Source: Dipteris shenzhenensis (lineage: Eukaryota). From it: 64,000 nucleotides of DNA. Of the stretch, positions 1 through 64,000 are shown piece by piece. The stretch lies in the NCBI GenBank assembly GCA_047967505.1, contig CM106538.1. One strand, given 5' to 3'. Each line of letters begins with the position of its first letter. Within the stretch, counting starts at the first letter, position 1. A program made the translations under genes and the position numbers. The notes under the pieces were generated by a model. The model had not been told where the DNA came from. It saw nothing but the letters and a program-made list of their open reading frames with translations, and did no database searches.

Positions 1-635
1 TCCATGGGTCAAACAAAGCAGACCAATGGCCTCCTTTGTAAAACCATGGGAAAAATGGCCACAGGGACAAGAGCCAGTGGGATCAGAAGGTCACAAAAGC
101 CGTATGGGCTTACAACATCACTCATAAAACATCTACAGGTCACACTCCTTTTGAGTTGGTATATGGTACTGAGGCCATTTTACCACTAGAGATAGAGATT
201 CTAGCTTTGAGATTGGCACAAGAACAGAGGATGACAGAAGATGAACATGTAGAGGCCCGGTTGGTGCAACTTGAGAAGATAGATGAAACCCGACGCCTTG
301 CCCTACATCAAAAAGAGATTCAAAAGAATCAACAAAAGGCCCGCTTGGATGTTAAGATTCGCAAGGGATGGGAAAGACACTTTGCTGAGGGGGATGTTGT
401 GCTATGCAACAGATCGGACCACCAAATGGATAAGAAGTTTCTGCCACTGTGGACCGGTCCATACAAAGTCATCAAGGAACGTAGCAATGGGTCTGTACAA
501 GTTCAGGAGCTACATGAGCCATATGGCAGGAAGGTGATCAATAAGCGTTATCTCAAGCCCTTCTTTGTGCGTGATGGACCTAGACATGGAAATGCTATGC
601 ATTCCCTGCCTGGGGGGGGGAACTATTATGGATAA
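1..635 (+). mobile_element. Ty3/Gypsy integrase C-terminal remnant followed by G-rich PPT
   Basis: Translation shows AVWAYNITHKTSTGHTPFELVYGTEAILP and LWTGPYKV (GPY/F module); G9 run at 612-620. Confidence 0.85.
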
Positions 636-713
636 ATTTGTCTAAGGAAAAAGGCATTAATATGTGTGTGTGTTTGTATGTGTGGCAATAGTATAATAAA
701 ATATGGTGTGCAT

Positions 714-1065
714 TGTTGAGATATCGAGCTCCACTCGTGATATGCCATGGTGACAGTTGTGCATTTATGTCACCGACTTGTTAGCTGCAGATGCGGTTGG
801 TACACCACCCATGAATAATAGCTGGATGACAGCTATCCTTATGTACTCTAGTTCGTGGCTCAGTTAGTATGCCACCTTAGTTAGCTGAGTTTGGTTTGAG
901 ACCCACATATAGGGTTCTTCTATTTCTTTGTACTAGAGTTCTTTTGGCTTTCACAACTAAGAAGAGGAAAACTGTTTTCAGCCTCCACCTTTGTGTGTAT
1001 TCCCCCAATGTGTATGTGAGAAAGCCGCAAGTGAGACTCCTTCCTTCTCTCCCACTATTTTCACA
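714..1065 (+). repeat. 5' LTR of Copia element 1 (352 bp)
   Basis: TG...CA termini; followed by PBS TGGTATCAGAGC (1066-1077); preceded by TGCAT; partner LTR lies inverted at 27817-28168. Confidence 0.95.
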
Positions 1066-4000
1066 TGGTATCAGAGCCTGGTTCGTGGTAAGGAGCTCAA
1101 GAAAGCAAACCAAGTTCACGGTGACCTAGTAAGAGGACCAGTGTTGCTTTCCTTTTTCAAGTTTGGGAGCAAATCTCTACAGGTAGCACAGCCAGAAAGT
1201 GCAAGAGTGCATTGTCTCAGATTGAGACGCCCTTCGCGGTGTGGCGAGAGGGCAGTATATGCTACGGGAAAGGGCGTCCACCTCCTTGAGAAAAAGGCCC
1301 TGTATTTGCTATGCGACCACTGCTCTGCATGTCGGTGAAAAGTTGCCGCAGAAATTGCATCGTATGCCTATGCGCAGAGATATTGGGAGTTATAGAATCA
1401 TCCTTATTGCCTGTTCATGCAAAATCATCACTAGGAAGTGACTGTGTGGTCAAATACCACTTTCGTCAGTTTTGCAGATTTGCCCTTGTGAGGCAGAAGC
1501 TTTGTTTTTTTGCAGTGATAGAATATTTTTCAGTGTTTTGTAATGGCGTCTGATTCTCTTTCACAGATTGTCACTGAAAAGCTTGACAAGAACAACTTCC
1601 AATCATGGAAGTTTAGAATGATGAATTTCCTTATGGGAAAAGGCTATTGGGAGTTCATTACATGAAATGAAGAAGAACCAGTTCTTCCTAATGTTCCCAA
1701 TCGACAGGAAATGCATGCATTTAAAGGATGGCATGAGAGAGCCAGAAAAGTTATGTATTGGCTGTCTATCAGTATTTCAGGTTCTATGATTGTGCATATT
1801 CAGGATGCAAGTACGCCAAAGGAGGCATGGGATACTTTGGCAAAAATGTACAGCACAAATACGCAAGCAAGGAAAATGTAGCTCAAGCAGGAGTTGCACA
1901 ATGTGCAGAGAGAAAATATGAGCATCAATGACTACCACATGAAGGTGAAGAAAATTGCGGATGCACTTGCTTCAATTGGGTCGCCAGTGGAAGATGATGA
2001 TTTAGTTTTTGTGACCTTGAATGGTCTAGGAAAGGATTATGCATAGTTCCGGACATCCATTGCTGTCCGTGAAAAATTTCCTAACTTTGAGGAGTTGTTT
2101 GCTCTTCTAATTTCTGAAGAGCGGAGAAATGGTGGTGCATCTTCTTCAGGAGGAACTTCAAAAGAAACTGTCTTCTACTCAAATGCTAGAAGACGTAGAG
2201 GCAGAGGTAGAGCAAGCCGATCTGGAGGCCATGGTAGAAATCAGGATATGCAGCAAACTCAAGAAAACCAATCCTATGGAGGAGGACGTGGTAACTCTAG
2301 AGGCAGGGGGAGCCAAAGAGGTCGTGGAGGATGGCAGAGAGGCCAAAATGCAAACAGCAATGTTGAATGCTACTACTATGGTAAAATGGGTCATATGGCT
2401 AAAGACTGCTATAAAAAGCAGAATGACATCATGAATGGAAAATTGCAGCAAGGGAATTATGCATCTTCTAGTAGACAGGGTGATGACAGAAATGAGCATC
2501 TATTTATGGTGCAGCACATGACCAATTCTGTGACAAGTGCAGAGGAAAGCAATGATGTGTGGTATGTTGACTCAGGTGCATCAAACCACATGACAAGTCA
2601 TGCGAATGGATGCAGGATGCAAGGAAAATGGAAAGACCAGGATTTGTGGAGTCTGGTGATGATACTGCACATGCTATTGTGCAGATTGGTAAAATTCCTT
2701 TGTCTATGCAGGATGGGAAAAAGAAATACCTATCTGATGTATTTCATGTCCTGAATATCACCAAGAACCTGGTTTCTATTGGTCAAATGGTTGTGCAGGG
2801 CTTGTAGGTCAGATTTAATCCTCATGGATGCTTTGTTGAGGATATGAAAAATAACGATCGCTTGATAGCAAAAGGAAAGAAGAAGGGCAAGATGTTTACA
2901 TTGGATGCGGACATGCCTGAATTGAGTGCAGCAATGTTTTCACATGGGACCAGTGTAGTTGCAAATATTGATATCTGGCATAAACGCATTGGTCATGTTA
3001 ATGTACAGCGACTTAAATCAATGCAGGCCCAAAATATTGTTGCAGGATTGCCTAAATTCAAGGTTGCAGAAATGCATAAGGTATGTGAAGCCTGTCAATT
3101 TGGAAAACATGCAAGGAAACCATTTCCTAGACATGTTCAAGAGAGTAAGAAGCCATTGGAATTAATCCACTCTGATGTGTGGACTACTAAAGCCGCATCT
3201 ATTGGAGGCTGTCATTATTTTGTCACTTTTATTGATGACTACAGCAGAAAAGTTTGGGTGTATTTTATGAAAAAGAAAAGTGAAGTGTTTGGGCATTTGA
3301 AAGCTTTTAAAGCTATGGTTGAAAAAGAAACAGGCCTGCAAATAAAATTCCTAGGGTCAGATGGAGGGGAAGAGTACCTCTCAAATGAGTTTGCAAGGTT
3401 CCTGCAGGAGCATGGCATAAAGCAGCAATATTCATGCAGTCATACCCCACAGCAAAATGGACTTACAGAAAGGAAAAACAGGCATATTGGAGAGGTATCT
3501 CGGGCCATGCTAAATGAAAAAGAGCTACCATATTATTATTGGGCTGAAGCAGTTGCTACAGTAGTTTACATAATGAACATGACTCCCACTGCAGCAATAC
3601 ATGGCATGACACCAGAGGAGATGTATACTGGTAGGAAACCAGATATTTCTCATTTGAAAATTTTTGGTTGCATTGCCTATGTTCATGTGCCAGATGAGTT
3701 GAGGTCCAAGTTGGATCCAAAAGCTGAGAAGTGCATCTTTATTGGTTATTCTCTGTAGCAGAAAGGGTATAGATGCTATAACCCTTCTACTCGTAAGTTT
3801 ACAGTGAGCAGAGATGTTGTTTTTTATGAGATGAGCAGCTGGTATAAACCAGTAAATGTGATTGATGATGTAGATGCACAAAATGGTAATGCTACACAGA
3901 ATTCACAACAGCAATCACAAAATATTAGTGGACCTGCAGTGTCCTCTAGCAGTGGTTCACATACTTCGCCATGGATAGGCAGATTGAGATCAGGAGAATC

Positions 4001-4530
4001 TCCTCAAATCAATGCAGATAGTGGTATGCAGGTATCACGAAAAGGAAAAGAGAAGGTAGATCAGCCCATGTTTGATGTGAATGCAGGTCACTCTTAGGTG
4101 GATGGTGAATCCAGTGGCTCAGAACAGAGCATTGATGATGAGTTGGTTATGAATTCCTTCTGTTGTTACACCTGGAGTAAGGAAGACTAAGGATGTTTTG
4201 AGAGCACCTGGAAGTGAGCCTATTTTGCACAGGTCTACCAGAGCTAGGTATCCTGTGGATAGGCTAAAATATGATGGATTTACAGCCATTCACTATGCCT
4301 ATATGGTCGAAGTGATACAGGAACCAGAACCCACTTCTTTTGAGCAAGCCATGGGAAAAGAAAAATGGGAGAAAGCCATGGACGAAGAAATGGATGCCTT
4401 GGAAGCAAATGCTACATGGGAATTGGTGCCTTTGCCTAAAGGCAAGAATGCAATTGGCTGTAAGTGGGTTTATAAGGTGAAGCACAATGCAGATGGTTCT
4501 GTGCCAGTTGTCATTTATTGTGACAACATG
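1066..4530 (+). mobile_element. Copia element 1 internal region: gag, protease, integrase; RT almost wholly deleted; breaks in RNase H
   Basis: EKLDKNNFQSWKF gag start, degenerate knuckle CYYYGKMGHMAKDC, WYVDSGASNHM protease, WHKRIGH/CEAC/LELIHSDV integrase; KVKHNADGS joined directly to [10 protein letters not shown]; several stops. Confidence 0.95.
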
Positions 4531-4666
4531 ACTGTGCAACGTCTTACATATATAGTGATGCAAATTTGGAATCTGTTGCATTTCCCAAACCATCTCAACG
4601 TGAATGTCAAGAATGTGAATGTCACATCGCAATGGATTCTAAGGGATGTGCGAGAACACCTTTTGG

Positions 4667-4913
4667 CTCAGGGGGGTCACTCATCATATGTAACCCTATC
4701 ACGTGAGTTCAAAAGAAGGATATTTTTTATTCCTAAAATTTACAGAAATAAATATACATAAGGAACTATTTAAAATAGTTTTGGAAAAAATTTACAGATT
4801 TGTATAGAAAAGGGGTACATTTTATTAATGAAAAAATTTACAGATAAGGGATTTTAAATATAGGCCTTCAACGCACGTGATATAGAGGGTTTATACATAG
4901 TGACCCCCCCGAG
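4667..4913 (+). mobile_element. MITE, copy 1
   Basis: TIR CTC(A)GGGGGGTCACT...AGTGACCCCCCCGAG; 8-bp TSD CCTTTTGG; empty site visible in paralog near 22667. Confidence 0.95.
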
Positions 4914-5341
4914 CCTTTTGGTCATGGACCTCGGACGGCATGTCAGAGTCCTTCTGCTTTATCTTAAATGGTGAGTAAGATCAACCACCGTGTGGAGAAG
5001 GTCATGGATAGTGCCAATTTCATTCCTTCTGCAACTTTGAAGATTGCTAACAATGTGTTTGACTAGTGCAACATTTAATTTTTCGTCTGTCAAATCCTAG
5101 TTATTGCTTCAAAAGATGATGGACAATTAAATTAAAAGTTATTTCTTTTAATGTTTTCTCCTTTCAGTTTATGGTAAATGTTTTACAAAAATTTGGGGAT
5201 TTTATGATTAATTAGGGTTTTGATATATATTAAAGGTTAGAGCCCTTTTTACATCACATTCTCACTTTCACATTTAGAGAGCCATAGAAACTCCCACCCT
5301 CAAAGTCACTCCCTCCATAAGCTCTGCTGCTGCTATTTGCC

Positions 5342-6857
5342 ATGGATTCCACTGAAACTACGTTCCATGACTTCATCTCACACACTGCATTTGCAAATCG
5401 TGAGGAAGAGCTATTTTTAGTGTTTGATAGGACTTTAGATGTCCAGGCACATATATGCGAGCCAAGGATGACTTCTCAGATCTCATCCTCTACATGCAAG
5501 ATAATTTCTCAAATTTTGCTTATACACTTGACCACTCTTCAAAGAGATGGGTTCGCATAGATTACATAAAGTCTATGTTCCTAGAGGAACAGATACTTTA
5601 TGTAAAGTGCTTGGCCTGCTTTTGTGATAACCTTATAGACGAAGGGTTTAGGACGGTCAAAGTTAAAGACATCCTAGATGCGGGGATCACGAGAAATACA
5701 GGCACAAAATTCCTTTCATGGGAGATGACATTCATCTTCCTTCTCCAAGAAGGAAACTTAGAGGAAGAAGCCTCATCCTCTAGCACCCCCTCTAGTAGAA
5801 TTGTTGATCTACTCTAGACTAGACTCGGACATGTACATGGAAGAGAGTCTTGATGATGCAATAGAGGAGATGGAAGCAGCTTAAGCATTGAGCCTACTTC
5901 AAGAGCCCCAAGTAGAGCAAGAATTTGCATCGGAGACCGCTGACCCACAATAAAAAATATGGTCCTTGTCCCCCCTCATCATCGATGGAGAAGAGTACAT
6001 ATTCCTCCATGACATAGAGGTTCTTTTTGGACTACAATAGGATGAGACACTCAGAGCCCTATCTGGGCTAGATGTTGACACAAGTGTCAAAGATCCCAAG
6101 GTTTTAGGTTCTGAAGAACAGACAATGGAAGAGTTTCTCTTGAAGATGCTAGTTTCAATGAGGGATGCAGACATGTCCATATATGCTGCACATCCCTCTG
6201 ATGTAGAAGCTTCCACCTCCAACACAGGGCAAGAGAAATGTCCACCTTCCAAATGGAACATCACATAGCACCTGGTTCCATCAACATTGCAAATGAAAAT
6301 GGGATAGAAGCCGACGACACTGTAGTGGTAAGTTCGAACAATATTTTTTATTTTGATGTTCTTTTGGTATACTTTGTTTTGTTGGTCTTCTAATGTTTGT
6401 TGAATTGTTGCAGGATGCATTTGAGCTTGATGAATTCTCATCTCGATGGGGTAATGTTCACAGTGCATTTGGGCGAGATCATTCTTTGGCCCATTACCTT
6501 GGCAAAGTCGCATAGCACATTGTGGTCTTCCATAACAAATTTTCTCCTCGAGGTCCTTCGAAGCTGCTAAAGTGCAAGCAAGGCATTGTCGCGTGCTATC
6601 GAATACTCCAACATTACTCAAAATACTAACAAAGTCATTTTGGTACACCACCTGGCTGCTATCAATGCCTTTGGATCAAACATTCATGGCAGGGCATTGA
6701 CGGCAGCAACTATCTTTGGCAATAGGAGAGGAGGATGTTAGTGCTATTGCATAGGTTTATATCTAGGAATCCACTAGGGGATTCAAAAACCCCTATTCTC
6801 AATGTACTCAAACTAGCCAAGAAGAAAGATAGCCTGCGAGGGCTTTTGTATATATAA
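5342..6857 (+). pseudogene. Two-exon gene of unknown function (X2) in the repeated X/Y unit
   Basis: Reading frame reconstructable across three copies (also 23095-24547 and 30640-32057 minus); GTAAGT...TTGCAG intron near 6328-6413; telo-box/TATA-like sequence upstream at ~5212-5233. Confidence 0.65.
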
Positions 6858-7067
6858 ACATATATTTCAATGGATACATGACTACATGTCTTTATTATTT
6901 GTTTTAAGTTATCGTTGCTCGTCATGAATTCATAATATTTATTCCATTGTATTTTGTTTAATTCATTGATGATATATTTTTTCCATCATTTTGATTGTGT
7001 TAATTTAATGCATTTCTTGCCAATTTAGTATCATTTTCACCAATTATGGGTATCAAAAGTTCATTTC

Positions 7068-7511
7068 TGTCAAATCCTGGAGGAATTTCATCGTGATGGA
7101 GAAGGGAAAAGTGTTCGGGATGTTGCCAAGAGCCTAGAAAGCCTAAAACCTGCCATGGCATGAATTTGAATGTCCAAATTCATCTCGGGGGGGTCACTCA
7201 TCATATGTAACCCTATCACGTGAGTTCAACAGAAGGATATTTTTTTTTCCTAAAATTTACAGAAATAAATATACATAAGGGACTATTTAAAATAGTTTTG
7301 GAAAAACTTTACAGATTTGTATACAAAAGGGGTACATTTTATTAATGAAAAAATTTACAGATAAGGGATTTTCAATAACGCACGTGATATAGACGGCTTA
7401 TACATAGTGACCCCCCCGAGAAATTCATGCCGTGGTGGGTTTTAGGATTTCTAGGGTCTTGGCGACGTCCCGGACATCTGCGCGACGGTGAAATTCCTTC
7501 AGGATTTGACA
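7068..7511. repeat. ~100-bp imperfect palindrome centred near 7170, split by a MITE
   Basis: Left arm TGTCAAATCCTGGAGGAATTTCA...CCTAAAACCTGCCATGGCATGAATTTG mirrors right arm CAAATTCATGCCGTGGTGGGTTTTAGG...TGAAATTCCTTCAGGATTTGACA once the MITE is removed. Confidence 0.9.
7184..7420 (+). mobile_element. MITE, copy 2
   Basis: Same TIRs; 8-bp TSD AAATTCAT (7176-7183, 7421-7428). Confidence 0.95.
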
Positions 7512-7705
7512 TAATTCAAAACTTACATTAAAATGAAAAGTAATTTTAGTCATAAACATGGAGAATACACAACAATGCGATAGTGTAGAGAATGTGGATA
7601 TATTTTATTAAAAAAGTTTGGCCCTTGGGCCTCATATGCAAGAATCTGATAGTGCCTTCAAGGGCAGGGGGTGGTCTGAGTCCTAAGGGTGTGCTGCAAG
7701 AGAAT

Positions 7706-8678
7706 CTAGGGCTTCAAGCTTGGGTCACCCTATAGCCGCTTCGCCAGAGCCATGTACTTGTCCATGATCACGACACGCTTTGCGTGGATGGCACACAAGT
7801 TGGCATCCTCGAACAAAGCGGTGGTCACTTGCTCCATAGCCTCGTGGAGCGCTCCCATAGCTCCTGTGCTGAATCACACATCGTCCTTGTATCCCTGTGC
7901 TATCTCCCATACCACATGTTGGAAGGGAGCACGGGGGATCAGGTTGTCAGTGGTCTTCTACATCTGTCTGATCTCCCTTAGGGCCCGTTCTCCTGGCTTT
8001 GCTTTGTATGGCTTTCTGACTCTTGGTGGAGGCTTTATAGGTACTCGAACATGGTTTGATGGCCTCCTGTCTGGCTTGAATTTCTTATGCTTCTCTTCTC
8101 TACATTGATCCTCCTCTAGATCCCCCTCTCGCGGACGTCTTGAGCTTTGTCCTTCTTTGGGATGGGGCTTCCTCGGCGTGTGCTTTACCCTCTTCACTGA
8201 GAGAGGGAAGATTGTGCTCTTCCTAATAGTCTATTGGCCCTCATGAAGCCTCTCTATATCAGGGAGGTTATTGAATACATTTTGCTCATGCAGGGGAGTC
8301 CTCTCATGGGGAGGGGGAGGCTGAGGGGAAGGGAGCTTCTCAAATATATTTTGCTTGATTAGGGGAGTGCTCTCATGGGGAGGGGAAGGCTGAGGGTAAG
8401 GCTCATGCTCTTGGGGCTTGGGAGTGGGCTCACAAGACTGGGGAGTTGCGGCTCACAAGACTTGCGAGAAGGAGAAGGCTCATGAGACTGGGGAGTGGGA
8501 TCATGAGACTTGGGGGAGGGCTCATGAGAGATTGGGGAGGGCTCATGAGAGTAGGGGGAGGGCTCATGAGAGTTGAGGGAGGCTCACGAGAGTCATGGGA
8601 GAGCTCACAAGAGTTGGCAGAGGGCTCGCGAGAGTCAAGGGAGGCACCATCGGATAGGCTCGTGTACATAGATGCCAT
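7706..8678 (-). pseudogene. Divergent histone H3-like gene with long S/P/E/H-rich N-terminal extension
   Basis: Manual translation: [97 protein letters not shown] aligns without gaps to the H3 fold; upstream 21-nt repeats at 8430-8600. Confidence 0.9.
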
Positions 8679-8766
8679 GGAGGTGGTGGAGCTAGAGGAG
8701 GAAGGGTGGAGGCAGTGTCTTGTGGGTCTAGAAGCGTTCTTCACTCTTGCAATTGAATAATGAGAG

Positions 8767-8837
8767 TTAGGGTTTTTTAAAACGTTTTATATAGGCCCAT
8801 CATATTTTGACACCCCTTTTAATTATGTTTAGGGTTT
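8767..8837 (-). promoter_or_regulatory. Putative promoter of the H3-like gene: two telo-boxes, site II motif, TATA
   Basis: Minus strand reads AAACCCTAAA (8837-8828), TGGGCC (8799-8794), TATATAAA (8793-8786), AAACCCTAA (8775-8767) upstream of the ATG at 8678. Confidence 0.55.
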
Positions 8838-8974
8838 CATTGTGTCCCCCTCCCCCGCCCTAACCCCTCCAATCCCCCCCACCCTCGTTGCCCTTCTCCC
8901 CTTTTTCCCTCCCCCCTACTTGCCCCCCCCACACCCATTGCCCTCCCCCATACCCCCCATCCCCCCCTTTCACA

Positions 8975-11176
8975 AAATGCTTTCTAGTATTCCCAACCCA
9001 AACTGCTTTGAGACAATGTATGTTTGTCTTTGTCGAGATTGTGGTTCGATAGGAATCTCCTTGCCTTCCCTCCACCCATGGACATTTTTGTAGGAAGTTT
9101 CTGTGTTGCCCTAGACATTTTCTTATCCTCCTTAACTTTGACATGTCCTCCATGGAATCCCATCTCTGACAGAAACTTCTCAGCTTCTACAATGCACCGT
9201 GTGGATAATTCTTGCAAAATTAAATTCCAAGCATAAACAAGATGCAAATACAACAACTTATCAAGTACACACAGTTTTGCATGTAAAGTATATATGTGTA
9301 CTCTCTCAAGTGGGATGGGCAAGATGGGATCCACTTTGGATCCTTCTCATCATGATTGGGAGCTTATGTTTGGCTGCAAGATAGAATGCCATTCTCCCAT
9401 TGTAAGCCAGCCTTTTGCTTACGTTGCAAACACATGCAATAAAGGCATGTGTTCATTGCATTTGCCCCTGTATCACAACCATGCAAGCACTTGAGGGTTT
9501 TCAAATCACCAACAAGATGCCATTCAACTCGAAATGTTCCATGGCCATCAACTGTCAATGTTTGCCCTTCCTCTTGTCTTCAGATCCATCATTGATGGGA
9601 TTCCTGTTCTATCTAGAACCCACCTCAATGTCTTGTGGCACTCTTTCAGAGTCTCAAATGTTGCAAGCCACCATATATCTTTCTCTCATTGCACTGAGAA
9701 ATATTTCTCTACTTCTTCATTCCCTTGAACAAAGGCTAAGGATTTATTCATAATGTAGATGCTCACTCTCTCTAACTTGTGTTCTTTCACCAATTGAGCT
9801 TCATCCATTTTGATGACAAATATGAGATTTCCATTGCAATCTATACAACAAAAGAGAGAAATCGTTAGGATAAACATGATATAGGAAATGAACTAAGTTA
9901 AGTGCAATGCTATAATGGATTTTCTCTTACCATCTTCTCTCATGCCATAGAATTTGACCATTTCTTGTTGGAGTTTCTCAACATCTAAGTATACATTGTT
10001 AAAAGCATTCATCTCAAAGGTTTGCAAGCCAGATTTCTTAATACTCTTCCAAGTCATTGTGCCCCTTACGCAATGGTACCCTCCAAGCATTACTCTTGCA
10101 TGTTGGTTTATCTCTTGCCATGCACGTCTCATAGACCAAGGTGTGGGTAGGGGCATTGTAGGCTTCTTATACTTTCCCAAAATAGTAGACTTGAAAATTT
10201 TGAAAACAGATGTGTAAGCTTCACGACTTACACCGGTAGTATCACAAGCTGCAAGCATCTCCTTTGCATCCAAAATATCCTTGAAGTCCTTCATCACCTC
10301 TTCAGCAACTTGCACACATAGGCGCTTGTGTCTTGGGTCCCGTAGTATCCCAATGACATCACTTGACTTCAATAAACTAGCTAGAGCATATGAACAGTCA
10401 ATATCATCCCCGTTCGCTCTTCCCAGCACATAAAACTTAGTCACAAATAGTGTAGCCCAGAAGTGTGTAATTTCATTGGAACATTTGATAACCAACCTTG
10501 TATCCCGGACTCTCCTCTTTCTAGCACCACCAGTGGGTGCCAATGCATCCATGTTATGTAAGTACCTTCTTTTCCTATCCTTCAATCCCAAAGGTGTTTC
10601 TTTCATCTTTTGCACTCGTTCTTATGCCTTCTCTCGTTCCTTCTCTATGGCTTGCCGAACTTGATTGTATATAGATCTTTCCAAGCCTTTTTTGGACTCA
10701 ACTAGCTTACAAAATGACTCTTCTAATTTATGTTGCTCCAAGTCCAATGCTTTGGATTTATCATGAAGATCTTGATTCTTCCTTTAAAGATCCTGCATAG
10801 AGTTATGCATTGTAAAAATGGTGCTATTTCCTAAATGTGCTAGCATCTCTTCTTAGGATCTGTGCATCTTGCTTGCTTGCATAGCCATTGATTGAGCATT
10901 GGTTAATCGATTGCAATAACCAAGCAACCCTGCATGTCCATTTCCAACAAACCAAACTAGCTCATGCATTGTATGGAAAGGAGAGATCTTTTGGTTGGCA
11001 GGATTTAAAGGATACAAGAATCCTTCTACCCAAAGGTCTAGATGCTTCTTTCCTTGCAAACAGAGATTGTGGATTTTGGAAGCTCCCCTCAATCCCAGAC
11101 TACATGTGCTTGCATATTCAACCTCTAACTCTAAGTGAACTTGGTACTTATTGGAGACATCCTCGAATGGTGCCAT
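8975..11176 (-). pseudogene. RAG1/Transib/Chapaev-like DDE transposase, intron-containing, C-terminus deleted
   Basis: IFVIKMDE, WHLVGDLKTLKCLHG..ANAMNTCLYC, PILPIPLERVHIYTLHAKL, KMSMGGGKARRFL; phase-matched intron 9930-9841; N-terminal coiled-coil-like region; frameshifts and stops. Confidence 0.7.
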
Positions 11177-11209
11177 GAGTAAAGGAGTCTAGAGAAGGAG
11201 AAGGTGTGG

Positions 11210-11710
11210 AGAAGCAGGCTTGAAGGATCAGCATGCAAAAAGAGGGAGGGCGAGGAGGAGGAGGGAGGACCAGTAGTGGAAGAGGAGGGAAGGGGGGCAG
11301 ACCAGCAGGTGTGGAGGTTGAGGAGGAGGCATGGAGGAGGAGGGAGGAGTAGGAGGGAGGGGGAGGAGGAGCAGGCGTGGAGGAGGAGGGAGGGGGAGGG
11401 GAGGAGGAGCAGGCATGGAGAAGGGAGGGAGGCAGGAGTGGGGGAGGGAGGGAGGGGGAGGGTAGGAGGAGCAGGCATGGAGGAGGGAGGGAGGGAGGGG
11501 GAGGAGGAGGAAGGGCGAGGAGGGAGTGAGGAGGGGGAGCGGGAGAAGGGGGGAGGGGGAGGAGGAGGGAGGGGGAAGGGGGAGTGAGGAGGGGGAGGGA
11601 GGGAGGGGGAGGAGGTGGGAGGGGGAGGAGGGAGTGAGGAGGGGGAGTGAGGGAGGGGGAGTGAGGAGGGGGAGGGAGGGAGGGAGGAGAGAGAAGGAGG
11701 GAGGGAATGC
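11210..11710. repeat. Polypurine/polypyrimidine low-complexity tract upstream of the transposase
   Basis: GGA/GGGA-rich repeats; inverted homolog at ~29030-29520. Confidence 0.9.
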
Positions 11711-13031
11711 AAAATTCATTTTTAAAATTTTGAATTTGTTGGTTCCCACCTAGGAGTAAGAGTTGTGTAAGAGGTGTAACAATTGTTGGTTCCCACTTAG
11801 GAGTAAGAGTTGTGTAAGAGGTGTAAGTGGTGGGGTCACTTTTGGGCTTAACCCATCTAGGTGAGGGGGGGTTAGGACTTTTTGGAACCTACCTTGGCCC
11901 TTTCATTAGGACTAATCCATTTCTTAATCCATTCCTTATGAGGCCCTTTCAAGGCCCCGATTATCCCCTAATGTCTCTTCACAAAGTACTTCTAGTTGAG
12001 GATGTTAAAGGACCAGATTGAAAATTTCATGTCTAAGTCCTATACCCATGCTAGCCATCTTGAATCTTAACTTATGTACTTCATTAAGTTCATGTAAACT
12101 ACGATCACTCTTTGTGCTTGTCTCATGCCCATTGAGTCTCTTTTCTTTACAGCCTCATGATTCCTTATAAAAATCTCGCAATGCATATTTCCATGTATTA
12201 GATTGATTCACCAATTGGGTTGCTCAATATAATATGCAAATGTGCAATTACATGCAAGCTGAAAATAAATAGTGCTTTAAATGACAAACAATATCAATCA
12301 AGAATCCATGCATCATATTGCATTGGTAGATGTGCTATCTATAATGCCAAATCTAAAAAGAAAAGAATATATAAGTGATATCATCAAGTCTCGTGACTAT
12401 GCAATGTCTTACATATATAGTGATGCTAATTTGGAATCTGTTGCATTTCCCAAACCATCTCAAAAAATTATCACAAACAAGAGCATGAAACTGTGGGGAG
12501 CATATTGTATGATCAATCACAAGTAAATATATCGTTGTGAAGTATTAGAGAAAACTTTTTATCTATGGCAATTGACTAGCTAGTGTAGTCACTACTTAGG
12601 TTGATACCTATCCACCAATGTCTATGATTGTCTCCCTAAGTTCTCCATTTCTCATTCATTATAATTTCTATCCACCAATGTCCATGGTTTTCTCCCTAAG
12701 TTCTCCATTTCTTGTCTATTTGAATGGTCAATTCACTATTTATAGTGGAGTTATTAGGGATGGTAGAGAGTTTGCACTGATCAATTAAACAATATAGTTA
12801 TGGGGTATGGAATAGAGTTTACAATTCCCACTTAACAAAGGGTAGTCAAGGAGTAATTGCACCTATTTCAAGGAGGGAAACAATACACAACTACAGCTCT
12901 TTCCAACAATAGACAAATAAATTTGCCAATGCTACACAATCCCTTGTTTATTTCCTACTCTAAGCTCTCCTTGCTTGAATTGTGCTTCATGCACACAGTT
13001 GTAGGATTTTGTGGCATACACAATTACTCAC

Positions 13032-16000
13032 TGTTGAGAGTTGTGGTGCCATGAGCACATAATTAGAGGCTAAGGTATGGTATAGGAACGAATTAAAGTA
13101 GCCACCCTAGGATGTGGACTACATGATGTGGAGATGTGGATTGAGGATATCCACAAGGAGAGATGTGGATGAGAGGATCCCACATGGTTTGACTATTCTA
13201 AAGGCTCTCTCTATATAAGAAGCCTATCATGTATTGTTGAGTACACATATTGCAATAGATTGAGAGTTTGTTACCCTATGTCTCTCTTGTGGTTCTTTGA
13301 TCCCCCTTGATCCCTCACTTTGTCATGGTATCAGAGCTCCCCTGTCTTTCGTTGAGACATGGTGATCCTTGCGTGAGAGTGTGAGAGATCTAGAGCAAGA
13401 GAAATTTCTGTCCACTATTCTTTTTGTGTGAGAGAGAGATTCCTTGTGAGTTCTCCTTTTGAGAAAAATAGAGAGAGAGTGAGCGAGAGCTTAGATATTC
13501 ATTCCTGTGAGAGAGAGATAGAGGTAGTCCTTTTCTTCGATCCACAAGAGACAGACTCCAAGTTTCAACGACTCTCTAGCTACAACGGACTACAGCGACT
13601 TCAGCTAAAGCTAATCTAGCCAACAAAATCCACCGATGGCCAGCGCTACCTACATCCCACAACCACAATGAAGGCCACGGCTCTAGCAGCTTCAACAACC
13701 ATCATGCTTCGCGGCATTCTGCATGAACGGTGACAGCCTCCAACAAAAGCACCACAACCTCATAGCTCCTTGACTCTCTCCGTAGCCAGTCGAGATGCCT
13801 AAATGGCCTAATGCCCGGATCTGCAGCAGCCAGCAAAGAGTAGGCCATGGAGATTGTCGAAAGCCTTCCACTCCAGGATCTCCCGGATCGGTAGTGACAT
13901 CACTTAAGAGCTTAGCTGCAGAAAACACGCAACACTCGGTGAGTCTGATGCGAAACAAAGCTCCGCGGCCAGCACCATGCTAGTGGAGAGCATGGTCGAA
14001 ATGGGCGATGACTTCTTCTCTGCCTTTTTGAATTTGGTAGCCAGCTGTGGATTCAGAGTTCCTTCAACTCTTGCAACCTGCAATAGATGCCCGCTCTTGC
14101 TCCCTACTCAACAAATGACACCGAGTCCATAAGCCTCAACGTCCTCTCCATCACCACACCCACGCAAAGTGTCCTCTCCATCGCTGTAGAGAAGCAAAGC
14201 TCTCTCTTTTTCCTTCCCTAAGGTTAGACCTTAGGCCATGTGGCAGTCCCTTGATAGGACACATGGTAGATAAGCCACTCAACCCCATGACCTTAGGTTC
14301 GCCTATGGTTGAGTTCATCTGCTTGGGTTAATGTAACCATGGTACAGTTTTTGTAACCCTAGTTTAAATAAGCTGGGTTAAAGGGTCACCACAGTGACAC
14401 CTCAGCACAGTAACCGCTTGCTAAGAACTGGTTTGTAAGCAGCATGTGACTCCCTATGCCACATCACCAACTGCCCCTCTTCTTCACAAAAACTTCGACA
14501 AGCTATAACTTGCAATCCAAGAAGAATTTGCACACGCTCCAAAAAGAAAAAGTGATTGTCTTTTCGAGCTCTACGCACCTGTCAACTAAGATTTTTTGTA
14601 TGCAATTAGAGACTGCTAGATTTGAAAGTATCTTCAACTGGTAAGACCTTTGCAATGGCAATACACACCCAACTACTGAGAAGTTCACTGGGGAAGGATT
14701 CCACATGTGGTCTACACAAATGAGGTATCTCCTGATGCATCAAAAGCTTTGGAAGACTGTAAAAGAAGAAATACCCACTGCACAAAATGATGCCTGGAAG
14801 GAAAAAGATGAAGCCGCACTATCACTCATTGGTTTGCACTTGGGTCCAAACATAATTCATCATATAGACTCCAAGGATCATGCCAAAGATGCATGGGATG
14901 AGTTGAACATAGTGTTTGGTGCAAAAGCCAAAAACCAAGAAATCCATCTTAAGATTGAATTCTATGGTATGCACATGGGCTTCAATGAATCCATGGCACA
15001 ATTTGTCTCGGGGGGGTCACTCATCATATGTAACCCTATCACGTGAGTTCAACAAAAGGATATTTTTTATTTCTCAAATTTACAGAAATAAATATACATA
15101 AGGGACTATTTAAAATAGTTTTGGAAAAAATTTACAGATTTGTATAGAAAAGGAGTACATTTTATTAATGAAAATTTTACACAGATAAGGGATTTTAGAA
15201 ATATACCTTGAACGCACGTGGCATAGAGGGTTTATACATAGTGACCCCCCCGAGCAATTTGTCAACAAGATCAAAAGCATTATGACCCAACTAGAGGGCA
15301 TAAATGTAAAAGTAGGAGAGAAAGATGCACTTGCAATTCTCCTTAAAAGCATGCCTGCAGAGTACAGTGCACTGACAACCACTTTGAAGAATTTGCCAAA
15401 TCCAAAGTTTGAGGAATGTGTATCCTCTCTTCTTGAAAAAGAAAGAGAGTTTAAGGTATCGACATCGACATCGACATCTACACACAACAGCTATAATGAA
15501 GAACAAGCACTATTCAGTAAAACATCAACGAAGTGCTAGCATTGCGGAAGGATGGGTCACTATCAAAGTGACTATAGACTAAAGAACAAACCAAAGTGTC
15601 ACCATTGCAAGAAGCTGGGACACAAGGAAGAAGATTGTAGATTGAAGAACCAGCAGGTCAACTACATAGCATCGTCATCAAGCCATGATCCAAATGGTGA
15701 CATCAATGGAATGTATTGAGAAACAAAAACCTTGCCAACCTTGGCTATATTTTGTAATCAAACCTGACCACCTGAGAGTAGCTATGAAAGCACCCAGGGG
15801 AGGTATTGACATGTAAAAGCCACACTTGACCACCTTAAGTAGCAATGCAAGCATTAAGGGGAGGTGATGGAATGTAACTCACATCTGTCCACCTTGCAGT
15901 AGCCAAAGGATCATGGCACCAAGGGGAGTTGTGGTGACATGAGCACATAATTAGAGGCTAAGGTATGGTATAGGAAAGAATTAAAGTAGCCACCCTAGGA

Positions 16001-16213
16001 TGTTGGCTACATGATGTGGAGATGTGGATTGAGGATATCCACAAGGAGAGATGTCGATGAGAGGATCCCACATGGTTTGACTATTCTAAAGGCTCTCTCT
16101 ATATAAGAAGCCTATCATGTATTGTTGAGTACACATATTGCAATAGATTAAGAGTTTGCTACCCTATGTCTCTCTTGTGGTTCTTTGATCCCCCTTGATC
16201 CCTCACTTTGTCA
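13032..16213 (+). mobile_element. Non-autonomous gag-only LTR retrotransposon (TR-GAG-like), element B1
   Basis: LTRs 13032-13325 and ~15929-16213; PBS TGGTATCAGAGC; Copia-type gag 14655-15719 with two CCHC knuckles; no pol; flanks CTCAC/ATCAC. Confidence 0.9.
15007..15254 (+). mobile_element. MITE, copy 3 (inserted in B1 gag)
   Basis: Same TIRs; 8-bp TSD CAATTTGT; B2 gag shows the empty site. Confidence 0.95.
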
Positions 16214-16361
16214 ATCACATCTAGTTTTTTTTTCAAGCTTGGTAGAGGATTCATATGTTTTCAAATTTCCGCTAATTTGGACACCTACTTCCAAAGCTAC
16301 ATCCCTGCTTCAAGAATGCAGAGAAGTTACATCATTGCTTACCAAGGCTTGAAGAAAGTTG

Positions 16362-19300
16362 TGTTAAAGCACATGGACCAAGCTCTCCTGTGGACCCTAA
16401 TCTACTCTAATGACAACACTAATCTAAGGTGGATGAATCCTAAGAGTGATCATGATCTATAACTCAAGTCAATTAGGTTCTAAGATAGATTACCTTGGAC
16501 TCATAAAGAGAATCTTGAGATACTGCAAAGTGCTTAATTGATATTACTTCAAATGAACCTCCCTTTTATATGTGAGGGTACTTACATCCATATGCTTGCT
16601 CACATGTGGGATATCTCCTGCATGCCATGTGGCAGCTTGCCCTTTACTCATACCTTTGCTCTACATGTGCTCATGGCACCACAACTCTCAACACCTCCCC
16701 TTGGTGCCATGATCCTCTAGCTACTACAAGGTGGTCAGATGTGAGTTACAATCCATCAACTCCCCTTAGTGCATACATTGCTACTTAAGGTGGTAAAGTG
16801 TGGTTTTTACATGTCAATACCTCCCCTGGGTGCTTTCATAGCTACTCTCAGGTGGTCATGCTTGATTTACAAAATATAGGCAAGGTTGGCAAGGTTTTTG
16901 TTTCTCAATACATACCATTGATGTCACCTTTTGGCTCATGGCTTGATGAGGATGCTGTGTAGTTGACTTGCTGGTTCTTCAATCTGCAATCTTCTTCCTT
17001 GTGTCCTAGCTTCTTGCAATGGTGACACTTTGGTTTGTTCTTCAATCTGCAGTCACTTTGATAGTGACCCATCCTTCCACAATGGTAGCACTTCGTTGAT
17101 GTTTTACTGAATAGTGCTTGTTCTTCATTATAGCTGTTGCATGTTGATGTCGATGTCAAAGAGGATGCACATTCTTCAAACTTTGGATCTGGCAAATTCT
17201 TCAAAGTGGTTGTCAATGCACTATACTCTGTAGGCATGCTTTTAAGGAGAATTGCAAGTGCATCTTTCTCTCCTACTTTTGCATTTATGCCCTCTAGTTG
17301 GGTCATAATGCTTTTGATTTTGTTGACAAATTGTGCCATGGATTCATTGATGCCCATGTGCATACCATAGAATTCAATCTTAAGATGGATTTCTTGGTTT
17401 TTGGCTTTTGCACCAAACACTGTGTTCAACTCATCCCATGCATCCTTGGCATGATCCTTGGAGTCTATATGATGAATTATGTTTGGACCCAAGTGAAAAC
17501 CAATGAGTGATAGTGCTGCTTCATCTTTTTCCTTCCAAGCATCATTTTGTGCAGTGGGTATGTCTTCTTTTACAGTCTTCCAAAGCTTTTGGTGCATCAG
17601 GAGATACCTTATTTGTGTAGACCATGTGTGAAATCCTTCCCCAGTGAACTTCTCAACAGTTGGAGTGCGTATTGCCATTGCAAAGTCTTACTGTTGAAGA
17701 TACTTTCAAATATGGTAGTGTCTAATTGCATACAGAAAATATAAGTTGACAAGTGCGTAGATCTTAAAAAGACGATCACTTTTCCTTTTTGGAGCGCGTG
17801 CAAATTCTTCCTGGATTGGAAGTTACGGCTTGTCGAAGTTTTTACGAAGAAGGAAGAGGCATGATGATGTGGCACAGGGATTCACATGCAGAATTCAAAC
17901 TGTGCTTACAAAGGGACTGTGCTTGTGTGGCACTATGCCATGTGGCAATCTTCTAACCAAACTGAGTTAACTCAAGGGTAGATAAACTGAACTATGTTCC
18001 AAGAATTGAACTTAACCATATGACCTTAGCCACCCCTAACCATGGCTTAAGATGGGTTAACATAGCTAGTCCTATCTGCCATGTGTCACTCAATGGTGAC
18101 CTTAGGAAGAGAACTTTGAGAAGCTTTGATCTAAAGTGTTGTGAGCTTTATGCAGAGCCGCGCCGTTCGGTTGCTATGGGCTGAGTCGTTTAGGCTTCAG
18201 AAGCAGAGATGGGTGAGGTGTTGCTGGCCGGTAGCTACAGCTCATGCTTGAAGGAGGTGTTGCTTGTGGAAGACTATCATTGCAGGAGCTACAAAGGAGC
18301 TTGGTGAGGCAGCTATGTTACGTGAATCACTGTTGCAAAGCTGCTAGCCACTCGCATTGTTGTCAGTATCCGTGGCTGTGTAGGAGAGCGCAGTAGAGAA
18401 GCTTGTGTCTAGGAGAGCAGGAGCCTTAGATGGAGCTTTGTTTAGAGTGATCTGGTTGCTATAGGGTCGCTACTCTGTGGAGTAGCTGGTCATTGAAGAA
18501 GGAGCATTGGCTCGTCAGTGAGGCCTTTGGAGAAGCATCTCATTTGGAGAGGCAAGGTGGGCTGTGTAGGTTGTTGGTTGCCAGACGGTTGCCTCTGCCA
18601 ATGGTCTCGTTGCATGTAGTGTGAGGGAGTCGAGTTGAAGCTAGGATGATTGCGCTATTGGAGTTGACATAATTTTAGGAGCCACCATACTTTAGTCGAT
18701 ATGCTTTGAGCTCGTTGATGGAAGTCTTTTGAGAAGCCAAGAGCTATTGCAGAGCTAACTAAAGTCATTGTGCTATGTGCTTGCTGGGAGTGTCAATGTT
18801 CCTATCAGATCTCTTTCAACAGAGAGATTATTTCTCCCTATGAATATGAACCTTTGAAGCTCTCTCTCACAATTAAATTTCTCTCAATCTCATGGAGGAA
18901 ATGACATCTCTATTCCTCACGAAGCAACTCTCACAAACTAAATCTCTCTCTCAACAAAATGAATGGATGGAAAATCCTATCACATGAACGAAAATTTCTC
19001 TATCAAAATATGGATGAAGATCTCTCACCGGAAGTGGACTCTAATGGAGAACACTCAAGAGAACTCTCAATCTCACAATCTCTCTCATGCTGTCAAGGAT
19101 CGCAATGCCTCAGTGGAAGGCAACAAGGGTGCTCTAATACCATGTTAAAGCGCATGGACCAAGCTCTCCTATGGACCCTAATCTACTCTAATGACAACAC
19201 TAATCTAAGGTGGATGAATCCTAAGAGTGATCATGATCTATAACTCAAGTCAATTAGGTTCCAAGATAGATTAGCTTGGACTCATAAAGAGAATCTTGAG

Positions 19301-19474
19301 ATAGTGCAAAGTGCTTGATTGATATTACTTCAAATGAACCTCCCTTTTATAGGTGAGGGTACTTACATCCATATGCTTGCTCACATGTGGGATATCTCCT
19401 CCAAGCCATGTGGCAGCTTGCCCTTTACTCATACCTTTGCTCTACATGTGCTCATGGCACCACAACTCTCAACA
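16362..19474 (-). mobile_element. Non-autonomous gag-only LTR retrotransposon (TR-GAG-like), element B2
   Basis: LTRs 16362-16693 and 19143-19474; exact TSD AGTTG; PBS and PPT in place. Confidence 0.93.
16905..17678 (-). CDS. gag: Copia-type Gag (257 aa, open frame)
   Basis: EKFTGEGFHTW..., AWDEL, two zinc knuckles CYHCGRMGHYQSDC and CHHCKKLGHKEEDC. Confidence 0.9.
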   Translation of the reverse strand: MAIRTPTVEKFTGEGFHTWSTQIRYLLMHQKLWKTVKEDIPTAQNDAWKEKDEAALSLIGFHLGPNIIHHIDSKDHAKDAWDELNTVFGAKAKNQEIHLKIEFYGMHMGINESMAQFVNKIKSIMTQLEGINAKVGEKDALAILLKSMPTEYSALTTTLKNLPDPKFEECASSLTSTSTCNSYNEEQALFSKTSTKCYHCGRMGHYQSDCRLKNKPKCHHCKKLGHKEEDCRLKNQQVNYTASSSSHEPKGDINGMY

Positions 19475-19751
19475 AGTTGCAAGGCAGAGTCCTTTTTGTG
19501 GGTGTTGACTTCAAGCCATGATTTCACCATACTCATGAGGCCTTACATATTGATTGTATACCTTTCTCAAAAGTTCCACATGTTGCGGGGGTATGAGATC
19601 AATAGAGATGTAGGAGATCATTAGATGGAAATGTAGCCGAATAGTCTTCTCACATTGCTTTGTTAGCTTAGTAAATTAAGAGAATGGGGGGTCTGACATA
19701 CCAGGCTAGCTACCTGTTGAGTGTAGTCTAAAACAATCTAAGATTGTGATG

Positions 19752-19793
<42 letters not shown>

Positions 19794-22027
19794 ATTCCAA
19801 TGATGGACAAGGAATGAGAAAGAGTGCACCTCTATGTCTATCTATGTGTGTGTGTGTGCGTGCACTCGTGTGCATGTGCACGTGTGCATGCATGCGTGCA
19901 TGTGTGTGTGTGTGCAAGTGCCTGTGTGTGTGTGCAAGTGTGTGTGTGTGTGTGTGTGTATGTATGTGTTATTAGCCGGAAAACAAATCAGGACCAGAGG
20001 CTAGAGGCTAAGCATGGCGACGCTCGAGGGCCATAGAGGAAAGGAGAACGTGAGGGCGAAACCTTATCATGGGAGGGGAAAAGGAATTAGAAGGGGAGGG
20101 AATGAAGAGGGAGATTATGACACAAGGGGAAAGGGAGAGGGGGAAGAGGAGCATGTACATGATGGGAGGAGGAATGTAAAGATGGAGACATCAAGGGAAG
20201 AGGACCATGCTTTATTTTGAAAGGAAGGGAAGGGAGAAATCAAAGTACTAGCTATTTTGAAAGGAAGGGAAGGGAGAAATCAAAGTACTAGCTAGGTGGC
20301 TTTACAAGGGGACGAGCATTATCTGAGCGAAATCTTCCGAGCGTCCGAGTGAAGGAAAAAAAAAGCTTCCAACTATGCATAAATATGGCAAAAATCGATC
20401 AAAAGAAAACATAGTTTCACTTAGAAATATGCAAAGTATTATAGCAATTCCTATTTTATACAAAAATCTTTAGGTGAATCTTTAGGAGTGGTGAGAGCAT
20501 AATGGGATGCCTTTTGAAGAAACCACATATAGAGTAGACTTCTCTATGAAAATTCCCTTATGATCCTTCTTACAACTTTTACTTAATAGGGGGTGACATT
20601 GAAAACCCTCTCTCAACCTATCTTCATGAAAGGGTTTCTTCAAAGAAAACTCATTGAAGCAAGCCATCCAGGTAGTTTTGCCAGCGAAACCCCTTTGAAG
20701 CAGGTCTCCCAAGGTAGTTTCGCTGGTGAAACTACCTTGGACAGCACTTTTAAAAGTGACATAACTTTCATATCCAATGTCCTAATATAGTCATTCAACC
20801 ACTCAAATTGATTGGAACACCCCCTTTGAGCACATCTATGGAGTTATATTTTGGAAAATCTTGCATATATAGTATTAAATATTACATGTATTTTATGAGA
20901 GTGATATATAAGTCCAAGTTAATACTTATTTATAGTAATTTAAACTTCTTTAGAAACATGTCCATAAATATCTTGTTATTTATGCTATAAAAACACTAAA
21001 AAGATATTGCCATATGATCTAAATGTGTTAATAAGTAATTATCTATGCATAGTATTATTACATTGAGAGTGATTATGAGGGATGTTTCTTAAAGGAATCA
21101 ACACTTTTTTAAGGTAATAACAGGGGTACAAAGGGATGTCTCTAAATAAGAAATTTATGTTGTGTAAAAATGAATGAGTGACTAGTCTGTATATTTTTAT
21201 GATAAAGAGATCTAGTTCTAGTGAAAGTAAAAGTGTAAAAACCATATTTCCTAAAGAAATACATTTTTTTTAATCTCTTGAAAAACACGCTCGGATAAAC
21301 CTGCTCATAGGTTTTTGCTCGTAAAATTGACGCATTCGCTTTACAAGAATGAGCATGCCTCATCAAGGAATAGCCCCCTCCTTTTATAGCCAAGAGAGAG
21401 GGTCTCTCCCAATAAATGCATGCTCCCACATGCATGGTGTGTGTGGAAGAGTCTCCCATGTGGGCTAGGCAATTATGCACTCTCAATTGTGTGCGATAAC
21501 GCTTGGCCACATTTCTCCACAGATATCAACTCCCATATCCCAAGTCTATGATACTCCCTTGGTCTCTTCCCAATTTTATAATACGTTCAAATGTCTAGGA
21601 GGACAAGTGGAGGGTTGGCACAAGGAATCTTGCCACCTCATCCTACTTTCCCCATTATTTAACTTGCATCCTTGGACTATCTATACCTCCCCCACATGGT
21701 CCTATCCTATATGGAGGGAATAACCCAATATAATATCCATCTCCACCTATTTTATATTACTTCTCCCATGGACTTTGAGCCATATCTCACTAAATGCAGC
21801 CTAGGTGGAAGGGTGACACATGGTCATGCCCTGCCACCTCAACCCTGGGCCCTATGCATGTGAAGATAGTGGGAGAGAAGGAAGGAGTCTCACTTGCGGC
21901 TTTCTCACATACACAATGGGGGAATACACACAAAGGTGGAGGCTAAAAACAGTTTTCCTCTTCTTAGTTGTGACAGCCAAAAGAACTCTAGTACAAAGAA
22001 ATAGAAGAACCCTATATGTGGGTCTCA
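18592..22027 (+). repeat. First copy of a ~3.4-kb direct duplication
   Basis: Near-identical to 24545-27987; includes B2 5' end, (GA)n/(TG)n microsatellites and a partial Copia-1 LTR (21860-22027). Confidence 0.95.
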
Positions 22028-24547
22028 TGCATGCGGGAGAGAAGTTGGACTCCTTGCGAATGAAGAATGTGTATTGGTATAATGCAACATACATCACTCC
22101 AATGACATCATCAAGCTATGGCCGTCTGTGAACCATTGCACCACCACAACTTCAAGACATGGATTGCAGTAATGTGGACTTGGGGACATTGCAATTGTAC
22201 AAGGACAAGATTGCAAAGGATGTGGACATGGCCATGAAGTTTACATTTGGATCCAAATGGGCAAGCTTATCTTCGTTTATGCCTCTGCACATTTTTGCTT
22301 CTTTGTTTCAGAATATACATATGCATAGAATAAAAACTATGTGGTCCTACAAGCGTGTAGATGAAAATGCTCCTGAAGATTTACTTGGGATGAATTGGGG
22401 AACCAGATCAGGTGACCAAAAGGGTGATGTGTTTCAATGTCATGCATGTAAAGACAATGTGGTTATTAGATACCATTTGTCATGCCAAATGTTGTATTTA
22501 GCTTTTCAATATAGGTGGTGGAAGAAAACAAATGGCCGGTGGCTTCCCCTAGACTCTAATGATGAAGACAATACGGGGGTACGTTTATCTATTGATGTTG
22601 AAGAGGGAGATGTCGAGAATGTGAATGTCACATTGCAATGGACTCTAAGGGATGTGCGAGAGAACACCTATTGGCCATGGAGGACGGCATGTCAGAGTCC
22701 TTCTGCTTTATCTTAAATGGTGGTAAGATCAACCGCCGTGTGGAGAAATGCATGCATAGTGCCAATTTCATTCCTCCAACTTTGAAGATTGCTGGCAATG
22801 TGTTCGACTAGTGCAACATTTAATTTTTTGTCTATCAAATCCTAGTTATTGCTTCAAAAGATGATGGACAATTAAATTAAAAGTTATTTCTTTTAATGTT
22901 TTCTCTTTTCAGTTCATGGTAAATGTTTTTCAAAAAATTTGGGGATTTTATGATTAATTTTAATTTGTAGGGTTTTGATATATATTAAGCCCTGGGTTAG
23001 AGCCCTTTTTACATCACATTCTCACTTTCACGTTTAGAGAGCCATAGAAACTCCCACCCTCAAAAGTTACTCCCTCCGTCAGCTGCTATTTGCCATGGAG
23101 TCAGCTAGAACTACGTTCCATGACTTCAATTCATGAACTGCATTTGTAGATCCTGAGGAAGAGCTATTTTTAGTGTTTGATAGGACTTTAGACATCCTAG
23201 GCACATATATGCGAGCCAAGGATTACTTCTTAGATCTCATCCTCTACATGTAAGATAATTTCTCATATTTTGGTTATACACTTGACCACTCTTCAAAGAG
23301 ATGGGTTCCCATTGATTACATAAAGTATCTGTTCCTAGAGGAACCCAAGTTTGTAAAGCGCTTGGCCCGCTTTTGTGACAGCCTTACAGAGGAAGGGTTT
23401 AGGACGGTCGAAGTTAAAGACATCCTAGGCATGGGGATCACAGGAAATACAAGCAAAAAATTCCTTTCATGGGAGATGACATTCATCTTCCTCCTCCAAG
23501 AAGGAAATTTAGAGGAAGAAGTCTCATCATCTAGCACCCCCTCTAGTAGAACTATTGATCTACTCATCCCTAGACTAGACTTGGACCAATACATGGAAGA
23601 GAGTCTTGATGATGCAATAGAGGAGATGGAAGTAGCTCAAGCATTGAGCCTACTTCAAGAGCCCCTAGTAGAGCAAGAATTTGCATCGGAGACCACTGAT
23701 CGAGAATCAAAATTATGCTCCTTGTCCCCCCTCATAATCGATGGAGAAGGGTACGTATTCCTCCATGACATAGAGGTTCTTTTTGGACTACGAGAGGATG
23801 AGACACTCGGAGTCCTATCTAGGTTCGATGTTGACACAAGTGTCAAAGATCTCGGGGTTTTAGGTTCCGAAGACCAGACAATGGAAGAGTTTCTCTTGAT
23901 GATGCTGGTTTCAATGAGGGATGCAGACATGTCAATATATGATGCACATCCCTCTGATGCAGAAGCTTCCACCTCCAACATAGGTCAAGAGAAAGTGTCC
24001 ACCTCCCAAATGGAACATCAGCACCTAGTTCCATCAACATTGCAAATGAGGAAGGGATAGAAGCCGACGACGCTGTAGTGCTAAGTTCGAATAATATTTT
24101 TTATTTTGATGTTCTTTTGGTATAATTTGTTTTGTCGGTCTTCTAATGTTTATTGAATTGTTGCAAGACACATTTAAGCTTGATGAATTCTCATCTCGAT
24201 GGGGTAATGTTCATAGCGCATTTGGGCGAGATCATTCTTTGGCCCATTACCTTGGCAATGTCGCAAAGCACATCGTGGTCTTTCACAACAAATTTTCTCC
24301 TCGAGGTCCTTTGGAGATACTGAAGTGCAAGGCATTGTCGCGCACTATCAGATACTCCAACATTACTTGGAATGCCGACAAAGTCATTTTGGTACGCTGC
24401 ATGGCTGCTATCAATGCCTTTGGATCGAACATTCATGGCAGGGCATTGACGGCAACAGCTATGTCTTCGGCAGTAGGAGAAGAGGATGTTAGTGCTATTG
24501 TGGCTAGGTTTATATCTAGGAATCCACTAGGGGATTCAAAGACCCCT
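22028..24547 (+). pseudogene. Fragment of the X/Y unit (genes X1 and X2) lying between the two duplicated blocks
   Basis: Homologous to 4604-6795; ORFs 22159-22716, 23362-24060 and 24146-24547. Confidence 0.85.
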
Positions 24548-25701
24548 CTGCCAATGGTCTCGTTGCATGTAGTGTGAGGATGTCGGGTTGAAGCTAGGAT
24601 GACTGCGCTATTGGAGTTGACATAATTTTAGGAGCCACCATACTTTAGTCGATATGCTTTGAGCTCGTTGATGGAAGTCTTTTGAGAAGCCAAGAGCTAT
24701 TGCAGAGCTGACTAAAGTTATTGTGCTATGTGCTTGCTGGGAGTGTCAATGTTCCTATCAGATCTCTTTCAATAGAGAGATTATTTCTCCCTATGAATAT
24801 GAACCTTTGAAGCTCTCTCTCACAATTAAATTTCTCTCAATCTCATGGAGGAAATGACACCTCTATTCCTCACGAATCAACTCTCACAAACTAAATCTCT
24901 CTCTCAACAAAATGAATGGATGGAAAATCCTATCACATGAACGAAAATTTCTCTATCAAAATATGGATGAAGATCTCTCACCGGAAGTGGACTCTAATGG
25001 AGAACACTCAAGAGAACTCTCAATCTCACAATCTCTCTCATGCTCTCAAGGATCGCAATGCCTCAGTGGAAGGCAAGGGTGCTCTAATACCATGTTAAAG
25101 CGCATGGACCAAGCTCTCCTATGGACCCTAATCTACTCTAATGACAACACTAATCTAAGGTGGATGAATCCTAAGAGTGATCATGATTTATAACTCAAGT
25201 CAATTAGGTTCCAAGATAGATTAGCTCGGACTCATAAAGAGAATCTTGAGATAGTGCAAAGTGCTTGATTGATATTACTTCAAATGAACCTCCCTTTTAT
25301 AGGTGAGGGTACTTACATCCATATGCTTGCTCACATGTGGGATATCTCCTCCATGCCATGTGGTAACTTGCCCTTTACTCATACCTTTGCTCTACATGTG
25401 CTCATGGCACCACAACTCTCAACAAGTTGCAAGTCAGAGTCCTTTTTGTGGGTGTTGACTTCAAGCCATGCTTTCACCATACTCATGAGGCCTTACATAT
25501 TGATTGTATACCTTTCTCAAAAGTTCCACATGTTGCGGGGGTATGAGATCAATAGAGATGTAGGAGATCATTAGATGGAAATGTAGCCGAATAGTCTTCT
25601 CACATTGCTTTCTTAGCTTAGTAAATTAAGAGAATGGGGGGTCTGACATACCAGCCTAGCTACCTGTTGAGTGTAGTCTAAAACAATCTAAGATTGTGAT
25701 G

Positions 25702-25743
<42 letters not shown>

Positions 25744-25858
25744 ATTCCAATGATGGACAAGGAATGAGAAAGAGTGCACCTCTATGTCTATCTATGTGTG
25801 TGTGTGTGCGTGCACACGTGTGCATGCTTGCGTGCATGTGTGTGTGTGTGCGAGTGCC

Positions 25859-25931
<73 letters not shown>

Positions 25932-27987
25932 AGTTAAAAAAGAAATCAGGACTAGAGGCTAGAGGCTAAGCATGGCGACGCTCGAGGGCCATAGAGGAAA
26001 GGAGAACGTGAGGGCGAAACATTATCATGGGAGGGGAAAAGGAATTAGAAGGGGAGGGAATGAAGAGGGAGATTATGACACAAGGGGAAAGGGAGAGGGG
26101 GAAGAGAAGCATGTACATGATGGGAGGAGGAATGTAAAGATGGAGACATCAAGGGAAGAGGACCATGCTTTATTTTGAAAGGAAGGGAAGGGAGAAATCA
26201 AAGTACTAGCTATTTTGAAAGGAAGGGAAGGGAGAAATCAAAGTACTAGCTAGGTGTCTTTACAAGGGGATGAGCATTTTCTGAGCGAAATCTTCTGAGC
26301 ATCCGAGCAAAGGAAAAAAAAAGCTTCCAACTCTCTTCCAACTATGCATAAATATGGCAAAAATCGATCAAAAGAAAACATAGTTTCACTTAGAAATATG
26401 CAAAGTATTATAGCAATGCCTATTTTATACAAAAATATTTAGGTGAATCTTTAGGAGTGGTGAGAGCATAATGGGATGGCTTTTGAAGAAACCCACATGT
26501 AGAGTAGACTTCTCTATGAAAATTCCCTTATGATCCTTCTTAGAACTTTTACTTAATAGGGGGTGACATTGAAAACCCTCTCTCAACCTATCTTCATGAA
26601 AGGTTTTCTTCAAAGAAAACTCATTGAAGCAAGCCATCCAGGTAGTTTCGCCAGCGAAACCCCTTTGAAGCAAGTCTCCCAAGGCGAAACTACCTTGGAC
26701 AACACTTTTAAAAGTGACATAACTTTCATATCCAGTGTCCAAATATAATCATTCAACCACTCAAATTGATTGGAACACCCCCTTTGAGCACATCTATGGA
26801 GTTATATTTTGGAAAATCTTGCATATATAGTATTAAATATTCCATGCATTTTATGAGAGTGATATATAAGCCCAAGTTAATACTTATTTATAGTACTTTA
26901 AACTTCTTTAGAAACATGTCCATAAATATCTTGTTATTTATGCTATAAAAACACTAAAAAGATATTGCCATATGATATAAATGTGTTTATAAGTAATTTT
27001 CTATGCATAGTATTATTACATTGAGAGTGATTATGAGGGATGTTTCTTAAAGGAATCAACACTTTTTTAAGGTAATAACAGGGGTACAAAGGGATGTCTC
27101 TAAATAAGAAATTTATGTTGTGTAAAAATGAATGAGTGACTAGTCTGTATATTTTTATGATAAAGAGATCTAGTTCTAGTGAAAGTAAAAGTGTAAAAAC
27201 CATATTTCCTAAAGAAATACATTTTTTTTAATCTCTTGAAAAACACGCTCGGATAAACCTGCTCATAGGTTTTTGCTCGTAAAATTGACGCATCCGCTTT
27301 ACAAGAATGAGCATGACTCATCAAGGAATAGCCCCCTCCTTTTATAGCCAAGAGAGAGGGTCTCTCCCAATAAATTCATCCTCCCACATGCATGGTGTGT
27401 GTGGAAGAGTCTCCCATGTGGGCTACGCAGTTATGCACTCTCAATTGTGTGCGATAACGCTTGGCCACATTTTTCCACAGATATCAAATCCCATATCCCA
27501 AGTGTATGATACTCCCTTGGTCTCTTCCCAATTTTATAATATGTTCAAACGTCTAGGAGGACAAGTGGAGGGTTGGCACAAGGAATCTTGCCACCTCATC
27601 CTACTTTTCCCATTATTTAACTTGCATCCTTGGACTATCTATACCTCCCCCACATGGTCCTATCCTATATGGAGGGAATAACCCAATATAATATCCATCT
27701 CCACCTATTTTATATTACTTCTCCCATGGACTTTGAGCCATATCTCACTAAATGCAGCCTAGGTGGAAGGGTGGCACATGGTCATGCCCTGCCACCTCAA
27801 CCCTGGGCCCTATGCATGTGAAGATAGTGGGAGAGAAGGAAGGAGTCTCACTTGCGGCTTTCTCACATACACAATGGGGGAATACACACAAAGGTGGAGG
27901 CTGAAAACAGTTTTCCTCTTCTTAGTTGTGACAGCCAAAAGAACTCTAGTACAAAGAAATAGAAGAACCCTATATGTGGGTCTCAAA
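24545..27987 (+). repeat. Second copy of the ~3.4-kb direct duplication
   Basis: Matches 18592-22027; CCT microhomology at the left junction. Confidence 0.95.
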
Positions 27988-28386
27988 CCAAACTCAGCTA
28001 ACTAAGGTGGCATACTAACTGAGCCACGAACTAGAGTACATAAGGATAGTTGTCATATAGCTATTATTCATGGGCGGTGTACCAACCGCATCTATAGCCA
28101 ACAAGTCGGTGACATAAATGCACAACGGTCACCCTAGCATATCACGAGTGGAGCTTGATATCTCAACACTCCCCCTCAAGCTCAATCCCAATTCCTGCAC
28201 ACCAAGCAGGTCTCTGAACTTGCGTAGCTTCTCTACGCCCAATGCGTTCGTGAATATGTCAGCTACCTGATCCTCTGTGTTGACATAAACTAGATCAATA
28301 AGACCTAGTAAAACCTCCTACACATAGTGATAATGCACCTCAATGTGCTTTGTTCTAGCATGATAGACTGGGTTATTTGCCAAGTG
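27817..28386 (-). mobile_element. Inverted 3' end of Copia element 1 (RNase H end, PPT, 3' LTR)
   Basis: Minus strand HLANNPVYHARTKHIEVHYH...QVADIFTNAL, PPT AGGGGGAG, LTR 28168-27817, then TGCAT matching the 5' TSD. Confidence 0.95.
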
Positions 28387-31300
28387 TCACAAGACTTAAT
28401 GATATCACTTATATATTCTTTTCTTTTTAGATTTGGCATTATGGATAGCACATCTACCAATGCAATATGATGCATGGATTCTTGAGTGATATTAGTTGTC
28501 ATTTTAGGCACTATTTAGTTTCAGCTTGCACTTAATTGCACATTTGCATATTGTATTGAGCAACCCAATTGGTGAATCAATCTAATACATGGAAATATGC
28601 ATTTATGCAATGCATTGCAAGATCTTTATAAGGAATTATGAGGCCATAAAGAAAAGAGACTCAATGGGCATGAGACAAGCACAAAGAGAGATGGTAGTGT
28701 ACATGAACTTAATGAAGTACATAAGTAAAGATTCAAGATGGCTAGCATGGGTATAGGACTTAAACATGAGATTTTCAATCTAGTCCTTTAACATCCTCAA
28801 GTAGAAGTAATTTGTGAAGAGACATTAGGGGAGAATTGGGGTCTCAAAAGGGCCTCATAACGAATGGATTATGAAATGGATTAGTCCTAATGAAAGGGCC
28901 AAGGTAGGTCCCAAAAAGTCCTAACCCCACCTTGCCTAGGTGGGTTAAGCCCAAAAGTGACCCCACCTCTTACACAACTCTTACTCCTGAGTGGGAACCA
29001 ACAAATTCAAAATTCAAAATTCGAATTTTGAATTCCCTCCCTCCTTCTCTCTCCTCCCTCCTTCTCTCTCCTCCCCCCTCCCTCCCCCTCCTCCCTCCCC
29101 CTCCCTCACTCCCCCTCCTCACTCCCTCCCTCCTCCTCCCCCTCCCTCCCTCCCTGCTCCCCCTCCCCTCTCCTCCCATCCCCCTCCCCCTCCTCACTCC
29201 CTCCTCCCCCTTCCTCCTCCTCCCCCTCCCTCCCTCCCTCCTCCACGCCTGCTCCTCTAACCCTCCCCCTCCCTCCCTCCTCCATGCCTGCTCCTCCTCC
29301 CCTCTGCCTCCCTCCTCCTCCACCAGTGCTCCTCCTCCCCCCTCCCTCTTGCTCCTCCCTCCTCCCTCCCTCCTCCTCCATGCCTACTCCTCCTCACCCT
29401 CCACACCTGCTGGTCTGCCCCCCTTTCCTCCTCTTCAACTACTGTTACTCCCTCCCCCATGCCTCCTCCTCCTCTCCCTCCCTCTCCTTGCGTGCTACTC
29501 CTTCAAGCCTGCATCTCCACACCTTGTCCCTCTCTACACTACTTTAGTCATGTAACCATCCGAGGACGTCTTCGACAAGTACCAGGTTCACTTAGAGTTG
29601 GAGGCTAAATATGCAAGCACACGTAGTCTAGGATTGAGGGGAGCTTCCAAAATCCACAGTCTTCGTTCGCAATCAAAGAAGCATCTCGACCTTTGGGTAG
29701 AAGGATCCTTGTATCCTTTAGATCCTGCCAACCAAAAGAGCCCTCCTTTCCATACAATGCATGAGCTAGTTCAGTTTGTTGGAAATGGACATGCGGGGTT
29801 GCTTGGTTATTGCAATCGGTTAAACAATGCTCACTCAATGGCTATGCAAGCACGCAAGATGCGTAGAGCCCAAGTAGAGATGCTAGCACATTTAGGAAAT
29901 AGCACCATTGTTGCAATGCATAACTCTATGCAGGATCTTCAAAGGAAAAATCGGGATCTTCATGATAAAGCCAAAGCATTGGACTTGGAGTGACATAAAT
30001 TAGAAGAGTCACTCTGTGAGCTAGCTGAGTCTAAAAAAGGCTTGGAAAGATCTATATACAATCAAGTACAATGAGCTGTAGAGAAGGAACGAGAGAAGGC
30101 AGAAGAACAAGTGCAAAACATGAAAGAAACACCTTTGGGATTGAAGGAGAGGAAAAGAAGGTACTTACATAACATGGATGCATTGGCACCCACTGGTGGT
30201 GCCAGAAAGTGGAGAGTTCAGGCTACAAGGTTAGTTGTCAAATGTTCCAATGCGATTACACTCTTTTGTGCTACACTATTTGTGACTAAGTTTTTATTGT
30301 GTTCTTCTTTTAGAACTTCATCATTTGAAGATGTGATGGGAAGAACGGATGGGGATGATATTGACTGCTCATATGCTTTAGCTAGTTTATTGAAGTCAAG
30401 TGATGTCATTGGGATACTAAGGGACCCAAGACACAAGCGCCTACCTGTGCAAGTTGCTGAAGAGGTGATAAAGGACTTCAAGGATATTGTGGATGCAACA
30501 ATTAAAATGATGGAGAAAATATATCATCAACTTAAAAAAAATACAATGGAATTCATGACGAGCAATGATAACTTCAAACAAATAATAAAGACATGTAGTC
30601 ATGTATCCATTGAAATAACCATTTTAATATATGTTTATATATACAAAAGGCCTCATAGGCTATCTTTCTTCTTGGCTAGTTTGAGTACATCGAGAATTGG
30701 CATCTTTGAATCCCCTAGTGGATTCCTAGATGTAAATCTAGTTGCAACAGCACTAACATCCTCCTCTCCTGCTGCCAAAGACATAGTCATTTGCTGTCAA
30801 TGCCCTGCCATGAATGTTGGATCCAAAGGCATTGATAGCATAGCCAGGTGTACCAAAATGACTTTATCAGCATTCTAAGTAATGTTGGAGTATCCGATAG
30901 CGCATGACAATGCCTTGTACTTCAGCAGCTCTGAAGGACCTTGAGGAGAAAATTTGTTGTGAAAGACCACGATAGGCTCTGCGACTTTGCCAAGGTAATG
31001 GGCCAAAGAATGATCTCGCCCAAATTAACTGCAAACATTACCCTATCAAGATGAGAATTCATCAAGCTCAAATGCATCCTGTAACAATTCAACAAACATT
31101 AGAAGACCGAAAAAACAAATTATATCGAAAGAACATCAAAATAAAAAATATTGTTCGAACTTACTACTACAGTGTCATCGGCTTCTATCCCTTCCTCATT
31201 TGCAATGCTGATGAAACCAAGTGCTATGTGATGTTCCATTTGGGAGGTGGATGCTTTCTCCTGACTTGTGTTGGAGGTGGAAGCTTCTGCATGAGAGGGT

Positions 31301-32057
31301 TGTGCATCGTATACGGACATGTCTGCATCCCTCATTGAAACCAGCATCATCAAGAGAAAGTCTTCCATTGTCTGCTCTTCAGTACATAAAACCCCTAGTA
31401 TCTTTGACTCTTGTGTCAACATCGAAACCCGATAGGACTCCGAGTGCCTCATCCTCTCATAGTCCAAAAAGAATCTCTATGTCATAGAGGAATACGTACT
31501 CTTCTCCATCGATGATGAGGGGGGACAAGGACCATAATTTTGAGTCTGGGTCAATGGTCTCCGATGTAGATTCTTGCTCTACTGGGGGCTCTTGAAGTAG
31601 GCTCAATGCTTGACTTGCTTCCATCTCCTCTGTTGGATCATCAAGACTCTCTTCCATGTACATGTCCGAGTCCCAGATCAACACTTCTACTAGAGGGGGT
31701 GCTAGATGATGAGGCTTCTTCCTCTAAATTTCCTTCTTGGAGAAGGAAGATGAATGTCATCTCCCATGAAAGGAATTTGGTGCCTGTATTTCCTGTGATC
31801 CCTGCATCTAGGATGTCTTGAACTTCGACTATCCTAAACCCTTCGTCTGTAAGGTTGTCACAAAAGTGGGCCAAGCACTTGACAAACTTGGGTTCCTCTA
31901 TGAACAAATACTTTATGTAATCTATGGGAACCCATCTCTTTGAAGAGTGGTCAAGTGTATAAGCAAAATTTGACAAATTATCTTGCATGTAAAGGATGAG
32001 ATCTGAGAAGTCATCCTTGGCTTGCATATATGTGCCTAAGACATCCAAAGTCCTATC
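28387..32057. mobile_element. Inverted, internally deleted copy of the X/Y unit (transposase 5' half fused at ~30497 to X2)
   Basis: 28387-30497 is the reverse complement of ~10265-12396; 30498-32057 is the reverse complement of ~5425-7000; H3 gene and palindrome absent. Confidence 0.9.
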
Positions 32058-34140
32058 TGTTAGATATGCTCAATGCCCCACCCTCCTGGTAACCACCAGT
32101 GGTCCAAGGTGCTCAAGTTGTAAGGCCCCCATATGAGGAGAAACCATGTGTGAGCCCGGGACATTGGATGGATCCTAACTTGCATGTCAGATGAGGTCTA
32201 TCAATGAGGCTATTGATGGTAGAAAGGTGATTGTGTGGGAGCCCCTTATTCTTGCTAGGGCCTGGGGGGTCTCAGGGGGGCTAGCGGCCCCCCTGGTGGG
32301 GGTTCGGGGGCGAGAGCCCTCGAGGTGATGGTATAGGAAATATTCGTTGAATATTCCATGGACGACTAGTCGGTTCCACCGACTAGGTTGACTCGTCGGC
32401 TCCATCGACTAGGTCGACTGGTCAACTCCACCGACTACGTTGATCCGACTACTACCCTCATAGCTATAAAGAGGCAACCTCCCCAGTCCATTGTATCAAA
32501 TCAGTTCAGATCAGATCACATCTTCCAGCTAGTAGCTCTTCACCTAGTATCTGTCTAGATCGCCATCTAAGCTCCACTATGGGAGCACACAGGTGGATGG
32601 AGCCATCATCTGTACTACATCAATATTGAAGGGAAAGTTTGTTCCTCTCCAGTTTGTTGTGTACTCTCTATTCTTTGTTCAGTTTTTGTTCCACTGCGCC
32701 GTGTAATTTAACATGGTATCAAGCTGTAAGGATCGAAGAATAGAAGAGAAGCGAGGGCTTCAACAACATACAGAGTGATGGCAACAGGAAGCGGCTCGAG
32801 TTCAGCAACTGCTGCTACACCAACAATCCAGGCCTTGAGGATTCGCCCACCATCCTTCAATGAAGGCAAGCTAGATGGTACAAACTACACTCTGTGGAAG
32901 TTTAAAATTACTGCTATTCTGGATTCATATGAGCTTCTAGAGACAGTAGTGGGGACTAACCCAGAACCACAAGGAACCCTCGACCTAGCAAATTCAGGGA
33001 GTACAATACCTCCTAATGTCGACCTTCTATGAGCTTGGAAATGCAGGAATGCAGATGCTCTGTGTGCCCTCATTACATGTACTACTGATAGTGTTTTGAC
33101 CTTGATTCAGCATACATCTAAGGCAACTGTGGCTTGGAACATATTGAAGAGTTAGTATGAGATGCAGAATCAGACAAGGATCCAGAACTTGGACGATTAG
33201 CTCGCAGCTAAGAAGTTTAATGAAGGAGAGACAGCGGAGGTGTTCATAACCCGAATCAAAAATCTACGTGACCAGATGGCTGGTGTTGGGATACAAAAGA
33301 CTAGCCAAGAGCTAGCTCGGCGGTGTCTCCGGATATGTCCACCAAGGTTTGATGGACTGGTAACAACGCTTAACACTCAGGTGAGACCCCAACCATTGTC
33401 ATTTGAGGAGTTCTGTGCTTTACTTATGAAGGAGGAATTGAGGCTTAAAGCTCGAGATGGAGGCAGCAATGGGGATGCTGCTTTCTCTGCCACTGCAAAA
33501 GTCAAAGGTGGTTCCTCCACCAAAGGTGAGTCCTCTACTAGTGGTGACAAAAAGAAGAAGCGCAGCAAGAATAAGTTTCAAGTAGAATGCTTCTACTACA
33601 AAAAGAAGGGCCATATGATTGCAGATTGCCAGGTCAAGAAGGCAGATGAAAAGAATGGTATCCTGAAGAAGACAGATAAAGGGAAAGAGACAGCTAACAC
33701 AGCGGAAGCAGAGTTGGATCTATTTCTGGCCATTGAGGAAGAGTGTTCCTCAGTTCAAGAAGCTTCAACCACTGATTGATGGGTGTTGGATAGTGGTGCC
33801 TCTTGTCACATGACCTGCAAGAAGGGTCTATATTGTTCCATGTAGCCTCTATAGGAACCCATCACCGTGATGGTTGGTAATAACGCAAAATGCCATGTTG
33901 AGGGTATAGGTATGGTTTCATTTGTTTCTGTAAATGGAGATGTTAAGAAACTATCTAATGTATTGTATGTTCCACAAATTAAGAGAAATTTGCTATCAGT
34001 TTCTTCCATAACTGACCTTGACCATGAGGTGAGGTTCAACAAGACAGGAGCAAAAATTTTGGATAGTGCAGGCAATCTTGTTGGCCCAAGAGTAAGGAGG
34101 AACAACCTGTATGAGCTAAGTGCTCTTACAGCCACTGCTG
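32058..34140 (+). mobile_element. Copia element 2, 5' half (656-bp LTR, PBS, gag, protease)
   Basis: LTR 32058-32713 TG...CA; TGGTATCAAGC; KLDGTNYTLWKFKI; CFYYKKKGHMIADC; VLDSGASCHMT. Confidence 0.9.
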
Positions 34141-34141
34141 G

Positions 34142-35916
34142 AAAAGGTGCTCATTTCTGTCGTCACCATGCCCACTTGATGATGCATAGTTGCTTTGCTG
34201 CAACTTCCCACTTTTGATGTTATTCTGCTTTTTATAGCATGTATTCTCCTTGTGTCCAGGCTTTCCACAATAATAGCATTCTGTGCTGCTATTTACTTGC
34301 TGGTTCCTTTGCCATGAACCACGGCCTCTTTGGCTCCCCCTGCCTCTAGAACACCACGTCCTCCTCCATAGGACTGGTTTTCCTGTTGTTGCTGTTGGTT
34401 CTGATTTCCTGCATGGCCACCAGAACGGCCTCTTCCTCTACCTCTGCCTCTACCTGTATTCGAGTAGAAAGCAGTCTCTTGAGAAGTTGAGGTGGCTGAA
34501 CCACCATTCCTTTGCTCTTCACTCAGCAAGAGAGCAATAAGTTCCTGAAAATCAGGAAATGTTTCACGGACTCCAATGGATGTCCGAAATTGTGCATAAT
34601 CTTTCCCAAGACCATTCAAGGTCACGGACACTAAGTCCTCATCATCAACAGGTGCTCCAATGGAGGCAAGAGAATCTGCAAGGCCTTTCACCTTCAAGGA
34701 ATACTCATTTATATTCATATTTTTCCTTTGCACATTGTGCAACTCCTGCTTTAGCTGCATCTTTCGTGCTTTGGTATTTGTGCTATACAGCTTCACCAAT
34801 GTATCCCATGCCTCCTTAGGCGTCTCTAGATCCTGTATATGCACAATCATAGAATCTGAAATGCTAACGGACAGCCAATACAGGCATTTTCTGGCTTTTT
34901 CATGCCATTCTTTAAAGGCCTTCAATTCAGCAGGAGTGGGAGCAGCACCCAAAACTGGTTCTGCAGTTTCACCACTGATGTAATCCCAAACTCCCTTTCC
35001 CATAAAGAAGTTTGTCATCCTGAACTTTCATGCTTGGAAGTTGTTCTTGTCAAGCTTCTCACTGACAATGGTAGACAGATTCTCAGACATTTTACAAATC
35101 ACGAATTGCAACAGCAACCTGTAAACACAGCAAATGCCTCACAAGGGCAAACAGCAAAACTTCTGCGAAAACCCTCACAGGGGCGGATCTGCAACACTGA
35201 CGAAAGTGCTATTTCACCACACAGTCACTTCCTCGTGACGATTTTGCATCAACAGGCAACAGGCATGAATCTGCAACTCCCAATATCTCTGCACATAGGC
35301 ATACGATGAAATTTCTGTGGCACCTTTCCACCGACTAGCCGCGCGGTGGTCGCACAGCAAAAACAGGGCCTTTTTCTGAGTGCCTGCGAAGAACTTCCGC
35401 CTTCAAAACGGGCCCCGAAACGGCCTCAAATCAGAAAAATAAAGTACCGCGAAGGGCCTCTCAATCTGAAGCAGTGCACTCCTGCACTTCTGGCTATGCT
35501 ACCTGCAGAGATTTGCTCCCAAACTCGAAATAGGAAAGCTACACTGGTCCTCTTACCAGGACACCACAAACTTGGCTAGCTTTCTTGAGCTCCTTACCAC
35601 GAACAAGGCTCTGATACCATGTAAAGAATAAGGGAGAGAGATAGGAGACTCAAGTTCAGCTTTCTTCACAACACACAAAAGAGAGAGGACACACGGTTGG
35701 AGGGTGAAGCCTTTCTTCACTTTTGCACACAACAACAATACAATAGAAGAGGGAAATACCCTATATGTCAAAACCTAGAATACGTGGTTCATATGTGAAC
35801 CCAAACCAAAACATACGTGGTAGTCTAACTACACCACGAGTACAACTAACATAGGCAGTGACATAAATGATAGTCATCCAGGAGATATGTCGGGGATAGA
35901 GCTTGATATCTCAACA
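34142..35916 (-). mobile_element. Copia element 3, 5' half, related to Copia 1
   Basis: LTR 35916-35620 begins TGTTGAGATATC like Copia 1; PBS 35619-35608; gag ORF 35018-34293 highly similar to Copia 1 gag. Confidence 0.92.
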
Positions 35917-36379
35917 CAAAGAACATATCTATATGGTAAGCAATATGCCTCTTCTTTAGATTGGGTATCCATGGGTGGCTTGCCATTCCTATCTTCTTTC
36001 GGACTAGTCCGTGAAATTAATGCTTCAATGCTAGAACCTCTAGTGACTGAGAGTGAGGTAAAATAGGCACAAGATCAAGGAAGGAATTCGACTATGAAAG
36101 GTGCATGTCAGAGAATAGAAGTTTGATAGAGAAGGAAAAAACATACTCTAGAAGTGTAGACAATGGAATGTGGTGGAATACTTTCTTTGAATACCAAGCC
36201 CTCATCCTTGAATGGTTCAAGAGTAACACTACTACTTTGTGCAATGATTTTGTATGGCCAACATATCATCCTCATTCAGAAAAGTTGTACCACCTAAAAG
36301 TCTATCACTTGAGGTTGAAGCTTTAAGAAACATATTTGCACGAGCGATGTATCTTGGTGCACGACTATCTTGCCAAAGA

Positions 36380-36965
36380 CAAAAAGAGCCCACTAAAATG
36401 TGGTAGGTTTTGTACAAGATTTAAAGTGTGGATTGATGATTGCAACTGTTGCTTAAGAGGACCCTCTTGGACATCCATTCTGGATTGAAAAAGTGGTAGA
36501 AATTCAAAAGTCTATGCAAGGGTAGGTAACTTCCATTGTTGTGCAATGGTTTAGGACTACACATGCTAATCCATTGAAAGGAAAATATGCTCCTCAAATA
36601 GTTGCATGTCCAAAAAAGAAAAGGACAAGAAGGGACACCAAAAACCAACCACAATTGGATGTTCTTGCTTAGAGAAGTAGACATACTTGTTTATGATCTT
36701 CAACTTACAAATGATGGATGCCTAAGGAAGAAGAAACTAGATGTTCTCTTTGAGAAGGTTCCATCCTATGCAACACATCTTGTTGGATCCTCCTCCTTTA
36801 GACTCACACGGTTGCAAATGGAAGGGGCACTAGACCTTCATAGGGACAAAGAGAATGTTCTTGTTAATAGTGTGGAGGAGGATGAATCATCCACTTTTGG
36901 ATCATCATGAAATCATGACAATGACCTTAATGATAATGAAACTGTAGGTGTTGATACAGATTAGG
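36380..36965 (+). pseudogene. Degenerate ORF, possibly the C-terminus of a DNA transposon protein
   Basis: Frameshifted reading PFWIEKVVEI...IVVQWF...DILVYDLQLTNDGCLRKK with an acidic tail; family not recognised. Confidence 0.3.
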
Positions 36966-38153
36966 ATGCACTTGTAGAGTGAGATAGTGCATGTACACTC
37001 TTTGGTTATGTAGGAATCTCATAATGTTCATATTTTTTTGAATATCAGTGTATCAAACAATTGCCTAGCTTTTCAATTCCTCCTATGAAATTACCAAACT
37101 ATACGGACTGTGTATTGTGTTTTTTAAAAATATGTAAATTTTGACACATTTAAAAATTGCTAAGAGAAAAGCTCTTAAATTTAGGACATTTTTCTGCATA
37201 CCTTTTTTCCCATAATGATATTGTGCAATAGTATTTTTAATTATGATAAAAAAGTATCATTTTTTTTCAAAATTCCATTTAATTCTCGTTTGTGCACAAT
37301 GTTACTCACTTTATATGCAATATTGTTAGTGTGCGAAAGAATCGCTCATGTATTGACAAGTGTCGAGCTCTACGATGTTTGAAACATCAAGTTTTGACAG
37401 ATTGCATCTCATTATTATGCCATAAAAAATTCTGGTGAGAGAGCGAGTTCATTCAAAATTCAAAATGTCACCCCCCAATGCATTGCATCGCGGCCGTAAA
37501 CTATCCCTAAAATAGTTCAGCGATTGGCTACACTCGATTATGCATTGACTCACATTAGTTTCAATATTTTGTCATTTGGAAAAAAAAATCATGGATGCTG
37601 ATAAAGCATTCCAAAAACAACTATAGACCCGTATGTATTAATGTAATGCTTATACTGTAATGCTGTGATAAGAATAATCCATATGTGATGCTAATACTAA
37701 AATCACTAACAATGAGTCGCCCACTTTCTAGAAAGATTCTAGCACAAATAGCATCAAAAGATGCTTCCAAAACCACCAAAATTATTGTATAGATGTTTTT
37801 GATTAGCCGTAATTTTCTCCAATGTTAAAGACGTGTATTGTTGTCATCTTTTCAAATCTTATGCCACTTGGTATTTGTATCGTCTTGACGTCAAGAATTA
37901 CTTTAATATGTGTAAAGTAAAAAAGAGCACTTAATCTGTTTTAAGTCAAGATAAGTGCTCTTGGATCACGTCAAGCATCGAGGTCTTTGTATTCTAAAAT
38001 TCATGAAATCCTTCAAAGAAGACAACTCTCCGTTACCCTTCTATGAAAATAGCCCTAACAATTGTAATCCATTACATTATTGCGGTACACCTTTTAACCC
38101 ACCTTTGCATGAAAAGCTTATATATATATGTGTGTGTGGGTTTGTGTGTGTAT

Positions 38154-38190
<37 letters not shown>

Positions 38191-39050
38191 GAGAGAGAGA
38201 GACATACATATAGTAAACAAGGTGGGGTTCCCACTATGGCCTTGCCTTTTGGAGTGTCATTATAAGTCCAAGTGTAAGTAGCTCGATAAATATTTCGAAT
38301 CACTTGTGAAAGGAAACGATAGATGTAAATTGGAAGGAAAGGAAAAGAGAAAAGCAAGTGAATGTGAAGGAATATCTGGAAAGGTACATGAGTGAAAGAG
38401 AGGAGAGAAAAGACGTGAAAAGGTGTAAGTGTGAGTGTGTGTGTGTGTGTGATGGATGGGCCATTAAATAAAAGTGGGGACGAATGCCTATTTTGGTGAA
38501 AGTAATATAAATGTGGTGTCATACAAGAGACAAAGAGAGCCTCCATCTTTAGAGAGAGATACCTAACAAAAGACAAAAGCTTCAGGATTAAGACAAAAAA
38601 ACATTTAGGACCTCCACAAGCAAACAAAAACCTTAAACCCTAAACACACTAGAATTCCTTAAACTTCTACTAACCCACATTTAAGCCTCATACTAACCAT
38701 AATTTGCAAGGTCAAATTGACCAAATGAACTAATTTCAAAGCTATGGCCCTTATTAGCAACTCACTAACCAAGTCATCCCTTAGGACCCTTGGAGGGGCA
38801 AAATACACAAACACATATATACACACACATATATATATAGAGAGAGAGAGAGAGAGATTGCTAGACATTGGTTGGGATGGGTTTTACTAATACAGCGAGA
38901 ATAAAGAGGAACGAAGTTTGCTGCAAATAGTTATCATGAAGAAGTCCTTAGTGAATGGACCAAGGGAGTCCATTCATGTGGGAGACAAAAGAGCGAATGA
39001 AACAGAAAAGGTGAAGCAAATGAGGAAGGTGAATCAATGATCCTGTTGTG

Positions 39051-40198
39051 TCACAAGTCTTGCAGCTGGAAGCAGCCCACAAGCTCATTCCAGCATTCAC
39101 AAATCGATTGGTGCTTGCAGAGTGCATCGCTTCCTTCCATCATCAACCACAAATCATGATTAATGTGATGGTTGACTCCGTTAGCAGATTGTTCGTGCGT
39201 GCCTGTGGTTATCAGATTGCTGCGTCCAATATTGATCTGTTCCTGGGAGTCGTGTGTGCGGAAATTAGCACTGATATTGCTGCCGCAGAACGTTAATTCG
39301 CTAGACGGTTCTGCAATCTGCACCTGCTTAGTTGATGAATCGTTGCTCGTTGCTACCGTTATTTTATTGGTTATGCGATCGATCCACATCGCCCATTCCG
39401 ATTCTATTGAGACTTGATTCACGGTCCTTGCGGAATTAATTGCTTGGGCCTCTTGCGCATTGATCTGGGTGTCCGGAGAGATAGTCGACTCTCCAGAAGT
39501 ACCCTCAGCATCAAAGAACGATGTGAACACAGTTCGCAGCACGGGAATCTTCGCATGACAAACAGGGTTCATCCCTCTGCTGCCATACTCTTCTTTCTCA
39601 ATCGCGCATGGGGTTTCACTCGTAGTTGATTCTGTTTTATCGATGCTAATTGTCGTCCTCTGTTTCTGTTCTCGTCTCCTCATGAAAATGTGCCACATGT
39701 TCTTCACATCGTTGTCTGTTCTCCCCACAAGATGCGCAGCTATCTTGGTCCATCTGTTGTGAGAAAGAACATTTGAGGCGGCGATGTAGTAGTATTCATC
39801 GAGTGTCATCAGTCAAAAGTGGAATCTCATCAATCATAGCAACTACACTCTTCAATACCAATACCTGTTTCCATAGAGTTTTTGCAGCTCATATACATGC
39901 ATCGCTTCCTCCATCGAGAATTTCCCACGCTTTATGCCTGGTCTCAAGTGGTTCATCCAACGTCTCCTACAGCTCTTTCCGCATCTTCCCAGACCTGCTC
40001 AGCATCGCAACTGTAAGCCATTTCCAAAGGAACCTATTCAATCGGCTATGAGAGAGATATATAAATATATCTACCAAGGATCCACTCACCCGCTTGACGA
40101 GCTATGTCGCTCCAAGTGAGGTGGGTTCGCGGCTCGGCCAGGATTCTCAGCAGCTTTTCATCCTCTTCGGGTGACCAAAGAGCTCTAATGCTTACCAT
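39051..40198 (-). CDS. R2R3-MYB transcription factor, 3 exons (40198-40090, 39994-39865, 39753-39051), ~313 aa
   Basis: WSPEEDEKL...[36 protein letters not shown]...[27 protein letters not shown] introns at the usual MYB positions with a 130-bp exon 2; no stops. An extra upstream exon is possible. Confidence 0.92.
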
Positions 40199-41277
40199 TA
40201 CCTATGATCCAATTCAGATGTTGAGTTTAACAGCTATTAATGCATGATCGCGAGCTGCAATATAGCTCAGAGAGACTGATGATATTTTGCTATCTTTACC
40301 AATTCCCACGACGGTCTAGTTCTAGTTCTAGCTTTACTTCGAGACGTGAGCGACTAACCTTTTACGACCGTCAACGAAGATCTCTACGAGGAAGCACACT
40401 AGATTGAATTAGTAGTAGGACTGTGCGTAAACACTGATTGAATATTGTGTTAGGCTTCGCCTTGTGGCTGACGCCGTTCACAAACCGTGAAAACACGCTT
40501 TGGGACAAGGAAGCACTTTCTTCCTGTAGGGATGTTGCGGCGCCAGAACGCCAAAGGCTTGAGACTGTGCGCCTTGTTGCTGTCTTATGATAGGATAGAG
40601 CACGGATCACATTTCAATGGATATCCCTGGACAGTCCATGTATAATTTGTAAACCCATGTCACAGATCATCAGGGTTCAGAAATATCGAGTCAGGAAAGA
40701 GTTTTCCGGTCATGAGATGTCTGGTGGATGTTTGGCCAATTCACAGAAAGCCAGTGGTCTTGCTGCTTCAATGCACGGACTGATGTGAATGCACAACAAA
40801 CTATTAATGTGGACGTATAATGTATAAGGTGCAAAATTGTGCAATCCAGCGTCCAGGTGCTAGGACCGGGCTGGATTACGATGAAGAGCCGGCTTCACGA
40901 ATAGCAGTTTGAAACTCGCATCACCCCGGCCGCTGGCTCAAACCTCAGTCTTTGCTCGATCCATTTTTCACGCAAACATGCTGATTTCAACAATAACGAC
41001 GTGCAATCTATCTGTGCTTTCGACAAGGCAATCTGAGTCCAATCATTGTCGTTGTCATAGTTTCTGCCAGAGATTCGTCGAGCAAAAGCATCAGAGATTC
41101 AGAGGTTGCAAATCTTTGACTGAAAAAATATGATTCGAATGGATTAGACTGTATAAGTTGATTCTTCAAATGGTTGAGAAATTGTTTTCATAGACCTCGG
41201 GAATGATTTGCAATAATTGACAACGTGAGATGACAACCTCAGCAGCGATGGACAACGACCGACGGACAACGACGAAG

Positions 41278-44200
41278 ATGGACAGAGCGGGAGATTCTAG
41301 GTAAGGTTTTTTTAATGTAGCTTTTTTTTTTTGCGAAAATTTATTTAAATTTTATTTTATAGGAATATCTAATTCAATTATAAAATATTTCAAAATTTCA
41401 AATGCATTTTAAAGTTTTTTTTAATTACGTAAGTTTTTATTTAAAATGTGAAAATGTATATATTTTGTTTTTTAAAATCATCTATTGAAAAAAAAAGAGA
41501 TTAAAGTAGTTTTTATGTTATTTTTCAAATTAGTGCTATTTTTATTTAAATAAAAAAACGTTTAAATTTTATTTTTAAAAATCATCTTTTAAAAAAAAAG
41601 AAAATAAGAGTTTAAGGTAGCTTTTATGTTATTTAAGTTAGTGAAGTTTTTATTTAAATGTCACAAAGTATATATTTTGTTTTTTAAAATCATCTATAAA
41701 AAAAAAGAGAGATTAAAGTAGTTTTTATGTTATTTTTTAAATTAGTGAAGTTTTGAATTAAATATAAAAAATTTTAAATTTTGTTTTTAGAAATCATCTA
41801 TTAAAAAAAAGAAAATAAGTGTTTAAAGTAGCTTTTATATTATTTTTCAAGTTAGTGAAGTTTTTATTTAAATGTCAAAACGTATATATTTTGTTTTTTA
41901 AAATCATCTATTTCGTTTATTTTAAAAAAGAGATTAAAGTAGTTTTTATATTATTTTTCAAATTAGGGAAGTGTAGCATCTTTAACACAAAGTTTGAAAT
42001 TTCTTTGAAAATGAAATAAGACCAAGGATGTACATCTAAATCCCTTTTTCAATAACACCATTAAATAACTATTGTGTGTGCATCTTGCATCGAAGAGTGG
42101 AGCAACTTAGAGCATGTAGGGAGTGCATGTGTTGCATTTGCAACATAGTACTATTGTAGGCATAGCCACACATTTGGCCCATCTACCGTTAGGTGCATAA
42201 GATGATCCCAATGACATCCTACCTCATCAAGGAGTATGTGACTAAGTGTAATCAATCAAACAAATAGGAGAGAGTAGGTCATGTGGCTAGCAATCCCTTT
42301 AGGTGGCACGTGAAACTATAGAAATAGGGAACTAGGGAAGGTTGTAGATCTATGTATGGATATAGTTACATAGACAAATACAAAGACTTATGTGATTCCA
42401 TGAAACCTTGTCATGAGCTTTTGCAAAAATTCAATCAAAATTGGTTAGCTAAAAGTTTTCATTACGTAAATAGATTATTAAGTCCCATTGAATAGAATAT
42501 TATTTTCATTACCCAAATAGAATATTAATTTCCATGTGTTTTTTTTGTGCATGCGCTAGCCAGCGCACAGGTTCTGGCACCACTGTTCGTATGCAAATAG
42601 CGATTTTGAGAGCTGAGATGAGGGCACTACAGGATGCTAGGGCACCCCCTCACTTGGTTGCGAGTCTAGATTCAGTCATTGATGCTCTAGGTCGATTAGA
42701 CATAGTTGAGGACATTTTGGATACCTTTCAGGCACAGGCTGAGGCAGAGATCACTAGTCATGGCTTGGATTGGAGAGCCATTCGAGAGTTGTTTAATTTG
42801 AGCGTGAGTCACCTCACAGGTAGGCCTTAGAGGATATGCTTTGGGATGGTCACACTGAGGCGATGTGACCATGATCAGGGTTGCCCTTTTATATTTTACG
42901 TTGTAGGCACCCCGTCATAGCAGCACACATTTATCCGAGATATCTCGCTACGAATGGTGGTCGATTGCCTCACAACCGTCAAATAGCCAGGTCATTTGCC
43001 ATGCAGCTATACGCCGAGTTTGTGCTTGGTCATCGGGTAAACTACCTTAGTACCCGTCTAGGATCAGGAGCGGGACATGGTAGGATGGGCCGTCAGGAGT
43101 GTCAGATTACAGGTGTTTGGCGTCGATGCAAGGCACCAGAGCTGCACACTATCCCTGCACCAGCATTGGGAGCTGTTGGAGGACAGATTAGGGGGGATGT
43201 TCATTCAGTGGCCTCATCCTTGCACGACATGGTCTCTGCCCTATCGAGATCACTTTCGATTCCACCTCCCACATCTATGGAGCCTCCCACATCTACACCA
43301 CCTCCGACATCTACACCGCCTCAGCATGAGTTGGAGACTCGAGATGCACAAATTGCAGAGTTGGAGGCATTGTTGGCCGAGTCTAGAGACGAGGTTGGTT
43401 ATTCTGATTATTTTAGTTTATTTTTTTGTTGCGTGTTTTGAACTGAAGTTTTTTGGTTAATTCTCACCATGTATGTGACATGTTTGCATTGCAGGCACAT
43501 CTATTGCGACATGATATGGAGTCTCATGTACGACTGTTAGAGGCAAATTCAGAGGAGCAAAGGATTCGGACACGCATAGCCTACCATCGAGCGGAGCACT
43601 ATATTTTGTAATTGAGACATATTAGTCATGATCCATCTCGCCATAGGATCGACCCCAGTGTGGCCCTGTACCCCGCTCCTCCTATAGATGTGCCAACTAG
43701 GATACCCATAGATGCACCAATCATAGCCAGACTTCCTACCACCACTTGCCTCCTTTGCCATGAGGATTTTGACACCGTAGGGTGGTTTGGACCAAGGTGC
43801 GGCCACATCGCACATCTCCATTGCATGACCCACCACATGGTGGCATGATCAGTGTGCCCTGTATGCTTTGCTGACATTGATGTGGCCACATATAGAGGAC
43901 TAGGCATGGATGATCTGTATCCTAGTCATCGTCAGGCCATTGATCCTTTTTCCCATGTGGTCTTGACAGAGCACTACAGGGAGGAGGCACAGAGAGCTTT
44001 GCTGCAGCAAGAGGGTGCTGATACGTCAGTGGTTGCAGTGTGTGTTCCACGATGCTTCTCATATGGTGATTTCATGCCAGGTGACGAGGCACGAGCAGAG
44101 GAGGCATGTCATATTGAGCGAGAGGCAGAGCTTCAAATATCATTGCAGCAGTGGGTGGAGCAGCAGCTTGGGCGGAGTGTCTTCTACATGTAGAGACAAT

Positions 44201-44495
44201 TACTCGCGCTGGATTTGAGGCACGAGTATTCGCAAATGCACGACTTTGGGAGCTGAGGCGCGCATACATAGAGGAGGTGAGGGAGGCAGAGATGGAATCA
44301 GTGGCTCATGCAGCATGCCCTCCTCTTCATCAGGATGAGGCTGGCCCATCTCATGCAGGAGATGAGGTTGGCCCATCTGATCCGGCTTTGCCTGAGGGCA
44401 CACAGCGGACGGTTGGGTAGCGGGTCGTACAGGAGCCACGTCAGAGGATGACTAGAGGATCATATGTGGAGTTATCAGATTCTGATTCAGGATGA
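41278..44495 (+). pseudogene. TE accessory gene with coiled-coil and RING-H2 finger
   Basis: Exon 41278-41300 splices in phase to 42560; second intron ~43394-43494; CLLC-x13-CGHIAHLHC-x10-CPVC at ~43747-43866; stops and frameshifts. Confidence 0.65.
41400..41970. repeat. AT-rich ~100-110-bp tandem repeat inside an intron
   Basis: Recurring GTAGTTTTTATGTTATTTTT..AAATTAGTG and TTTAAAATCATCTA units, about 5 copies. Confidence 0.85.
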
Positions 44496-44816
44496 TTGTT
44501 TAGGCTTCACACATCTCTTGTTTAGGGATGCACTTTTGCACGATGATGATGATGATGTACACATTCATTTTGGTACTTTCATGATATTGTTCTTACTTTT
44601 ATGATGTATGAGCATTTTGGTACTTTCATGATGTTATTCTTACTTTGTTTAGCTCAGTTTATAGCTTGTTCAAATCTAACATAAACATTTAAAATTAGGA
44701 GTATGATTTTGAATTTCAGATATCTCAATTCACACATCTAATACATAAGGTATTTTAAAAATAATGCCATGTGAAGTGATTGTGAACATTAAGCATTGAA
44801 AAGGTGTTCAAGTATA

Positions 44817-44851
<35 letters not shown>

Positions 44852-44971
44852 ATGGTACGGTCACACAGTGAGCCTATACATATCGAATACAAAAATATGT
44901 AATCAACTAGTGATACCCAAAAAAAATCTATCTGATCAACTGATGATCCCAAAACTATGATATGTAATGAG

Positions 44972-47394
44972 CTACTCCTCAGGATCGGCTCTCATGCCAA
45001 TAGTTGCAAGTATGCTCTCGTGATCCTCCACTACAAGGCACCATCATGGAGTGGACGTCGCCTTGTGAGTGTGAACACGACTCAAAGTAATCTTGATCGC
45101 AACAACAAGATGATAATACATGTATGCCTCTTGATCTGCCATCATGTACTCCTGGAACTCAATATAGTGACCACGCCTCTGTATCTGCTGAAAATAGTAG
45201 CCACCTACGATCATGCTATGAGCATTGAAGTGCGTCCCATGCCCATCCACTGTATCCTCATTCAGCACACTCTTCACCGTAGAGCATCGCAACAAGTAAT
45301 AATCCACACCTCCTTATTGCCCTCCGAAGCAATGACTGCGAAGATATCACCAATCTCCAGGCGGTCAGTCATCATATGTAACCTTGTCACGTGAGTTCAA
45401 CAGAAGGATATTTTTAATATCTAAATTTTACAGAAATTAATTTACATAAGGGAGTTTTTAAATGATTTTGGAAAAATTTTACAGATTTATATAGAAAAAA
45501 TGGAAATCAAGAGTGCCAAATGCTGAACGCGACAATCAAAAGGCCTAGACTGATCAAGACTCCCAATGTCCATGCACCAAAAATACCGGCTCACCATCCT
45601 ATCACCACGCGACTGAAAGGAGGACATAGCACTAGTGGATAAGTGCTGGTTGCACCACCGCACCACATCATGTGCATCCTTGAAGCGATCAACACTATGA
45701 TGATGCAACTGGTATCGATGCAAAGCACGCTTCACGCAAGCACCTGCACCATCGTGCTCTCCCTTACCATGCCCTGTCTCGAAGTAGCTCCATGTGATCA
45801 GAATGCCTATCTCACGGTGCCATCTATAGAACTAATAAAACTGTCTAGCAGATTTGAACTGACCACCACAGCCATCTGACCAGATCCAGCGCCACTGCCA
45901 TGTGACACCATGATCCCTCAAGAAACTATCATGCAAAGTGAAGCAATGCTGCACAAAATGGGCATCATGCGATCGATCATCACTAATGTAGAAGTGATAC
46001 TCTCGCACAATGACACGTGAGTCCATGGTGCTATCAATGCCATCCACATGAGCCTGTGCATGACGATAGCTAATGTGCACAAATATAGCAACCTGCAATA
46101 TGGCATTGAAAAAAAATATGACTATTAAAATAATTCAATATAATGAGGCCATAAAAAAACCAATAACTCAATCACACATCACCTGTTCCGAGAAATAATA
46201 CTCCGATTGGATCTCATGCTGTGCTGCAAAGGTATAATTCTCCGCAAAGTCCAGCACTGAGACAACCACCCCTATAGGAAATGTCCTCAAACATGCACGA
46301 AACTGACGATCCTCCCACTTCACAACGTGCGAGTGGCGTATGTAGTAGTACAGCTTCCCTCGAAAACTGTCAATGAATACAACACGTGGTGTCTCCTTCC
46401 CCACAAGCTGCAACCTCCGCGACTGTGCACCACCATCTAATGTCAGGGTACTGTACTCGTACTGCTGCCAATGAACCATCTGCATGCCACAAGTATCTAG
46501 TGCAACTCGTGGCACTCTAGCAAAGTCACCACGCAAAGTACACCTACCTTCCACACAATCAAGGGAGTGGAATAAAGCATCGCCATTTCGTGTACATATG
46601 GAATGAATGAAGTCGCGAGGGCTAGTAGGAACCACTCCCCTATGACCATCAAGGGAACGGAATACGTCATACATCAATCCAAAATCCTCATGGTAGCGAC
46701 AACAACATGTGCCACGCTCCTGAGAGCATCGCACAAACCATGGCCTGCATCGCTCAAATGACCTCTGCCCAATCCTGAACTTCGGGTGTGCCTCTACAAA
46801 CTGAGTGTACAACTCAGTCTAGGTACACTCCAAAAAACATGCACCATGCTCAATGTACACACCGCGTGACACCCTCTTCCACAATGCCTTCTTGAACACC
46901 GGGGATGCTCTGCAATGCTCCTCCCAAAGCTGTTGTATGAAGGACCTAGTGGAATCATCCAACAATCGATCGCTACGAGGTGCACGACCACTCGAAGCCC
47001 AAAGAGAATCAGTCTCACTATCCTCTAGACTCTGCCTCCTAATCATGCCTGCTCGCAATGTGCATGGTGTACTCTAAAGAAGACGTGAAGCGATACACAC
47101 ATGGCCTATCATATGAGGTCTACTAATGGCAGCCACAATAGCACGACGTGCTGCCAAGGTATCACTGGAGTTCTTATGATTAATAGAAGCATAGGAACAT
47201 CGAACATTGCTAAGGACCTTGCTACATACAACCCTATCTCTACGTGCACCAAGACCAGCAGGCCTCCTACACTCTACCAAGTCAGGGTGATCAATCAGGG
47301 ACATGAGAAGAGCAGACTGTGAAGCTGGTATGAGGTCACTAAAAAAAGACTGCACGATCTTGCTAGTATGACGATGGATAGTGGACTTCGGCAA
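44972..47394 (-). pseudogene. DFAENY/SDG/HGKG-type DDD transposase (probably Sola2-like), copy A
   Basis: CCCRYH, VSVLDFAENY, HFYISDD, WIWSDGCGGQFKS, GHGKGEHDGAG; intron 46182-46093; interrupted by a MITE remnant. Confidence 0.8.
45355..45500 (+). mobile_element. Truncated, diverged MITE copy
   Basis: GGTCAGTCATCATATGTAACCTTGTCACGTGAGTTCAACAGAAGGATA matches the MITE 5' half; right TIR missing. Confidence 0.85.
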
Positions 47395-48399
47395 GTCACA
47401 TCGTGAAGCAACACTGCTGCTGCAAGGTGGGGCAAGGGGATCAATGGTGGGAGATGGTAGGGTGGAGGGGGGAAGGGAGGTGCCAAGGGGAAGGGGGGGA
47501 GGGGGAGGGGGAGGGGGACGGGGGAGGGTGGAGGGGGAAGATGTAGAGGTGGAGGGAAAAATGTAGGTGGCTCTATAGGATATAGCAGTTTATTCAAAAA
47601 CATCAAAATTTTGTTCTATACATACGTGCAACCAAGTAATCATTCAAAAGTACACTAAGTGAGCTTCTCCTCAACCCAAGGACACACCTAAATGAGAACA
47701 TTAGGCATGGGTAAACGGGCCTCCAATGTTGTGCTAAAGTGATGCATACCCATTTCAGGGCACGCTCCATAACTTTTTTTAATTTGTTGAAAATCAAAAC
47801 GAATTGAAAATTTGGAATCCAAACTAGTGGGACTACTGCATGGTGGTCTTAAAACATTGATAGTTGTTGGTATTGGTATCTAGAGTCACCTTAAAATGGA
47901 AGAAGTTGGAAAAGTGCAATTTGTGCATGTGAAAAGATATAAATCCAACACTATTTACAATTTTGAATTTTTCCATGCACTTGCTTGCTATATGGCTCAT
48001 AAGCATGCCAAAGTTCATTGCATTTAATAATACACAGCATCAAACTTGATAGCGTGCCCTTTGTCCTATTTGTGCTTTGAAGCATTTTAGGCCACATTGC
48101 ACTTGTTTGGGATATCCAATTCTGCTGACATGTATCATTGGAGGGGGGGGAACCTGAAATTTTGCTACTCTAGAGAATTTCAAATTTTCACACCTTTTGC
48201 CCATCAAACCATGGAAGATTAAGTACGTGCAATCTACCCCCACCCTACAAATGCCCTGCAACCCACATGCACCTCGACGTGACTTTATGAAGACTTTGGT
48301 TTGCCATTGTCTTCTTTCGGGTAAGTTGTCTTCTATTCTTTGCTTGCCTCACCAGCTATGTTCTCTAGGTCTATTTTGGACCGATCGTGGCCATAGGTT

Positions 48400-51300
48400 C
48401 AATGGCAACATGCAACTCAATGTGGCTTGCAAGAGAAGAAGACAGAGGCTACGAGACATGAAAGCTGAAAAGCCAGGTCAAGGCACAAGGAATAGAGTGC
48501 GGGTCGAGGAGGGCACTAGCATTGTATCGAATCGGCAACAGAAGACACTTTTACAACATCTGCGAAGGTAGAAAAAATGAGAAAAAAGAAGACACCTTAC
48601 AGAGCAGCAGCAATAAGCAGTTGTAGATGCATGCATTCTATCATTGCCATTGGAGCAAAGAACATGAGCTGTGGTGTCACGATTGGTGGGAGCATTTGAG
48701 GCAGCAAAATCAGGCCATTTAGGCAATTACCAGTCTCGAGTCTTTACAAGCTTGAGCCTGCACCCTAAAGTTCGTAGAGTAACAACCCTACCAACACCTT
48801 GGGAGATGCATGCCCAAGAGACGATGCTCTCTAACCTGAGAAATGGCCTATAGGAGGCCTATAGAAAGTGAAAGGGGTGCACAGCTTAGATCAACTAGCT
48901 GCAAAGAGGGCGACATTAGCTATGTTGGTGTCCCTGAAACAAAGGAGAAATGGCTTGGGCATACAATGTCAAAGATGTCGTCAATCAGAAGGACCAACGT
49001 GGCTCTAGTGGTTGAACATAGAGCAGAAGGAATGCACGATAATCCCGATCCAAAAGTCTGTGGGCTTCAACAAAATGCAAGAAAAGGAGAGATTGCCTAA
49101 GTGCAAAAGTCATTGCTACAGTGATGATGTTTTGGCATGAAAATACGAGAGTTTCTCCGAATAGAAAGGACATCTATAAGAAGCGGACAAGATGCAAGGT
49201 GTTTGAGGAGCACATCATACACATGCTAGATACAACACAGGTCTGTGGTACTTAAACCAGCCCGATGGTTGTTTGTGATTGAGCTTTGGGATAGTTTAGT
49301 TGTTTCATTTCTTAAACTAGGATTAGACTAGATGTGATTGTCCTAAACCAGCCCAGTGGTTGGAACATCATGCCACCATAGGCTAGTTCAGCTCAATCGC
49401 TAGTTATGTGATTGCCTTGAACCACTGTAGTTGAACACATTAGTCGTTGTCCAGTCCGGTGGTGTGGTTGAGCAAAAATGAACAAAAATATATTTTGCAA
49501 TATATTGTTATTTTACTAAACCAACCCGATGGTTGGAACATCATGCAACCGTGGCTGCTTTAGGTCAATCACCAGTTATGTGATTGTCTTGAACTAGCGT
49601 GGTTGAACAAACATTAGTTATTAACCAACCCGGTGGTCGAAATCATTGTGTTTCTTAGTACTTAAATTTGTTAAATTTAATTTTCTACTATTCAGGTCAT
49701 ACCCCACTATTTCTAGACCAGGATGGCTTGGACTTAATGTGATTATCCTAAACCAGGCTAGTGCCGGTTCATGACAAACAACAAGCAGTTACTGACATAA
49801 ATTGTGATTGAAATTGTGAAATTCAAAAATGAAAAGCAATATATTTTTATTTTCTAATGGTGAAATTTAGAAGTGAAAACCAATATACTTGTTATTGTCT
49901 AATATGTGAAGTTGAGACTGTCAAGCTAAACTAGCCTAGTGGTTGAAATTGTGACAGCGTCTTGAACCATCCCGATGGTTGAAATTGCGACTGTCCTAAA
50001 TGTATCCTAAACCAACCCGGTGATTGAAATTTTGATAGTCCTAAACCACCATAGTTAAACCACCACGGTGGTTGAAAATTGTTTTGCTTCATTATAAACT
50101 TTAATTAGACTATGTTTTGTCTTCTTTTAGTAGTAGCAAATAGGGGGCTCACTGTTCTGTTGTTCCCGCATGTTGGGTCAGCAGATGGAGTTGTATCTCA
50201 AGTTTATGGATCAGAATTCGTACATTTCAATTGGGCGGAGGAGCTTTGAGCATTGTAAGCCCTGGTACGTTAGGAAACTCAAAGATAGGAATGTTTGTTG
50301 TTGCAAAAAACACATAGACTTTGACCTGGCCTAGCAAGCTATGAATGACTTGAGATCTAGTCGTCTTGGAGCATTGCTCCATGGTGATCGATGTCCATTC
50401 CTCCCCGTTGAATGCGCAGTCTGTAGGCCACCTAAATCATCATCGTGTGTTGCAAGGGAGGGTAGGTTTTGTAGCCTAAGGTCTCTATGGGAGCCAATGG
50501 TTTGTCCAAAGGGAGACCATGAGTGGCACAGGATTGAATGCATTCACGGCACATGCAAGCATTGCAACTTGAAGCTGAAGAAGAAGACATTCAATGTCTG
50601 TCCACATGAAATGAGGAAAGACAACCATGTTGCTCTAAAATGAAGGAGATTTGAAAATGTCAATGTTGAAGGATCTAATAAAAAGAGATGGCTGCTATCA
50701 TATAAGAGCACCCAACCAAGGGAGCTTGTAGGTCACGTGGTCCAATCCATCCCAAAATATGTGCTTCATAATTTCACGACCAACTGGCAGGATAAGTAGT
50801 TCAGGACATCCCTTGCCAATTTTCCCCGTGACACTATTGTATCTGTCATAGATTTTGCTGAAAATTATTCATTTCAAGAACAAGATGAGATACAAAGTGC
50901 TCACTGGTACAACAAGCAGATAACTCTTCTTGTGCATATCATGTATAGTCATTTGCTTGATTCTTCCATGCCTGATGCCAATTTGCTTGCTGACTCACAG
51001 GAGTTTAGGTCAATGCAACGCACGTACCATTTCTACATTTCAGATGATAGGGAACATGAAACCTTATTTGTGCAGCACACTTTTCTACTACATTGAGAAT
51101 GGATTAAAAAACAAAATCCCCATGCAGAAAATATAAAACAACATTGGGTGTGGTCAGATGTTGCTGCCTCTAAAATTAAATCAGCCCGTGGATTCTACTT
51201 CGTCTCAAGGTTCAAATCCCTGATTGGTCTAGACATGATGTGGAATTCCTTTGGGTCTAGCCATGGCAAGGGTGAACATGATGGATGTGGTGTTGTTATT

Positions 51301-52139
51301 AAGCAAGCTCTGTTTAAACACCAATTGGCATGCCCTCAAGAAAAACTCAATGATGCCCATGACGCTATAACATGGCTTACAACCAACCTCTCCACAGGTG
51401 TGCATTCCACATACAGTAAATAAAGCCTTAAGAATACTATAGTATGCAGAGTGTTCCATGAAGTGAAAGTGGATGAAGTGCAAAGGAGAAGCCGGCACGA
51501 TTGCGAGAAAATTAAAGGAGTTCGTGGTCTGCACAGCATATGGGGCTTTTCAAACAACCAACTGATTAAAACAAAAAAACTTTCTTATTTTTGTAGCGCG
51601 TGCATTGTAGGGGATCATGACGATTGTGAGAACATTGCAACTGTGAAGACATGGGAGCGAGTTCAAGTTTTTACTCTATGTTCAAATGGAGTGACAAACA
51701 ATGGAGAGACAAATGACTCGCCACAGTTGGGGGAGGGTTTAAATGACCTCACTGGCTGTCTAGAAGAGGGGGATAACTTTGTAGTTGTCACAGCATCTAG
51801 GGAGAACGAGGAAGATGACCCATACTTTCTATTCCAGTGCACAAAACCTAAGCACAAGGTTGAGGAAACATTTAAGGATAATTGGGGAACAACGTACACG
51901 AGAAGTGGGATGTAGTAGTTGGATCTTTTTGGTACAAAAAAACATCCAAGAGAGGCTGCAATTATGAAATGCTACATAAGAGTCCACAAACATGTGTGTA
52001 CTCTCAGTTAGTAAGAGCTATTAAGTTCCAAATGCAACCTGTGTCACAACGAAAGAAGGGCAAGAGTGTCTTCAAATTGGATTTAGACATGCATGAGAAC
52101 ATCTTGGGGTGTCTTGGAGTGGTGGATGAGGACGACTGA
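48400..52139 (+). pseudogene. DFAENY/SDG/HGKG-type DDD transposase (probably Sola2-like), copy B
   Basis: FWHENTRVSP, CCCKKH, VSVIDFAENY, HFYISDD, WVWSDVAASKIKS, SHGKGEHDG, FCSACI; intron 49241-50184; start position approximate. Confidence 0.8.
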
Positions 52140-52299
52140 GATAGTACTAAGAAAATGTATGTAGTCTCATTGCAAGGAAACAATACGTCCACTTGTCCTA
52201 GAAAATGGAATTTGTATTTGAGACTATGCTTTCTTTTAGTATATCCCAAACAACCACCATGCTGGTTTTATTAAATTGTTTTTGTAAATCCCAAACGGT

Positions 52300-52860
52300 A
52301 AATCCCATGCTTGTTTTTAGTATATCCCAACAACCACCGCGCTGGTTTCCTATAACAAATCCACACATCCTACAAATCCATTCATCTTGTACTAATAGAA
52401 GCAAACCACCGTACTAGTGGCTGTTAATATCCTAGTGCAACCAACCACCGCACTGGCGATAACTTATCCTGCACTACTACCATGCTATCCGTGCACTACT
52501 GCCATACTATTCTAAAATTTGTTGCACAGTGCTATACTAAAACAGTCCCCTTTAAACTATTTATCATTTTGTTAACCATTAAATTTCATCCCATGCTTGT
52601 TTTTAGTATATCCCAACAACCACCGTGTTGGTTTCCCATAACGAATCCACAAATCCTACAAATCCATTCATCTTGCAATAATAGGAGTAAACCACCGCGC
52701 TCGTGGCTATTAATATCCTAGTGCAACCAACCACCATGCTAGCAATAACTTATCTTGCACTACTACCGTGCTATCCCTACACTACTGCCGTGCTATCCTA
52801 AAATTTATTGCATAGTGCTATACTAAAACAATGCCCTTTAGACTCGTTATCATTAACTAT
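52300..52860. repeat. ~285-bp tandem duplication carrying CAACCACCGYGCTGGTT motifs
   Basis: ATCCCATGCTTGTTTTTAGTATATCCCAACAACCACCG begins at ~52303 and again at ~52588. Confidence 0.85.
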
Positions 52861-53584
52861 CAAATTTCAACCATCAGGCTACTTAAAACATTTAAGTACT
52901 AACATGAAAGCAAGTCGATACAAAATCAGGTATTACGAGCACCATGAGAAAGTCCACCAGTCCAAGAAATGTTTGCAAGATTTTTATTTTTTCAAAATAC
53001 GACTTTTTGCGGCTCAAGGAAATTCCAGACTCCCAACTATCTTATCAGCCTCTCTATAGCAAGCATCTCCCAACTCTTTAGGCCAGTCTGATGCACTAGT
53101 AGACCTCTTCACACACTCGAATTAGCTTGCTTGACTCTGTTGACTTGTACACCCATAGTAACTCATCCTTTCATTGAAGGTCCTCTTCATCCTGGTCTTT
53201 GCGCTCTATACATCTTCGCACCTCTATCATGTCCTGCCAAAAGAAACCTACATCATGAGCTTGACAAGTACCTTAAAGGAGTAGGAAAAACAATAGCCAA
53301 GGAAATTAATATTCACCTCTTTGCCAACTCCAAGTAATACACCCACCACAACTGAAGCCTGTTCTCCTTGCAGCTAGTTTCCTCCTTCTTCTCCGGGTCT
53401 GTTTCTATGAGGATGTCATCCAACATCGTTTTCAAAGAGAACAAAAGCATTCCAAAGTTTTTTGGGTATGCCAAATATTCATTTTAGGTGGATCAGTGTA
53501 CTGACTTTGGATCGGTGTACAAAGTTTTGGGGCTAGATCTCATAATGAGCTCTTAGTTGTGTCTGCACTGTACTTAAATAGGGA

Positions 53585-53825
53585 GAGAGTTCATTGAGCC
53601 CGACCTTCTCAATCTTCAGTCTCATGTTAGTTTGGTAATTGAAATCTTTGAGTTCATTGAGCCTGACCTTCTCATTCTTCAGTCTCATGTTAGTTGTCTA
53701 ATCAAAATCTTTTGTCTCACATTAGTTGTCTAATTGAAATCTTTCATCTCGCATTAGTGGACTAATCAAAATCTTTAAGTCTCACATTAGTGATCTAATC
53801 GAAATCTTTTGTCTCACATTATGGT
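53585..53825. repeat. Tandem ~33-bp repeats 3' of the Gypsy element
   Basis: GTCTCACATTAGT..CTAATCAAAATCTTT recurs about 7 times. Confidence 0.8.
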
Positions 53826-53989
53826 CCTTAGTGTGGATCAAAGGACACTATCTAGTCACATAGCTGAGAAAACATTGCCCAAGTAAACTCTAGGGAAGAT
53901 TAACAATTCAATAGATTACACACAGATTACATATCAAAGACTCCTTTCCTTTAGATTACATCTCAAGGACTCCTTGTTGAGCTCCCTAA

Positions 53990-54633
53990 TTGTAGGCTCG
54001 GCCCTCCTTGCTCCTTTCTAGAATGGGGTTGGTTCCTTCTTGCGGGGGCCCGGCCCCTCCCTTCATGCTGCTTCCTCTTTCCTTGATTTGAGGTTCCTGG
54101 TTGAGGCTCAGCCCTTCTTGCTCCTTAAATCCTAAAGGGGGATGGTTCCTCCCTTCAGGCTTCTTTTCCCTTCAGGCTCGCGGTCTTGGCCTTCTTCAAT
54201 TTGAGCTCCTTGTCTTTTGTATCTTTTGTCCAAATGGCAAATTGAACTGTAGCATCTACTTTCTCGTCGTAGATAGCTGTAGCAGGCAGGCACATTTGGT
54301 CCTTCCATGACCTGGGAAATGGCAAATGGAATTCTCTACAGCTAGATTTTGTATGCACAAACACCCCAAAGCAAAAATCTTGCACATGGTGGTAGCACGT
54401 AGGCCATCAGATACAACAGTCATCTATGATGGGGGTATGGCAGACCATGCATTTTGGACCCTGCTGCATAGAAGGATAGGCATCCAATTTAACTATTGTG
54501 GCCATCAATACCACAGTCTTGCTATGTACATGATGAAGTTGCTTCTTGATTTCTTCCTCCCTCGTCCTCAGGCTACGGATGTTCTCCTTCATCTCCTCCA
54601 CTTTTTGCTCACTCTATGCAGCAGCTTCATCTG
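53990..54633 (-). pseudogene. Extra ORF downstream of the Gypsy integrase: coiled-coil plus degenerate RING finger
   Basis: ORFs 54601-54407 and 54385-54155 share one frame: CMVC-x14-CYHHVQDFC-x10-CREF. Confidence 0.5.
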
Positions 54634-54639
54634 AATCCC

Positions 54640-57600
54640 TGAGCATCTACTAAAGCAAGATTGCCCTCCATGAGGTCCTTGTTCTGGAGGTTGCGATCGA
54701 GCCATTTTTTGCATCACGCCTTCTCCACTCGGAGGCAGTAGGCTGCATGCAACCTCGTCTCATCCAGATTTTCAAGGTCAATCAAGCATTCTGCCAAGGC
54801 ATTCTCAATGAGCGTCTCCTTGACTATAAGGTAGAGGCTAGGTACTACATACTCCATTGGAATAACTGCCTCCACTCCAAAGGCTAGGCTAAAGGGGTTG
54901 TAGTCCATGGCCACTTTAGAAGATGTTCAGTAGGCCCACAAGGCTGCGAGATGAGCTTATGCTCCCAGTCGATACGACTGGCCTCCACCGTGCAAGTTAT
55001 AATCTTGCAGTAAGTTTTATTCAAGCTCTCAGCCACCAAGCCATTCACCCACCCTGGGATAGTATGGCATTGATTTCCTATGTATAATCATGAATTCAAT
55101 GGTCAGGATCGCTATAGTTTCATTGAAGAAATGAGTTCCCTAGTTGTTGACTAGCTCTAATGGACATTCAAACCCGTGATAACTTGCTCGTATAAGAACT
55201 TAGTGGTGGATCTCACATTGGCCTTCCTGGTGGCTCTCCCTTCTACACACTTGGTGAAGTAATCTATTTCCAAAATAATGTATCTGGCCCATGTTCCCTT
55301 AGTTGCTGGGCTTACTATGCTGATAAAATCTATGCCCCATTTCTCAAAGGGCTAGCCAGTTAATATTCATGTTAAGGGCATCATGTCCATGTTATGTGGG
55401 ATTTGCACACGCTGGTAGGGGTCACACTGCTTGACAAATTTAGATGGGTCTCTAAAGAGAGTCGACCACCAAAGGACAACTTGTAGCACTTACGTGCCAT
55501 AAGGTCAGCTGGAAAAATACCCTCCCGCAATCCCAGAGTGGGTTTCTTCGAGCACATTGATGTATTCGTGCTCACACATGCATCTATGCATGATGCCATC
55601 CTTGCCCATGTGGTATAGTTGGCCTACAATTAGATGATACGGTGCTATGTCCTTGATGAGGGCTTTATCTAGAGGAAACCCATTGGCTAGGTAGTGGCCG
55701 ATTTTGGCGGCCCACTCACGGATGATGTCGATGAGGAATAGGGAAGCATTAGGAACCTCACCTTTGATTCCTATTGGAGCTTTTCCATTTGGGATCGAGA
55801 TGTGGTTGGCTAGGACATGGGTCTTCCCTTTATGCATAGCGACTGTGAAGTAAAACTCCAAGAGTATTATCATCCACCTGGTGATGCATCCCGTCATGCA
55901 TCATGGCTTGTTGACCAAGTACAATAGTGCTTGGTGGTCCACAAAGAAGACAAACTTGTTGTCCTACATGTAATGCCTCAACTTCTTGACTGCATAGACC
56001 ATGGCCAAGCCCTCTCTCTCTATTGTTGTGTAGTTGACCTCGACATCGTTCAATTGCCAACTCACAAAGTTCATTGGGTAGTCCAAGTTATACTTCCTTG
56101 GTTGGGATAACACACACCCGATAGAAAAATTGGAGGCATCTATGTGAACGTGGAATATTAGATTCCAATCTGAGGCTCGTAATACCGGTGCGATGGCTAG
56201 GGCTAGTTTGTAAGGTTTTGAAGGATTTCTGACATTCCTCGATCCACTCAAATACTACTAATAGTTTGTATAGTGGTTGAGCTATGTCCACATAGAATAG
56301 AATGAACCATTGATAATAGCCCATGTGGCCGGTGAATAGTTGCACTCCCTTGGCATTTGTGGGGGGTGGTAATTCCAAAATGATCTTGATTTTGTTATGG
56401 TCCATGCAGATACTATTCTGAGACACTATGTGGCCAAGAATTATGCCATGTTTAACCCAAAATTGGTAGTTGAGGGGATTCAACGATATACAGTACAATT
56501 GGCACTTTTCTAGAACTAGTCTCAGGTATTTCAGGTGATCATACCACGTCGAGCTCCTGCATATGTCATCCAAGAAGACCTCCATGAAGTCCCTTAGATA
56601 CTCCATGAAGAAGGTCATCATCAACCATTGGAATGTGGTGGGACATTGGCCAACCCAAATACCATTACTCTAGCTACATACACACCCCATTCGATCGCAA
56701 AGGCCGTTATGTGTTGATCCTACGTTGTTTATGATGATCCGCTGGTGTGCCCAGAGATTAGTAAAATCACTTATGCTAGTACCATGCTGTGAGCCACCAT
56801 TGATGCAATTGGCAAATGCTGCAATGATGCCAAGTGAAGCACGGAAGGTGCAGTTTGTAGAGCCGGTTGTCCAATCAAAGGCAAAAACTCAAGCCAAGTT
56901 CAAGCTACACTTACCAAGGAATGGTCCGAAGGTGGTCGAAGCAACTCCGCTGTTGGTCGCAAACTAAGCCAAGAGGCGGGAAAATTCTCCATAAAGGGAG
57001 CCACGGTTGGAGTGCATTCTAGAGGCACCGATCCAAATTTCATTGGGAAGATTTCTTAACCTGATTCTGGGATTCCACTAGCAATTGTTGCATTCCTTGT
57101 ACACGGAGTCTGAACTAGAAGAGGTGGAGCTATGTCAAGCTGATTCATGCCCAGTACCAACAGTCCCTCTGACCTGACATGAGAATTCCAGTTATATCTG
57201 CAAAGGCACAAGGGCAAACTTTTGCTCACATGCTGGTAGATGGCGGTTCGGGGGTCAATATCATCACTTTGAAGACCTCAAACTTTTGCTCACATGCTGG
57301 TAGATGGCGGTTCGGGGGTCAATATCATCACTTTGAAGACCTGCCAAGAAATGGGATGGATGTCTAGGGAGTCGGCACCATTCTTAGTCCACATGGCTGA
57401 TCAATGCCGCGTTCGATGTGTACCATCGAAGTGCTGGGCATTTTCCAGGACATATTTTGCCACTCCGCATGTTGCCAATCCCATTCCTGAGCCTCCAGGC
57501 ATTCATTCCGCCAATGGCCCTTGCTTAAGCAAAATAGGCTGGTTTTTGATTGATTTTGACCACAATCCCCACCTCCACGTCCACGTTTGTAGGCCACTGC

Positions 57601-57760
57601 TGCCTCCGCCTCATTGGAATGTTTGTTGATGCGACTGAAACGCTTGCTGCTATGGCTCTTCTTGCACAAAAGACGCAGTTGCATCTTGCTGTGCTGACCT
57701 TTTGAGCTTTCTTCCGAGCTAGTCACATCTGTGTTATCATCACTATCATCTGACTTCTTA
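54640..57760 (-). mobile_element. Decayed Ty3/Gypsy gag-pol with an internal inversion
   Basis: FLDDI (RT), HIDASNF/NYTTIEREGLA (RNase H), WGIDF and PFSLAFGVEA (integrase), CLSKGHWRNEC knuckle; protease LVDGGSGVNII lies on the plus strand within ~56724-57416. Confidence 0.9.
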
Positions 57761-58444
57761 TAAACACTATATTAGAGAATTTGGGAAAATCCCAATTCCC
57801 ACAAAATAAAATATAGTCACTTCAAAAGTAAAATTTGATGTTTTTTATTGAAACATTAGCTCCATTGAGGACCATGCACAATACTTTCCCAATTAAACCC
57901 AAGCAAAAATCTTCCATATGTTGCTATGGCAAAAGGCCTTAATAGATGTGAACATGGCTCCATGGCCAAAAAATTTGTTGATTTGCTAGTGAAAGAAAGA
58001 TTTTTGTTGTTTGTATGCATCAAAACCACAAACAAAAGCCAATTTATAGATGTTGCGTTAGGAAGATTCATTGGAGTAAATTAAATTGCAGTATTGATAT
58101 ATGCAATAGGATTGTTATAGATCTTTGACATCCATCATATAATTGTGGTCTTCAAAAACAAAATTAAACTTGCAACAACTGTTAATTTTTATTTGGTATA
58201 TAAGATGTATCAAATTAATGTCAAATGCATATGTTTCTATGTTGGTAAATTGCAGTATTGACATATGCCAATAGGATTATGGTAGAGCTTTGACATCCAT
58301 CATATAAATGTGGTGTTCAAAAACACCGTTCCATCACAATAGAGCTCATGAAACTCTCCATCACAATAGAGCTATAATCAAAACCATTGACACATTAGCC
58401 AATTTTGCACCACATCGTTTAACATAATCATTAACAATTCCATA

Positions 58445-59113
58445 CTAGTATTCATACTCACAAAGTAGCTCATCTCCAAAGGAGATATCCTTTATGGTTT
58501 GCACAATAATGTAGCCATGGGCACTCAAATTTCCTTGTGACTTTTGAGCCCAAGGTGGTAGTTTAGGGATGTATACAAATATAACATTTGTTCTTTCTTT
58601 ATAATACATTGAGCTATTTATATATCCAGCAATGTTTCCATACAATACATCTCCCACAATACATTTCACATCTGTCAATGGCTCAATGAATGGATCTTCA
58701 AACATTCCATAAGTCTCCATCCTTGGGAAAAACTTGAGGAGAGATCTCCAAGTATCATAATCATACTTTGGACCATTATATACCATCAAATCTTGTTTTT
58801 TCTTGATGCTCGTATGTACAAAAAGACCATATCCTGCCCCAGGTATTGTTGATTTCTTTACTTCATAATGGATGCCATCCATTTCGAACACGCGCTCAAT
58901 GGGTATGGGCAATTTATGTTTCCATAAGCCATTGGATGCAGGATCAAAATTTGTAATAAGATAGCTCTTCAACTTTTCAGGACAATCTGCAACACCTATC
59001 ATATGTTTAAAATCAAAGAATCATTCTTTTAGTGGAGGAATACAAACTCACATCACAAAGCACATAGCATTTTTTGGACAAGGTACTGACTCAATGTCTA
59101 TTAATTCTTTCAT
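58445..59113 (-). pseudogene. SET-domain protein
   Basis: YEVKKSTIPGAGYGLF, GNIAGYINSS, TIKDISFGDELLCEY; 59002-58445 open; frame extends upstream through two TGA codons. Confidence 0.85.
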
Positions 59114-59249
59114 AAAACAAATTGAAACATAATGTTTTGCTAATCAAATCTAACCAAATAGTGTCCAAATATAAATCAGAATGTAGGTACAAATGTTTTA
59201 GTTGAGCATTTGTGTCTACAACTCTAATTAACAAGATCACTCACATTCC

Positions 59250-60538
59250 CTAAGGGTTGTCTATGCAATAAAATTGAATCAAGTTGGCTAAGAATGCCCT
59301 TGCAGCATCAGCAGTGATTCCCCTTTCCTTGCATCCAAGAACCATAGCAAAGCGTTTTGCCTCACTATCTTTCAATGGCCCCATTTTGGCAATTTTTCCT
59401 AGCATGCATTCTTCCTCTTCATTCAATGTAACATGTTGAGCATGCACCATACTTCTTGTAGTAGGACAAGTCCCTCTCACTCTAGTTTTGGTTATAGGTG
59501 AAGTAATACCTTTCTCTGTGTCTTTTTTTGAACTACGAGTAGACATATGAGATTCGACATTCATCCTTTCGAGAACTTCTTTGTTTTTTTCTTTGAATTC
59601 AAGGATCACTGGTTGAAAATAATAGAACATATCATGCCCTTCGACAATCGGAGCTTGACCAAATCTGTTAGAAGAGATGGCACTGCGCACATCTACTGCA
59701 TCATCTAGCATCTGTAGGTAGGGTAATAACTCATGAAGCAAAATAGAATCACCACAATCTATATCAAATTTTGTAGGGAAAATGCAATTTTCTGCTGGAT
59801 TAACACAACCCGTGTAAGGCGAAACATCAATGAACACTGTTCTTGCTGGTTTGCATTCCTCTTTAAAACAACACCACACTCTCATTAATGGTTTAAACTC
59901 CGCTTCCACATTCATCCTGTCTGGTCGAATGATTCTACTCTTTGTATGCTTGTGGCATGCCATCGCACCCCAAACCATGAAGAAATGTAACTTTCTGTTA
60001 ACATGATGCTCCAAAGTGTCTAGCATGTGTTGCACCATGCCCTTTTCTCCTGCAGTGGACCAAATGCCAACATGGTAGTGATCGAGCAACCATTGTAGAA
60101 ACTCTAAACACCTAGGACGGAGAACAAGCCAATGCTTCCCATTGTGCAAGCTCATATGTTTATTTGACTTTGAAAAACAACGCTCGAGCAATAACCCTTT
60201 CAAATCTATTATCACCGCTAGTCTTATTTTTGTTATCACCTCTTTTGACATTATTTCTGAGGGTGACATTATGTCTTCTCCTTTACCTTTTAAGATTTCT
60301 TCCTACACCTTGGCTTCATACAATGACATTGCATCTTCTCCTTTACCTTCTAAGCTTGCATTCACATTTGTCAATGGAACATTAACTGCAGACATTGCAT
60401 CCTCAACATTTTCAATCAACCATGTTGAGCTTGGAACTTGCATGCTAATGTTCAAATTAGGCACATAATGAATCATTGGATCAGGTGTCACATGTACAGG
60501 CAATGCTTCTAGCGATGTGAAATTGAGATGGCCAATAT
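59250..60538 (-). CDS. FCP1/SCP-like (NIF) HAD phosphatase-domain exon, one upstream in-frame stop at 60303-60305
   Basis: AVIIDLKGLLL, LRPRCLEFLQWL...VGIWSTA, KPL..VW, TVFIDVSPY..CVNP..NCIFP. Confidence 0.8.
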
Positions 60539-61243
60539 CTGTTGATAAACAAGGAAATGAAATTCATAAGTAGAAACAGACTGAATATTGAGATGGAAAA
60601 CCAAATTGTCAAACTTTAGGTTGTGTGCTCTCAATGCAATTTGTTTGTGTGAAAGCATTCATGATTTTCTTTTTCAAAACAAAATTGAAATACTAAAAAA
60701 AAGAAAGCATTCATGTTCATATGCTTAGTATACCCCCTAAAGTTGTTGAATCTATACCCTTTCAAGTTATTTTAATCCCCAAAACTACATATCCTTACAA
60801 TGCCAAAAACCTTTGCATAATAGATAGAGTGGAGTCCAACATTATCTAGCATTGCCCGAGTGTTCCCACTAAGAAAAGATTTGGCCAAGCGGCCAAAACA
60901 TATTTGAGCATTCATATGAAGTGAATAAGGATAGAAACAACAATTTACACTAATTCATTCATCATGATCAAGACTCAACACACTCTTTAACATTTATGAA
61001 CTCATAAATAAATTTGGATGTGTATCACACTCCAAAGGTATTACAACATGCAAACACATCTTTTCATGAAATATAGAAAATTAAACATATTCAAGAATAC
61101 ATATGAATGTTTGAATTATGGCAATGAGATAGAATGAATTTCCAAGTAATATTAAAAGATCTTTGGAACAAAATTAATACATCATATGGATAATATAGCA
61201 AGATAACATATGGAAAACACGAACACCATATAAAAGGACAATT

Positions 61244-63950
61244 TCAAGGACCTGTTGCTTCCTCTTCTGTTTCCCAAAACTTTGAAGCATGTTTTTGTAA
61301 ATGCTCATGCTGCTCTTCATTGAAGGGTTGAAGCTCTTTTTGTCCTGGTATGGTATCAATTTCTTTATCCCCTCCACCTTCAATTGTATCATCTTCTTTT
61401 GATACCCCCTCTATTGCCAATATTGGTTCTTGCAAGCCAGCCCATTGTCGAATTTCATGATTACTGTAAGCATACGTGCAACATATACTTTCAACCTTTG
61501 CCAACTCCTCATAAGTCTCAACAACTGAAACAACACGCCTCTTACAAGAAAGAGACTCTATTGCAGCAAGCCCCTCAGAGAAAAAGTCCAATACATACTC
61601 ATCTTCTCGACAGAAACCCATGATCATGTCTTTCATGATACTTGAACGTTTTCTTTTCAAGGATAATTCAATGTCAAATTCATCATCATCCTCCTCGTCA
61701 TCATCATCCTCATCACCTAATTCTTTTGCACCACTTGATTTTTCATATTTTTCATCTGCAACATATATTGATGGCTTACATTGTGCATTGGTATAGCGCT
61801 CAATATCGTTGAAATGCTTTTCCTTGCTTACCAGTACACAGGCAATTAAGCCATCCATAGATCCAGTGACAAATATATCTGTAGTTTCAAAATTAAGGCA
61901 ACCGAAGTGTATTTTATATTGCCCGCATGTCTTATTTAATGCATTCTTCAAACATGATACATGATCCATGGTCAAGAACACCACAAGAAGGAATTGCACT
62001 GGGGGAGAAGCGATTGTCATCAAGCTTTTCAACAAACACTCAAAGTGATCCTCATTCCAATTTCTACTTCTGCTTGGTCCATACATTACATCCAAAAAGG
62101 CAACCCCTATTGCCATTGGCTCTTGGTACACATTATGTATAAATTCCATTCCCTCCATGTTTGAACCGACTGTGTAGAACCTCCAAGGCCGGGTGGAATT
62201 CGGTCCATGACTTGCACCTTCACTTTGTCCCATAATCCACCTCAGATACCCCTTTGCAGCATCAGGCAATGGTGGAGTTTCCTTGCCCTGTTGAAGCTTC
62301 ACTTTTAACCATGAGTCAGAGCAACCACGAATCCGATGATACAATTCTGGAGTAATTTTAAAATGTAATCTGCACTCATCCCAATTTTTTAACATTAAAG
62401 AAGGCCGTTCTGCCGATATAAACATATAAAGTTCTTCTTGTAGTGCAGCATCTCTCTTGATTTGCATAGCTCGTCCTTCAATATCAAGAATCATGGCATC
62501 AGTCTTTGTTTTAGCTATGACTACTCTACCTTCCTTAATGTCATTTTGAATTTGACCAATTTGATCATCACTCAATCCACGCAAGCATCTAAACATTGAG
62601 ACTGTGGGTTGCCTACGGCATTTTCCATCTTGTGAATATTTGCCTGCAATGTAATCCTCAAGGATGGAGATCCAACCATCATAAATGGCATCGCTTGTGA
62701 TTATCATATGTACATCCTTCGTGGCAAAGCTATTGCCCAATGTTACCTTGCCAGTGTCAATGAAAGCCTGCAAAATATATGCATCCATTAGAATGCAATA
62801 ATTAAGAAAACCGACTTGTAAAAAATGATTCATAATTAAAATCTGTACTTACATCCCAATTCTCACGATCTGGATGTCCTTTTGCAAGCCCTTGTTGTGC
62901 TTTCTTGGGTTTGTTAAAGAGAATCCATTGTCCCCTCACCTGCTTAAGTATATCAATGTATGGAGATTGTCTCAAGATATTTTGAGACTCCAGGTTTGCC
63001 ATCTTTGATATCTCCACACAAAAGCGTGCAGGACAATTCACTACAATCCTCGCCTGGCGGGTGCGGTAGTAGTTCTTTCTTTGGGCCGTGCTGTTATCAT
63101 CATTAGATGTGAATATTTTAGCAGCATATATTGAATGTTGTCCAGACAGTATCCAGTAGTGGCACTTGGTTAAATCCTTTTTATCTACCCTTTCCAGGGG
63201 CTGCTTTGTTTCAGGATTGAAAGGCATTAAATCCGCTACAGCAGCAGGAGGCCTAGAGTTATAACCGAAGTCTGTAGCAAGCTTCTCCACATGCTCTTTG
63301 TTCAACCCTCTATATACATAGCTTGGAGGAGCTTTTTGACATCTTGCAACTGGAATTGAAAATATTGCATGCAACCCGAATGGGTAGTATTTTTCATATT
63401 CCACCAAGCCTGATGGTTTCTTTTGCCCTTTTTTTCCTATGACCTTTCCACTTGGCTCCAATTCACTCTCGGGGGGGTCACTATGTATAAACCCTCAATA
63501 TCACGTCGTGCGTTCAAGGCCTATATTTAAAATCCCTTATCTGTAAAAGATTTTGTTAATAAAATGTACCCATTTTCTATACAAATCTATAAATTTTTCC
63601 CAAAACTATTTTAAATAGTCCCTTATGTATATTTATTTCTGTAAATCTTAGAAATAAAAAATATCCTTCTGTTGAACTCACGTGATAGGGTTACATATGA
63701 TGAGTGACCCCCCCGAGAATTCACTACCACTGCTTCTTTCCACAACTGCTAGCATGCCCTCTGGAGGTGTTCCTTCTTGTGGTACATCAACTATAGTTAG
63801 CTTTCCTTTCTTTGCCCCTTCTCTGCTACCACCTGGTGCTTGAACCATAGTTGATTTACCTTTCTTTGTTCCTTCCCCACTATCTTCCCCACTCTTACGC
63901 TTCTTTAATGTTGCTGAAACTTTTCGATATGATTCAATGATTGTTGTCAT
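61244..63950 (-). CDS. ParB-like domain fused to degenerate N4/N6 amino-DNA-methyltransferase-like domain; MITE-disrupted
   Basis: YRGLNKEHVEKL...YWILSGQHSIYAAK; FLDVMYG and KRSSIMKDMIMGFCREDEYVLDFFSEG; phase-0 intron 62852-62768; removing the MITE restores the frame. Confidence 0.65.
63468..63717 (-). mobile_element. MITE, copy 4
   Basis: Same TIRs in reverse orientation; 8-bp TSD AATTCACT (63460-63467, 63718-63725). Confidence 0.95.
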
Positions 63951-64000
63951 TGTGTGAATTTCATTTCCATCAATTGATTCAACACTTATCTAGCCTCTTG

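Follow-up and report, generated by a model that had tools for sequence, protein, structure and literature searches.

The segment at 4604-12397 of the window, the whole 64-kb stretch of DNA analysed here, is very probably a single dead copy of a multi-gene DNA transposon of about 7.8 kb in a plant-like genome, with a large palindrome lying inside the element (Table 1). In this copy (copy A), gene X is encoded on the plus strand, while the H3-like gene and, upstream of it, the transposase gene lie on the minus strand and point at X. An earlier note had proposed that the unit forms a head-to-tail array in which the palindrome joins terminal inverted repeats (TIRs) of neighbouring units, and had named an internal hairpin between convergent genes as the alternative. 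It is this alternative that the evidence favours.

Table 1 Features of the window, with positions counted from its first nucleotide
Feature	Position	Strand	Remarks
Left copy of 70-bp direct repeat of flanking DNA	4529-4598		Follows the break of a truncated copia element
Junction filler CGTGA, 5 nt	4599-4603		Between flank repeat and element start; identical to the element's 12392-12396; may be chance
Copy A, decayed DNA transposon of predicted RAG1 fold, ~7.8-kb multi-gene repeat	4604-12397		Left end common with copy B, right end with copy C
MITE insertion 1	4667-4913		8-bp target duplication CCTTTTGG at 4659-4666 / 4914-4921; empty site in copy B
Gene X, decayed accessory gene	5467-6838	+	tblastn with X proteins of relatives; ORFs in A, B and C; alignment A3
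Palindrome, left arm	7060-7167
Palindrome, centre/loop GAATGTCC	7168-7175		8 nt
Palindrome, right arm	7176-7183 plus 7429-7519		Split by MITE 2 together with one of the two target-duplication copies
MITE insertion 2, 237 bp	7184-7420		8-bp target duplication AAATTCAT at 7176-7183 / 7421-7428
H3-like pseudogene	7706-8230	-	Histone fold 7733-8077; two stops in histone fold, two in C-terminal tail
Low-complexity stretch, 21-bp tandem repeats	8231-8968	-	At the position of the C-terminal transposase exon of relatives; family D13 at 8400-8637
Transposase pseudogene, predicted RAG1 fold	8969-11167	-	In-frame stop, frame changes, last exon missing
Low-complexity purine/pyrimidine-rich stretch	11230-11890		Upstream of transposase gene; mirrored in copy C at 29034-29500
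Right copy of 70-bp direct repeat	12394-12463		Begins with TGAC, the 4 nt in which the element ends
Copy B, X part only (= A 4604-6804)	22610-24556	+	Without MITE 1; truncated by 3.4-kb repeat
Copy C, inverted, internal-deletion derivative	28386-32057	-	A 5426-6999 fused to A 10264-12397; no palindrome, no H3

Copies and gene content of the element

The X part of copy A (5426-6943) is 88% identical to the reverse complement of 32057-30536 in copy C, and its Y part (10264-12397) is 87-93% identical to the reverse complement of 30498-28386. A third, direct copy of X, copy B, is 89% identical to copy A. Copy A has its left end, near 4604, in common with copy B and its right end, 12397 (...GTGAC), in common with copy C. 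As the outer flanks of the three copies show no kinship in a sensitive blastn search (all flank comparisons with E of at least 1), these shared end points are the ends of the repeat. In copy C, X meets Y at the equivalents of about 6999 and 10264 of copy A, so that 3.26 kb of copy A (7000-10263) are missing. This segment contains the palindrome, the H3 pseudogene and some of the transposase ORF, and the joint of copy C is thus not the palindrome. An ORF at 9896-10621 crosses this joint point and matches uninterrupted proteins of relatives, which marks copy C as a deletion form. X and Y thus both recur, though not in the arrangement given earlier: the joint of copy C lies elsewhere than the palindrome, and the boundaries 7170/7171 and 30498/30497, which had been taken as equivalent, are not homologous points. 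Many contigs of the element family, about 90% alike, were present in four low-coverage runs of the organism. The window further contains large direct and inverted duplications (714-1067/27815-28168, 14442-15932/16691-17889 and 18592-22027/24545-27985).

Searches for relatives of the transposase returned 64 at E ≤ 0.001 and a second search 62 more. The fold was assessed on a relative, P0007 (alignment A2), which is about 35-50% identical to the window pseudogene and is not the window copy itself. With its AF2 model (pLDDT 71.3), all 44 Foldseek matches to the PDB with E ≤ 0.001 were RAG1, BbRAGL or HzTransib, RAG1 reaching E 1.3e-07. VIA-align against 48,161 chains superposed 428 residues on RAG1 412-938 (Z 13.7, rmsd 7.1), followed by BbRAGL (Z 12.6) and HzTransib (Z 10.6); the top six matches all belonged to these three proteins, and the next fold, the P element transposase, scored Z 6.4. 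Based on this modelled relative, the transposase family of the window is predicted to have the RAG1/Transib fold, with RAG1-core-like dimerisation/DNA-binding, pre-RNase H, RNase H and zinc-binding modules. The transposase of the earlier note is thus present, and the RAG flavour of its idea was apt.

No transposase family of Pfam, RAG1 included, was matched by the 27 members of alignment A2 (E ≤ 10), and no RAG1 match appeared in the other relatives (E ≤ 0.01). The A2 profile likewise retrieved no RAG1 or Transib chain from PDB sequences at E ≤ 10, and neither DUF1280 (PF06918) nor the CACTA transposase families of Pfam were found in the 27 members (E ≤ 10) or in 48 further proteins (E ≤ 0.01). 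Within alignment A2, D285, K287, K290, G294 and C305 are invariant, and D172 and C308 nearly so. The catalytic triad of RAG1 is D600/D708/E962. A glutamate motif is conserved in the C-terminal exon of full-length relatives. This exon is missing from the window copy, where the repeat-rich stretch 8231-8968 gave no match at E ≤ 1 to the corresponding exons of four relatives.

With its stops read as X, the H3-like gene (7700-8230 as translated) matches PF00125 at E 1.4e-25, in agreement with the H3 gene noticed earlier, and the intact H3 of relative L005 matches the window in tblastn at E 2e-16. The intact H3 proteins of the relatives L005, L013 and L008 match PF00125 at E 7e-34, 6e-26 and 3e-18, respectively. 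The best solved matches of the L005 protein are H3/CENP-A chimeras and fission-yeast Cnp1 (E 5e-28), in a practical tie with canonical H3 (E 1e-25). Gene X carries the conserved motif IDGxxYxxLxDIxxLFxLRED, and the X protein of one relative (L010_X) matches copy A at E 4e-07 and copy B at E 8e-26 in tblastn. Neither the window copy of X nor its relatives have a Pfam match. A model of X from relative L033 (pLDDT 48.9) consists of helices and small sheets with no propeller seen, though it is too poor to exclude one, and it gave no fold match with E ≤ 0.001.

The palindrome and its neighbours

The palindrome had been described as about 100 bp long with almost no loop. Its arms are real, with lengths of about 100 nt, about 86% complementarity and one 9-nt indel, but they are at present 253 nt apart because MITE 2 sits 8 nt into the right arm; the 8-nt loop existed only before this insertion. 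The MITE family, which we take to be hAT-like from the 8-bp length of its duplications alone, has perfect terminal inverted repeats of 16 nt and target duplications at two insertions, and is represented in the window by four full-length copies and one partial copy. With the MITE removed, the RNA fold energy of the palindrome is -146.7 kcal/mol, compared to -57.2 ± 4.8 for 30 mononucleotide shuffles, and is thus far beyond chance. An assembly artefact is ruled out by the divergence of the arms, which are about 86% alike, and by the target duplication that flanks the MITE.

The palindrome starts about 220 nt past the stop codon of X and about 190-210 nt past that of H3, and its centre occurs within the window in copy A only, as copy B ends before it and copy C has the deletion. 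In the runs of the organism, four contigs (X3#20, X2#10, X3#21 and X5#28) lead from the 3' flank of X across 7060 into the left arm, and another (X5#29) leads from the 3' flank of H3 across 7519 into the right arm. Three contigs cease to match at 7168, with 71, 21 and 159 letters beyond, and one ceases at 7477 with 298 letters beyond on the palindrome side. The attachment of each arm to its neighbour is the same in these other copies, about 90% alike, and the palindrome belongs to the element lineage; the joining of arm to arm is seen in copy A only.

Gene layout was compared across 35 metagenome loci, 12 of which have at least 600 bp downstream of the transposase gene and are informative. X is convergent with the transposase on one contig in seven of the 12, with gene ends -37 to 187 bp apart, and lies on the same strand in one; H3 is found directly downstream of the transposase in three, and neither gene in one. 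The tail-to-tail position of X in seven relatives and the downstream H3 in three leave a fusion of ends unsupported and support an internal hairpin between convergent genes. No large palindrome is present at the gene junctions of the relatives, where L005 has an 18-nt hairpin over the H3 stop codon. This lack of a comparable palindrome argues against an essential conserved role.

The palindrome is probably an inverted duplication of some age, about 100 nt long, whose centre falls between the convergent X and H3 genes at their 3' ends; the hAT-like MITE inserted later, 8 nt from the centre. The palindrome would mark the place where both convergent transcripts end. If it has any function, it could stop transcription from both sides or form a 3'-end hairpin, and transcripts reading through it would yield a hairpin RNA of about 100 bp open to small-RNA silencing. 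Such a role is possible but less likely than a neutral relic of fold-back repair.

Outer junctions and alternative readings

The short repeat reported at 4531-4598 and 12397-12462 was confirmed with slightly wider limits (4529-4598 and 12394-12463; 70 bp, 95.7% identity, 3 mismatches). It is a duplicated flank around copy A, not the spacer of an array. The truncated copia element beside its left copy, with gag, integrase and the start of RT recognised by Pfam, loses homology near 4497, and other copia copies part ways at 4496/4497. No terminal inverted repeat was detected between the ends of copy A (score 18 compared to 13.5 ± 2.3 in shuffles, maximum 24). Instead of a 5-bp target duplication, which is absent from copy A, there is a duplication of 66-70 bp; copies B and C show one end each. 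A CAC-type heptamer is found neither at the boundaries of copy A, where the right end reads ...GTGAC, nor at the palindrome centre, and the relatives have no convincing terminal repeats. The copies are old, and the boundaries of copy A may differ from the true termini of the element.

Some head-to-tail history is possible for copy A, as the duplication of 66-70 bp and a filler equal to the element's own end fit a concatemer or circle as donor. An origin of copy A by copying from such a head-to-tail donor, or by break repair, and not by clean cut-and-paste, would account for the flank duplication and the CGTGA filler and would be compatible with an internal palindrome. The 95.7% identity of the flank repeats, the 4-nt overlap (TGAC) between flank repeat and element end, the recurrence of 12392-12396 at 4599-4603 and the missing 5-bp duplication all point this way. 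A 5-nt match can however arise by chance, the filler is absent at copy B, and no circle or concatemer junction was seen, although the organism contigs have no cover of 12072-12600 and are thus uninformative here. On balance, this origin is rather unlikely.

Another reading takes the palindrome as an end-to-end fusion of the right and left TIRs of adjacent units, by tandem insertion or by reintegration of an end-joined circle, in which case the true element would run TIR-H3-transposase-70-bp spacer-X-TIR. Arms of about 100 nt with a tiny original loop would suit such a fusion, as would an enzyme of predicted RAG1 fold from a group able to join excised ends head to head. The 70-bp repeat also brackets copy A, the 5 nt at its left junction equal the right end of the element, and the motif GAATGTC of the palindrome centre is present twice more at the left end of copy A (at 4602 and 4617). 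Yet with Y-spacer-X internal, the spacer should appear upstream of X in copy B and past Y in copy C. Neither has it (E of at least 1), nor the other half of the element, which leaves the fused-TIR array unsupported. Furthermore, X and Y meet in copy C through a simple internal deletion that interrupts the ORF of the transposase, and the ends shared by the three copies, together with the layout of the relatives, set the joint of copy A inside the unit. Each of the seven tail-to-tail relatives, from other organisms, would need its own tandem insertion. With about 200 nt between them and two stop codons, the arms are situated where one would expect 3' untranslated regions, and no single arm, as a terminus beside an unrelated flank, occurs in the 64-kb window to which the search was limited. 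Finally, the proposed likeness to a signal joint fails at the palindrome centre, which has no CAC/GTG heptamer-like ends. We therefore regard the fusion as very unlikely.

Alternatively, the palindrome could be a separate small foldback or MITE-like element of about 207 bp, nearly all inverted repeat, that was nested before the lineage amplified. Foldback elements have a similar size and shape, the window shows a MITE inserted at this very spot, and the palindrome is absent from more distant relatives; against this, no target duplication flanks it at 7060/7519, neither the window nor any of the 35 related loci contains a further copy of the arms, and in other copies from the organism each arm has the element neighbour that it has here. 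With neighbours this constant, an inserted palindrome would have been fixed in the lineage, with no separate family seen here, and an insertion appears improbable. It is scarcely credible that the whole unit is an immobile cluster of host genes whose copies arose by segmental duplication and inversion. While the window is rich in large duplications, both direct and inverted, and no terminal repeats or target duplications of the unit were found, the three copies are about 11% apart in three different flanks, family contigs about 90% alike abound in the four low-coverage runs, every gene is decayed, the enzyme has a predicted transposase fold, and the gene kit recurs in many unrelated metagenome contigs.

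A more far-reaching view extends the preferred reading of a dead transposon with an internal palindrome. The element would represent an unnamed streptophyte lineage of RAG1 fold with a RAGL-like tail-to-tail layout and X in the place of RAG2, in which some members carry a centromeric-type H3 that perhaps marks or hides chromatin. The palindrome would be a working cis element that either stops transcripts from both sides or offers the transposase an internal binding site, and the junctions of copy A would record insertion of a circle or concatemer. That all of these parts hold jointly is unlikely.

Comparison with known systems

Neither a signal-joint-like fusion nor a head-to-tail array is supported, and it is the underlying element that is the interesting part. 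It would extend RAG1-fold transposons, in range and in gene kit, to the plant lineage, with a kit comprising a convergent, conserved partner X and, in one branch, an H3 variant of its own. The only named relatives of the transposase are annotated as 'hypothetical protein' and come from a fern and from a charophyte alga, and the literature searched contained no description of the family. A published survey lists 39 'plant' Transib-like proteins (PMC9435367). In the portion of its supplement accessible to a word search, the sole plant entry found comes from a scaffold of Capsicum, and neither Adiantum nor Klebsormidium nor the word histone is present.

RAGL elements carry RAG1L and RAG2L as convergent genes with TIRs at both sides, and excised ends can join head to head in the RAG1-fold group, according to PMC10629977. 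Our element resembles Transib, RAGL and RAG1 by the fold match of P0007 over about 430 residues, far above other folds, and perhaps by conserved acidic residues, the second of which is followed by a CxxC in this family. The tail-to-tail position of its two genes is shared with RAGL. The family has no sequence-level match to Transib or RAG1, and a kelch propeller like that of RAGL is not seen in the model of its partner X, which is too poor (pLDDT 48.9) to exclude one. From Transib and RAGL it differs further by the H3 gene of some lineages, by the lack of CAC-type terminal repeats and of a 5-bp target duplication in copy A, and by a plant-like host. With regard to Chapaev/CMC, the family has no PF06918 or CACTA match in Pfam. 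V(D)J signal joints and excised circles are comparable only in the notion that two ends meet head to head to form a palindrome, whereas here the arms belong to the 3' flanks of two genes, lie within the unit at its middle and have no heptamer-like ends.

The vertebrate descendant of RAG1-fold recombinases reads H3 tails, and the element raises the question why a recombinase family of predicted RAG1 fold keeps acquiring H3 genes. A fungal DNA transposon has amplified a histone H3 gene, a captured housekeeping copy, as reported in PMC6710886. Both are DNA transposons that carry and multiply a copy of H3, but the one described there has a fungal host, while the H3 gene here is a variant that recurs in three of the 12 informative relatives.

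Copies of the unit and their ends

Self-comparison of the window yielded three copies of the unit, a ~7.8-kb multi-gene repeat that holds gene X, the palindrome, a histone H3 gene and a transposase gene (see table). Likeness between copies A and B starts at ~4604, upstream of which the flanks are unrelated, and likeness between A and C persists to ...GTGAC at 12397 and diverges beyond, so that 4604 and 12397 represent the ends of the repeat as present here. Copy C lacks 3.26 kb of A. As ORF 9896-10621 runs across the deletion point and matches unbroken proteins of relatives, C is an internal-deletion derivative; the palindrome of A and the joint in C between X and Y, the two halves of the unit, are thus not homologous sites. 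Both halves named in the earlier note recur, but not in the arrangement proposed there. The short repeat reported there was recovered by the self-comparison (4529-4598 equals 12394-12463; 70 bp with 3 mismatches). Its proposed place as a spacer between Y and X inside a head-to-tail array could be assessed directly in the window by searching the flanks of B and C for likeness to those of A, to the 70-bp unit and to the opposite end of the element. This reading failed, as neither the 582 bp upstream of B nor the flanks past both ends of C gave a match better than E = 1 at sensitive settings. The 70-bp unit is a duplicated flank of copy A and not a spacer within a longer unit.

Copy A is consequently bracketed by a 66-70-bp flank duplication and not by a 5-bp one. 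The 70-bp repeat shares TGAC with the last 4 nt of the element, and the left junction CGTGA (4599-4603) equals the element's own right end at 12392-12396. These three features would fit an insertion of copy A through repair of a break, or from a circle or head-to-tail concatemer, although a 5-nt match such as CGTGA is possible by chance. No terminal inverted repeat was found between the two ends of copy A, and comparison of the ends of five relatives gave none that was convincing (a 16-nt exact match in locus L018 only). On its + strand, the window has only 5 instances of the motif GAATGTC, among them those at 4602 and 4617, near the element's left end, and at 7168 in the palindrome centre.

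Features of the unit, of the MITE family and of the surrounding DNA in the window
Feature	Position	Strand or orientation	Remarks
Copy A of unit	4604-12397		
Copy B	22610-24556	direct	A 4604-6804, 89%
Copy C	32057-28386	inverted	A 5426-6999 (88%) fused directly to A 10264-12397 (87-93%)
Gene X	5467-6838	+	decayed
Palindrome, left arm	7060-7167		
Palindrome, right arm	7176-7183 plus 7429-7519		
Histone H3 variant pseudogene	7706-8230	-	Pfam Histone E 1.4e-25, stops read as X
Transposase pseudogene	8969-11167	-	upstream of H3, same strand
MITE	15007-15254		same family as the MITE in the palindrome
MITE	63468-63717	reverse complement	same family
MITE	45360-45498		same family, partial
SET-domain-like ORF	58448-59020	-	
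NIF/CTD-phosphatase-like ORF	59253-60302	-	

Transposase and neighbouring genes

The transposase pseudogene matches a protein family that is without any Pfam model. HMMER found 64 relatives at E <= 0.001 among 1.84 billion representatives, and a word-indexed search using the C-terminal region of P0007, a 599-aa relative, found 62; the only named ones are hypothetical proteins of the fern Adiantum and the charophyte alga Klebsormidium, and on this ground the host is called plant-like. The 242-aa ORF retrieved no protein of greater length, and protein atlas searches with the transposase ORF gave no usable match. In an alignment of 27 of the relatives, a D-K-K-G...C block is invariant and KLDE nearly so. 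An AlphaFold model of P0007 built on this alignment (pLDDT 71.3) was compared with known structures. All 44 Foldseek matches in the PDB at E <= 0.001 were RAG1, amphioxus RAG1-like or HzTransib, and the top six among 48,161 representative chains aligned were again of this type (RAG1, Z 13.7; BbRAGL, 12.6; HzTransib, 10.6), with 428 residues aligned to RAG1 412-938. The best chain of another type was the P element transposase (Z 6.4). These matches of a relative's model point to a RAG1/Transib fold of the enzyme. Profiles of RAG1, Chapaev (DUF1280) and CACTA matched none of the 27 aligned members, even at E <= 10, and the family profile had no meaningful match among PDB sequences, RAG1 included. 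The enzyme is therefore classed, on the modelled structure, as a RAG1-fold transposase of an unnamed family and not as a proven Transib.

The window copy of the transposase is dead. It contains one in-frame stop and shifts frame where the relative at metagenome locus L005 keeps a single frame. No trace was found in it of the C-terminal exon, which holds a conserved glutamate motif in full-length relatives; 8231-8968, in place of this exon, is low-complexity DNA with 21-bp tandem repeats. Upstream of the transposase gene lies a long purine/pyrimidine-rich tract (11230-11890, mirrored at 29034-29500). The H3 pseudogene has four stops, two of them within the histone fold and the others in the tail. 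In the H3 variants of the relatives (L005 1675-2226, L013 2375-2704, L008 3633-4436), the N-terminal tails are divergent and loop 1 is lengthened; among solved structures these variants match CENP-A-type histones best, only narrowly ahead of canonical H3. Of gene X, copy B retains ORFs of 268 and 155 codons. A codon-position test on X in copies A, B and C found no periodicity, and judged from these sequences its divergence looks neutral. The X proteins of relatives match and align with that of the window, while Pfam and protein atlas searches with X gave no usable match. Foldseek with its poor AlphaFold2 model (pLDDT 48.9) returned only weak, winged-helix-like rows (E ~0.5), none significant.

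Scanning metagenome contigs with the transposase alignment gave 35 loci, and the layout could be read in the 12 that extend at least 600 bp past the transposase gene. In seven (L011, L018, L029, L030, L031, L032, L033; gene ends -37 to 187 bp apart), gene X is on the opposite strand and meets the transposase gene tail to tail, and in one (L010) it comes next on the same strand. H3 follows directly downstream on the same strand in three (Pfam E 7e-34 in L005, 6e-26 in L013, 3e-18 in L008), and L021 has neither gene. Locus L026, with only 307 bp downstream, has a short X match on the same strand. The window order of transposase, H3 and facing X combines both common patterns. As the protein identity of these relatives is only 30-50%, and as they were drawn from many samples, the retention of the layout indicates that the tail-to-tail junction is a conserved middle of the element and not the meeting of two elements.

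The palindrome between X and H3

The ~100-bp palindrome with almost no loop described in the earlier note is real, but its arms are now 253 nt apart, and the loop shrinks to 8 nt only once a MITE is removed. This MITE (7184-7420, 237 bp, perfect 16-nt terminal repeats, target duplication AAATTCAT) interrupts the right arm after 8 nt. It belongs to a family of ~240 bp, bounded by terminal repeats CTCRGGGGGGTCACT... and flanked by 8-bp target duplications, that is very abundant; the summed word depth of the family in the runs of the organism is enormous. Another member, at 4667-4913, has the target duplication CCTTTTGG, and its empty site is preserved in copy B. The arms are ~86% complementary with one 9-nt indel, and without the MITE the RNA fold energy is -146.7 kcal/mol, compared with -57.2 +/- 4.8 for 30 shuffles. 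Because the arms have diverged by 14% and the MITE inserted later, the palindrome is an old and genuine feature, and an assembly artefact is ruled out.

The proposal that the palindrome represents fused terminal inverted repeats of adjacent head-to-tail units was not supported, because the joint lies inside the ends shared by A, B and C and because of the gene layout of relatives. Instead, the results favour the alternative also named in the earlier note, an internal hairpin between convergent genes. The palindrome begins ~220 nt past the X stop codon (~6838) and lies ~190-210 nt past the H3 stop codons (7706-7732), which is where the 3' untranslated regions of both convergent genes should end. 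Further copies of the region were sought in sequencing runs. Six runs hold 5-7% of sampled words, and four were compared as Logan contigs at a likeness of at least 85%, with no cover at 12072-12600. Short contigs ~90% alike span most of the unit; the element family is thus repetitive in the organism. The outer edge of the left arm (7060) is spanned by contigs X3#20 (6752-7114), X2#10 and X3#21 (6919-7168) and X5#28 (6882-7168), and that of the right arm (7519) by X5#29 (7477-7709), so other copies have each arm on the same neighbour as in the window. Counting against an internal palindrome, likeness ends at 7168 in three left-arm contigs, with 71, 21 and 159 further letters, and X5#29 extends another 298 letters towards the palindrome.

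Each arm can be read as a peptide of ~31 residues that ends in a stop codon. A duplicated last exon was rejected, as the peptide has no relative among 127 proteins, 14 locus ORFs and 35 loci, and the shared frame is an automatic result of the symmetry. The internal hairpin would have a single origin, as a ~100-nt inverted duplication at the tail-to-tail junction in an ancestor of the element lineage; divergence is ~14% between the arms and ~11% between element copies. Searches of the related metagenome loci did not find the window's arms, and none of five relatives examined has a large palindrome at the junction. Perhaps the palindrome stops or processes transcripts arriving from either side, but such a predicted function seems rather unlikely; otherwise, it is regarded as a neutral scar of fold-back repair. 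Transcription past it would yield a ~100-bp hairpin RNA, a possible substrate for small-RNA silencing, for which the hairpin silencing locus Mu killer of maize offers an analogy. In itself, the palindrome is of modest interest.

Smaller palindromic structures were seen in relatives. In L005, whose H3 gene is intact, its stop codon coincides exactly with a hairpin of 18-nt arms (94%; 2206-2258). L011 (5009-5257) and L032 (5051-5291) have tandem palindromic units (37-nt and 22-nt arms, respectively) upstream of the X start, which may be candidate subterminal binding sites.

Genomic surroundings and comparison with known systems

The window is repeat-rich eukaryotic DNA of ~35-48% G+C with copia retrotransposon fragments (gag, integrase and the start of RT by Pfam). 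One copia element is broken off near 4497, before copy A, and a search past 12463 gave no continuation of it. The copia gag region forms a large inverted duplication (14442-15932 and 16691-17889, 92-95%, spacer ~760 bp) with a MITE in one arm. Direct repeats of 3.4 kb (18592-22027 and 24545-27985, 96.5%) stand on either side of copy B and 582 bp of unique DNA, and may represent long LTRs or else a tandem duplication of 5.95 kb; the stretch 27815-28168, at their far end, recurs inverted at 714-1067 (96%). A series of long ORFs, all on the minus strand (58448-63494), may be a further multi-gene unit; besides the two with recognizable domains, it includes ORFs of 534 and 230 codons without a Pfam match.

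The literature searches turned up no description of this plant transposase family. One survey counts 39 'plant' Transib-like proteins (PMC9435367), and in the accessible part of its supplement a word search gave one plant entry (a Capsicum scaffold), with Adiantum, Klebsormidium and histone absent. Amplification of histone H3 by a fungal DNA transposon is described in PMC6710886. The structure given for RAGL transposons is TSD-TIR-RAG1L-RAG2L-TIR-TSD, in which the genes are convergent and the duplications 5 bp long, and Transib elements are described as lacking a partner gene (PMC10629977). The element shares with RAGL the fold, as modelled for a relative, and the convergent two-gene layout, whereas no match to RAG1 or Transib in sequence, no such terminal repeats and no 5-bp target duplication were found. 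Its partner X has no significant fold match (poor model), and the histone is additional. The element is a variant within a known kind of transposon.

Follow-up and report, generated by a model that had tools for sequence, protein, structure and literature searches.

The CMCT (CACTA-Mirage-Chapaev-Transib) clade is the clade that gave rise to RAG1, the transposase-derived protein that assembles antibody and T-cell-receptor genes. According to Kojima (2025, PMC12730594), it comprises CACTA/EnSpm, Mirage, Chapaev and Transib as well as Plavaka, ESTA and Lanisha, with 5′-CA..TG-3′ termini and target-site duplications of 2–5 bp; as far as that paper goes, RAG1 and Transib are the only members with solved structures. 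Transib elements were described with a 5-bp target-site duplication, a 38-bp TIR, a CACAATG heptamer and an A-rich nonamer (PMC1131882). Lanisha was put forward in 2020 on the basis of the moss Ceratodon purpureus and is a cut-and-paste land-plant lineage that is unrecognised by standard classifiers (Carey et al., 2021, PMC8245031).

The locus analyzed here lies in a window of 64 kb, which is the whole stretch of DNA that was studied. It is very probably a dead transposase gene copy of a multi-copy class II DDE transposon, the family of which belongs to the CMCT clade. Most likely, this family represents a lineage distinct from both canonical CACTA and Transib proper, and it may be identical with the Lanisha superfamily. 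The features of the locus and of the related copies are listed in Table 1.

Table 1. Position, strand and basis of the features identified in the window.
Feature	Position	Strand	Basis or remark
Transposase pseudogene, copy A	8969..11176	-	translations, tblastn of P0002, P0070 alignment
Intron, 90 nt, GT..AG, phase 1	9841..9930	-	P0128 and P0002 alignments skip the stretch
First catalytic Asp codon	9803..9805	-	VIKMDE; family consensus FVxKLDE; conserved in alignment
Second catalytic Asp codon	9505..9507	-	EWHLVGDLKTLKC; conserved in family alignment
CxxC (CLYC)	9436..9447	-	20 residues past second Asp; family alignment
Conserved His of IPLxRVHICTLHA (here ...HIYTLHAKL)	9281..9283	-	family alignment, C-terminal fragment model
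TAG replacing Trp of relatives (LGWEY*K vs LGWEYWK)	8984..8986	-	translation, P0070 row
Low-complexity, G-rich (minus strand), with 21-bp repeats	8260..8968	.	occupies the place of the gene's C-terminal quarter
Low-complexity leader, C/T-rich, between element 5′ end and ATG	11230..11715	-	also in copy B (29034-29487)
Element 5′ boundary common to copies A and B	12372..12395	-	CACGAGACTTGATGATATCAC...; unrelated flanks
Copy B	28388..32057	+	tblastn, window self-comparison
Copy C, element 3′ region only	22620..24556	-	matches copy A 4604-6804, 89% identity
Copy A 3′ region common to copies B and C	4604..6998	-	window self-comparison
Direct repeat, 70 bp, copia pol sequence	12394..12463	+	95.7% identical to 4529-4598

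Copy A extends from an ATG start codon (11176–11174) to the last codon with homology to relatives at about position 8969. It is a single gene with one intron, five in-frame stop codons, two frameshifts (near 9580 and near 9330) and a lost C-terminus. Using tblastn, residues 4–675 of the 764-aa database protein P0002 were aligned on 11149..9038 with an E-value of 1.6e-89, which is well beyond chance. The 3′ part of the gene (9307..8969) was aligned with P0070, and the read-through from 9548 to 10783 matched two proteins with E-values of about 1e-37 when used as query. The spliced product, ...GMRED joined to DCNGNLIFVIKMDE, agrees with the relatives.

All motif strings quoted in a previous sequence-only reading were found in the minus-strand translation of this one gene. 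VIKMDEAQL is located at 9791–9817, HLVGDLKTLKC at 9487–9519, TCLYCM at 9433–9450 and PILPIPLERVHIYTLHAKL at 9272–9328, and at 8984–9007 SSLGWEY is followed by TAG, with KAFCE next. The same reading had proposed that the region of the third catalytic residue was lost after WEY*KAFCE, and this proved correct: from about 8968 downwards the gene is replaced by the G-rich DNA, where relatives go on with ...LGWEYWKPWCEC... up to THY-H(4)H...QGMEKSH. The missing C-terminal quarter is the segment with H(4)H and the catalytic Glu, and no match to it was found anywhere in the 64-kb window, neither by tblastn nor by phmmer on all six-frame ORFs. With the sequence lost just after LGWEY, copy A has neither H(4)H as zinc ligands nor the catalytic Glu. 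The remaining four in-frame stops were identified at 10853–10855, 10784–10786, 10622–10624 and 9686–9688. With these stops, the frameshifts and everything past LGWEY gone, copy A is non-functional. Three RNA runs labelled with the same organism had no read on 8772–12500 and only 5 to 13 reads with at least 90% identity on the whole 8 kb.

In total, three decayed copies (A, B and C) were detected in 64 kb. The 5′ boundary of copy B is CACAAGACTTAATGATATCAC at 28388. From there to 30498, copy B matches copy A 12395–10264 with 84% identity and then joins directly to the equivalent of copy A 6998–5426 (87% identity). As its A-like 5′ part abuts the equivalent of this 3′ segment, copy B is an internal-deletion derivative, in which only about the first 274 codons are kept. 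A MITE-like repeat of 250 bp (4667–4913) splits the 3′ region of copy A. The opposite (+) strand of this region holds decayed ORFs, for which neither a Pfam family nor an ESM Atlas neighbour was found. The homology between copies A and C has its boundary near 4604/22620, which an ORF of copy C on the other strand crosses; this boundary is only a possible 3′ end of the element. The whole element is larger than 7 kb, with a leader of 1.2 kb. Copy A is nested inside a copia element, the 70-bp pol repeat flanking it at both ends, with no short duplication there. A match of P0128 at 55181–55723 was considered as a fourth copy and rejected, as P0128 is a chimeric gene model with a Ty3/gypsy-type integrase in its N-terminal half.

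For the protein family, 542 relatives were found at E ≤ 1e-3 among 1.84 billion representative proteins. Nearly all of them are short fragments, which is expected since the repeats are decayed. A search for longer proteins carrying the C-terminal part found none. One named relative (P0154) is from the fern Adiantum capillus-veneris, and a land-plant host of the element is consistent with the data. The intact family protein has a size of about 800 aa or more. Its N-terminus contains the conserved motif HLDLW.DG..YP.DP...PPF, followed by a coiled coil of about 100 residues. In the core, the first Asp (in FVxKLDE) is followed by the second Asp (in EWHLAGDLKTLK), a CxxC reading PCIYC 20 residues past it, IPLxRVHICTLHA, THY-H-x4-H and the Glu of QGMEKSH, exactly 20 residues past the second His. 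This spacing of H-x4-H and Glu was seen in P0052, P0154, P0134 and P0031. Asp, Asp and Glu are conserved across the family, and copy A retains both Asp codons. By spacing and structural range, its CLYC is the predicted counterpart of the zinc-module residues C727/C730 of RAG1 (PMC4914335).

No Pfam family was matched above threshold by the window pieces, by P0002 and P0003 or, among the families listed, by the 116 family members scanned. RAG1 (PF12940) was the sole Pfam family matched by the C-terminal fragments (three out of five, best E-value 0.0019), the best score of 15.8 bits being under the curated threshold of 25. Of the 67 families matched by the 116 members, 25 were listed, and among these none but RAG1 was matched by two or more members. 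The family is a distant relative, not an orthologue, of RAG1.

The family fold is based on two overlapping fragment models. For the folding alignment, 25 N-terminal fragments misplaced in a MAFFT alignment of 141 fragments were dropped. In the AF2 model of P0002, the core has a pLDDT above 90 and superposes on RAG1 over the dimerisation/DNA-binding domain (DDBD), the pre-RNase H and RNase H domains and the zinc module. In a Foldseek search with this model, all listed rows down to rank 49 were RAG1, BbRAGL or HzTransib (best E-value 3.5e-7), followed by the P element transposase at rank 50 (E-value 0.028); the TM-scores were low (0.29–0.44), which is expected for a multi-domain model yet weak. 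Using VIA-align, RAG1 was matched with a Z-score of 16.4 (381 aligned residues, rmsd 5.6, model 286–764 on RAG1 473–943), and BbRAGL, HzTransib, the P element and Hermes with 14.8, 14.4, 8.5 and 5.3, respectively. When 48,161 chains were scanned independently of Foldseek, seven reached Z ≥ 8, namely six RAG1/RAGL/Transib chains and the P element; the Z-scores of RAG1/RAGL/Transib ranged between 12.6 and 16.4 over about 310–380 residues. The C-terminal fragment model matched RAG1 with Z 10–11 (model 10–197 on 790–958) and HzTransib with 8.7, the next row being unrelated (5.3); the helix with the catalytic Glu was modelled with low confidence (pLDDT about 50–55).

On the sequence level, a profile of five C-terminal sequences yielded 20 matches at E ≤ 10 among the PDB sequences, the top 15 of which were RAG1 with E-values between 0.0032 and 0.034; the link comprises one motif, and the E-values from this five-sequence profile are marginal. 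The alignment is free of gaps over ...itHYmHilyaHgPyfvkeyGslaiWktqgmE, and the H(4)H and Glu of the profile fall on H937, H942 and E962 of mouse RAG1 (PMC4914335). With the core profile of 116 sequences, no RAG1 or Transib chain was found in the PDB sequences at E ≤ 10; its two matches were zinc ribbons at chance level (E-values 1.1–1.4). P0002 alone gave one chance match.

The module order of the family (DDBD/pre-RNase H, RNase H, split zinc module) is the same as in RAG1, BbRAGL and HzTransib (4WWX, 6B40, 6PQN, 6PQX). The Asp-Asp spacing is 106 residues compared to 108, and the distance from the second Asp to CxxC is 20 compared to 19 residues. The identity is about 10–15%, and detectable sequence similarity is confined to the H(4)H-Glu motif. 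The family differs by its conserved N-terminal motif, the long coiled coil, the introns and the larger element; a RAG2-like partner, 5-bp duplications and heptamer/nonamer ends are without evidence in the family.

By analogy to RAG1 and HzTransib, the catalytic metals would be held by the two Asp and the Glu of the family protein, and CxxC plus H(4)H would ligate one zinc. The transposase would nick the transposon ends and then make hairpins on the flanking DNA, and the excised element would be integrated by the same enzyme.

The 5′ ends are CACGAGA in copy A and CACAAGA in copy B and thus begin with CA(C), as in the CMCT clade. Positions 1 to 3 agree with the Transib heptamer CACAATG, with no clear fit at the remaining ones. 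Within the window, no inverted copy of the 5′ end was found, even with 6 mismatches allowed in 24 nt. In local alignments, the 5′ ends and the reverse-complemented 3′ boundaries scored 14–21; shuffles scored 16.2 ± 2.9. As these scores are within the range of the shuffles, a TIR is not claimed. A short target-site duplication was not found in the window, where no copy has both natural ends. Since neither TIR nor short duplication was found, cut-and-paste mobility is inferred from the protein and the copy structure only.

The only strong structural matches were RAG1, BbRAGL and HzTransib. The sequence-only reading described the gene as RAG1/Transib-like, and for the CMCT clade as a whole this is supported by the fold and by the H(4)H-Glu motif; the support does not extend to Transib as the superfamily. 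Because only RAG1 and Transib have been solved, the RAG1 match does not separate the CMCT lineages, and such a strong fold match is expected to be common to the whole clade. The earlier caveat that the placement in a superfamily is uncertain is upheld. In the ESM Atlas, a Streptophyta cluster is among the structural neighbours. Another cluster, which bears Transposase_21 of CACTA, is similar to the model as well (TM 0.39/0.54), so that structure alone cannot split the CMCT lineages. By protein-language-model features, the nearest named clusters were nematode DUF1280 proteins (0.93; 182 out of 256 features) and RAG1 (0.85–0.89). The former, which we presume to be linked to Mirage, are a lead only: DUF1280 gave no HMMER match for P0002 and P0003 and is absent from the families listed for the 116 members.

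Among the described lineages, Lanisha is the best candidate, and an assignment of the family to it is plausible, if slightly short of probable; the element would then be already described and barely characterised. As far as the two sources go, Lanisha is the only CMCT lineage besides CACTA reported from a land plant; like RAG1, it has C(2)C and H(3-4)H, and its similarity to EnSpm is weak (PMC8245031, PMC12730594). This description suits a plant family in which RAG1-like motifs are present and no CACTA Pfam domain was detected. However, the match is circumstantial and by description, and the source moss differs from the organism of the window and from the named fern relative.

It is unlikely that the family belongs to the Transib superfamily proper, in which case it would be the branch in plants of the lineage directly ancestral to RAG1 and would move with 5-bp duplications and CAC-heptamer termini. 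Such a reading fits the top structural matches, the match also covering pre-RNase H and DDBD, which lie upstream of the RNase H domain, the RAG1-like H-x4-H spacing and Glu position and RAG1 being the sole Pfam family touched (for the 116 members, the sole one of the 25 of 67 families listed with more than one member). The CAC at the 5′ boundary of copies A and B points in the same direction, CACAAGA in copy B standing against the consensus CACAATG (PMC1131882). In contrast, true Transibs are reported to be tied to RAG1 at the BLAST level by ten motifs (PMC1131882), whereas here sequence comparison picks up just one of the conserved regions, and both RAG1 and HzTransib are missed by the core profile. 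The gene here contains introns and a long coiled coil, its leader measures 1.2 kb, the element exceeds 7 kb compared to 3–4 kb for Transib, and a 5-bp duplication, an inverted 3′ end or a nonamer was not found in the window. Moreover, the Z-score of HzTransib is below that of RAG1 (14.4 and 16.4), so no special closeness to Transib is apparent. Equally doubtful is the narrower proposal that the family, with its RAG1-like architecture and H-x4-H-x19-E, is a green-plant Transib/RAG1 branch that is sister to Transib and not to CACTA.

A canonical CACTA identity is unlikely, and an ordinary plant CACTA/EnSpm pseudogene of the TnpD type, with its domains hidden by decay, is very improbable. CACTA is the common plant member of the clade and shares with the family the catalytic logic, the CAC-starting ends, repeat-rich subterminal regions and large elements with extra DNA; the Transposase_21 cluster among the Atlas neighbours fits as well. 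It also has a CxxC and a His pair ahead of the Glu (PMC12730594). The sequence-only reading had seen no TnpD motifs of CACTA. No CACTA Pfam domain was detected in the relatives examined, which were tested in addition to the decayed copy. P0002 and P0003 had no match to Transposase_21, DUF4218 or Transpos_assoc at E ≤ 1, the five C-terminal fragments none to a CACTA family at E ≤ 10, and none was among the 25 of 67 families listed for the 116 members. The ends of the two copies are CACGA and CACAA, unlike CACTA. The spacing of the His pair is 4 in the family and 3 in CACTA.

That the locus is what is left of a domesticated host gene for a cellular protein like RAG1, and not of a mobile element, is hardly credible: the intron, a second conserved intron after THYM in relatives and at least one relative resembling a spliced transcript (P0052, contig of 1,134 bases) would suit such a gene, but the three decayed copies in 64 kb, one of them an internal-deletion derivative, the 5′ boundary common to A and B between unrelated flanks, the nesting of A in a copia element and the hundreds of diverged contigs in one DNA run (843 from a run labelled with the same organism lie on the 8-kb stretch with at least 90% identity) indicate a repeat family.

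In the preferred reading, a CMCT family apart from canonical CACTA and Transib proper, the locus itself is a dead copy with no function. The family is a genuine relative, of moderate interest, of the lineage of the V(D)J recombinase. Its core reproduces that of RAG1, with the region for DNA binding and dimerisation at one end and the zinc ligands and catalytic Glu at the other, and knowledge of how far this architecture is spread helps to date and root the origin of RAG1. A search of the literature on Transib in Viridiplantae or ferns turned up only repeat-masking tables and passing mentions, and a 2005 report described the Viridiplantae as free of Transib. If the family were placed next to Transib in a phylogeny, the RAG1 ancestor lineage would extend to green plants; as its sister, it would put the V(D)J recombinase's ancestor in Viridiplantae (ferns, possibly algae), with an origin before the plant-animal split or an ancient horizontal transfer. 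Should the family turn out to be Lanisha or some other CMCT branch, a poorly described lineage gains a structural and motif description. A plant repeat family with no Pfam label would stay "unclassified" under standard repeat annotation, and the family profile can be used to annotate fern and other large plant genomes.

The transposase gene of copy A could be followed on the minus strand through one frame interrupted by stops and, after a frameshift, through two other frames (Table). All strings quoted in the sequence-only reading for a RAG1/Transib-like transposase were found in this translation. The start codon agrees with the N-termini of the database relatives, and removal of the 90-nt intron joins GMRED to DCNGNLIFVIKMDE, a junction that is the same in the relatives. 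The frameshift at 9330 is private to copy A, since a contig of the DNA run carries an extra C there. Homology to the relatives stops at about 8969, where the database protein P0070 goes on as LGWEYWKPWCEC... and G-rich low-complexity DNA begins in copy A. The C-terminal quarter of the transposase was absent from the entire 64-kb window (tblastn; phmmer over six-frame ORFs), as expected from the earlier claim that the third catalytic region is deleted. The gene is dead, and copy A, having lost the H(4)H zinc ligands together with the catalytic Glu, is inactive.

Features of the window
Feature	Position	Strand	Details
Copy A, frame 1	11188 to 9548	-	translation
Copy A, two other frames	reaching 8984	-	translation
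Start codon ATG	11176	-	MAPFEDVSNKYQVHLELEVEY
In-frame stops	10853-10855, 10784-10786, 10622-10624, 9686-9688, 8984-8986	-	translation
Frameshifts	near 9580, near 9330	-	alignment to relatives
Intron	9930..9841	-	GT..AG ends; sequence and relatives
VIKMDEAQL	9791-9817	-	translation
HLVGDLKTLKC	9487-9519	-	translation
TCLYCM	9433-9450	-	translation
PILPIPLERVHIYTLHAKL	9272-9328	-	translation
SSLGWEY, then TAG	8984-9007	-	translation
Histone H3-like fragment	7733-7873, probably up to ~8030	-	Pfam Histone, E 1.2e-11, profile positions 75-121 of 122
C/T-rich tract	11230-11715 (A), 29034-29487 (B)		low complexity
Copy B	28388-32057	+	84% identity to A 12395-10264, then 87% to A 6998-5426 equivalent
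Copy C	22620-24556	-	3' region only, 89% identity
Ty1/copia integrase	2808-4094		Pfam
Ty1/copia reverse transcriptase, start	4153-4530		Pfam
70-bp direct repeat	4529-4598, 12394-12463		95.7% identical
MITE-like repeat, ~250 bp	4667-4913, 7177-7425, 15000-15259, 63467-63718, 45353-45498		88-93% identical
3.4-kb direct repeat	18592-22027, 24545-27985		96.5% identical, offset 5953 bp; shorter pieces at 714-1067
Opposite-strand ORFs	22132-24574	+	decayed; equivalents in A (+) and B (-)
Ty3/gypsy-type integrase	55181-55723	-	pseudogene, internal stops
Possible host genes	58448-60302, 61247-62848	-	SET domain, E 1.3e-4; NIF/CTD-phosphatase-like, E 1.4e-12; 534-aa ORF without Pfam family

The transposase pieces matched no Pfam family. 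With the central part translated through the stops (X at each stop) as query, two proteins of 764 and 783 aa were retrieved at E ~1e-37 among 3117 candidates. A HMMER search with the 764-aa protein, P0002, against 1.84 billion representatives yielded 542 proteins at E<=1e-3, of which 281 reach 1e-10 and 46 reach 1e-30. Nearly all are short fragments, many of which enter the conserved intron directly past THYM. The end missing from copy A is present in four fragments as THY[IM]H-x4-H-xP....GS....W..QGME[KR]SH...A, one of them (P0154) a protein named hypothetical from the fern Adiantum capillus-veneris. Conserved in the family are FVxKLDE, EWHLAGDLKTLKC, PCIYC 20 residues beyond the Asp of EWHLAGDLKTLKC, IPLxRVHICTLHA and H-x4-H, with a Glu exactly 20 residues past the second His.

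P0002 was modelled with AlphaFold2 from 116 aligned relatives, after removal of 25 misaligned N-terminal fragments (mean pLDDT 77.5; core >90). Foldseek gave 45 PDB matches at E<=0.001; the matches listed to rank 49 were all RAG1, amphioxus RAG-like BbRAGL or HzTransib, a Transib transposase (best E 3.5e-7), followed at rank 50 by the P element transposase (E 0.028). When VIA-align was applied to the Foldseek candidates, the highest Z was obtained for RAG1 (4wwx_B; 16.4 over 381 residues, rmsd 5.6, model 286-764 on RAG1 473-943), then for BbRAGL (14.8), HzTransib (14.4), the P element transposase (8.5) and Hermes (5.3). In a Foldseek-independent scan of 48,161 representative chains, seven reached Z>=8, six RAG1/RAGL/Transib (12.6-16.4) and one P element (8.5); the remaining chains were coiled-coil matches on P0002 residues 75-182. 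The model of P0052, a C-terminal fragment, is confident to residue ~190 and weak after; its best matches were RAG1 at Z 10-11 (model 10-197 on RAG1 790-958), HzTransib at 8.7 and then, at 5.3, an unrelated structure. The range offset sets its H176/H181 on RAG1 937/942 and E201 on 962.

A profile from five C-terminal sequences, searched against all PDB sequences, gave 20 matches at E<=10. RAG1 took the first 15 places (E 0.0032-0.034), and ribosome recycling factor the remaining five (E 0.23-1.7). The alignment to RAG1 is gap-free over 38-52 residues and sets the family H-x4-H and Glu on H937/H942 and E962, described as zinc ligands and catalytic residue, with C727/C730 and D600/D708 for the other positions (PMC4914335). 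RAG1 (PF12940) was the sole Pfam family matched by the five fragments (3/5; best E 0.0019, with 15.8 bits where the cut-off is 25) and the only one matched by more than one of the 116 family members (two members). No CACTA family was among the 25 of 67 Pfam families listed for these members, in line with the earlier failure to see CACTA TnpD motifs. The core profile without the C-terminus found no RAG1 among PDB sequences, so the sequence link is real but thin.

To our knowledge, within the CMCT clade (CACTA-Mirage-Chapaev-Transib transposons and relatives, including the RAG1 lineage) structures have been solved for RAG1 and Transib alone. The match of the predicted fold therefore proves membership of the clade, not of Transib; the RAG1/Transib-like reading stands at the clade level, and Transib as superfamily does not follow from structure. 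Another lineage of the clade also matches RAG1 in HHpred (PMC12730594). The marks that define Transib are target duplications of 5 bp, CACAATG-type TIRs and a transposase similar to the RAG1 core at BLAST level, and plants were reported Transib-free in 2005 (PMC1131882). Among the papers searched for Transib together with Viridiplantae or with ferns, none described a Transib-like family of plants. The obvious candidate is Lanisha, a "previously undescribed superfamily" of the moss Ceratodon purpureus (PMC8245031). As leads only, the nearest named ESM Atlas clusters were nematode DUF1280 (0.93) and RAG1 (0.85-0.89), and the structural neighbours included clusters from Mucoromycota and Streptophyta as well as RAG1, with a Transposase_21 cluster further down.

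That the element is a repeat is evident from 843 contigs of one DNA run with the same organism label that align to the 8-kb stretch at >=90% identity (62 at >=99%, 143 at 95-99%, 638 at 90-95%). Copies A and B share their starting base, CAC(G/A)AGACTT(G/A)ATGATATCAC, and have unrelated flanks, which marks a real 5' end. Copy B passes straight from A-10264 to the A-6998 equivalent and is thus an internal-deletion derivative. Between the 5' end and the ATG lies a long C/T-rich tract, whose translation imitates proline/serine-rich ORFs as long as 246 aa. Copy A (~7.8 kb) lies within a Ty1/copia element, and on its two sides stands a directly repeated 70-bp sequence of copia pol. Target duplications made by transposases are far shorter, which suggests that copy A was inserted or repaired by a different route or was rearranged later.

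The histone H3-like fragment, inside copy A and in the orientation of the pseudogene, has the G-rich tract on one side and a MITE-like repeat on the other. It may stem from capture of host-gene DNA, or it may belong to the rearrangement by which the transposase lost its C-terminus; being deleted in copy B, it cannot be assigned to the transposon family. Two MITE-like copies lie inside element A, and for one of them a CCAAAAGG duplication can be seen at 4914/4660; around the copy at 7177-7425 there are internal inverted repeats (35 and 56 nt), and contig depth over the repeat in the DNA run is very high. The 3.4-kb repeats flank a 2.5-kb stretch containing copy C; they may have arisen by tandem duplication or be long LTRs of a non-autonomous retroelement. 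The copy B junction at 30498 lies exactly one 5953-bp offset beyond, which may be coincidence. The ORFs opposite the transposase in the element 3' region (194, 268 and 155 aa in copy C) had no Pfam family and no ESM Atlas neighbour, and could be a second, convergent element gene or an unrelated nested repeat. The Ty3/gypsy-type pseudogene was detected via the chimeric gene model P0128.

Established here are the fold, the repeated state of the element, the decay of copy A and the geometry of the residues conserved in the family; beyond these, a mechanism may be proposed by analogy with RAG1 and HzTransib. The intact transposase would nick the element ends in a metal-dependent manner, form hairpins on the flanking DNA and then transfer the strands into a staggered target, with one zinc presumably held by CxxC and H(4)H. 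Taken by itself, the locus is a dead transposon copy of an ordinary kind; the family of its transposase, a plant lineage with poor annotation, has a RAG1-like core of unusual clarity.
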